Assembly (NCBI RefSeq): GCF_000012805.1
Contig: NC_007484.1
Coordinates: 60,001-92,000 of the forward strand
Direction: 5' to 3'
Length of the DNA: 32,000 bases
Source of the DNA: Nitrosococcus oceani ATCC 19707
GTDB taxonomy: Bacteria > Pseudomonadota > Gammaproteobacteria > Nitrosococcales > Nitrosococcaceae
Part shown: piece after piece, positions 1-32,000 of the stretch
How the letters are laid out: every line of letters starts with the position of its first letter
How positions within the stretch are numbered: position 1 is the stretch's first letter
Translations under genes and position numbers: made by a program
The notes under the pieces: model-generated
What the model saw: the letters and a program-made list of their open reading frames with translations, nothing else
Databases searched by the model: none
Told to the model about the DNA's origin: nothing

Positions 1-72
1 CAAGAAAGCCTGTTCCAGACCAGACTGGTTCCCGCCGAAGCGGGCTCCGGCAGGCTATTCGACGAAGAACTG

Positions 73-2832
73 GTGGCTGGTTCGGATGGGCCTGTAAAGT
101 GTCTTGGTCTTGAGTTTGAAAACGACGAAGCCCGTCGCACCCACTTTACCGAGGAGCTGCGCAAGAAGCTGCAGGACCCGGAGTTCCGCAAGATCGAAGG
201 TTTTCCCATCGGCAGCGACGAGGACATCCTGAACCTGAGTGATCCGCCATATTACACCGCCTGCCCGAACCCATGGATCGCCGACTTCATCACCGAGTGG
301 GAGGCGCAAAAGCCGGAACAGCCCGAAGGCTATCACTATCACCGTGAGCCTTTTGCCGCCGATGTCAGCGAAGGAAAAAACGACCCGATTTACAATGCCC
401 ACTCTTATCATACCAAAGTGCCGCACAAGGCAATCATGCGGTACATCCTCCACTACACGGAGCCAGGAGACATCGTTTTTGACGGCTTCTGTGGTACTGG
501 CATGACAGGAGTGGCCGCGCAGATGTGTGGCGACCGTGAAGTGGTCATGTCGCTCGGCTACCAGTTGAAGCCGGACGGGACCATTTTGCAGGAAGAGATG
601 GACGAAGATGGCAAAAAGGTTTGGCGACCATTTTCAAAACTGGGCGTCCGCAGAGCCGTACTGAACGACCTTTCACCGGCGGCGACGTTCCTTGCGCATA
701 ACTACAACCTTTATGTTGATACGGCATCATTTGAAAATGAAGCTAAGAAATTCATCAAAATAATCGAGCGAGAATGTGGATGGATGTATGAAACAACTCA
801 TACAGACGGGGTGACCAAGGCGAAAGTGAACTACACAATCTGGTCAGATGTATTTGTCTGTCCTGATTGCACTAATGAGATTGTATTCTGGGATGTTGCA
901 GTCGACAAAGAATCTGAGACAGTAAACGATGAGTTTCAATGTCCTAATTGCCAGACCAGCTTAACAAAGCGCAATATGGACCGTGCTTGGGTTACCACTT
1001 ATGACCGATTCTTGGGAGAGACGATTCGGCAGGCCAAGCAGATACCTGCTTTGATCAATTATAGCGTTGGTGGGAAACGATATGAGAAGAAACCTGACGA
1101 GGGTGACTTCGCAATTTTGGAGAAGATAGAAAACGAAGGATTAGACGGATGGTTTCCCATCAATCGCATGATTGAGGGGCATGAGTCTAGGAGAAATGAT
1201 CCGGTTGGTATCACGCACACTCATCACTTTTATTCACCTCGAAATCTATCAGTGATGTCGAAGATTTTGGATTTGGCTGACAAATCTGAATTTACTCCCT
1301 TCAAATTCGGTTTTCTGAATACCTCTTGGCACGCCACGCAGATGAGGCAATACAACCCAGGTGGCGGGCACAGACCTAGAACGGGTACTTTGTATATGCC
1401 TTCCATCCATAGTGAAGGTAACATGATTCCCGTTTACAAGAAAAAGCTGAACCAGCTTGTTCAGTTTTATAAAGTCAAGTCTCATCGAAATAGGGTTGCC
1501 ATTATTCAGACCATGTCGTCTACGGTGGAATCATCTATCGAAGCGGGTTTGGACTATGTATTCATTGATCCGCCTTTCGGCGCAAATCTGAACTACTCAG
1601 AACTAAATTCAATATGGGAGGCATGGCTTAAAGTAAGTACGAATAATGCCGAGGAGGCAATTGAGAATAGGTCACAGAACAAGGGGATTGATGAATACCG
1701 ATCTCTTATGACTCAGTGCTTTCGACAGGCATACAACCAATTGAAACCTGGGCGCTGGATGACTGTAGAGTTTTCTAATACAAGCGCTGGTATTTGGAAC
1801 AATATTCAGACGGCAATATCAGACGCTGGATTTATTGTCGCGAATGTCTCTGTTCTAAATAAAAAGCAGGGGTCGATAATGGCTTACACTACCCCCACTG
1901 CTGTCAAACAAGACCTCGTTATCTCAGCCTACAAACCCAACGGCGGTTTTGAAGAGCGCTTTCAGAAAGAGGCGCAAACCGAAGAAGGTGTGTGGGATTT
2001 TGTCCGAACCCACCTAAAGTATCTGCCGGTCACCAAGCAACAGGGAGCCTTGCTGCAGTTCGTCCCGGAACGCGATCCGCGCATCCTGTTCGACCAAATG
2101 GTGGCCTACTACGTCCGCAAGGGCTACCCCGTGCCGATCTCGAGCCAGGAGTTCCAGATTGGGCTGTCGCAGCGTTTCATCGAGCGCGACGGCATGTTTT
2201 TCCTGCCGGATCAGGTGGCCGAATACGACCGCAAGAAGATGACCTCGGGCGAACTTAAGCAGATGTCCATGTTCGTCTCTGACGAGGCATCCGCCATCCA
2301 GTGGCTCCACCAGCTCATCAAGGAAAAGCCGCAGACCTTCTCCGACATCAATCCGCAGTTTATGCAGCAGCTCGGCGGCTGGAGCAAAAACGAGGCCCAG
2401 CTCGACCTGCGTGAACTGCTGAACCAAAACTTCCTCAGCTACGACGGCAAAGGCCCGGTACCCGAGCAGATCCACGCCTACCTCTCCACCAATTGGAAAG
2501 AACTGCGCAACCTGCCCAAGGACGACCCGACTCTGGTCGCCAAGGCCCGCGACCGCTGGTACGTGCCCGATCCAAATAAGGCGGGCGACCTGGAGAAACT
2601 GCGCGAGAAGGCACTGCTCAAGGAGTTCGAGGAATACAAAGAGGTCAAAAAGAAACTCAAGGTCTTCCGCCTGGAAGCTGTCCGCGCCGGATTCAAGAAA
2701 GCCTGGCAGGAACGCGACTACGCCGTCATCGTCGCCGTGGCCGACAAGATCCCCAACAACGTCCTGGAAGAAGATCCCAAGCTGCTCATGTGGTACGACC
2801 AGGCGGTAACAAGAATGGGAGGCGGTGACTAG
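73..2832 (+). CDS. pglXI: BREX type 3 DNA methyltransferase, PglXI-like (N6/N4-type MTase with a large Zn-ribbon-containing insert)
   Basis: 919-aa ORF. The frame stays open back to nt 1 and nt 73 is GTG, so the true start may lie upstream of the window. AdoMet-binding motif FDGFCGTGMTG (aa ~136). Catalytic-type motif IDPPFG (aa ~499), plus an N-terminal SDPPYY (aa 56-61). CPDC...CPNC four-Cys ribbon at aa ~263-293. It lies directly upstream of an SNF2 helicase and PglZ, as in the published type 3 BREX gene order. Confidence 0.8.
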   Translation: MAGSDGPVKCLGLEFENDEARRTHFTEELRKKLQDPEFRKIEGFPIGSDEDILNLSDPPYYTACPNPWIADFITEWEAQKPEQPEGYHYHREPFAADVSEGKNDPIYNAHSYHTKVPHKAIMRYILHYTEPGDIVFDGFCGTGMTGVAAQMCGDREVVMSLGYQLKPDGTILQEEMDEDGKKVWRPFSKLGVRRAVLNDLSPAATFLAHNYNLYVDTASFENEAKKFIKIIERECGWMYETTHTDGVTKAKVNYTIWSDVFVCPDCTNEIVFWDVAVDKESETVNDEFQCPNCQTSLTKRNMDRAWVTTYDRFLGETIRQAKQIPALINYSVGGKRYEKKPDEGDFAILEKIENEGLDGWFPINRMIEGHESRRNDPVGITHTHHFYSPRNLSVMSKILDLADKSEFTPFKFGFLNTSWHATQMRQYNPGGGHRPRTGTLYMPSIHSEGNMIPVYKKKLNQLVQFYKVKSHRNRVAIIQTMSSTVESSIEAGLDYVFIDPPFGANLNYSELNSIWEAWLKVSTNNAEEAIENRSQNKGIDEYRSLMTQCFRQAYNQLKPGRWMTVEFSNTSAGIWNNIQTAISDAGFIVANVSVLNKKQGSIMAYTTPTAVKQDLVISAYKPNGGFEERFQKEAQTEEGVWDFVRTHLKYLPVTKQQGALLQFVPERDPRILFDQMVAYYVRKGYPVPISSQEFQIGLSQRFIERDGMFFLPDQVAEYDRKKMTSGELKQMSMFVSDEASAIQWLHQLIKEKPQTFSDINPQFMQQLGGWSKNEAQLDLRELLNQNFLSYDGKGPVPEQIHAYLSTNWKELRNLPKDDPTLVAKARDRWYVPDPNKAGDLEKLREKALLKEFEEYKEVKKKLKVFRLEAVRAGFKKAWQERDYAVIVAVADKIPNNVLEEDPKLLMWYDQAVTRMGGGD

Positions 2833-3705
2833 ATGCTGATCCCTATTGGCACCATTAGAAGTAATTGCAATGGCTTTGACGCCATCGCTGAAATTGCGGT
2901 CAAAACGAAAAATGTTTGGTTGGATTCTGTTGAATTCGATCTTTCATTCTGCAGTTTTTTCGAGGCCAATATGGCGGCACCGCTATATGCCGTTATTGCG
3001 CGGCTTCGTGATGAGCTGAATGATGTGACCATTACCAATGTGCCAGCAGGAGTAAGTACAATTCTTCGGAAAAACAAATTCTTGAGCGTATTCAGTCAGC
3101 CTGAGTTGACAGACACCAATCAGACAACACTACCATTCAAGATTCTTAAACTTACCGCTGGAGATCAGTTTAACGATTATCTTGATACTTATATGCGAGG
3201 AAGAGGTATTCCGGCCATGTCGGAAGCATTAACCAAACGCTTTAGGCAAAGTCTGTTCGAAATATTTCTGAATGCGACCATTCATTCTCAATCGAAAGCC
3301 GGGATTTTTGTCTGCGGGCAATTTTATCCAAATAAGCATCGACTGGATTTTACCATTGCCGATGCTGGAGTCGGGATCAGGGAAAACGTACGAAGATATA
3401 CTCGGAAACAAAAACTCAATTCCTGCAAGGCCATTGAATGGGCTATGACAGAGGGCAATACCACAAAAACCGGAAATCAGCCGGGAGGTCTTGGATTGAA
3501 GCTCATCAAAGATTTTATTCAGATGAATGGCGGAAAAATTCAGGTTGTATCAAGGTACGGATACTACGATTTCTCTGCAAATGGTGAGTCTATTCGAAAA
3601 ATGAGCAACGATTTCCCCGGAACTTGCATAAATATTGAAATTAACACTGAAGATACAAGCAGTTACTGCTTGAAGTCAGAACTGAAAAGTGAAGACATCT
3701 TCTAG
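2833..3705 (+). CDS. GHKL-superfamily (histidine-kinase-like / SpoIIAB-RsbW-like) ATP-binding protein with an uncharacterised ~140-aa N-terminal region
   Basis: Bergerat-fold boxes are visible: N box FLNATIHS, G1 box IADAGVGI, G2 box GNQPGGLGLKLI. The ATG at 2833 abuts the pglXI stop (TAGATG at 2830-2835). A 60-nt sample at 2881-2940 has 24/60 G+C. Confidence 0.7.
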   Translation: MLIPIGTIRSNCNGFDAIAEIAVKTKNVWLDSVEFDLSFCSFFEANMAAPLYAVIARLRDELNDVTITNVPAGVSTILRKNKFLSVFSQPELTDTNQTTLPFKILKLTAGDQFNDYLDTYMRGRGIPAMSEALTKRFRQSLFEIFLNATIHSQSKAGIFVCGQFYPNKHRLDFTIADAGVGIRENVRRYTRKQKLNSCKAIEWAMTEGNTTKTGNQPGGLGLKLIKDFIQMNGGKIQVVSRYGYYDFSANGESIRKMSNDFPGTCINIEINTEDTSSYCLKSELKSEDIF

Positions 3706-3722
3706 CGATTTAAGGAGTTACT

Positions 3723-4097
3723 ATGAACGATCAAGTCAAAATAAAGGTTGCGGATCTGATAGGCAGTTCGCTCTGCATATCCGCCGAGGATGGCCAGAAA
3801 GTATTCGGCAAGGTAGAGCAACTGGTGAGAGAGGGGAAGCAGGTTACCATTTCATTTGAAAATGTAACTATGCTGATCTCGCTCTTTCTCAATGTGGCAA
3901 TTGGTCAGCTCTATGGTTCTTTTGGTGAGGAAACTATTCGAGCTCAGTTGAAAGTTGAGGGACTTTCCTCTGATGACATGGAACTGCTCAAGCGTGTTGT
4001 TGATAATGCAAAGAAGTATTATTCCAACAAAAAATCTTATGATGACGCGTGGCTGGAGGAAGACAACAATCTGGAGGAAGACAACAATGAAGAATAA
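3723..4097 (+). CDS. STAS-like (DUF4325-type) small protein, possible anti-anti-sigma-like partner of the upstream ATPase
   Basis: 124 aa. AAGGAG Shine-Dalgarno at 3712-3717. The pattern V..ISFENVTMLISLFLNVAIGQL resembles the core of STAS-like DUF4325 proteins, which typically sit beside an ATP-binding protein. Acidic repetitive tail EEDNNLEEDNNEE. Confidence 0.55.
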   Translation: MNDQVKIKVADLIGSSLCISAEDGQKVFGKVEQLVREGKQVTISFENVTMLISLFLNVAIGQLYGSFGEETIRAQLKVEGLSSDDMELLKRVVDNAKKYYSNKKSYDDAWLEEDNNLEEDNNEE

Positions 4098-4638
4098 GGC
4101 TTATGATCTGTCCTCCTATTCCTTCAGTTCAGATGAGCAGGTTCTCGTTGATACAAATGTCTGGCTTTACCTGTTCCCTGCACCAGGAAATCCGCCACAT
4201 AATTTTGCCCAACAATATTCGACTGCTTTTGCAAACTTGGTGTCTGCACAAGCTCGGCCTGTTCTCGATCCAATGGTTTTGAGCGAATACCTTAACCGGT
4301 ACATAAGAATCGAGTGGGAAGGACATTATAGATCCCACTATCCTAAATTTAAGGATTTCAGAAACTCGGCAGATTTCTCAACAGTTGCATCATCCGCAGA
4401 AACCTTTGCCAAAAGGATCCTAAGTTTCTGCCAAATTCATTCAATACCTGCCAACGAACTGGATCTTAATCAGGCATTGTCTGACTTTTCGACCGGTGGA
4501 GTCGACTTTAACGATGCTCTCTTGGTGGATATCTGTAAAAAGAGGAATATCAAATTGATGACCAACGACGGTGATTTCCAGGATGGCGGCATCGAAGTAT
4601 TAACCACAAATCCACGCCTTTTACGAGCTTGTCCATAA
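4087..4638 (+). CDS. PIN-domain protein (putative ribonuclease/nuclease effector)
   Basis: The ORF-track entry 3955..4638 was trimmed to the internal ATG at 4087 (MKNKAYD...). The upstream part overlaps the STAS gene out of frame. N-terminal VLVDTNVWLYLF (first PIN acidic residue) and C-terminal LMTNDGDF (last PIN acidic motif). It overlaps the STAS stop by 11 nt. Confidence 0.65.
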   Translation: MKNKAYDLSSYSFSSDEQVLVDTNVWLYLFPAPGNPPHNFAQQYSTAFANLVSAQARPVLDPMVLSEYLNRYIRIEWEGHYRSHYPKFKDFRNSADFSTVASSAETFAKRILSFCQIHSIPANELDLNQALSDFSTGGVDFNDALLVDICKKRNIKLMTNDGDFQDGGIEVLTTNPRLLRACP

Positions 4639-4648
4639 AGGATTCACT

Positions 4649-7546
4649 TTGGAATCAATGCCTTGGCAATACAGCACCGTTCATAACAGCGCCTGTAAGG
4701 TCATCGAAGAACAGACCTTATGGGGGCAGGCCGTGTGCCGTATCTGGTTGCCGAACCAGGACGCGGTGGTGCGCGTGCCCCGCTCCGCCTTACGGCCGCT
4801 GAGTGCCGACCTGCAACCGGAGATCGAGGCTGGACGCATTGCCTATGTGGCCGCCGCAGCCAAGGTGGCCGAGGTGCTCGAAGGCTCCACCAGCGCCACT
4901 GACGGTCATGTATTGCTGGCTCCCATGGAGTCCAATGTTATCCCGCTGCCGCACCAGATCCACGCCTTGTCCCGGGCTATCTCCGGCGACCGTGTGCGCT
5001 ACCTGTTGGCCGACGAGGTGGGCCTCGGCAAGACCATCGAGGCCGGTCTAGTCATGCGCGAGCTCAAGCTGCGCGGACTGGTTCGGCGAATCCTGGTCGT
5101 CTCTCCCAAAGGCATCGCTACCCAGTGGGTGGCGGAAATGCAGACCCACTTCAATGAGCAGTTCCAGCTCGTGCTGGGTGATGACATCAGCACCTTGCAG
5201 CGCCTGGCCCCAGGGGCGGACCACCGGAACTCAGCCTGGTCGATGTTCGATCAGGTCATCGTTCCCCTGGATTCGGTCAAGCCCATGGACAAGCGGCGGG
5301 GTTGGACCGCCGGGCGCGTTGCCGAATACAATCGCAGCCGGTTCGAGGATCTGATCACTGCTGGTTGGGATCTGGTAGTGGTGGACGAAGCGCACCGCCT
5401 GGGTGGCAGTACCGATCAGGTCGCCCGCTATAAGCTCGGCAAGGGCCTGGCGGAGGCCGCGCCCTATGTACTGCTCCTTTCGGCTACGCCCCACCAGGGG
5501 AAGACCGATGCTTTCCATCGCTTGATGAACCTGCTGGATGAGGACGCCTTCCCGGATATGGACAGCGTTTCCCGCGACCGGGTGGCTCCTTACGTCATCC
5601 GCACGGAAAAACGGAAGGCCATCGATGCCGATGGCAAGCCCCTCTTCAAAGCCCGGCGCACGCAGATGGCCCCGGTAGTCTGGGAGAGCCGTCATCACCT
5701 GCAGCAGCTCCTCTATGAGGCGGTGACCGACTATGTGCGCGAGGGCTACAACCAGGCTCTGCGCGAGAAGAAGCGCCACATCGGCTTTCTGATGATCCTG
5801 ATGCAGCGCCTGGTGGTCTCTAGCACCCGAGCAATCCGCACCACTTTGGAGCGTCGGCTCGCGGCACTTAAGGAAGGCGAGCAGCAAGCCAGCCTGCGCC
5901 TAGCGGAGCTGGAAAACAGTGCGGGGGGATCGGAAAACACAGACGATGAAATAACCGAGCTCTACGACATGGACGGCCAGGAGTTGCTCGATGAACTGCT
6001 GAAATCCCATGTGTTGGCTCTACAGAGCGAAGGCAGTCATGTGGAGACTTTGCTAGATGCGGCGGTTCGCTGCGAGCAGGCGGGGCCGGACGCCAAGGCC
6101 GAGGCGTTGATCGAGTGGATCTACGAGTTGCAAGCCGAGGAAAACGAGCCGGATCTGAAAGTGTTGATCTTCACTGAGTTCGTACCGACCCAGGAGATGC
6201 TGAAGGAGTTTCTGGAAGCCCGGGGAATCTCGGTGGTCACCCTGAACGGCTCCATGGATATGGAGGTACGTGGGGCAGCCCAGGATACCTTCCGTAAATC
6301 GCACCGCGTGCTGCTTTCCACCGATGCGGGCGGTGAGGGTCTAAACTTGCAGTTCGCCCATGTCATCATCAACTACGACATCCCCTGGAACCCGATGCGG
6401 TTGGAGCAGCGAATCGGCCGCGTGGACCGTATCGGCCAGCCCAAGATGGTGCGAGCGATCAACTTCGTGTTTGAAGATTCGGTCGAGTTTCGCGTTCGCG
6501 AAGTGTTGGAACAGAAGCTCTCGGTGATCTTTGACGAGTTCGGCATCGATAAGACTGGTGACGTGCTTGACTCAGCTCAGGCCGGCGAGTTGTTCGAGGA
6601 TGTGTTCGCGCAGGCGTTCGCCAACCCTGATGGTATTGAAACTTCCGTCGATCAGACGGTGACTCGGATTCGCGATGAGATTCAGCAGGTGCGGGAGTCC
6701 TCCGCCATCTATGGCATTTCCGAAGAACTGAATGTGCAGGCGGCTGAGCAGCTGCGCTCCCATCCGCTGCCCCACTGGGTGGAGCGGATGACGGTGGGCT
6801 ATCTCAATTCCCACGGCGGCACAGCCAGCCGTAAACGCTCCTGGTGGGATCTAAATTGGCCGGACGGTCAGGAGCATCGCAAGGCCGTGTTCAATGCCCG
6901 GGAAGCGGACCGGCTGACCGATGCAACCCTGCTCAATCTTGAAAACAGCCGTGTCCGTGGGCTGGCCTTGAACCTGCCGCAGATCGCGGCGGGCCAGCCA
7001 TTGCCTTGCGTAAGCGTGAGCGGTCTGCCAACCAGCATCTCCGGTCTCTGGGGACTCTTTGAGATCCGCCTTCAGGCCGGAATGCACCAGAAGACACAAC
7101 TCCTGCGCATCCCCATGGTGCGGCGCGGTTATGTCAGCGTGTTCCTGAGCGAGGAAGGCAAACTGTTTCTGCCCACGGCCCGGCATATCTGGGATGCGCT
7201 GCAGACAGCGGAAGCCCAGGTGCAAGCCACCCTCGGGCGAGATGAATCCATCACCGCCCATGAGCGTTTGCGGATTGCTGCCGAACAGGCCGGACAGGAG
7301 CTGTTTGACGCCTTGCAGCAGGTACATCTTGCCGCTGTGGCTTACGAGGAGGAACGCGGAATTGTCTCCTTTGCCTCGCGCCGCAAGGCCATCGAACGGG
7401 TTGGATTGCCGGAGGTGCGGCAATTCAGGCTGGCCCGTTGCGACGCAGAAGAATCCGAATGGCGACATGAACTGCAATCGGCGCGGCAGATCGTGCCGGA
7501 AATCCGGTCGCTGCTGATGCTGCGGATTATCAAAAGAGGCGCTTAA
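4649..7546 (+). CDS. brxHII: SNF2-family (SF2) helicase, BREX type 3 BrxHII
   Basis: Helicase motifs LLADEVGLGKTIEAG (I), VVVDEAHRL (II), LLLSATPHQG (III), LLSTDAGGEGLNLQ (V), WNPMRLEQRIGRVDRIGQ (VI). Start is TTG 4649 or ATG 4658. The stop overlaps the pglZ ATG (TAATG at 7544-7548). Confidence 0.85.
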   Translation: MESMPWQYSTVHNSACKVIEEQTLWGQAVCRIWLPNQDAVVRVPRSALRPLSADLQPEIEAGRIAYVAAAAKVAEVLEGSTSATDGHVLLAPMESNVIPLPHQIHALSRAISGDRVRYLLADEVGLGKTIEAGLVMRELKLRGLVRRILVVSPKGIATQWVAEMQTHFNEQFQLVLGDDISTLQRLAPGADHRNSAWSMFDQVIVPLDSVKPMDKRRGWTAGRVAEYNRSRFEDLITAGWDLVVVDEAHRLGGSTDQVARYKLGKGLAEAAPYVLLLSATPHQGKTDAFHRLMNLLDEDAFPDMDSVSRDRVAPYVIRTEKRKAIDADGKPLFKARRTQMAPVVWESRHHLQQLLYEAVTDYVREGYNQALREKKRHIGFLMILMQRLVVSSTRAIRTTLERRLAALKEGEQQASLRLAELENSAGGSENTDDEITELYDMDGQELLDELLKSHVLALQSEGSHVETLLDAAVRCEQAGPDAKAEALIEWIYELQAEENEPDLKVLIFTEFVPTQEMLKEFLEARGISVVTLNGSMDMEVRGAAQDTFRKSHRVLLSTDAGGEGLNLQFAHVIINYDIPWNPMRLEQRIGRVDRIGQPKMVRAINFVFEDSVEFRVREVLEQKLSVIFDEFGIDKTGDVLDSAQAGELFEDVFAQAFANPDGIETSVDQTVTRIRDEIQQVRESSAIYGISEELNVQAAEQLRSHPLPHWVERMTVGYLNSHGGTASRKRSWWDLNWPDGQEHRKAVFNAREADRLTDATLLNLENSRVRGLALNLPQIAAGQPLPCVSVSGLPTSISGLWGLFEIRLQAGMHQKTQLLRIPMVRRGYVSVFLSEEGKLFLPTARHIWDALQTAEAQVQATLGRDESITAHERLRIAAEQAGQELFDALQQVHLAAVAYEEERGIVSFASRRKAIERVGLPEVRQFRLARCDAEESEWRHELQSARQIVPEIRSLLMLRIIKRGA

Positions 7547-9540
7547 TGAGTAGTTGGCGAGACGCTATCCTGAACGACTTTGTACCCAACGTCAGCAAGC
7601 TGACCCTGGTCGCAGACCCGGATTGCCTGATGACCGAGGAAAAGCTGGCCTTGGAACTTCGCGGGCGCGGCTTCGACCTGATCGAGTTCAGTGACCCGGT
7701 CGAATTCAGGTATGTCTATGAGTCCAAGTACCGTTCGATCTGGGACCGGGGTGAGCACACCGATCTGGTGGTGGTCCTCCGCTTGCAAGATGCGGAGCTG
7801 GAATCATTGCCTTATGATTTATTGCAAGTCGGAAGAAAACTCTCTTTTAATCTTGGTGAGCTCTTTCCTTATCTGAGCTATCCGGTCATCGAAAAGCTGG
7901 ACCGCGCCCTTTTGGATGTCCTCTTTGAGGCGCAGAGGAAAACACCCTCTGACCGTCTAGGGGACAATGCCACTAAGGACTTCATCCTGCGACATGTGTT
8001 TGGTATTGCGCCTGAATTGATAGTGAGTGAGGTGGAACTCTTACGATTGCTGCTCCGCTTGCATTACGGCAAAGTCCAGCTTCCTCGTATCTTATCTGAT
8101 CGGCTTGTGCAGGTGCTTAAGGGGCAGGGTGCTTTCCCTACTTGGCCGCTAGATGAGATCGTGCCGGACGAAGAAGCTTTTTTTGCCTTTATCCAGGAAC
8201 GCTGGCCAGTGTTTTTGAGCAAGCTTGAGCCGGGCAATGAGGTGCGAGAAAGATCGCTTGAGGAAATCCTCAACTATCCTGGGCCTAGCGTGCTTCCTTT
8301 TGATCATCAGGACATCAGAGTCTATATGGACAATCTGTTTATTGAAGGGAAACTTACGCCAATTCAGAAGCCAGAGGTTGCTATTGATGCCGGGTCCTGG
8401 ATTCGTTGCGGTGTTATCGAAGCCAGCGCCGGTGATGACGAAATGCGCATTTCCCGTCTTTTCGGGCTGGTGGAGAAGAGCCTGCCTACATCGGAATCCC
8501 GGTATTCAGATTGGATCACCTTTGCGCTGAAATGGGCCGAGTTATCTGCCTTGGTTCATTGTGGCTCCAACAGAGAGGATAAGGCTCGGCTTCTGCAAAC
8601 CGACAATGCGCTGAATGCCACCTTTGCCCGGTGGCTGAGTGTCCACTATGCCAGCCTCATTAATCTGCCTCCGAACAATCCTGCGATGGTGCACCATGTG
8701 CCACGGCGTTTAGCCCGGGATCTGGAAAATGCCAAGAATAGCCGTGTTGCTTTGCTGGTGGTTGATGGGTTAGCGCTGGATCAATGGGCCACCATTCGCC
8801 CGATTCTCCAGGAGCGGGACCGCAGCCTTATTATGCGCGAGTCGGCGACCTTCGCCTGGATTCCCACGCTGACTTCCGTGTCCCGGCAAGCGATTTTTTC
8901 CGGCAAGCCACCGCTCTATTTTCCGTCATCCATTAAGTCGACCCATAAGGAAGAAAAGCTCTGGAAGCAGTTCTGGGAAGGCCATGGCCTGTCCCGGCTG
9001 GATGTTGCCTACCAGCGCGGCCTTGGCGACGGTGATGCTGCAGGCGTCCTCGACTCGGCAATCCACCCCGGGAAGACCAAGGTGGTGGGGCTGGTCGTGG
9101 ACAAGGTCGATAAAATCATGCACGGCATGCAGCTCGGCTCGGCCGGGATGCACAACCAGATTAAACAGTGGTGCCGGGGTGGTTTCCTCGGATTACTCAT
9201 CGGCTACTTACTTGATCACGGCTATGAAGTTTGGATGACATCCGACCACGGTAATATCGAGTGCCAGGGCAAGGGTCGTCCCTCTGAAGGAGTCACCGCT
9301 GAAACCCGCGGTGAACGGGTTCGAGTTTATCCCACTGCGGAATTGCGGGCTCAAGTGGCCAGCAAATTTTCTTTTGCCCATGAATGGCTGCCGGTAGGGT
9401 TGCCATCAGATTATTTCCCGCTTGTTGCCGGTGGCAGCAACGCATTTGCTACCCCTGACGAAGCCATCGTCGGCCATGGCGGCATTACCCTTGAGGAAGT
9501 TATCGTGCCCTTGGTTAAATTTGAGAGGAAAACACGGTGA
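7546..9540 (+). CDS. pglZ: PglZ-domain protein (alkaline-phosphatase superfamily), BREX core component
   Basis: 664 aa. LLVVDGLALDQW and WMTSDHGNIE motifs are typical of the PglZ / alkaline phosphatase fold. Translationally coupled to both neighbours. Confidence 0.85.
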   Translation: MSSWRDAILNDFVPNVSKLTLVADPDCLMTEEKLALELRGRGFDLIEFSDPVEFRYVYESKYRSIWDRGEHTDLVVVLRLQDAELESLPYDLLQVGRKLSFNLGELFPYLSYPVIEKLDRALLDVLFEAQRKTPSDRLGDNATKDFILRHVFGIAPELIVSEVELLRLLLRLHYGKVQLPRILSDRLVQVLKGQGAFPTWPLDEIVPDEEAFFAFIQERWPVFLSKLEPGNEVRERSLEEILNYPGPSVLPFDHQDIRVYMDNLFIEGKLTPIQKPEVAIDAGSWIRCGVIEASAGDDEMRISRLFGLVEKSLPTSESRYSDWITFALKWAELSALVHCGSNREDKARLLQTDNALNATFARWLSVHYASLINLPPNNPAMVHHVPRRLARDLENAKNSRVALLVVDGLALDQWATIRPILQERDRSLIMRESATFAWIPTLTSVSRQAIFSGKPPLYFPSSIKSTHKEEKLWKQFWEGHGLSRLDVAYQRGLGDGDAAGVLDSAIHPGKTKVVGLVVDKVDKIMHGMQLGSAGMHNQIKQWCRGGFLGLLIGYLLDHGYEVWMTSDHGNIECQGKGRPSEGVTAETRGERVRVYPTAELRAQVASKFSFAHEWLPVGLPSDYFPLVAGGSNAFATPDEAIVGHGGITLEEVIVPLVKFERKTR

Positions 9541-10307
9541 TGGACAAACGGCACGAGGCCATTGGTATCAAACAGGCCATTCGCTATGAGTGGATGCAAA
9601 AAGCCGCTTACCTCCTTCTTGCCGGGCTGGATGCTAAGGCTATTCGACAGGAACTCCATGACTACTTGAGCGATCGCATGGGCAGCGGTGTGCGTGCAGA
9701 ACGCAGTACAGAAGCGAGGTCATTCGCTGTCACGATTTTAATGAACATATGGGTTACCCCCGACCCGGTATTGGAAACATTGAGAAACGATGCTCTGCCC
9801 TATCTGGCACAGGGCCGAAGCGCTGAACTTGCGGTCCACTGGTCGATGATCGGCGCGGCGTACCCCTTTTGGTTCAATGTGGCGCGCCAAACAGGGCGTT
9901 TGCTAGCGCTCCAAGATCAGGTCACGATGAAACAGGTCTCTAGGCGTTTGATTGAGGTCTACGGTGAGCGCCAAACCGTGAGCCGCAATGCTCAGTTTGT
10001 CGTTCGCTCTTTCGCTTTCTGGGGCGTTCTCAAAGATACTGCACAGCAAGGTTGTTATCAAAAGATAGTATCAGCGCCTATTTCCGATCTTAACTTAGTA
10101 TCTTTAATGCTCGAGGCAGCCCTACATGCCATCCCCGAGGGCAAGGGAACTTTAGACCTGCTATTAAATAACCCGGCATTCTTTCCATTCCAGCTCCCGC
10201 TGATGACAGGCGACTTTATCGGACAGCGTAGGGAGCATATTGAGATAATCCGCTATGGGTTGGATGATGAGCTGTTGATGCTGAAGAAAAAACAAGGAGA
10301 GCGCTAA
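9537..10307 (+). CDS. brxA: BrxA-like (DUF1819-type) protein, terminal gene of the type 3 BREX operon
   Basis: Start GTG 9537 or ATG 9540 overlaps the pglZ TGA (GTGATG). The ~255-aa size and the position after pglZ match the brxA slot of type 3 BREX. I cannot verify the domain by eye, so the call is mainly positional. Confidence 0.5.
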   Translation: MMDKRHEAIGIKQAIRYEWMQKAAYLLLAGLDAKAIRQELHDYLSDRMGSGVRAERSTEARSFAVTILMNIWVTPDPVLETLRNDALPYLAQGRSAELAVHWSMIGAAYPFWFNVARQTGRLLALQDQVTMKQVSRRLIEVYGERQTVSRNAQFVVRSFAFWGVLKDTAQQGCYQKIVSAPISDLNLVSLMLEAALHAIPEGKGTLDLLLNNPAFFPFQLPLMTGDFIGQRREHIEIIRYGLDDELLMLKKKQGER

Positions 10308-10593
10308 AAACTGGGCGGTTATCAGGCAAGGCAGCTTATTGTGGGCTGTTGCACTTATCAATCGGCATAAACAGATAGATCGTTTGGAAAGAGCGTCTTC
10401 TGAGTACTATGGAGCCTTGGAAGCTATAGGGATGTAGCCTCCAGAATGGACTGAAAGCGGGTGGCAAGGGGCAGACGCGGGCCGTTACCGGTAAGGGGTT
10501 ATAGAGGTTAAAGAAGGTTAGCGGTACAAAGCAATAAGGCAAAATTAAAGCAAAGACAAAGGGTTAATTAGGAAAATAACCTCAGAAGGGTCG

Positions 10594-10803
10594 CTCAAAG
10601 GTCAATCATTGGTCGTCCAAAAGTCAAGTTTCAGTAGCTCAAAGGTCAAGCCTTAAGTATCCAAAAACTCAGGTCTCAGCAGCTTAACGGTCAATGCTTG
10701 GAAACCCAAAAGCCAATCCTTGAGCACCCAAGGTTCAAGTTTCGGTAGCTCAAAAGTCAAGCCGGGTAGCCCAAAGGTCAAGTCTTGGTAGTTCAAAGGT
10801 CAT
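10594..10803. repeat. Array of ten direct, degenerate ~22-bp iterons (core YYCAAARGTCAA), oriV-like
   Basis: Core copies start at 10594, 10616, 10638, 10660, 10683, 10705, 10727, 10749, 10770 and 10792, a period of 21-23 bp. The copies are contiguous with no unique spacers. The last copy overlaps the trfA stop codon. An A+T-rich stretch at 10540-10585 lies immediately upstream. Confidence 0.75.
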
Positions 10804-11636
10804 GCTTTCTTCTCTGCTCTCATCACATAGACGAGATTGCCTTCTATTCGCCAGTCGCTCAGAAAGTCCACTGCCTTGAGTTCGTTAAGGGCCCCTTTAA
10901 GATTAACTTTAAAAGTTTTCAAGAGACCGTCAGCGCTGCCAGACCCTTTCCATAGGGTCTCCACCTTCATCGGATAGGGTCGAGCATGGCTAGAATAAAG
11001 GCCATGCAGCCACTTGGCTATGGGGCCAAGCTGGTGTCTCATCGCCCATTCAAGCCGGGTGTAGTGGACATCCCCAAACAAGACCACCATCTCCGATGAA
11101 ATCCAAACTTTCCAAGGCCCTCGGCCGTGATCCCGCTCGAATTTTTGGATAAGGGGTAGAGTCACGCTTTTCCCTAGCCGGTGACTACTGACGGTCAAGG
11201 CCGTGGCGACCATGCGCTCTAGGCTGATTTGAAGCCGCTGGTAGCTTTGCCCCTTGATGGCCCAACCCACTCCTTTAAGTAGGGCGTAGGGTTTGAATTC
11301 CACACACTTACCGAGTGGTCGCGCCTTAGCCTCATGCATGATTTGGAGCCATATATCTTCATCATCCTGGCGCAGCTCTTGCCCGCGGTAACTGATACGG
11401 CCATCTCCCACGACCACAATCGGCACGCCTTCCAAGTAAGCTCTGGCCTGCTTCTTGTTCTTCACCGAAAAGAGCGCCGAGCGAACCATCTCATTAGGGA
11501 CACCGCGTTGCCCCTTGCCCCAACAAGGGAGCAAGGGGATGATTTTAGCCGTTTCTGCTTCTCTCTTGGCTTTGGCTTCACGACGAGTTTTGGCTTCTTG
11601 TGCCATCCGAGCGATTTTGTTCGTGATATGCTCCAC
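10800..11636 (-). CDS. trfA: TrfA-family plasmid replication initiator
   Basis: 278 aa. It aligns by eye with RK2 TrfA blocks: LPCWGKGQRGVPNEMVRSALFSVKNKK; ISYRGQELRQDDEDIWLQIMHEAKARPLG; VVLFGDVHYTRLEW; LYSSHARPYPMKVETL. It is adjacent to the iteron array. Confidence 0.85.
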   Translation of the reverse strand: MEHITNKIARMAQEAKTRREAKAKREAETAKIIPLLPCWGKGQRGVPNEMVRSALFSVKNKKQARAYLEGVPIVVVGDGRISYRGQELRQDDEDIWLQIMHEAKARPLGKCVEFKPYALLKGVGWAIKGQSYQRLQISLERMVATALTVSSHRLGKSVTLPLIQKFERDHGRGPWKVWISSEMVVLFGDVHYTRLEWAMRHQLGPIAKWLHGLYSSHARPYPMKVETLWKGSGSADGLLKTFKVNLKGALNELKAVDFLSDWRIEGNLVYVMRAEKKA

Positions 11637-11746
11637 AACTTTCTCCAGGCTGCTATTGCCGGTGGTTTTCCTAAGCGTACAGGGAAGACCGGCTTGAGGA
11701 AAGTTAAGCAGGGGGCATACGTCCTTCTTATTGCACCGCCTTGCCC

Positions 11747-12403
11747 CTAAGTTCCCTTGCCTTGTTGGACAGTGGTGTAAGGGGAGACATGATAGTCAAT
11801 AAGGCGCCTTGTCCATAGGCATGGTAAATGCGGCAGGCCAGATCCAAGGCCGCTAGGTTTTGTCGTCATGAGATAGATGCAGCGAATTTGGATGGCGGCG
11901 AGGAATGAAGCGGTATTTTTGGCATAGCGTGTGGCGATGCCGCGCCATCGCTTGAGGTGCAAGAAAGCGTTTTCAGTGAAATGTTGCCACTGATAGAGAT
12001 CCGGGTCATAGGCTCGTTGTCTCTTCCGGTTTTTTCGTGGTGGAATGACGGGGGCCATGGTGCCTTGCTATTTTGTCTGCTCGATAACGAGATTGCTGTC
12101 ATAATTTCGGTTTGCCAGCAAATGTTTTGCGCTTATTGCCGAGATGAGTTCGAGGGCCTGCGTGCAATAATCCGCTGTGGTATCTTGCGTAACGACAACT
12201 TGGACCGGCAGACCATGCGCAACCAACGGCCAAATGTAATTTCGTGCTGAGCCCCCTTTTGTGTGGCTCATATCCTGATTTTCCCCCTTGGCCCCTGTCG
12301 CACGGGGATGCACCTTGAGATAACTGGCATTGATCATCAGCCACTCAAAGTCCAGATCATCGACCAGCTTCTCCAGCAACGCCTCCCAGGTGTCCGTATC
12401 ACG
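11747..12403 (-). pseudogene. IS5-family DDE transposase remnant (N-terminally truncated, with an in-frame TAG)
   Basis: ORFs 12068..12379 and 11747..12058 are in the same frame, separated by an amber codon at 12068-12070 (...IEQTK*QGTMAPVIPPRKNRK). Motifs DFEWLMI.AS.LKVH..ATGAKG, NRNYDSN and KRWRGIATRYAK are typical of the IS5 family. Homology stops near 12403. Confidence 0.65.
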
Positions 12404-12917
12404 TCAGCGGCAGAATCGATAGCCATCGGGTGTTCAAAAAAATCGCCAAGCGGGACAAAATATCGATGGGCTGATTTTACGGCTTTAAGCTTCATCGGGC
12501 GGTCAATGATCGGGGCGAACTGCTCTCTTTCCACGTGACCCCAAGCAGTGTCGATGACCTCCACCCCGTGCCCCATCTCACCCTGGCATCTCAGGAAAAC
12601 TCTTTGGCGATAAAGGCTACATTTCAAAACACTTATTCCAAATTCTCTTTGAAAAGAGTTTTCAGTTGGTGACTCCCCTTCGAAAAAACATGCACAATCG
12701 GCTCTTGCCTCTGTTCGATAAGCGCTTGTTGCGCAGGCGCTCTCTTATTGAAACTATCAATGACCAACTCAAAAATATTTCCCAAATTGAGCACGGCCGC
12801 CATCGCAGCATCGCTCATTTCATGGTCCATTTAGTCGTTGGGATTATCGCCTATACCCATCAGCCGCTTAAGCCCTTAGTTAATCTGACTAACCAGCAAC
12901 TTATGCTCTTGGAATAG
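12404..12917 (+). pseudogene. IS982-family transposase remnant (N-terminally truncated, TGA nonsense codon and a frameshift)
   Basis: Reading across frames gives IDSHRVFKKIAKRDKISMG*FYGFKLHRAVNDRGELLSFHVTPSSVDD ... GKLFGDKGYISKHLF ... LVTPLRKNM...IETINDQLKNISQIEHGRHRS. TGA replaces the expected Trp at 12472-12474. There is a frameshift near 12580-12595. Confidence 0.55.
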
Positions 12918-12988
12918 AAAAATATGGAGAAAATTATATCTAAATTTATAGATATTGAGACATTTGTGTTATATTCATTCATACTGTT

Positions 12989-13324
12989 GTGATGAGATGT
13001 TCAATTGATTTGCGCAAACGAGTAATCGATTTTGTAAGGGGCGGTGGAAGCAAGGCGGAAGCGGCCCGGAGATTTCAGGTAGGCCGCGCGAGCATTTATC
13101 GCTGGTTGTCGCAGGATGATGCGCTGTGTTACGAGCGTCCCGGCCCTCGCCGTTCACACAAGCTGGACTGGGAGGCTTTACGGGTCCATGTGGAAGACAA
13201 GGCTGATCTCACCTATAAAGAACGCGCCCGGCATTTTGGCGTTTCGTATTACTGTATTTGGCATGCGATGCACAAAATGGGGTTAACCCGTAAAAAAAAT
13301 GACGGGGTACACGCAGCGCTGTAA
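12989..13324 (+). CDS. IS630-family transposase, N-terminal HTH part (orfA)
   Basis: DLRKRVIDFVRGGGSKAEAARRFQVGRASIYRWL helix-turn-helix. Ends shortly after the A8 run at 13292-13299. Confidence 0.7.
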   Translation: MMRCSIDLRKRVIDFVRGGGSKAEAARRFQVGRASIYRWLSQDDALCYERPGPRRSHKLDWEALRVHVEDKADLTYKERARHFGVSYYCIWHAMHKMGLTRKKNDGVHAAL

Positions 13325-13823
13325 TATGAAAAGAAAGAGCTTTCTTCGTCTTCGTGAACGCTATCGCCGCCGCGGCAAAAGATTTGTCTATCTTGATGAA
13401 AGCGGTTTTGAGCCGGAGGTTTCCCGTCGTTACGCTTACGCTCCAAAGGGGCGGCGTGTTTATGGTCTGATCTCCGGTCATCGCAGACCGCGAACCTCTT
13501 TATTGGCCGCCCGTATGGATGAAGGCTTTGAAGCGCCGTTTCTATTTGAGGGAACCTGTAACACGGCTGTGTTCAATGCATGGCTGGAAAAAGAGCTTTG
13601 CCCCTTGCTCAACAGCAACCACATTGTCATCATGGATAATGTTCCGTTCCACAAAGCCGTTTCTTCACGTGAAATCATCAAAAAAACAGGGGCGGGAATT
13701 TTATTCCTCCCCCCTTATTCCCCTGACTTTAACCCCATAGAAAAAGACTTCGGAAATATCAAAAAAATCAGAGAATACAACGAACACGAAACCCTTGAGA
13801 ATATCGTTGCAGCGTATCAGTAA
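13299..13823 (+). CDS. IS630-family transposase, DDE catalytic part (orfB)
   Basis: FVYLDESGF, IVIMDNVPFHK and LFLPPYSPDFNPIEKDF are the DDE motifs of IS630/Tc1-mariner type transposases. It lies in the +1 frame relative to orfA. Confidence 0.75.
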   Translation: MTGYTQRCNMKRKSFLRLRERYRRRGKRFVYLDESGFEPEVSRRYAYAPKGRRVYGLISGHRRPRTSLLAARMDEGFEAPFLFEGTCNTAVFNAWLEKELCPLLNSNHIVIMDNVPFHKAVSSREIIKKTGAGILFLPPYSPDFNPIEKDFGNIKKIREYNEHETLENIVAAYQ

Positions 13824-13974
13824 TTATAGATTTAGCTATAATCAAGTACACTGCAGAAAATGGCAGGTAATATGACAAAGCATGAAAGCATGCTTTTTAG
13901 CAATTTAAGTTTAGGTTAGTAGAGATAAAAGAAGGGTGGTTAGCCTTTTGCTATTGAATTCAAAGTAGTTCAGG

Positions 13975-14180
13975 AGGAGAAGCGGAGCTGTGTGAACGAT
14001 ATGAGCGCCACTTTAGGGTAGAAGTACAAGGGCTAAGCGTTTAAGGGCAAACTATCGCAGAAAAGGTCCCAAATTGAAGACGCGGTGTTGAGATTTATGG
14101 ATGAGAGCGGCGCCAGTCTGAAGCTAACCTGACCTTTGCCCGCATCCCTCGATATGAAAAACCTATAGGAACGAAACAAC
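13975..14180 (+). pseudogene. Possible heavily decayed IS630-like transposase remnant
   Basis: Broken translation contains EEKRS...RFMDESGASLKLT, which resembles the region around the first catalytic Asp of IS630 transposases. There are multiple stops. Confidence 0.3.
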
Positions 14181-14320
14181 ATAGAAGAATTATTAAAGGG
14201 TTTAAAGGACACTCAAGGGACACTTGGAGATAAAAAACAGCAATAGATAGCAACAAAAGGGAATAGAGTTAAAGAATTAGTTTATTGATTTTATTGTTGT
14301 ATTTTTTTGTAGCTTGTTGT

Positions 14321-14385
14321 GAACTATTGGCTTCGAGGGACTCATAATCCCTTGGTCGCAGGTTCGAGTCCTGCTGGGCCCACCA
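14321..14385 (+). tRNA. 3' fragment of a tRNA-Met-type gene (anticodon CAT), probable att repeat rather than a functional tRNA
   Basis: Anticodon stem-loop AGGGA-CTCATAA-TCCCT (14336-14352). T arm GCAGG-TTCGAGT-CCTGC (14358-14374). 3' acceptor strand TGGGCCC plus A and CCA (14375-14385). No complementary 5' acceptor strand (GGGCCCA) exists upstream. Confidence 0.6.
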
Positions 14386-14482
14386 TTAAAATCAGTGCGT
14401 TAGCAGTTCTCTCTGGTGAGCCCCATGTTCCAAGGGTACAGTTTCGGTACAGTTCCGATCCTTCAGCCCTCTGGAGATTTAC

Positions 14483-14743
14483 ATGGCCACCATCGTCAAG
14501 ACCCTATCTGGTAGCTGGAAAGCCGTTATTCGCAAAACCGGCTGGCCGACTACCGCCAAGACCTTCCGTACCAAGCGCGACGCCCAGGACTGGGCACGTC
14601 GCACCGAAGATAAAATGATGCGCATCTATATCCAGCGCAGAGCATCGGAGCGCATGACCCTCGAAGCGGCGCTCAAGTGTTACTTAGCCGATGTCACCCT
14701 ACCAAGAAGCCGAGCACCCAGAAAAGCAAACGCCATAAGGCTA
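14483..14743 (+). pseudogene. Tyrosine-recombinase (phage/P4-like integrase) N-terminal fragment, frameshifted and cut off by IS630 copy 2
   Basis: MATIVKTLSGSWKAVIRKTGWPTTAKTFRTKRDAQDWARRTEDKM is a typical integrase arm-type N-terminus. The expected continuation TPTKKPSTQKSKRHKA is in the +1 frame from ~14695. The ORF ends at the IS boundary, and no catalytic domain follows. Confidence 0.6.
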
Positions 14744-14778
14744 TAGCTAATCCATTATAAATTGATCATACTTATTAG

Positions 14779-15159
14779 ATGACTTACTCATCTGATTTTC
14801 ACTATAAAGTTCTATCCGTTCGCAAGAAGGAAGGAGTTACCATTGCCGAGGCGGTGTCTGGGTTTTGTGTGGGCGTAGCGAGCGTTACACGTTGGCTAAA
14901 AGGGCCTGAGCCTAAACCGAGCCGAAATAAACCAGCGACAAAAATTGACATGGACGTAATGGCTGGTGATATGTTCGGGACAATCCGGATGCGTATCAAT
15001 ACGAGCGAGCGCAGCCGTTTTGGTGTGCGTGTTCAGGGAATCAACTATGCTCTGCACCGTCTGGGCGTTAGCTATAAAAAAAAGCTTGATGCACCCAAAG
15101 GGATGCGAAGGCGCACGGCGCGCCTTCCAGACTCTCATCACATGGCACAGACTGAATAA
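14779..15159 (+). CDS. IS630-family transposase, HTH part (orfA) of copy 2
   Basis: VTIAEAVSGFCVGVASVTRWL helix-turn-helix. An A8 run at 15076-15083 lies inside the orfA/orfB overlap. Confidence 0.6.
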   Translation: MTYSSDFHYKVLSVRKKEGVTIAEAVSGFCVGVASVTRWLKGPEPKPSRNKPATKIDMDVMAGDMFGTIRMRINTSERSRFGVRVQGINYALHRLGVSYKKKLDAPKGMRRRTARLPDSHHMAQTE

Positions 15160-15625
15160 ACGCCCGATTGTCTACATTGATGAGAGCGGTTTTGCGCACG
15201 ACATGCCACGGACACACGGTTATGCGCCCAAGGGGCTACGGTGTTTTGGAGAGCGAGACTGGGATGCCAAAGGGCGTACCCATGCGATGGGGGCCTTAAT
15301 CGGTAAAGCATTACTGAGCGTGGCTTTGTTTAGCGTGGCTTTGTTTAATGTGAATGTAAATGCAGATGTTTTTACCGCGTGGGTGGCACAGGATTTATTG
15401 CCTAAACTACCCGCGCAAAGCATTGTGGTGATGGATAATGCAACCTTTCACAAACGCGAGGATACGCAAAACATGATCCGAAACGCTGGAGATGGGCTGC
15501 TTTACCTACCTGCATATTCCCCAGATTTAAACCCCATCGAACAAAAATGGGCGCAAGCCAAAGCTTTGAGAAGGCAAACACACCGCTCAATTGATGAAAT
15601 CTTTACAGAAAATCAATTTATATGA
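14966..15625 (+). CDS. IS630-family transposase, DDE part (orfB) of copy 2
   Basis: IVYIDESGF, IVVMDNATFHK, LYLPAYSPDLNPIEQKW. It contains an in-frame 15-bp tandem duplication (SVALFSVALF). The portion upstream of the A8 run is probably not translated in this frame. Confidence 0.65.
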   Translation: MICSGQSGCVSIRASAAVLVCVFRESTMLCTVWALAIKKSLMHPKGCEGARRAFQTLITWHRLNKRPIVYIDESGFAHDMPRTHGYAPKGLRCFGERDWDAKGRTHAMGALIGKALLSVALFSVALFNVNVNADVFTAWVAQDLLPKLPAQSIVVMDNATFHKREDTQNMIRNAGDGLLYLPAYSPDLNPIEQKWAQAKALRRQTHRSIDEIFTENQFI

Positions 15626-15648
15626 CGTAAGCTATAGTTCTTAAGTCA

Positions 15649-15910
15649 GTGCAAAAAATGCTGCTGAAACTAGCTTTACAGATGGCTAGAGATGACTATG
15701 AGGAGCGTCGCAGGTGGCAACAGGACAGTATTGAGCTAGCAAAAGAAAAAGGGCTCTTTACGGGAAGGCGTCCGGACAAGATGTTACATGAACGTATCAA
15801 GACTCTGTGCTTAGCGAATTTTTCCATTGCGGAGACGGCCCGTATTGCCGGCTGCAGTGAAGCTTCGGTTAAGCGTGTTTGGTCAAAGCGTAATAATAAG
15901 AAAAGCACTA
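15649..15910 (+). pseudogene. Serine recombinase (resolvase/invertase) C-terminal fragment with HTH
   Basis: ...ERRRWQQDSIELAKEKGLFTGRRPDK...FSIAETARIAGCSEASVKRVW matches the linker plus C-terminal HTH of resolvases. The N-terminal catalytic domain is absent. The remaining ORF (to 16188) runs antisense into the helicase gene. Confidence 0.5.
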
Positions 15911-15985
15911 ATAATCCTGCCCGATCGACACGCAACCCGCCACTTCTTCAACGGCTTACGAAGCCCTGCTTGTTTGCTGCTTTTA

Positions 15986-17884
15986 TCAGGCCGAGGCGAG
16001 CTCTGTTAGCCGCTGGGTGTACCAGTTTGGCTTGCAGCTGGTTACCAGCAGCCGGCGGCGAGCGCGGGTCATGCCGACATAAAGCAGTCGCGCTTCCTGA
16101 GCCAGCCGTTCCTCGTCGTTGCTCAATGCCCCGAGACCACACAGCAGCACGGTATCGAACTCCAGCCCCTTGCTGCTCTGTCGACTGAGCAGCACCACTT
16201 CATCGGCCTGCGGGTCGTAGCTGCGCTTGTCGGCAGACTGTTGCAGACAGCGGCTTGGGATGCTGGCTTCGCGCAGGGCGTCATAGAAGAGACGCCCCTG
16301 CGAGTTGCCAGTATAGACCACCGCGATACTGTTCAAGCCGCTACCCTGGCTACGCCATGTCTGGATGCAGCGCACCAGATAGCGCGCTTCATCGCGGGGG
16401 CTGCTGAGGCGACGAAACGCCGGCCTGGGCCCGCTCACCCCGGCCACCTCGGGGGCGATCAAAGGAATATGGTCATCATCGGCATCGTGAGCTTTCAGAA
16501 AATCCTGGGCGAAATCATAGGCGAACGTCAGGATTTCCCGGGTGTTTCGATAGTTCAGCTTGAGAATAGTGGTGCGCCCGCGGGCCTGGACGCCAGCCGA
16601 GGAAAGCGGGAATTTCAGCGAGCTCTTCTGATAAATGGACTGGGCATCGTCATAAAGCAGCAGCAGCGAGTTGGTGTCGGGATCGACCATCTGTACCACC
16701 AGCTTGAGCCAGGCCTGCTCGAAGTCGTGGCCTTCGTCGATCATCACCGCGCCGTATTGTGCCCGGGGAATGCGTGACTGATCGACTGCCCGAATGACGC
16801 TTTCCACCTGACGCTCCCAGATAGGGCCTTTTCCCGGCGCCAGGTCGGCCTGATAGGTCTTCAACTGCAGGCTGCACCACTCATGGAAATGGTGCACCTT
16901 AACCTTCTCGCTGATTCCCTTTTCGGCGATGAAGCAGCGCAGGCGCGCTGCCAGGGTGATGTTGAAGCACAGCACCAGGATCGGCTTGCTGATGGCCTGG
17001 GCCAAATGCAGGCAGCGGTAGCCGAGTATCAAGGTCTTGCCGGAGCCGGCAACGCCATGAATGACCCGGTGGCCGTCGCCCATGCTTCTGGCCAGCTGCT
17101 CCTGATGCAGATCCATGACGCGAACGATATTGGGGACGAGGTTGCTCGCGGGCTCATCCTCCGCGGCTTCATCGTTACCGAAGAGATCCGTTGTGGGGGC
17201 ATCGATGCGCACTTCCGGGAAGAGCTGCCAGCGGATCCGGTCGAGCTGCGGGACGCTGAACTGCTCGCCGAACCGGTAGTCGAACATGTTCCAGAGCCGC
17301 TGCTGGAATGCCTCCGGGTCGGCGGTGGTGAGCATCTCGTCCTTGCAGATCACGCGATGCGCCGGCAGCAGGATTTCTTGCTCTGCCTCGGGAATGGCTT
17401 GGTTCCACTGCCGACGCGTGATATTGGGAAAGACCACACCGTGCCCATAGGGAAAGCATAGCTTGCCGCGGTAGCACTTATCGCTCTGAGTCAGCTGAGG
17501 GTCGCGCTTCAGCTGGTCGATGGCGGCAAAGGCACATTGGCGAGCTTGAGCCAACGGGTTGCTGACCGTCTTGCGGCCCTCTTGGGTATCGATCACGACG
17601 CTGTCAGGGGTGATCGAGCGAATGGTTTCGATTTTCCAGTCCTTGACCTCGAGAAACAGCAGGCCGCGAGCGGGATGCAGAATGATGAAGTCGGGATAGC
17701 GACGCCGGCGTCCCAATGGAATGTCGTACCAGACGAGATAGTCTTCTTCCAGCAGGCTGTCAAGCCGGCGACCGAAACGGCGCTCGCCGCGAGTCATCCG
17801 GGGGATTGTGGTGAGTGCTGGAATGAACGTGGCCATGGTGTCGAAATTCCGGTAGCGGGCGATCCACCCGATGTTAAAATTCAC
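15986..17884 (-). CDS. NERD-domain nuclease fused to a UvrD/PcrA-like SF1 helicase
   Basis: N-terminal NERD-like segment (GERRFGRRL...YPDFIILHPARGLLFLEVKDW). Walker A VIHGVAGSGKT, DExx-type VMIDEGHDF, and C-terminal LLYVGMTRARRRLLV (SF1 motif VI). The more likely start is ATG 17836 (MATFIPAL). Confidence 0.75.
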   Translation of the reverse strand: MNFNIGWIARYRNFDTMATFIPALTTIPRMTRGERRFGRRLDSLLEEDYLVWYDIPLGRRRRYPDFIILHPARGLLFLEVKDWKIETIRSITPDSVVIDTQEGRKTVSNPLAQARQCAFAAIDQLKRDPQLTQSDKCYRGKLCFPYGHGVVFPNITRRQWNQAIPEAEQEILLPAHRVICKDEMLTTADPEAFQQRLWNMFDYRFGEQFSVPQLDRIRWQLFPEVRIDAPTTDLFGNDEAAEDEPASNLVPNIVRVMDLHQEQLARSMGDGHRVIHGVAGSGKTLILGYRCLHLAQAISKPILVLCFNITLAARLRCFIAEKGISEKVKVHHFHEWCSLQLKTYQADLAPGKGPIWERQVESVIRAVDQSRIPRAQYGAVMIDEGHDFEQAWLKLVVQMVDPDTNSLLLLYDDAQSIYQKSSLKFPLSSAGVQARGRTTILKLNYRNTREILTFAYDFAQDFLKAHDADDDHIPLIAPEVAGVSGPRPAFRRLSSPRDEARYLVRCIQTWRSQGSGLNSIAVVYTGNSQGRLFYDALREASIPSRCLQQSADKRSYDPQADEVVLLSRQSSKGLEFDTVLLCGLGALSNDEERLAQEARLLYVGMTRARRRLLVTSCKPNWYTQRLTELASA

Positions 17885-18117
17885 ATTTGCTAAATCACTT
17901 TAGGGGGCGCGGCATTCCCCTTCAATCAGAAAAATCGGAAGTGGAGGCGATAACTTGAGCGCGGGACAGGAGTCCCGCGAGACGGCTTTAGAGGTCGTGT
18001 CCCGTGTATCATGTCCATTTCACTTTATACCCGCGTTTTTTACGGTGCCTAATGTGATTGAACGGGCGTGTACACTCAACATTTGCGCACGCTCATGCAA
18101 AGATATGTCAGGATGTT

Positions 18118-18245
18118 CCTCAACAAACAGGCTTCTTCAAAGCAGCCTCATCAATCTTGCGATGGCGCAGGCCATATTGCTGAGGATGAAGATCATTAGC
18201 ATTGAGCCAACGGTAAAGCGTGTTCCGGGGAAATACAAAAGGAGT
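18118..18245 (-). pseudogene. Possible IS630-family orfA remnant
   Basis: Minus-strand translation TGKTPFVFPRNTLYRWLNANDLHPQQYGLRHRKIDEAALKK parallels ...RASIYRWLSQDD...RRSHKLDWEAL of IS630 copy 1. It is shorter than the ORF-track cutoff and bounded by stops. Confidence 0.35.
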
Positions 18246-18285
18246 TTTGCCAGTCTATTAAGCTAGAAGAATTTTTTAGTTATTT

Positions 18286-19368
18286 ATGAACTCCACCAAC
18301 CGAAAGGCACCTATTCGGCAAGCTTCATCGAGCCATCCATTCAAAAATATGAAAGATTTGTCTCCAGCCTCGTTTGGTATGGTAATGGCAACGGGTATCG
18401 TCTCTCTTGCTGCTCATCTGCTGGCGATGCCGGTAATCGCGGATATTTTATTTCGACTGAATATCATCACCTACGGGGTGTTATGGCTACTTACCGTGGC
18501 ACGCTTGGTTGGTTATCCGCGTTACTTCTTTACTGACTTATCCGATCATTCGAGTGGACCAGGGTTTTTTACGATGGTTGCCGGCTCTGGCATTCTGGGA
18601 AGCCAGTTTGTGGTTCTTTCGGGCAATATTTCTATGGGGCTGGCCATGTGGTTTGTCACCATCGGACTCTGGCTCGGGACAACCTATACAATCTTTACGG
18701 CTTTTACGATAAAGAGAGAAAAGCCGCTCCTCAGCCGAGGTCTTAACGGCGGCTGGTTGCTCGCGGTAGTTGCAGCGGAATCGATAGCGGTACTCAGCGC
18801 ATTACTTGCGAATCACGCGAGTCAGTCCTATGAGTTAGAACTGAATTTCCTGGCATTTTTAATGTGGTTGTGGGGCGGTATGTTGTACATTTGGATAATA
18901 TCGCTTATTTTCTACCGCTATACTTTTTTTCTTTTTTCTCCTAAGGATTTCTCTCCTTCCTACTGGATTAATATGGGGGCAATGGCGATCTCCACGTTAG
19001 GGGGATCTTTGCTAGTTTCCAACGCGGCCAATGCGCCTTTTCTGCACTCGCTGCTGCCCTTCATCAAGGGGTTTACTCTTTTCTATTGGGCAACCAGCAC
19101 CTGGTGGATACCCATATTGTTGATTCTCAGTGTATGGCGCTATGCTTGTATGCGTTTATCGCTGAATTACGATCCGCTCCACTGGGGCGTGGTTTTCCCT
19201 CTTGGGATGTATGCTGCCAGCAGTCATGAGATGGCCACGGTGATGGCATTAGAGTTCCTCAGTTTTTTGCCCCCGCTATTTTTGTACGCGGCGCTGCTGG
19301 TATGGGTAGTGGTATTTGTTAGCTGGATTCTTACTCTATTGCGCCGTATTGGCATCTGTTGCTTCTAA
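18286..19368 (+). CDS. TehA/Mae1/SLAC1 (TDT) family integral membrane transporter
   Basis: 360 aa and about ten hydrophobic segments. The N-terminal LSPASFGMVMATGIVSLAAHLL is typical of tellurite-resistance / dicarboxylate transporter family proteins. Confidence 0.55.
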   Translation: MNSTNRKAPIRQASSSHPFKNMKDLSPASFGMVMATGIVSLAAHLLAMPVIADILFRLNIITYGVLWLLTVARLVGYPRYFFTDLSDHSSGPGFFTMVAGSGILGSQFVVLSGNISMGLAMWFVTIGLWLGTTYTIFTAFTIKREKPLLSRGLNGGWLLAVVAAESIAVLSALLANHASQSYELELNFLAFLMWLWGGMLYIWIISLIFYRYTFFLFSPKDFSPSYWINMGAMAISTLGGSLLVSNAANAPFLHSLLPFIKGFTLFYWATSTWWIPILLILSVWRYACMRLSLNYDPLHWGVVFPLGMYAASSHEMATVMALEFLSFLPPLFLYAALLVWVVVFVSWILTLLRRIGICCF

Positions 19369-19412
19369 ATATTAAAAAACCATGTTCGTGGCCTTGATAC
19401 AATGCAATGCCC

Positions 19413-22400
19413 TCAATTTATGGCACGGCGCGTTTTTAAAAAACGGGTAAGGAATTTTGCTGTATAAGAATTTTTTTTAACTTTTGCAACGGTCTCTGGT
19501 GTTCCTTGGGCAACAATTTGCCCCCCGCCATCACCTCCTTCCGGACCCAGGTCGATAAGCCAGTCCACCTCGGCAATAATGTCCAGATTATGCTCAATGA
19601 CGATCACGGTATTGCCCACTTCCACCAACTGGTGCAAAACCCGGATAAGTTTTTCCACATCCGCCATGTGGAGTCCAATGGTGGGTTCATCCAAGAGATA
19701 AAGGGTGTGCTGATTAGCACTACGATAGGGATTCAGAGGGGCCTTGGCTAGCTCCGTCACCAACTTAATTCGCTGGGCCTCGCCCCCGCTGAGGGTCGGA
19801 CTCGGTTGACCAAGGCTCAGGTAGCCTAATCCTACCGCTTGCAGCAACTGCAAAGGCCGATGAATTCGTTTATGGGCGGCAAAAAACTCAACGGCTTGAT
19901 CAACACTCAGGGCTAAAATCTCACCAATGTTTTTGTCCTTGTAGCGGATCATCAGAGTTTCTTGGGTAAAACGGGCTCCGCGGCAGGATTCGCAGGGAAC
20001 GGTCACATCCGGTAAAAAGCTCATTTCAATTCTTTTTACGCCCTGACCCTCGCATTCTGGGCACCGGCCTTCCTTGGTATTAAAGGAGAATCGGCCTGCT
20101 CCATAACCCCGGATACGGGCCTCCGGCGTGTCGGCAAACAAACGCCGGATAGAGTCCCAAAAACCCACATAGGTAGCCGGACAAGAGCGGGGCGTTTTGC
20201 CAATGGGGGTCTGATCGACTTCCAGCACCCGCTGGATAGCTTTCCAGCCACGAATTTCCTGACAGCCCTGAAAGGTGGTAGTCTCCTTATGTTGGGCCGT
20301 CTGCTTTCGATTCAGCAGGCGCAGGAGGTTCCCATGGAGCACCTGCCGTATCAGAGTACTTTTGCCACTGCCGCTCACTCCGCTCACCCCCACCAACTGT
20401 CTTAGGGGTAAACGGAGAGTTAGACTTTTCAAATTGTGCAGGGAAGCTCCCCGAATCTCCAGGTGGGCTTCGGCTGTTTCGGGGCGGCGCTTTTCCATGA
20501 GGGGATGGGGCAAGGGTTGGGCCAAGCAGCGCCCGGTGACGGATTCTGGATGTTGGAGCAGTGCTTCCACCGTGCCCGCAGCCACCACTTTGCCTCCATT
20601 CACCCCGGCCCCTGGCCCCAAGTCAATGACATGTTCGGCCCGCCGGATAGTGTCTTCGTCATGCTCCACCACCACAATGGTATTGCCTTGGCCCTCCAGC
20701 TTGCCCAAGGTATTCAGAAGCATTCTATTGTCCCGGGGATGAAGACCGATGGTGGGTTCATCCAGGATATAACATACACCCCGCAGGTTGGAGCCGAGCT
20801 GGGAAGCTAGGCGGATACGCTGGGCTTCCCCACCGCTGAGGGTTGGGGCGGCCCGGTCCAGCGTTAAATAAGACAATCCCACCTCTCTGAGGAATTTCAA
20901 CCGAGTTCGCAGCTCGGGCAGGATATCTCGGGCGATGTCCGCCGCCCGCCCTTGCAGCTTCATGGACTGAAAGGTGGCCTCGGCCACTGCTATTGGCATG
21001 CCGGTAAATTCAGCAATATTCCGCTCCTGGAAACGCACCGCCAGGGCTTCGGGCTGCAAGCGCTGTCCCTGGCAAGTAGGGCAAATTTGGCCCGGATTTC
21101 CCTGCTTCTCGGCCCATTCTTTTTCTTCCCCGGTTTGCTCTCCATCAAAATTGGGCAGCACCCGCCCGGTGCCATAACAGCGGGGGCACCAACCTTGTGG
21201 GGAGTTAAAGGAGAACAGGCGAGGGTCCAGTTCTCCAAAGCTGCGGCTACAACTTGGACAAGCCCGTTGAGTTGAGTAGAGAATCTTCTGCTTCTTTTGG
21301 GGAAGAAGAATTTCCACCCTGCCCTGGCCCAGATTAAGAGCCTGCTCCAGCAGGGCATGGAGTTCTTTTTCTGCTGCGGGGGTAACCTTGAGCTCTCCTA
21401 CCGGCAATTCAATGGAGTGTTCCTTGAAGCGATCCAACCGAGGCCAGGGATCTGTGGGAAGCAGCGTCCCATCCACCCGCAGGTGGGTAAATCCTTTGGC
21501 GGCAGCCCATTTGGCTAGCTCGGTATAATAGCCTTTGCGGGCGACGATCAAGGGGGCCAATATCCCCAAACGGCGGTTCCGATAGTCCCCCATAAGCCGG
21601 GCCTGGATAGCCTCTAGGGTTTGGGCCTCAATGGGAATTTTGCAATCGGGGCAATGTTGCTGTCCCAGCTTAACGAAGAGCAGGCGCAGGAAATGGTAAA
21701 TCTCGGTGAGGGTGGCTACCGTGCTCTTGAGTCCCCCTCGGCTGGTACGCTGCTCGATAGCTACTGTGGGTGGAATACCAAAGATGGCGTCCAGATCGGG
21801 ACGGGCAGCCGGTTGAACAAACTGCCGGGCATAGGCATTAAGAGATTCCAAATAACGGCGCTGCCCTTCGGCAAAGAGGATATCAAATGCCACTGTACTC
21901 TTCCCGGAACCGGAGATGCCGGTAATCACGGTAAGGCGCTCCCGGGGAATTTGGACATCAATATTCTTTAAGTTATGCTCCCGGGCATTATGGATATAAA
22001 TGAACCCATTGCCTTCTGCTGCCGCGCCCGATTCCTGGGGGGCAGCCTCGGTTTGAGCAGTTCCGCAGGCTGTCCTGTATTGTGCGGGCGCTTCGCCCAC
22101 GGCAGAGGCAGCCTGGAAGATCTCATCAAACGCTTGGGCGTGGTCCCGCAAAGCCTGGCCCGTGTGACTATGCTGGGACCGGGCGACCTTCTGGGGAGAC
22201 CCCATAGCGATCACCTTGCCTCCGCCTTCGCCCCCCTCGGGCCCTAAATCAATGATCCAGTCCGCTGCTTGGATTACCTCCAGGTTATGTTCAATGACCA
22301 CCAGAGAGTGACCTTCCGCCAGTAGGCGGTAAAAGGCTTGGAGCAAGGTGGCAATATCATCGAAATGGAGGCCCGTTGTGGGTTCGTCAAGTAAAAACAG

Positions 22401-25016
22401 CGTGTTGCGGCCCTGTTTATTCCCCCGCGCCTTGGCCAGGTGTCCCGCCAGTTTAAGCCGCTGGGCTTCGCCTCCACTTAAGGTGGGCACCGGCTGACCC
22501 AATGTCACATAACCCATCCCTACTGCTTGGAGAGGTTCGATTCCCCGCTTGATCTCCGGGTAATCGGCGAAAAAATCTAGGGCTTCGGCCACCGTCATGG
22601 CCAGCACCTCGGCAATGGATTTGCCCAGTCCCTGGGCCGAAGGTTGCAGTTTGACCTCCAGTATTTCAGGTCGGTAACGCTGACCATTACAATCGGGGCA
22701 GCGCAGATAGATATCGCTGAGAAACTGCATTTCCACCTGCTCAAAACCACGGCCGCCACAGGTGGGACAGCGTCCCTTCCCGGTGTTAAAGCTAAAGGTG
22801 CCGGCATGATAGCCTCGCTCCTGGGCCAGGGGCTCGGCGGCAAAGGCTTTGCGCAGGCCATCCAGGGCGCCCACATAACTAATGGGATTAGAGCGGGTGG
22901 TTTTACCGATAGGGGATTGATCCACCAACACTACCGTCTGAATATGTTCATGGCCTTCAAGGGCTTGATGACGGCCGGGTGTGCCCACCGGTTTGCCTTT
23001 GAGCTTGCGTAATCCCTTATACAGAATTTCTTGAATCAGGGTGGATTTACCCGAACCGCTAACGCCGGTCACGCAAACCAGGCCATTGAGGGGAAAGCGG
23101 ACATCAATATTTTTGAGATTGTGCTCCGCAGCGCCCCGGATTTCCACATAGGCCGACGCTGGGAGCTTTCTGGTTTTACGACGTTCGGAGACGACCCGCT
23201 TTTTACCTGTCAAGTATTGGCCGGTGAGGGAACGTTTGGCTTGCATCAATTCCTGGGGAGGGCCGAAAAATACTTGTTGACCGCCCCGTTCTCCCGGTCC
23301 AGGCCCCAGATCTAAAATGCGGTCGGCGGCCAGCATTATCTGGGAATCATGCTCCACTAGGAGCAGGGAATTGCCCGCATCCCGCAGGCGTTGCAGTATC
23401 CGGATGATGCGCTGCAAATCACGGGCGTGTAAACCAATGCTCGGCTCATCCAAGACAAACAAAGTATTGACCAGGGAAGTGCCCAAAGCAGTGGTCAAAT
23501 TGATCCGCTGCACTTCTCCCCCGCTTAAGGTCCGTGATTGACGGTCCAACGTCAGATAACCTAGCCCCACCTCCACCAGATAATTGAGCCGGGAGCGAAT
23601 CTCACCTAGCAGCAAATCAGCAGCTTCGTCCAAAGGAGCAGATAGGGTAAGCTGAGCAAAAAATTGCTGGCAGCGTTTAAGGGAAAGCTGCATCACATCA
23701 TGGAGGGTCAGACCAGGTAAAGCCGCCAATCGCCGCTGGGAGAATCGTACTCCCGCAGGCATAAACCGTCTTTTGTCTGGTAATACCTCGTCGGCGCCGG
23801 CTTTGGTTCCCAGCCGCCACAGCAAGGATTCGGGTTTGAGGCGCGCCCCCTGGCAGGTGGGGCAAAGATGATAAGCCCGGTATTTAGACAACAGCACCCG
23901 GATGTGCATTTTGTAGCTTTTGCTTTCCAGCCAGTCGAAAAAACGCTGGACTCCATACCACTTATTTTCCTCCCATTCCCCTTCTCCCGCCAGCACCCAA
24001 TGCTGCTGCTCAGGGGTAAGCTCGCGCCAGGTGAGGCGAGTGGGAATCCCCCGCTTGCGGGCAAAACGCATCAAATCTTGCTGACATTCTTCATAGCTGG
24101 CGCTCTGCCAGGGTTTGATGGCCCCCTCGGCCAGGGTTTTATTTTCATCAGGTACCACTAAATCATAGTCAATCCCCATGGTCCGGCCAAAGCCCCGGCA
24201 GGTCCCGCAGGCCCCCAAAGGGGAGTTAAAAGAAAACAGGCTAGGAAAGGGGTCCTGGTAGGCGATATCACATTGGGGGCAGTGGAGATCAGAAGAAAAG
24301 CGCCAGGGCTGTTGAGGTTGGCGGTGCTCATCTAGGGGATAAACCGTAACATGGCCACGGCCATGTTTGAGAGCCGTTTCCAGGGCTTCCATAATCCGCT
24401 CCCGCCGGCTCGGCTCCAAGCGGACCCGATCCTGAATTGCCTCTAATACCTGATCATGCTGGTGATGGAAGCGAGTATAGCCCTGCCGTAGGAGCTGGTC
24501 TTTTACTTCCTGGAAGGAAAAATTTTCGGGAACGGTAATCTCAAAAGTGATTAAGATCCGGGGAGTGTCGTCTTGTTCTTGGGAGTGAAGAAGAAGCTCC
24601 TTATAAATACCCTCCGGCGTGTCCCGCCGCACCCCTTGCCCGCAGCCCTGGCAGTAAAGTTTTCCGGCCCGGGCAAATAAAAGCTTCAGATGATCATTCA
24701 ACTCCGTCATGGTCCCTACAGTGGAGCGGGAGGTCCGGACCGGGTTGATTTGATCGATGGCAATGGCCGGGGGAATTCCCTCGATACGATCCACTTGGGG
24801 CTTGTCCATCCGATCCAGAAATTGCCGGGCATAGGGGGAGAAGGTTTCCACATAGCGCCGCTGCCCCTCGGCATAAATGGTGTCGAAAGCCAGAGAGGAT
24901 TTACCCGAGCCGCTGACTCCCGTGATCACAATCAGCTCATTGAGGGGAAATTTGAGATTAAGCCCTTTAAGGTTATTCTGCCGTGCGCCCTTGACCTTGA
25001 TAAATGCTTTAGACAT
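19413..25016 (-). CDS. Tandemly fused double UvrA-like ABC ATPase (two complete UvrA units in one polypeptide)
   Basis: Four Walker A sites (GVSGSGKSS, GVSGSGKST, GISGSGKST, GVSGSGKST). Four ABC signatures (LSGGEVQR, LSGGEAQR x3). Several CxxC zinc modules. The second unit restarts with FIYIHNAREHNLKNIDV near nt 22010, after a low-complexity Ala/Gln/Glu linker. Start placed at ATG 25016 (MSKAFIKVKGARQNNLKG), which has GGAG 5 nt upstream. The ORF track extends to 25043. Confidence 0.9.
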   Translation of the reverse strand: MSKAFIKVKGARQNNLKGLNLKFPLNELIVITGVSGSGKSSLAFDTIYAEGQRRYVETFSPYARQFLDRMDKPQVDRIEGIPPAIAIDQINPVRTSRSTVGTMTELNDHLKLLFARAGKLYCQGCGQGVRRDTPEGIYKELLLHSQEQDDTPRILITFEITVPENFSFQEVKDQLLRQGYTRFHHQHDQVLEAIQDRVRLEPSRRERIMEALETALKHGRGHVTVYPLDEHRQPQQPWRFSSDLHCPQCDIAYQDPFPSLFSFNSPLGACGTCRGFGRTMGIDYDLVVPDENKTLAEGAIKPWQSASYEECQQDLMRFARKRGIPTRLTWRELTPEQQHWVLAGEGEWEENKWYGVQRFFDWLESKSYKMHIRVLLSKYRAYHLCPTCQGARLKPESLLWRLGTKAGADEVLPDKRRFMPAGVRFSQRRLAALPGLTLHDVMQLSLKRCQQFFAQLTLSAPLDEAADLLLGEIRSRLNYLVEVGLGYLTLDRQSRTLSGGEVQRINLTTALGTSLVNTLFVLDEPSIGLHARDLQRIIRILQRLRDAGNSLLLVEHDSQIMLAADRILDLGPGPGERGGQQVFFGPPQELMQAKRSLTGQYLTGKKRVVSERRKTRKLPASAYVEIRGAAEHNLKNIDVRFPLNGLVCVTGVSGSGKSTLIQEILYKGLRKLKGKPVGTPGRHQALEGHEHIQTVVLVDQSPIGKTTRSNPISYVGALDGLRKAFAAEPLAQERGYHAGTFSFNTGKGRCPTCGGRGFEQVEMQFLSDIYLRCPDCNGQRYRPEILEVKLQPSAQGLGKSIAEVLAMTVAEALDFFADYPEIKRGIEPLQAVGMGYVTLGQPVPTLSGGEAQRLKLAGHLAKARGNKQGRNTLFLLDEPTTGLHFDDIATLLQAFYRLLAEGHSLVVIEHNLEVIQAADWIIDLGPEGGEGGGKVIAMGSPQKVARSQHSHTGQALRDHAQAFDEIFQAASAVGEAPAQYRTACGTAQTEAAPQESGAAAEGNGFIYIHNAREHNLKNIDVQIPRERLTVITGISGSGKSTVAFDILFAEGQRRYLESLNAYARQFVQPAARPDLDAIFGIPPTVAIEQRTSRGGLKSTVATLTEIYHFLRLLFVKLGQQHCPDCKIPIEAQTLEAIQARLMGDYRNRRLGILAPLIVARKGYYTELAKWAAAKGFTHLRVDGTLLPTDPWPRLDRFKEHSIELPVGELKVTPAAEKELHALLEQALNLGQGRVEILLPQKKQKILYSTQRACPSCSRSFGELDPRLFSFNSPQGWCPRCYGTGRVLPNFDGEQTGEEKEWAEKQGNPGQICPTCQGQRLQPEALAVRFQERNIAEFTGMPIAVAEATFQSMKLQGRAADIARDILPELRTRLKFLREVGLSYLTLDRAAPTLSGGEAQRIRLASQLGSNLRGVCYILDEPTIGLHPRDNRMLLNTLGKLEGQGNTIVVVEHDEDTIRRAEHVIDLGPGAGVNGGKVVAAGTVEALLQHPESVTGRCLAQPLPHPLMEKRRPETAEAHLEIRGASLHNLKSLTLRLPLRQLVGVSGVSGSGKSTLIRQVLHGNLLRLLNRKQTAQHKETTTFQGCQEIRGWKAIQRVLEVDQTPIGKTPRSCPATYVGFWDSIRRLFADTPEARIRGYGAGRFSFNTKEGRCPECEGQGVKRIEMSFLPDVTVPCESCRGARFTQETLMIRYKDKNIGEILALSVDQAVEFFAAHKRIHRPLQLLQAVGLGYLSLGQPSPTLSGGEAQRIKLVTELAKAPLNPYRSANQHTLYLLDEPTIGLHMADVEKLIRVLHQLVEVGNTVIVIEHNLDIIAEVDWLIDLGPEGGDGGGQIVAQGTPETVAKVKKNSYTAKFLTRFLKTRRAIN

Positions 25017-25071
25017 TAAGACTCCGCGAAATAGGAACGGCATGTTCCTCTAATATTGATGTAGAGTTTAG

Positions 25072-25677
25072 CTAGTTTTGCTGGCGGGGCTGGAGTTGGG
25101 AACGGCAGCTCACCCAGGGATTATCCGGGATCGCCAAGCGCCAGGGAGCATCCCGATGTTCAGGATGGGCATAGGCAATCCCCACCCGCGGCCCCGCCAA
25201 TAGCGCTGCCACCGGGGTTCCCCGGCGGACCTCCAGCCCCCCCGGTTCATAAAGGGGATGATGATTCCAGCTTAAATCCAGCCCCAACGCCGCGCCCACT
25301 TTTCCCGGCCCGGTCAGTAAGCCTGGCTTTATTTTACCCCGGCGGCGGCGCTGGATGAGATCAAGGCCGGCTACCGGCTCGCAGGCGCGAATCAATACCG
25401 CCGCGGCCTGTCCTTCTTCCCCTGTCACCAGATTAAGAAGATGATGGATGCCATAGCACAGATAAAGGTAGACTCGCCCCGGCGGCCCCCAGAGGGGTTC
25501 ATTCCGCAAGGTCTGGCCATGGCGGCCATGGTTGGCGGTATCCTCCGGCCAGCGGTAGGCTTCCACCTCCGTGATCCGCAACACCACCTGTTCCCGGCAG
25601 AGCGAGGCCCCCAGCAAATCGGCGGCCACCTCCAGGGCATCCCGGGCATAGAAGCGGGGGGGTAGTAGATCTGTCAT
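25072..25677 (-). CDS. mpg: DNA-3-methyladenine (alkylpurine) glycosylase, Mpg/AAG family
   Basis: LPPRFYARDALEVAADLLG, ITEVEAY, HGRHGQTLRNEPLWGPPGRVYLYLCYGIHHLLNLV and TGPGKVGAALGL match the Mpg family. Start placed at ATG 25677, since the track start at 25728 is TTG. Same strand as the UvrA-like gene and 56 bp upstream of it. Confidence 0.8.
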   Translation of the reverse strand: MTDLLPPRFYARDALEVAADLLGASLCREQVVLRITEVEAYRWPEDTANHGRHGQTLRNEPLWGPPGRVYLYLCYGIHHLLNLVTGEEGQAAAVLIRACEPVAGLDLIQRRRRGKIKPGLLTGPGKVGAALGLDLSWNHHPLYEPGGLEVRRGTPVAALLAGPRVGIAYAHPEHRDAPWRLAIPDNPWVSCRSQLQPRQQN

Positions 25678-25909
25678 AGCCAAGACACAAGTACTAAAGC
25701 CACCAAAATTCCTAAATATTACGGGCAAGTGTTCAAAGGGGAAAGACTGCTTTAACCTGGGGAGGGGATGAAATAACCAATCTCAAATATTCCCGGTGCT
25801 CCCCACGCTGAGGGTAAGTAGCTTTGTTATTTGTTAAATGAAGCCCAGAGGGATTTGTTTATATTATAAAGCAGGCGGCACCATAAAGAAGGATAGATTA
25901 GGACGTAAA

Positions 25910-26765
25910 CTATCCCTCCAAATCGTCCAATGGACTTGTCACCCCATGACCGCCCTGATTTAAAACATGGGTATAAATCATCGTCGTTTCTAAATCACGA
26001 TGTCCAAGCAAGTCTTGAATCGTTCGAATATCAATGCCGCGTTGCAGCAAATGCGTGGCAAAACTGTGCCGAAAGGTATGTGCAGAAACTCGCTTAGTAA
26101 TACCCGCTTGTCGAACCGCAGCCTTGATCGCCTTATTAATCAGCGATTGATCTATATGATGGCGTCGAGTCAAACCCGACAGAGGATCTACCGATAGCGA
26201 ACGGGCCGGAAACACATATTGCCAGCCCCATTCCCGTTCGGCATGAGGATATTTTTTTGCCAGCGCATACGGCAAATACACTGCACCGAAGCCGTCGGCC
26301 AAATCCTGCTCGTGAATCGCCTTGACCTTTTCTAAAATGATTTTGCAGTAACGGTATCATGGCCGCAGAAAGCGGGGTTACCCTGTCTTTATCGCCCTTA
26401 CCAGAGCGCACGGTAGTCTGTTTATAATCGTAATCGAGATCCTGCACCCGCAACCGAACGGCCTCGCTAATCCGTAAGCCGCTGCCGTATAACAGTTTCA
26501 CCACTAACTGCGCCACGCCTTCAACCCGTGGCAATACTTGCCTGATCTCGTCCAACGACAACACTACTGGCACACGCCGACTGGTTTTGGAGCGAATGGC
26601 CTCGATACGCTTGGTCAGCGGCATATCCAGAACCTGCTTGTATAAAAACACCAACGCATTTTTAATCCGCTCGCAATAAGAGCGCTCGGTGTGCAGCGAA
26701 TAATGCTTGAGCCGCATGATGCGGCGAACATCTTCCAGCAAGGTTGGCGATTTGATTCTTGACAT
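25910..26765 (-). pseudogene. intI: Integron integrase (IntI) pseudogene: internal in-frame deletion plus a 1-nt frameshift
   Basis: IntI-specific patch [31 protein letters not shown]. Catalytic boxes [28 protein letters not shown] and [16 protein letters not shown]. The N-terminal HYSLHTERSYCERIKNALVFLYKQVL lacks ~40 aa relative to IntI1 (RTEQAY...QALAALLFFY). NHFRK|[16 protein letters not shown] needs a frame change near 26325-26332. Confidence 0.8.
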
Positions 26766-26928
26766 CAAATAGTTAGTGGCTATAGTGAGGCAAACTATCA
26801 TTATACACGTATTCTTTCCAAGCAAAGAGTTACTGGAGAATCATTTTTATGGCTCCAAGTTAGTCCGAGAAGGTTTTCCTGAATATAAAAACAGACTGCA
26901 TTGTGGCGCCCACCAACTTGAACTTGTA

Positions 26929-27738
26929 ATGTTCTCTGAAGAAGTCCTTTCGCGTTATTTTGACCACCCAGAGTGGTATGAAATTGATGACTCATTATCT
27001 GGAGGGCATATATGGGCGAAATCAGAAGCCCCTGAAAACCGATACTTGTACGTGAGGCATGGAAAGCGAAAGCTAGATAATGGTCAGGCAGCAGTCACAG
27101 CGATTTTTAAAGATTTGTATGCTATGAGCCCTGAAGAACAAAGACATTGGCATGCATATGAATTAAGTGAAGCGAGGTTTGATAGTAATGATCCAAACTT
27201 TGCTCGATTCGTTGCCCGAACATATGACGGCGCTTGGGTTGACTTCCCTAAGCCACTTCAAGAGGTATTAAACCGAATTACTGAAATTAACCAATTATTC
27301 GGTGAAGAGCTACTGTTCAAAAAGTGCCAGAACGATCACTTTAGGCCACCCGTAGAAAATACAAGAAAGTCATACTACGACAGCTGTAGTGAATTCTATA
27401 AGTTGATTGGCCCTGATAGTTTAAATCAAAAACTAATCAAAAATATCCTAAAGAAGGAGTTTTCTATTGCGGATGTTGAGCTGATACATACAGAATCAAA
27501 AAGACCACTAGGTACAATCCAATTGCTTGAATTGCTTGAAGAAAAAATGGGTATTGATGGAGTTATTTCCAGCCAGATTAGGTTGATCGGCAAAGATCGC
27601 ATGGAGGCAGATCACAAGATTACGTCTTCAGTTATAGAAGAGCATAATTTTACAGAAGAGTTTATTTCTCTCTGCCAAAATTTTTCTTGTGCAGCCAATC
27701 AATTCAAACAGAGGCTCCAGCAGCATGCACTCACATAA
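26929..27738 (+). CDS. Hypothetical protein (first integron cassette), no recognisable domain
   Basis: The long ORF 26776..27738 starts at a GTG only 10 nt from the divergent intI start. The first in-frame ATG is 26929 (MFSEEVLSRYF). It is followed directly by an attC-like site. I recognise no motif. Confidence 0.5.
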   Translation: MFSEEVLSRYFDHPEWYEIDDSLSGGHIWAKSEAPENRYLYVRHGKRKLDNGQAAVTAIFKDLYAMSPEEQRHWHAYELSEARFDSNDPNFARFVARTYDGAWVDFPKPLQEVLNRITEINQLFGEELLFKKCQNDHFRPPVENTRKSYYDSCSEFYKLIGPDSLNQKLIKNILKKEFSIADVELIHTESKRPLGTIQLLELLEEKMGIDGVISSQIRLIGKDRMEADHKITSSVIEEHNFTEEFISLCQNFSCAANQFKQRLQQHALT

Positions 27739-27804
27739 CAATAGCATGTTGGCGGACTGGTTTTCCGCTGCGCTCCAACCCAGCCGCAAATGCGGGCGTT
27801 ATGC
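27733..27804 (+). other. attC-like recombination site 1
   Basis: Inverse core CATAAC (27734-27739) and core GTTATGC (27798-27804). Inner pairing GCAT/ATGC. Overlaps the stop codon of the upstream ORF. Confidence 0.6.
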
Positions 27805-27828
27805 GTAAATTAAAGCGGAGGGAAAATT

Positions 27829-28731
27829 ATGAACAAAATCGGATTTCCAACAAAAGAAAAAGAACTCCATAATCATCATATCGATTCTACAATATGGAAT
27901 GATCTCAGGTTTCGAGACGACGATATAATTATCTCGACCTATGCCAAAGCCGGAACAACCTGGATGCAGCAAATCATTGCTCAGCTGCTGTTTAATGGTG
28001 CAGAAGGATTGGATGTCGCGGAGATATCGCCTTGGGTCGACCTCCGAGTCCCGCCCAAGGAAGTCAAACTTCCCTTAATCGAAGCCCAGTCACATCGACG
28101 ATTTCTAAAAACCCATTTACCTGTGGACGCGTTGGTATTTAGCGACAAGGCAAAGTATATCTACATTGGCCGAGACGGTCGCGATGTTGTATGGAGTCTT
28201 TATAATCATCATCTGAATGCTAATACAGCCTGGTATGAGGCGCTAAACGATACGCCTGGCAGGGTCGGACCACCAATCGAGCCCCCACCTTCCTCAATTA
28301 TTCAGTACTTCAACGACTGGCTTGACAATGACGGCTTTCCTTTTTGGTCATTTTGGGAAAATGTTCGTAGCTGGTGGGAAATTCGGAATTTACCTAACGT
28401 TCTCTTGGTGCACTTTGCAAAGTTGAAAGAAGACATGCCGGGAGAAATTCGTCGAATATCCGAGTTCATCGATACACCAATAGACGAATCCAATTGGGAA
28501 AAAATATTGCGACACTGCAGTTTCGATTACATGAAGACCAATGCAACCAAGAGCGTGCCATTGGGCGGAGCTTTTTGGGATGGCGGCGCAGAAACTTTTA
28601 TCCATAAGGGAACAAATGGTCGTTGGCGGGAGTTACTCTCGGCGGAAGATATCGCCCGGTATGATGATCGTGCCGTGTCTGAAATCGGAAGCAATTGCGC
28701 ACACTGGCTCGCAACCGGCGAATTAAGATAG
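27829..28731 (+). CDS. Sulfotransferase-domain protein (PAPS-dependent type)
   Basis: 5'-PSB-like motif YAKAGTTWMQQI and 3'-PB-like motif GRDGRDVVWSLYNH. 300 aa. Confidence 0.7.
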   Translation: MNKIGFPTKEKELHNHHIDSTIWNDLRFRDDDIIISTYAKAGTTWMQQIIAQLLFNGAEGLDVAEISPWVDLRVPPKEVKLPLIEAQSHRRFLKTHLPVDALVFSDKAKYIYIGRDGRDVVWSLYNHHLNANTAWYEALNDTPGRVGPPIEPPPSSIIQYFNDWLDNDGFPFWSFWENVRSWWEIRNLPNVLLVHFAKLKEDMPGEIRRISEFIDTPIDESNWEKILRHCSFDYMKTNATKSVPLGGAFWDGGAETFIHKGTNGRWRELLSAEDIARYDDRAVSEIGSNCAHWLATGELR

Positions 28732-28757
28732 TGAAATAACTTTAGCGGGCACGATAC

Positions 28758-28833
28758 GCATAACAATCGCATGCAGTCCGACAAATTTGCCGCGCTTCGC
28801 TTACAATTTTGCGGCTGATGCGGGGCGTTAGCA
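28758..28833 (+). other. attC-like recombination site 2
   Basis: GCATAACAATCGCATGC ... GATGCGGGGCGTTAGCA. Same subfamily as site 1 (shared CATAACAAT.GCATG and ATGCGGG.CGTTA). Confidence 0.6.
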
Positions 28834-28890
28834 GTTGCACTAAGCCTTCCACATCTTGCAAGCTGAGTAAAAAAGGAATAATTTATACTC

Positions 28891-29154
28891 ATGGATGAGT
28901 TTGAATTCGACGAAGCCAAAAGTCAGGCCAATCTGGATAAGCACGGTATTAATTTCGTGGCCGCCCAAGGTCTGTGGAAAGACCCATGCCTGCTGGAAAT
29001 ACGAGCAAAATCAGAGGGTGAGCCGAGGTTTCTGCTGATAGGCAAGATTGGCGAAAAGCACTGGTCGGCTGTCGTCACATACAGGGAAGCTTGTATTCGT
29101 TTGATTTCAGTCAGGCGCTCTCGCAAGAAGGAGATTGAACTCTATGAAAGCTAA
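28891..29154 (+). CDS. brnT: BrnT-family (DUF497) toxin
   Basis: FEFDEAKSQANLDKHGINF...LLIGKIGEKHWSAVVTYRE..IRLISVRRSRKKE matches the BrnT pattern. Overlaps the downstream antitoxin start. Confidence 0.7.
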   Translation: MDEFEFDEAKSQANLDKHGINFVAAQGLWKDPCLLEIRAKSEGEPRFLLIGKIGEKHWSAVVTYREACIRLISVRRSRKKEIELYES

Positions 29155-29413
29155 AGACTTTGATAAAAAATTCGACGAAGGCCAGGAAGATATTATTGAC
29201 GACCTTGATCTGTCCACAGCCCGTCGCACCAACCTGGAACAAAAGCGAATCAACGTGGACTTTCCTGCCTGGGTCGTAGAGTCGTTGGATCGAGAGGCCG
29301 CGCGTATTGGCGTTACCCGCCAATCAATCATCAAGGTGTGGCTGGTTGAGCGCCTTCAAGCAGAATCTGCTAACAAGCCGCTCAATGGTGACGCCTCAGG
29401 CGGCGCACATTAG
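29144..29413 (+). CDS. brnA: BrnA-type (CopG/RHH) antitoxin
   Basis: MKAKDFDKKFDEGQ...INVDFPAWVVESLDREAARIGVTRQSIIKVWL. ATG at 29144 lies inside the ORF-track entry 29135..29413. Confidence 0.65.
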   Translation: MKAKDFDKKFDEGQEDIIDDLDLSTARRTNLEQKRINVDFPAWVVESLDREAARIGVTRQSIIKVWLVERLQAESANKPLNGDASGGAH

Positions 29414-29426
29414 CGGAGCGTTCGCG
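29368..29426 (+). other. attC-like recombination site 3
   Basis: TGCTAACAAGCCGCT ... AGCGGAGCGTTCGCG. Contains the brnA stop codon. Second attC subfamily. Confidence 0.5.
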
Positions 29427-29477
29427 CCAGAAGATCGGCATATGGCGAAATAGCCATATTTGGGCTATCCTCATTCT

Positions 29478-29768
29478 ATGAACGAATCGCACTTCGAGTG
29501 GGATGAGGCGAAGAACACCGCCAATCAGCGTAAACACGGGGTTTCGTTCTACGAAGCCCAGTACGCCTTTCTCGATCCAAAGCGTGTGATAGCTGAAGAT
29601 CTGAGCCACAGTCAGAATGAGAAACGGTATTACTGCTTTGGCACTAATCGGGAAGGCACCGGTATTATCACGGTTCGGTTCACGTATCGATCTGGCCGCA
29701 TTCGAATAATTGGTGCGGGTTACTGGCGCAAAGGTAAGAAGGTCTATGAGCAAGCGAATTCGGTATAG
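29478..29768 (+). CDS. brnT: BrnT-family (DUF497) toxin, second divergent copy
   Basis: MNESHFEWDEAKNTANQRKHGVSFYEAQYAFLDP...RIRIIGAGYWRKG. ATG 29478 preferred over the TTG at 29460. Confidence 0.75.
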   Translation: MNESHFEWDEAKNTANQRKHGVSFYEAQYAFLDPKRVIAEDLSHSQNEKRYYCFGTNREGTGIITVRFTYRSGRIRIIGAGYWRKGKKVYEQANSV

Positions 29769-29982
29769 CGAAGAACCGATTGGTGAGATTAAGCTAGTGC
29801 CAGATTTTCTTCCGTCTCCCGAAGAGTTGGCACTGAAGAACGAGCAAACGAAGGTCACTATTTCGTTGAGTTCCGAGAGCGTTGCCTTTTTCAAGGAAGA
29901 GGCGAAGAAGCATCGTATGCAATATCAAAAAATGATCAGGCAACTGCTCGATGAGTACGTCGCGCAGCAGAAGAGGCGCTAA
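29746..29982 (+). CDS. brnA: BrnA-type antitoxin, second copy
   Basis: MSKRIRYSEEPIGEIKLVPDFLPSPEEL...VTISLSSESVAFFKEEAKKHRMQYQKMIRQLLDEY. Overlaps the brnT 3' end. Confidence 0.7.
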   Translation: MSKRIRYSEEPIGEIKLVPDFLPSPEELALKNEQTKVTISLSSESVAFFKEEAKKHRMQYQKMIRQLLDEYVAQQKRR

Positions 29983-30034
29983 CAAGTCGCTACAGCGGAC
30001 TGCCTACGGCGGCCTCTGAGCTCAAGCGTTCGCG
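29977..30034 (+). other. attC-like recombination site 4
   Basis: CGCTAACAAGTCGCT ... CAAGCGTTCGCG. Shares GCTAACAAG.CGCT and AGCGTTCGCGCC with site 3. Confidence 0.5.
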
Positions 30035-30147
30035 CCGCTGCGCATCGCGAACAACCGTTCGACTGGCAGAACCTCCTGCATCATCAGATGCCGCACACCT
30101 ATTACCTAGGAGAACCCGCCAGTCAATTCCCCGATAAGGAGATATTA

Positions 30148-30867
30148 ATGACGGAATCAAATAAAAGTAATGCGATCGTGCTTGGCGTTTGTCTAATTAT
30201 AGCCTTATCCTCTCTCGGCTATCTTCTTGGTAATGCCGCTATTAGATTTAAGGAGTACGAGCGAACAGTTACCGTAAAAGGACTATCGGAAAGGGAATAT
30301 AGTGCAGATATCGTAATCTGGCCCATCCAGTTCAGTACCGCAAGTAATGATCTCGAAGAGATGTATAGATCCATAGATGCAAGCACTGAAAAGATAAAAT
30401 CGTTTCTTGAAAGCGCTGGCGTTAATGCTGATGAAATCTCATATTCATTGCCTGCGATCACCGATAAGTCAGCGCAACAGTATGGTAATCAAGCTAAATC
30501 TGAATTCAGATATACCGCCTCCCAAACAGTAACCGTTTATTCCAAAAACATTAATGTGGTGCGAGACGTTATGGGAAATATGTCTGATTTAGGAAAGCGG
30601 GGAATTGTATTTACTGGCGGTGATTATCAATCACAAACTGAATATATTTTTACACGCCTAAATCAGGTGAAGCCTGAAATGATCGAAGAGGCGACAAGGA
30701 AGGCCCGTGAAGTTGCAGAGAAATTTGCCGCCGATTCTAAAAGTACTTTAGGAAAGATTAAATCCGCCTCTCAAGGGCAATTTAGTATTAGTGCCAGGGA
30801 TAAGAACAATCCTCATATTAAAAAAGTGAGGGTGGTTTCAACAGTTGCTTACTATCTTTCAGACTAA
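30148..30867 (+). CDS. SIMPL-domain (DUF541) protein with an N-terminal membrane anchor
   Basis: MTESNKSNAIVLGVCLIIALSSLGYLLG hydrophobic anchor. VTVKGLSERE...IWPIQFS and the C-terminal SASQGQFSI...VRVVSTVAYYL resemble SIMPL family proteins. ATG 30148 is preceded by AAGGAG. Confidence 0.6.
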   Translation: MTESNKSNAIVLGVCLIIALSSLGYLLGNAAIRFKEYERTVTVKGLSEREYSADIVIWPIQFSTASNDLEEMYRSIDASTEKIKSFLESAGVNADEISYSLPAITDKSAQQYGNQAKSEFRYTASQTVTVYSKNINVVRDVMGNMSDLGKRGIVFTGGDYQSQTEYIFTRLNQVKPEMIEEATRKAREVAEKFAADSKSTLGKIKSASQGQFSISARDKNNPHIKKVRVVSTVAYYLSD

Positions 30868-30877
30868 TTAAATTTAA

Positions 30878-30950
30878 GCATAACAAGAGCATGCAGATGG
30901 ACACAGTGCCCGCTGAGCGTGCCCTGCGCCGCTGATGCCGGACGCTGAGG
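30878..30950 (+). other. attC-like site 5 with a degenerate 3' core (end of the cassette array)
   Basis: GCATAACAAGAGCATGC ... GATGCCGGACGCTGAGG. The 5' half matches sites 1 and 2, but the expected GTTRRRY core is replaced by GCTGAGG. Confidence 0.45.
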
Positions 30951-31149
30951 GATCCCCACAAAACTACGCCAAATTCCGTTCACGCACATAATCTGGGAAT
31001 GATTCCCAGGACTGAATCAAGTCAGTACAGTTAATTGGGTAATCAGGTTGCCTGATGAGGGCGGCAGCAAGAAACAAAATGGATAGGACGTTACGATCAC
31101 GTACGGTGTTGGCTTGGAAATGGCGGTGCCATTGGTTGCGCTTGGCATG

Positions 31150-31380
31150 GCAGCCAATCCACCATAGACATCATGTGGCCAGTGCACCCATCAAAAGGAG
31201 GAGATTGAGTCGTTCGATATTCTTCGAACAACTGATGGTAATACCGAATCCGTATTTATCACTCTTTAAATCATGGAAATACTCCTCGATAAAGGCCAAC
31301 CTTGGATCAACACCATTATCAGTTGCGATAAACAATCCAACCGGGCTTGATGCCAGGGCAAAAAGCGCTTAAGTTCTCGG
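31150..31380 (-). pseudogene. Possible decayed DDE transposase remnant
   Basis: Minus-strand translation around 31255-31320 reads DNGVDPRLAFIEEYFHDLKSDK, reminiscent of the W.IEE.F..LKS block of IS4/IS701-like transposases. There is no ORF of 60 aa or more on that strand. Confidence 0.25.
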
Positions 31381-31777
31381 GCAAGTACATGAGCCGTGTT
31401 CATCAGTTCGTGATCCAGGTTCGTTTAGTCTCGGACCTGCTATCATAGCTCTACGGCTCATGTACTACACAAACCATAACTGACTGACCATACTAATAAT
31501 ATCTCGGTTTTGCACCGTACTAAGGAAAAACCTTATGAAGGTAAGCACAAACGCCGGGTTTCAGGATCCGGCGGCGGTATTTGCAAACCCAAACCACATG
31601 CATATTGCAATCGATAAGCGCTGTGCCCGGTAGTAATGACTTCCATAAGCCCACAACATACCGCCGCTAGGCTCATTATCCACGGCTAAACCCGTGGTGT
31701 TCTGCCAGTCAACTCCCCGATTAGGCGTTTGAGTATCCCTTTTGTTTAAATTTTTTAATTTACCTAGGAGATAAAGA

Positions 31778-32000
31778 ATGAAAAAGTTAATAAAGTATTT
31801 TGCTTTCTATCTAGCGACATTTTCATCGGTTTTGTATGCTGATGGAGAAGCATCATCTTATATTGCTAATATTGGCACCCATGCAAACTTAAAAGATCTA
31901 GAAAGAGTGAGGCAGGAATTAGTTGCGCCGCCACATTTGCCTGATCATCAACAAGCCTATTCTGGAAAGCCTCGAATTGTAGAAATAGAAATGGTCATTG
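31778..32000 (+). CDS. nirK: Copper-containing nitrite reductase (NirK-like) / multicopper protein, 5' partial (runs off the window)
   Basis: AGGAG at 31766-31770, ATG 31778, and signal peptide MKKLIKYFAFYLATFSSVLYA. LERVRQELVAPPHLPDHQQAYSGKPRIVEIEMVI parallels the NirK N-terminus (LPR.KV.LV.PPFVH.H.Q...GPKVVEFTM.IEE). It is absent from the ORF track because no stop is reached. Confidence 0.55.
   Translation, partial: MKKLIKYFAFYLATFSSVLYADGEASSYIANIGTHANLKDLERVRQELVAPPHLPDHQQAYSGKPRIVEIEMVI

Follow-up and report, generated by a model that had tools for sequence, protein, structure and literature searches.

What are the three genes that lie between pglXI and brxHII in Nitrosococcus oceani ATCC 19707? 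We conclude, with a probability that we put at about 0.87, that they are a vapKSC operon, a three-component, kinase-controlled toxin-antitoxin/abortive-infection module carried as cargo in the N. oceani pglXI-brxHII junction. The system is already known: it has been named, its structure has been solved, phage defence has been shown for the Escherichia homologue, and this organism's locus stands in a published table. An initial annotation of the same DNA had guessed that a kinase/STAS pair gates a PIN nuclease and had stated that no named defence system with this gene trio was known to its author. Essentially, its mechanistic guess is right for the homologous trio and its novelty claim is wrong, since the trio corresponds to VapKSC, a system that has both a name and a characterisation.

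Architecture of the locus

The window analysed here is a stretch of 32,000 nucleotides, and all of the genes discussed are on its forward (+) strand. The type 3 BREX methyltransferase gene pglXI (1-2832) enters the window without its 5' end; it is annotated as encoding 947 aa in N. oceani contigs, with a start a few bases before window position 1, and its product matches Pfam N6_N4_Mtase and, over 5-917, the PADLOC PglXI model (E = 0). Three co-directional genes follow, as the initial annotation had described: vapK (2833-3705; 290 aa, a STAS + GHKL Ser/Thr kinase), vapS (3723-4097, stop 4095-4097; 124 aa, a STAS-like DUF4325 antitoxin) and vapC (4087-4638, stop 4636-4638; 183 aa, a PIN-domain toxin), each with an ATG start. 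Downstream lie brxHII (4649-7546), which encodes the SNF2-type helicase of type 3 BREX (PADLOC BrxHI|BrxHII model PDLC02500, E = 0; Pfam SNF2-rel_dom and Helicase_C), pglZ (7546-9540; PADLOC PglZ, E = 0; Pfam PglZ, 4.4e-42) and brxA (9537-10307; PADLOC BrxA, E = 3.8e-122).

The trio is welded into this gene series, and every junction described previously was recovered when the letters were read again. The pglXI stop codon TAG (2830-2832) abuts the vapK ATG at 2833 with zero gap. The 17-nt gap between vapK and vapS holds a ribosome-binding site read from the sequence, AAGGAG (3712-3717), 5 nt upstream of the ATG at 3723. The vapC ATG at 4087 falls inside the end of vapS, giving an 11-nt overlap, and brxHII begins 10-19 nt after the vapC stop, depending on whether its start is TTG 4649 or ATG 4658. 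Across positions 1-11000 neither promoter-like sites (7 versus 7.5 expected) nor terminator-like sites (11 versus 11.5 expected) rise above chance, and the same scan places no promoter-like site in the 10-19 nt ahead of brxHII. These signals are consistent with one operon and provide no evidence of a separate transcription unit for the trio.

The three genes also differ from their surroundings in composition. The G+C values of 40.0% at 2881-2940 and 70.0% at 4741-4800 that had been sampled earlier were reproduced, and over whole genes the G+C content is 41.9% in vapK, 42.9% in vapS and 43.1% in vapC versus 50.8% in pglXI, 60.6% in brxHII, 53.9% in pglZ and 51.4% in brxA. Elsewhere on the N. 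oceani BREX island are a TrfA-like replication gene, IS630 copies and an integrase fragment, and a gene of the Schlafen-minimal HK-wHTH type is located between brxC and pglXI.

Correspondence with VapKSC

Chambers, Rani, Min, Villa and Corbett (EMBO J 2026; bioRxiv Feb 2026; PMC13373217) gave the trio the name vapKSC and provided a structure, PDB 9z7o; their experimental system was the VapKSC of Escherichia sp. E4736. There, VapC is toxic, and VapS binds and inhibits it, acting as its antitoxin, and leaves the active-site Mg2+ of VapC in place (PMC13373217). VapS proteins contain a Ser/Thr that is absolutely conserved in the family (Ser48 in Escherichia), and the phosphomimetic substitution S48E abolishes both VapC binding and antitoxin activity (PMC13373217). 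The Escherichia operon confers approximately 2-log protection against phage Bas42, for which D28, S48 and F54 are all needed; that VapK, which was insoluble, phosphorylates VapS directly and is activated by ssDNA was inferred by the authors (PMC13373217).

The N. oceani genes have the same order as those of Escherichia (kinase, STAS antitoxin, PIN toxin), homology is detectable for all three products, and the residues S53/S48 of VapS, D22/D28 of VapC and F42/F54 of VapK are equivalent. The two systems differ in that their sequences have diverged (32% identity in VapK), in that the N. oceani copy is embedded in a type 3 BREX operon and in that N. oceani VapS contains an additional LEEDNN repeat. 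The window VapK is ABA56602.1 and the window VapC is ABA56604.1 of N. oceani ATCC 19707, a strain that we take to be the same as N. oceani C-107. The published list of 289 vapKSC operons includes N. oceani loci, and its Dataset EV3 flags N. oceani C-107, C-27 and NS58, N. watsoni and two Akkermansia strains as brex_type_III (PMC13373217). Within 10 kb of the Escherichia vapKSC genes, PADLOC identifies no system (PMC13373217).

No model in PADLOC-DB v2.0 (2023) represents the trio: VapK gives only a GHKL-region match to a DrmA model (5e-7) and a match to PDC-M43B (0.026), and VapS and VapC are without any match. The silence of a defence finder of that era thus reflects the date of its library rather than novelty. 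Among NCBIfam models, the trio reaches histidine-kinase, SpoIIAB and VapC families only far below threshold. Pfam confirms the three assignments that the initial annotation had proposed to check, namely HATPase_c, DUF4325 and PIN.

VapK, the predicted kinase

VapK matches Pfam HATPase_c above the gathering score (2.5e-7). BLASTP against the Escherichia VapK sequence, taken from the AF3 file of PMC13373217, aligns the two proteins at 32% identity (E 1e-39) over residues 33-268, which takes in both domains. The N, G1 and G2 boxes noted previously are invariant or nearly so in 42 homologues: in the N box (3259-3273) E143 and N147 are both invariant, in the G1 box (D177-G181, 3361-3375) D177 and G179 are, and in the G2 box (G218-G221, 3484-3495) G219 and G221 are invariant and G218 is found in 41 of 42. 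The full-length model (pLDDT 70) gives weak Foldseek matches to GHKL proteins (Hsp90, GyrB and Topo VI; best E 2.4e-3) and none that is kinase-specific.

Ahead of the GHKL region, approximately residues 1-100 (2833-3132) form a STAS-like domain according to the structure model and profile matches. Foldseek pairs the modelled domain with RsbS, SpoIIAA, RsbV, MlaB and TM1442 (probability approximately 1.0, TM approximately 0.6, rmsd 2.2-2.8, E only 1e-2), and profile searches return TM1442, prestin STAS and RsbS below threshold (E 0.012-0.3); an hhalign comparison of the domain with the VapS family gives a probability of 11%. The model thus predicts a STAS fold with a Foldseek probability of about 1.0, on E-values that fall short of the usual thresholds. 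Within this domain Phe42 (2956-2958) aligns to Escherichia VapK F54. The position is Phe in 34 of 42 homologues and Trp in 6 of 42, and by analogy we regard the region around it as a putative ssDNA-binding site.

VapS and VapC, the predicted antitoxin and toxin

The sole Pfam match of VapS is DUF4325 (3.4e-18); in the protein a STAS domain is followed, at the C-terminal end, by a short helix and an acidic tail. It aligns to Escherichia VapS (PDB 9z7o_A, E 3.6e-16) such that Ser53 (3879-3881), already singled out from its location in the fold, falls exactly on Ser48; it is the predicted phospho-acceptor. Among 40 homologues this position is Ser in 28, Thr in 11 and Pro in 1, and the copy with Pro has an internal stop. 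Residues 86-124 align to the C-terminal region of Escherichia VapS, up to residue 103. This tail carries a perfect 18-bp tandem duplication, two copies of CTGGAGGAAGACAACAAT at 4053-4088 (TRF score 72, 100% matches), which inserts the extra LEEDNN into the protein and doubles the GGAGG ahead of the vapC ATG. The duplication was not found in four aligned relatives or in any listed VapS from outside N. oceani (115-123 aa or pseudogene).

VapC matches Pfam PIN (3.5e-9) and, in a 28-bit phmmer match (E 1.6e-5), Escherichia VapC (PDB 9z7o_C). Its first acidic motif, one of the two from which a PIN nuclease had been proposed, is the one that aligns to the Escherichia catalytic Asp28, making Asp22 (4150-4152) the catalytic residue by alignment. 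The acidic residues D22, E67, D140, D143, D161 and D163 are unchanged across all 37 homologues compared.

A variable slot in type 3 BREX

Is the trio a part of BREX, or a passenger? Among 45 distinct related loci the kinase gene is present in every one, and the K-S-C order and spacing are kept in 40; 3 of the exceptions are truncated by a contig end. The operon also occurs without BREX nearby. In the lineage whose VapK shares 63% identity or more with that of the window, PglXI or BrxHII genes or fragments adjoin 12 of the 22 species-level loci. In four of the related loci an intact vapKSC is flanked by decayed fragments of PglXI, BrxF, BrxHII, PglZ or BrxA. For the majority of hosts examined, vapKSC is 5-10 points poorer in G+C than the DNA on either side.

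The junction was also tabulated from the side of BREX, as had been suggested. Of 80 metagenomic pglXI loci, 52 have a downstream brxHII match. The gap between the two genes ranges from 5 to 8389 nt, with about 11 loci holding no cargo; vapKSC is present in only 3 of the 80, and the rest hold unrelated modules, so that the trio is ruled out as a universal part of type 3 BREX. Slot contents in other type 3 BREX loci include Gabija-like, Thoeris-like, ietAS and HEC-01/03 modules, among others. The pglXI-brxHII junction is a variable slot, a hot spot for the swapping of defence cargo, and we infer that vapKSC inside BREX is transcribed together with it but works independently, as a second-line module and not a BREX component.

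Embedded effectors of this general kind have precedents. The searched text of a 2026 BREX survey (NAR 2026, PMC12839542) describes nucleases within BREX operons flanked by core genes, including HNH, PD-(D/E)XK, OLD/TOPRIM, HEPN, Schlafen and, less often, PIN nucleases. In that text PIN RNases and Schlafen proteins are among the auxiliary or back-up effectors, and N. oceani has one of the Schlafen-minimal type as well as its PIN gene; a kinase/STAS partner of BREX PIN RNases is not mentioned there (STAS and GHKL, 0 occurrences).

Alternative readings of the trio

Kinases of the Bergerat fold that act on STAS proteins are known from two other settings, and each suggests another role for the pair. 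CapK-CapS shares the domain logic, combining a GHKL kinase that has a STAS domain with a STAS-domain partner that has a conserved Ser; the CapK kinase phosphorylates that Ser and is activated by ssDNA by way of an aromatic residue where its STAS and GHKL domains meet (W68), and both properties are predicted for VapK, whose position 42 is F/W. CapK-CapS pairs are located upstream of immune operons, often downstream of R-M (88/443; PMC13373217), and the N. oceani trio lies directly upstream of brxHII. The kinase/STAS pair could then be a transcriptional controller of brxHII-pglZ-brxA, genes that phosphorylation would de-repress after DNA damage, with the PIN gene incidental. We consider this very unlikely. 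CapK carries an HTH at its N terminus, CapS carries a wHTH at its C terminus, and the pair acts by de-repressing transcription, whereas the N. oceani trio lacks both DNA-binding domains and its predicted output is nuclease release. VapK begins straight at its STAS domain and aligns to Escherichia VapK from there on, the 124 aa of VapS are taken up by the STAS domain and a short helix, and neither protein has an HTH or wHTH match in Pfam at E <= 0.1. A PDB search with VapS (E <= 10) finds 9z7o_A and no CapS chain, the PIN gene stays with the pair in 40 of the 45 distinct loci, and the short gap before brxHII is free of promoter-like sites. The earlier suggestion that the trio regulates BREX itself is likewise unsupported, VapS being, unlike CapS, without a DNA-binding domain. 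The other setting is the sigma-factor switch of SpoIIAB-SpoIIAA and RsbW-RsbV, in which a Bergerat-fold Ser kinase sequesters the sigma factor and the antagonist is a STAS substrate whose phosphorylated Ser lies where helix 2 begins. GHKL kinase and STAS similarity, the Foldseek matches to SpoIIAA and RsbV and a weak NCBIfam spIIAB match to VapK (E 0.026) speak for such a switch, with the PIN gene unrelated to it. The probability that we would grant it is close to nil, as gene content effectively refutes it: the N. oceani locus has neither a sigma-factor gene nor a PP2C phosphatase gene, and the pair is linked to the PIN gene throughout the loci just counted. In addition, the TIGR01925 spIIAB match, at 14.4 bits, falls far short of the 135-bit cut-off of that model, and VapK, unlike the anti-sigma kinases of about 140 aa, has its own fused N-terminal STAS domain, proposed to serve in ssDNA sensing. 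In VapKSC it is the STAS protein that sequesters the effector, a PIN nuclease. What stands of the initial annotation is a kinase/STAS pair that gates a PIN nuclease, a back-up of the abortive-infection type, as the Escherichia system supports (PMC13373217); the logic is not that of a classical partner switch, in that the STAS protein and not the kinase holds the effector.

The final alternative accepts the toxin and antitoxin and differs over their purpose. Toxin-antitoxin modules are classic stabilising elements, and the trio could serve mainly for addiction, with post-segregational killing stabilising the BREX island or the mobile element that carries it and phage defence secondary or absent in this host. 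The replication gene, IS630 copies and integrase fragment on the island would suit such a role, as would the persistence of intact vapKSC beside decayed BREX remnants in several genomes, which indicates that the trio outlives its neighbours. For pure addiction, however, VapK would be superfluous, yet it is kept in every locus, and protection by the Escherichia homologue against Bas42 needs the putative ssDNA-binding residue of the kinase, which argues for activation by a signal and not for simple antitoxin decay. Addiction as the main role thus appears improbable to us, if less so than either of the regulatory switches; roles in addiction and in phage defence are mutually compatible.

With VapBC type II systems, VapKSC shares a PIN-domain VapC that is neutralised by a small protein encoded directly upstream in an overlapping gene. 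It differs in that the antitoxin has the STAS fold (DUF4325) instead of being an AbrB, RHH, PHD or HTH VapB, and in that release is proposed to proceed via phosphorylation and not antitoxin proteolysis. VapC-family NCBIfam models are reached only far below cut-off (22.7 versus 73.6 bits).

A model for VapKSC in N. oceani

By analogy, the N. oceani copy would behave like Escherichia VapKSC. In unperturbed cells VapS and VapC would form a 2:2 complex in which the nuclease is inactive, held off by the C-terminal helix of VapS near the VapC active site. We propose that ssDNA arising from phage infection or DNA damage would bind the STAS/GHKL interface of VapK near Phe42 and switch the kinase on, and that phosphorylation would then release VapC from VapS. 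The freed VapC would cut RNA, probably rRNA or tRNA, leading to growth arrest.

Coupling between first- and second-line defence has been raised for R-M and CapKS by the VapKSC authors (PMC13373217) and, in the searched text of the 2026 BREX survey, in general terms (PMC12839542). We offer as a speculation, and one more likely to be wrong than right by a wide measure, that vapKSC of the lineage linked to BREX may be coupled to it in function, and not be a passive passenger, as a two-layer device that restricts and then aborts, with ssDNA or nicks as the trigger and the junction as an exchange slot. If this were true, VapK would be triggered physiologically by ssDNA or nicks generated when PglZ and BrxHII act on phage DNA that lacks modification, phage inhibitors that stall BREX would be an alternative source of that trigger, and recombination at the pglXI-brxHII junction, as a dedicated slot, would exchange second-layer modules. 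The N. oceani locus offers a clean example from nature of a toxin-antitoxin module, probably gated by a kinase, that is co-transcribed inside a BREX operon, and loci of its type are convenient for asking whether BREX and abortive defence couple through ssDNA sensing.

Identification of the trio as VapKSC

What occupies the junction between pglXI and brxHII in the N. oceani BREX operon? PADLOC models recognise four BREX genes on the + strand with E from 0 to 3.8e-122, namely pglXI (to 2832), brxHII (4649-7546), pglZ (7546-9540), and brxA (9537-10307). Three further + strand genes lie after pglXI and before brxHII: gene 1 (vapK, 2833-3705), gene 2 (vapS, 3723-4097), and gene 3 (vapC, 4087-4638), which Pfam assigns to HATPase_c (2.5e-7, over the gathering score), DUF4325 'STAS-like' (3.4e-18), and PIN (3.5e-9), respectively. 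The initial annotation had placed three such genes here and called them GHKL, STAS-like, and PIN, and both claims are borne out. The junctions also read exactly as it described them: the pglXI TAG is followed directly by the vapK ATG (2832/2833), an AAGGAG (3712-3717) lies 5 nt upstream of the vapS ATG at 3723, vapS and vapC overlap by 11 nt (4087-4097), and 10-19 nt separate the PIN stop from the brxHII start. Its sampled G+C contents, 40.0% at 2881-2940 versus 70.0% at 4741-4800, were reproduced; at gene level the trio has 42-43% G+C versus 50.8% for pglXI and 60.6% for brxHII. Promoter- and terminator-like sites showed no excess over shuffled expectation.

PADLOC-DB 2.0 (2023) holds no model for the trio. 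A PDB sequence search matched gene 2 to 9z7o chain A, 'Escherichia VapS' (E 3.6e-16), and gene 3 to chain C, 'Escherichia VapC' (E 1.6e-5). The paper behind this entry (Chambers et al., EMBO J 2026, PMC13373217; bioRxiv 10.64898/2026.02.02.703251, Feb 2026) describes CapK/CapS, an ssDNA-activated pair of GHKL kinase and STAS repressor, together with vapKSC, a derived toxin-antitoxin operon of three genes. VapK consists of a STAS domain and a GHKL kinase, VapS of a STAS domain plus a short C-terminal stretch, and VapC of a PIN domain; VapS and VapC crystallised as a 2:2 complex (PMC13373217). The D28A mutation abolishes VapC toxicity, neutralisation by VapS is lost upon deletion of its C-terminal region or with S48E, and S48E also abolishes VapS-VapC co-purification (PMC13373217). 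The operon gives about 2-log protection against phage Bas42, which is gone in D28A, S48A, and VapK F54A (PMC13373217). VapK was insoluble, and its activation by ssDNA and direct phosphorylation of VapS were proposed from an AF3 model (PMC13373217).

The window VapK was aligned with Escherichia VapK, whose sequence came from the AF3 model file of PMC13373217; the 243-residue alignment has 32% identity (E 1e-39) and covers both the N-terminal and GHKL domains. The functional residues also correspond: VapK Phe42 lies opposite Phe54, VapC Asp22 opposite Asp28, and VapS Ser53 opposite Ser48, the last once the PDB alignment is corrected for the tag on the deposited chain, an 18-residue offset itself deduced from the alignment. 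Among 37-42 non-redundant homologues from the fetched loci, VapK does not vary at E143, N147, D177, G179, G219, and G221, 41/42 sequences retain G218, and 40/42 have F or W at position 42. VapC D22, E67, D140, D143, D161, and D163 are likewise invariant. At VapS position 53, 28 homologues have S, 11 have T, and one copy, which has an internal stop, has P.

The N-terminal domain of VapK was assessed by three comparisons. Its profile gave sub-threshold yet coherent STAS matches in the PDB (TM1442, 0.012; prestin STAS, 0.075; RsbS, 0.32). Residues 1-108 as modelled by AF2 (pLDDT about 80-85 across residues 1-80) matched stressosome RsbS/RsbR, SpoIIAA, RsbV, MlaB, TM1442, and SLC26 STAS domains with probability 0.98-1.00, TM about 0.55-0.65, and rmsd 2.2-2.8 A, but with E about 1e-2; matches of the full-length model (pLDDT 70) were weak and confined to GHKL proteins. 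By these comparisons the trio possesses every defining feature of VapKSC that sequence can address.

The trio is an already named and characterised system, although the initial annotation knew of no named system containing it, and its N. oceani locus has been listed before. Exact-sequence matches identify VapK as ABA56602.1 / WP_011330217.1 and VapC as ABA56604.1 of N. oceani ATCC 19707, and other N. oceani assemblies carry identical copies. PMC13373217 gives 289 vapKSC operons in all, and its Dataset EV3 has 7 rows with a BREX flag as read here, against 6 occurrences of 'brex' by word search; 'brex_type_III' within 10 kb is recorded for N. oceani C-107, C-27, and NS58, N. watsoni C-113, and Akkermansia muciniphila AMDK-1 and Akk2670. 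The N. oceani vapKSC was therefore already catalogued, BREX neighbour included. The position of vapKSC within the BREX operon is not discussed in the text of that paper.

A hypervariable cargo slot between pglXI and brxHII

Scanning metagenomes for PglXI by profile yielded 80 loci (L051-L130), and brxHII was detected downstream of pglXI in 52 of them. The two genes lie anywhere between 5 and 8389 nt apart, and in about 11 loci they are essentially contiguous (<=107 nt). Only three of the 80 carry vapKSC (L051, L066, L090). Other, unrelated occupants include an OLD-family nuclease with a UvrD helicase (Gabija-like, L065), ThsA-Macro with ThsB-TIR (Thoeris-like, L062), IetA with IetS (L068), HEC-01 A/B (AAA_21 and DUF4276, L103), HEC-03 with an RNA ligase (L055), an NsnB-like ATPase (L098), a Schlafen/AlbA_2-HATPase_c_4 protein (L064), a DUF3644 protein (L053), a weak PD-T7-3-like match (L074), and a large SF1 helicase (L096). 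Several slot proteins have no Pfam or PADLOC match, for example L098 14664-15719 (352 aa) and L062 2758-4140 (461 aa). The junction is a hypervariable cargo slot, and its varied content rules out the trio as a core BREX component, making it one of many interchangeable defence cargos. Auxiliary or 'back-up suicidal' effectors in BREX operons are a general phenomenon; PIN endoRNases, described as 'less commonly observed', are among them, as are Schlafen-minimal-HK-wHTH proteins (NAR January 2026, PMC12839542).

One slot can hold two modules: at L090 11771-14846, a HEC-01-like pair (412 and 219 aa) is followed by a truncated vapK fragment and after it intact vapS and vapC.

Relatives of vapKSC

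In a species-dereplicated genome collection, VapK relatives were found at 41 loci. Of the 45 distinct loci examined in total, 40 have an intact K-S-C trio, and a contig end truncates three of the remaining five. A close VapK lineage (>=63% identity; DNA identity up to 86%) extends over several phyla, with hosts in Desulfobacterota, Nitrosomonas, Caldisericota, Spirochaetota, Synergistota, Verrucomicrobiota, and a Thermoplasmata MAG. Type 3 BREX genes or fragments flank 12 of its 22 loci, most commonly in the order pglXI-vapKSC-brxHII (L011, L012, L014, L023, L028, Akkermansia L007, and Desulfobacter L009). The sole case in the other junction is Desulfamplus magnetovallimortis (L010 10001-11784; brxC-...-vapKSC-pglXI), whose VapK is 91% identical and of the same lineage. 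Distant VapK lineages (25-60% identity, mostly Bacteroidota) showed no BREX linkage in the loci examined. In most hosts examined the trio lies 5-10 G+C points under its flanks, consistent with a mobile cassette. At L016, L024, L033, and L048 an intact trio stands between decayed BREX remnants (short pglXI, brxF, brxHII, pglZ, or brxA fragments); it seems that the trio outlasts the surrounding operon or travels with the pglXI 3' end.

The trio at L048 is itself decaying. L010 has about 2 kb of extra cargo between pglXI and brxHII, and Desulfobacter (L009 9574-9996) has a 140-aa 23S_rRNA_IVP / bAvd-like four-helix-bundle gene between pglXI and vapK. Among phage-encoded relatives, gene 1 resembles phrog_3364 (1.4e-44) and gene 2 phrog_9989 (3.6e-7). 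The prophages Streptococcus phage Javan172 (L131 2893-4171) and phage LYGO9 (L132 2545-3734) encode HATPase_c (about 300 aa) and DUF4325 (99-114 aa) in moron positions adjoining integrase or lysin, with no PIN gene following; an HTH and M78-peptidase pair precedes the Javan172 genes. A Francisella prophage has the same arrangement (293 aa and a 112-aa DUF4325; PMC7924643).

The N. oceani operon and its island

A second cargo lies just upstream of the window, between brxC and pglXI (L001 5112-7160), and encodes a 555-aa SLFN_AlbA_2 / HATPase_c_4 / wHTH protein, of a Schlafen-type class noted as BREX-associated (PMC12839542), and a 118-aa YhcG_C (PD-(D/E)XK-like) protein. BrxHII is 86-93% identical to the Akkermansia and Nitrosomonas communis proteins, whereas PglXI, PglZ, and BrxA reach only 50-78%. 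The operon is a recombinational mosaic, and its best-conserved block consists of vapKSC and brxHII. A perfect 18-bp tandem duplication at 4053-4088 (CTGGAGGAAGACAACAAT twice), at the vapS 3' end and vapC start, extends the acidic VapS tail by LEEDNN and doubles the GGAGG before the vapC ATG. Among the VapS sequences listed it was confined to N. oceani, the others measuring 115-123 aa or representing a pseudogene.

Directly past brxA lies a TrfA-like replication initiator gene (10800-11636, - strand), with IS630-type transposase pieces further downstream (12989-13823, 14966-15625), placing the operon in a mobile-element-rich island. A 632-aa NERD-nuclease and UvrD-type helicase fusion (15986-17884, - strand) may be another defence-type gene. 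Beyond it are a protein of 1876 aa whose UvrA-like ABC ATPase modules are duplicated (UvrA_inter, UvrA_DNA-bind; within 19413-25728, - strand), an adjoining methylpurine-DNA glycosylase gene (25072-25728), and a truncated phage-type integrase gene (26136-26825).

Proposed mechanism

The initial guess that a kinase/STAS pair gates a PIN nuclease was remarkably accurate, down to Ser53, the equivalent of VapS Ser48. Domain content and gene linkage contradict its alternative, that the trio regulates BREX itself, and they likewise contradict a sigma-factor switch; an anti-sigma identity requires a sigma factor as well as a kinase of only about 140 aa, and the locus has neither. CapK/CapS requires HTH and wHTH domains that the window proteins lack, and VapBC a DNA-binding VapB, which the trio does not have. 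An addiction cassette is compatible with the persistence of the trio between BREX remnants, but leaves the conserved sensor kinase unexplained.

We consider the published VapKSC model, carried over to the N. oceani copy, to be the best explanation. A VapS2-VapC2 complex would hold the nuclease inhibited. VapK, activated by ssDNA, would phosphorylate VapS at Ser53, and the VapC thus set free would cleave RNA and arrest growth. Co-transcribed with BREX, the trio would constitute a second-line layer. One mildly novel possibility is a functional coupling in which BREX activity would be the source of the ssDNA signal for VapK.

Follow-up and report, generated by a model that had tools for sequence, protein, structure and literature searches.

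The locus examined here, in which a gene for a tyrosine recombinase on the minus strand stands back to back with a series of plus-strand genes punctuated by palindromes, raises the question of whether these elements form an integron and, if so, whether the integron is still alive. In the window (i.e. the whole stretch of 32,000 nt that was analysed), the structure is a relic of a well-known kind, a sedentary integron or, in other terms, a CALIN with an intI pseudogene. It is very probably to be read as a decayed sedentary chromosomal integron with a dead platform and a frozen cassette array. Existing knowledge of integrons is unchanged by it; its value is that of a base-by-base example of the death of a chromosomal integron, in which integrase and insertion site were lost in separate steps and were outlasted by the cassettes and most of the recombination sites.

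The integrase gene and the lost attI site

The intI pseudogene lies at 25910..26765 on the minus strand and is spread over two reading frames. Both frames matched the integron integrase model TIGR02249 in a profile search, the frame 25910-26302 with 206 bits (profile positions 189-315) and the frame 26136-26825 with 138 bits (profile positions 69-179), and for both the XerC/D models scored far lower (XerD 92 bits vs 206 for the C-terminal piece). The C-terminal piece aligned with VchIntIA (PDB 2A3V) at E 9e-44 across the IntI-specific insertion, which pairs residue by residue with VchIntIA 185-318, and the catalytic R, K, HxxR, H and Y are all kept across the two frames, in the motifs LRISE, GKGDKDR, HTFRHSF, LLGHRD and IYTHV. 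An earlier reading, made from the sequence only, had recognised an IntI-type recombinase by this insertion and these boxes, and the comparison bears it out. However, no single open frame exceeds the family cut-off of 265 bits, the match being split over two frames with about positions 25-68 of the profile missing, and the gene is, as its frames read, a pseudogene of the IntI family rather than a working member.

The first lesion is an in-frame deletion of 132 nt (44 codons), with its junction at 26661..26662 (minus strand), which in the alignment takes out most of the N-terminal domain. This length is measured against the closest full-length copy, found in the sister species G005, and corresponds to 41 columns against the intact congeners, the earlier reading having noted a loss of about 40 aa; the missing segment is still present in a paralogue located at 1.2 Mb. 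The second is a mid-gene +1 frameshift at 26334..26337 (minus strand), a run of four T instead of three. A frame change had indeed been predicted, but at 26325-26332, a position that has to be corrected. In addition, sliding identity assigns a different history to the 3' end of the gene (25910..26034, minus strand), which matches the G005 copy at no more than about 70-88% identity and has no counterpart in the 1.2 Mb copy. We considered this end as a remnant of the lineage found in congeners at the same locus, and rejected the idea, as the identity is just 52-68%.

The third lesion removed the insertion site. At 26806..26808, a junction located by homology breakpoints, the leader of intI runs straight into internal sequence of cassette 1, attI and some 271 nt of the cassette having been lost: the sister attI regions cease to match there, homology to a family of 393-aa proteins begins there at residue 84, and DNA homology to a cassette of Oceanobacter begins at 26806. 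This intI lineage has two sister copies with a common attI region of about 190 nt, which extends upstream of the start codon and ends in G|TTAGA; in the window, the resemblance to it breaks off some 40 nt upstream of the intI start. Accordingly, no attI was found adjoining the window intI, which is not part of a complete integron. The sequence-only reading had proposed three attI cores, one at 26772, which falls within the conserved intI leader, and two at 26829 and 26859, which fall inside the coding sequence of the truncated cassette 1; all three are rejected because the deletion has brought codon 84 of the cassette 1 gene up against the leader (about 26806). With attI deleted, no insertion is possible at this platform.

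A candidate outward promoter of Pc-like type (TTGACA-16-TATAGT, 26759..26786, plus strand) overlaps the start of intI and agrees with the consensus at 11 of 12 positions; by this match, it may drive expression. Circular cassettes would once have been taken up by the integrase, which recombined attI with their attC sites in folded form; the array would have been built in this way, with transcription directed outward by a promoter close to intI. The platform now carries the 44-codon deletion, the +1 frameshift, and the deletion of attI together with 83 codons of cassette 1.

The earlier reading had suggested a search of the genome for a second, intact intI. None was found on chromosome or plasmid: all three IntI-type genes are broken, and nothing anywhere in the genome exceeds the TIGR02249 cut-off. 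Since every such gene is broken, the cell alone cannot reshuffle the array, which behaves as ordinary chromosomal genes do; the view that it is frozen unless an integrase comes from elsewhere holds.

Cassettes and attC sites

The window contains one truncated cassette, four whole ones and one without a gene. Cassette 1 (26806..27798, plus strand), whose gene is of unknown function, has lost its first 83 codons; what is left shows 91% amino acid identity to a 393-aa protein, and its DNA is 88.7% identical to that of an untruncated cassette from an integron of Oceanobacter antarcticus. That integron resembles the window in carrying the complete cassette in a plus-strand array beside an IntI fragment, and an attC with the same R and L boxes; it differs in that its attC is 90 nt long (vs 72 nt) and its cassette keeps the start GTTATGTGA, in perfect pairing with R'', while the window copy has lost it. 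A cassette this similar (89%) testifies to cassette traffic across orders of marine bacteria. The gene of cassette 2 (27829..28731, plus strand) encodes a sulfotransferase (PF00685, E 8.5e-49). Cassettes 3 and 4 carry pairs of adjacent small genes, predicted to be BrnT/BrnA type II toxin-antitoxin systems. Cassette 3 (28891..29413, plus strand) combines a BrnT toxin (28891-29154; PF04365, 86.5 bits) with a BrnA antitoxin (29135-29413; NF047399, 121 bits), both above the cut-offs. In cassette 4 (29460..29982, plus strand), a second, distant BrnT (29460-29768; PF04365, 80.7 bits) is above the cut-off, and the BrnA-like antitoxin (29710-29982) is slightly below (PF14384, 25.0 bits vs 26.1). The two toxins are 37% identical, and the two antitoxins cannot be aligned. 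Toxin-antitoxin cassettes are known from Vibrio to stabilise arrays, and the two pairs may stabilise this one. Cassette 4 is found again in an array of G005, where it begins exactly at the predicted crossover, 29421.

Five cassettes had been counted originally. A sixth, gene-less unit lies between attC site 4 and the SIMPL gene: a mini-cassette of 106 nt (30029..30134, plus strand), recognised by repeat comparison as the medium form of a family of repeats of 105-165 nt with about 20 copies in the genome, every one in cassette arrays. These copies start at the G|TT crossover and end in CCCCGA|TT; the window copy ends in CCCCGA|TAAGG, one T short. The SIMPL/DUF541 gene (30149..30867, plus strand; PF04402, E 1.3e-18) has an AAGGAG ribosome-binding site of its own, which together with the cassette boundary suggests a start at 30149. 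PADLOC gave no match among the cassette proteins. The G+C content of several cassettes is 40%, vs 50% for the genome.

The palindromes between the genes are attC sites. A covariance model, R1, trained on 16 attC sites outside the window but from other arrays of the same genus, Nitrosococcus, returned as its top five matches in the whole 32-kb window exactly the five sites proposed before, all on the plus strand; the next match scored 9 bits, and nothing else was under E 3. The distinction of two attC groups within one array also stands. Group A comprises site 1 (27733..27804; 36.1 bits, E 1e-6), whose boxes are those of the Oceanobacter attC, site 2 (28758..28833; 38.6 bits, E 3e-7) and site 5 (30878..30950; 23.7 bits), and group B site 3 (29368..29426; 17.9 bits, E 0.028) and site 4 (29977..30034; 31.4 bits, E 2e-5), for which the R1 matches begin at 29369 and 29978, respectively. 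The inverted cores R'' (..AAC) and R' (GTT..) are both present in sites 1-4; site 5 has R'' alone, and the absence of its GTT core confirms the suspected corruption of its 3' core. The motif attributed to group A is correct overall, except that site 1 reads AATGCGGG and not GATGC.GG. On the other hand, TTCGCGCC, thought to be shared by sites 3 and 4, belongs instead to the downstream cassettes. The motifs of the two groups have no other occurrence in the genome, and Rfam at its gathering threshold gave no match in the window.

Folding of the bottom strands, as the earlier reading had proposed, showed an R stem of 7 bp (sites 3 and 4 each with one mismatch), an unpaired spacer of 2-5 nt and an L stem; the bulges, each of a single base, are confined to the 3' arm, L''. 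Site 4 has two further internal mismatches; in site 5 the R box is unpaired and the R stem is absent. Single-site folding z-scores were modest (0.2 to -3.6). Variant attC sites with an extrahelical pattern T ... C in place of T-N6-G occur naturally and are documented to function (Larouche and Roy, 2011, PMC3053210); the window sites resemble these variants in having their bulges on a single arm of the bottom-strand fold, and differ in how far apart the extrahelical bases lie (6-7 nt) and in an occasional third bulge. A genome-wide palindrome scanner (AAC...GTT plus folding) was also tried and discarded, as it gave more than 2,300 matches with no enrichment in arrays and missed sites 2, 3 and 5.

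The cassette boundaries can be read from the pairing of the first bases of each cassette with its own R'': TTATGCGT with ACGCATAAC in cassette 2, TTAGCAG with CTGCTAAC in cassette 3, and TTCGCGCC with GGCGCTAAC, with one mismatch, in cassette 4. For cassette 1, the pairing is backed by the Oceanobacter copy. The SIMPL unit does not follow this rule.

Extent of the array and comparison with known integrons

Transposase debris had been reported past the last site, and proved to consist of a fragment of an IS4-family transposase (31171..31335, minus strand; NF033591, E 9e-7, covering just profile positions 237-273) and one of an IS200/IS605 transposase (31520..31654, minus strand; NF033573, E 8e-6; PF01797, E 2e-4). 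The region of these relics had no match among plasmids and nearly none elsewhere in the same genome. Site 5 does not mark a truncation of the array, as had been thought possible; the array is interrupted there and goes on beyond the relics, with the last 22 nt or so of a second mini-cassette (31704..31725, plus strand, ending in CCCCGA|TTAGG) and with nirK, the copper nitrite reductase gene, which starts at 31778 and runs past the window end (31778..32000, plus strand; TIGR02376, 459 bits over 1778-2896 of the stretch L021). It can be followed, in decayed form, for about 6.4 kb past the window end. There it closes with a terminal attC, at which synteny with the sister species is regained; the array's flanks are syntenic in G005. 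The whole array is about 11.5 kb long. The integron adjoins a gene for a DNA-3-methyladenine glycosylase.

The nirK gene is the sole copper nitrite reductase gene of the species. Among 400 sampled Gammaproteobacteria, 6 had relatives of it (55-65% identity), none of them with an attC nearby by R1, and the text of a strain-comparison paper (PMC7285500) does not contain the word integron. If nirK arrived as a cassette, the integron gave a marine ammonia oxidiser a step of nitrifier denitrification. For the host, two toxin-antitoxin pairs, a sulfotransferase and, beyond this finding, nirK are placed in horizontally acquired integron DNA.

The locus has in common with CALINs and degenerate sedentary integrons (Cury et al., 2016, PMC4889954) a recognisable attC array beside a broken intI, insertion sequences within the array, and cassettes mostly of unknown or non-resistance function. 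It differs in that its three platform lesions, including the loss of attI and part of cassette 1, are mapped to the base, and in that all three intI of the genome are dead, two with the same lesion. With the (super)integron of Vibrio cholerae it shares co-oriented chromosomal cassettes, toxin-antitoxin cassettes and the extra integrase domain of VchIntIA; in contrast, Vibrio has an active integrase and uniform attC sites, while here the platform is dead, the array short, and the attC sites mixed in sequence and length.

Origin of the platform and fate of the array

It is quite possible that the proximal block, from intI to the gene-less cassette, was imported or overwritten from the 1.2 Mb integron, through gene conversion or else recombination at repeats common to the two, and that the frameshift was spread in this way. 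Over 26035-26660, the window and the 1.2 Mb paralogue are 99.2% identical by BLAST (626 nt, gapless), with the extra T in both; the identity tract reaches just as far as the 1.2 Mb copy does, and over the 125 nt left outside it divergence is far higher; three congeners have another intI lineage at the same locus (about 57% nucleotide identity); and the sister species has cassette 4 and the mini-cassette in its matching integron. However, the 1.2 Mb array lacks the rest of the proximal cassettes, and a remnant of the congeners' lineage (lineage A) was sought at the junction and none was found. The fuller proposal that the two integrons swapped platform by gene conversion, the broken intI overwriting the resident one, and that nirK is a cassette-like unit of the array, can be put forward only tentatively. 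If true, integron integrases would here have undergone concerted decay, at a site where the three congeners all retain another lineage.

The array might also not be frozen, sites 1-4 being still excised or copied by an integrase supplied in trans by a plasmid or a mobile integron. These sites retain every structural feature, cassettes of integrase-less arrays may, it has been argued, be moved by incoming integrons (Cury et al., 2016, PMC4889954), and cassette 1 has its close counterpart in another bacterial order. We consider this unlikely, given that neither chromosome nor plasmid holds an intact IntI-type gene, that the platform is closed to insertion, and that the cassette block is identical across the contigs of three public runs, two of which possibly come from the source strain.

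That the frameshift is an assembly error, and an integrase 44 residues shorter is still made, is very improbable. It does sit in a short homopolymer; nevertheless, contigs of the three runs bridge both lesions with zero differences, without gaps at the T-run and with a single-copy contig covering 26631-26727 at the deletion junction, the T-run of the paralogue is equally long, and most of the N-terminal domain and attI would be gone regardless. The cover given by run X7 was thin and patchy and carries no weight as to absence. Finally, a XerC/D-type recombinase beside unrelated palindromic repeats, to which the matches of generic tyrosine recombinase models might point, can be dismissed, considering that the grouping with Xer-like enzymes named beforehand as the outcome against an integron was not seen (the TIGR02249 score is over double that of the Xer models, and the insertion aligns to 2A3V), that the repeats fit, on one strand only, an attC model built from other arrays, and that a cassette is common to the window and a foreign integron.

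Integrase gene and its relatives

The element that begins with the minus-strand intI pseudogene (25910-26765) is a sedentary chromosomal integron in advanced decay, a well-known kind of structure (PMC4889954). The core of the sequence-only reading stood, and details of it did not. Of some interest are the order of the lesions, which could be mapped, a frameshift common to two intI copies, a conserved locus occupied by a different intI lineage, and the presence of nirK within the array.

A profile search of the window showed that two minus-strand frames together encode an integron integrase. The C-terminal frame (25910-26302) matches positions 189-315 of the integron integrase profile TIGR02249 (206 bits), and the second (26136-26825) positions 69-179 (138 bits). 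Xer models scored less than half of these values, and the C-terminal piece aligned with VchIntIA (PDB 2A3V; E 9e-44) without a break across the IntI-specific insertion, which supports an integrase rather than an XerC/D-like enzyme. In an alignment with intact congener integrases, all the catalytic residues are present, a gap of 41 columns follows ...ERIK, and the frame switches after ...LLQNH. With the closest full-length copy as the reference (locus L020 of the sister species G005), the gap measures 132 nt at 26661|26662, and is therefore an in-frame deletion, and the frameshift is one additional T within the run 26334-26337. Contigs from three public runs span both lesions with zero differences, which excludes assembly error as their cause. 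The cassette block 26725-30028 is also identical across contigs of three runs, two of them possibly from the source strain itself.

A second, intact intI had been thought worth seeking, and a profile search of the whole source genome (G000) found no match to one above the family cut-off. The two additional IntI-type loci are located at 1.2 Mb (frameshifted, with the 3' end missing) and at 1.74 Mb (profile positions 1-130 only, with stops). The 1.2 Mb pseudogene (G000:C1:1201784-1202665, compared with window 26035-26784) has its attI region but is missing the last 125 nt, a segment for which identity between the window and G005 copies is only roughly 70-88%. Over 626 nt (window 26035-26660), the two pseudogenes are 99.2% identical, with 5 mismatches and no gap; they have the extra-T frameshift in common, and the 132 nt deleted in the window are retained at 1.2 Mb. 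We infer from this comparison that conversion or duplication recently took place between these loci, after the frameshift had arisen, and that the 132-nt deletion is later than this exchange.

Three intI lineages occur in the genus, and the chromosomal site beside the glycosylase gene (mpg) is occupied by one of them in three congeners and by another in G000. An intI 5' stub with the attI region recurs in several places in G000:C1, near 182.7, 487.4, 1430.3 and 1740.2 kb; these copies are 75-86% identical to G005 L015 5496-6185, and their lineage is that of the glycosylase locus in congeners. The glycosylase gene is adjoined by a duplicated, very long (1876 aa) UvrA-like ABC ATPase gene (19413-25043, minus strand), and all four species of the genus have conserved the two genes. 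In the 1.2 Mb array, the first attC (L022 ~3204-3263; G000:C1 ~1203204-1203263) is nearly identical to the aadA-type attC known from class 1 integron cassettes (GCCTAACAATTCGTTCAAGCCGAC...).

attC sites, cassette boundaries and attI

To train a covariance model (R1), 16 attC sites were taken from other arrays, in three Nitrosococcus genomes, and none from the window. In the consensus fold of these sites, a spacer separates the R stem from the L stem, the latter carrying one bulge, with compensatory changes in 8 of the 14 pairs. When the entire window was searched on both strands with filters off, the five top matches were the five sites first recognized from the sequence alone (in order of score, 28758-28833, 27733-27804, 29977-30034, 30878-30950 and 29368-29426), all on the plus strand; this independent model scored them at 38.6, 36.1, 31.4, 23.7 and 17.9 bits, respectively, and the next match at 9 bits. 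Folding of the bottom strands gave R stems of 7 bp and spacers of 2-5 nt, and the extrahelical bases looked for were seen as single-base bulges confined to the 3' (L'') arm; by the spacer these bases are mostly C or G, with T deeper in, a pattern inside the documented natural variation (PMC3053210). The GTT core is missing from site 5. The division of the sites into two sequence groups holds, but the TTCGCGCC supposedly shared by sites 3 and 4 follows them and is part of the next cassettes.

In cassettes 2, 3 and 4 (numbered from intI outward), the bases directly after G|TT complement the cassette's own R'' box, as read from the sequence. Cassette 4 is also found in an array of G005 (89% identity), beginning at the very base predicted to be its first, 29421. 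The strongest boundary case is cassette 1, a complete copy of which lies in an Oceanobacter antarcticus array adjoining an IntI fragment (88.7% nucleotide identity to window 26806-27809); the attC boxes are the same there, and the start that this copy retains, GTTATGTGA, pairs with TCACATAAC. The cassette 1 protein family has a uniform length of about 393 aa, and the window match starts at residue 84.

Upstream of the start codon, the two sister copies of the window intI lineage have about 190 nt in common, a stretch that terminates at a G|TTAGA crossover. This homology stops at ~26808 in the window, exactly where that to cassette 1 starts; a single deletion therefore took attI together with about 271 nt of cassette 1. 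None of the attI candidates proposed earlier could be retained, because 26772 sits in the conserved intI leader, and 26829 and 26859 lie inside the truncated cassette 1 gene.

Mini-cassettes and insertion sequence relics

A gene-less repeat unit of 106 nt (30029-30134) belongs to a family of about 20 copies, here called mini-cassettes, which are GC-rich, measure 105-165 nt and are found only in cassette arrays (elsewhere in G000 at 437-457, 611-619, 1203-1211 and 3111-3113 kb). Copies start at the attC G|TT crossover and end in CCCCGA|TT; the window copy ends in CCCCGA|TAAGG, one T short. In the long form, which has an outer stem of 13 bp, the bottom strand folds much better than the top (-114.7 vs -83.4 kcal/mol, RNA parameters). 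Given the position of the window copy, the start of the SIMPL gene is probably at 30149, preceded by an AAGGAG of its own.

The transposase debris noticed after site 5 could be identified as an IS4 fragment and an IS200 fragment, followed by the terminal 22 nt of another mini-cassette. Window 31645-31704 and G000:C1:456110-456170 have 60 nt in common that include a CCACGG..CCGTGG hairpin and probably represent the end of an IS200/IS605 element; this stretch borders mini-cassette DNA in two arrays, a hint that such an element may target the repeat.

Extent of the array and nirK

The array is not truncated at site 5, as had been suggested, and runs on in decayed form past the window, with nirK, a PIN-like gene, a transporter, dehydrogenases and others. 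The attC sites there are mostly half-sites, and R1 matches only the last (window-equivalent 38303-38356, 14 bits). Both flanks of the array are syntenic in G005, where synteny resumes about 1.4 kb ahead of the last attC and extends into the right flank, indicating that the oldest cassettes, unlike the proximal ones, are common to the two genomes. In the congeners G003 and G004, the right-flank genes are located elsewhere (in G004, about 275 kb away from the mpg-locus intI).

The nirK gene (window 31778-32000, continuing to 2896 of the rightward locus L021, window-equivalent 32896; TIGR02376, 459 bits) is the sole copper nitrite reductase gene of G000, and lies inside the integron array, with a mini-cassette end (CCCCGA|TTAGGCG) ahead of it and an R''-type half-site (ACCTAACAAG) behind. 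The gene has a G+C content of 40.5%, compared with 50.3% for the genome, and its relatives in congeners, at other locations, are 30-38% identical.
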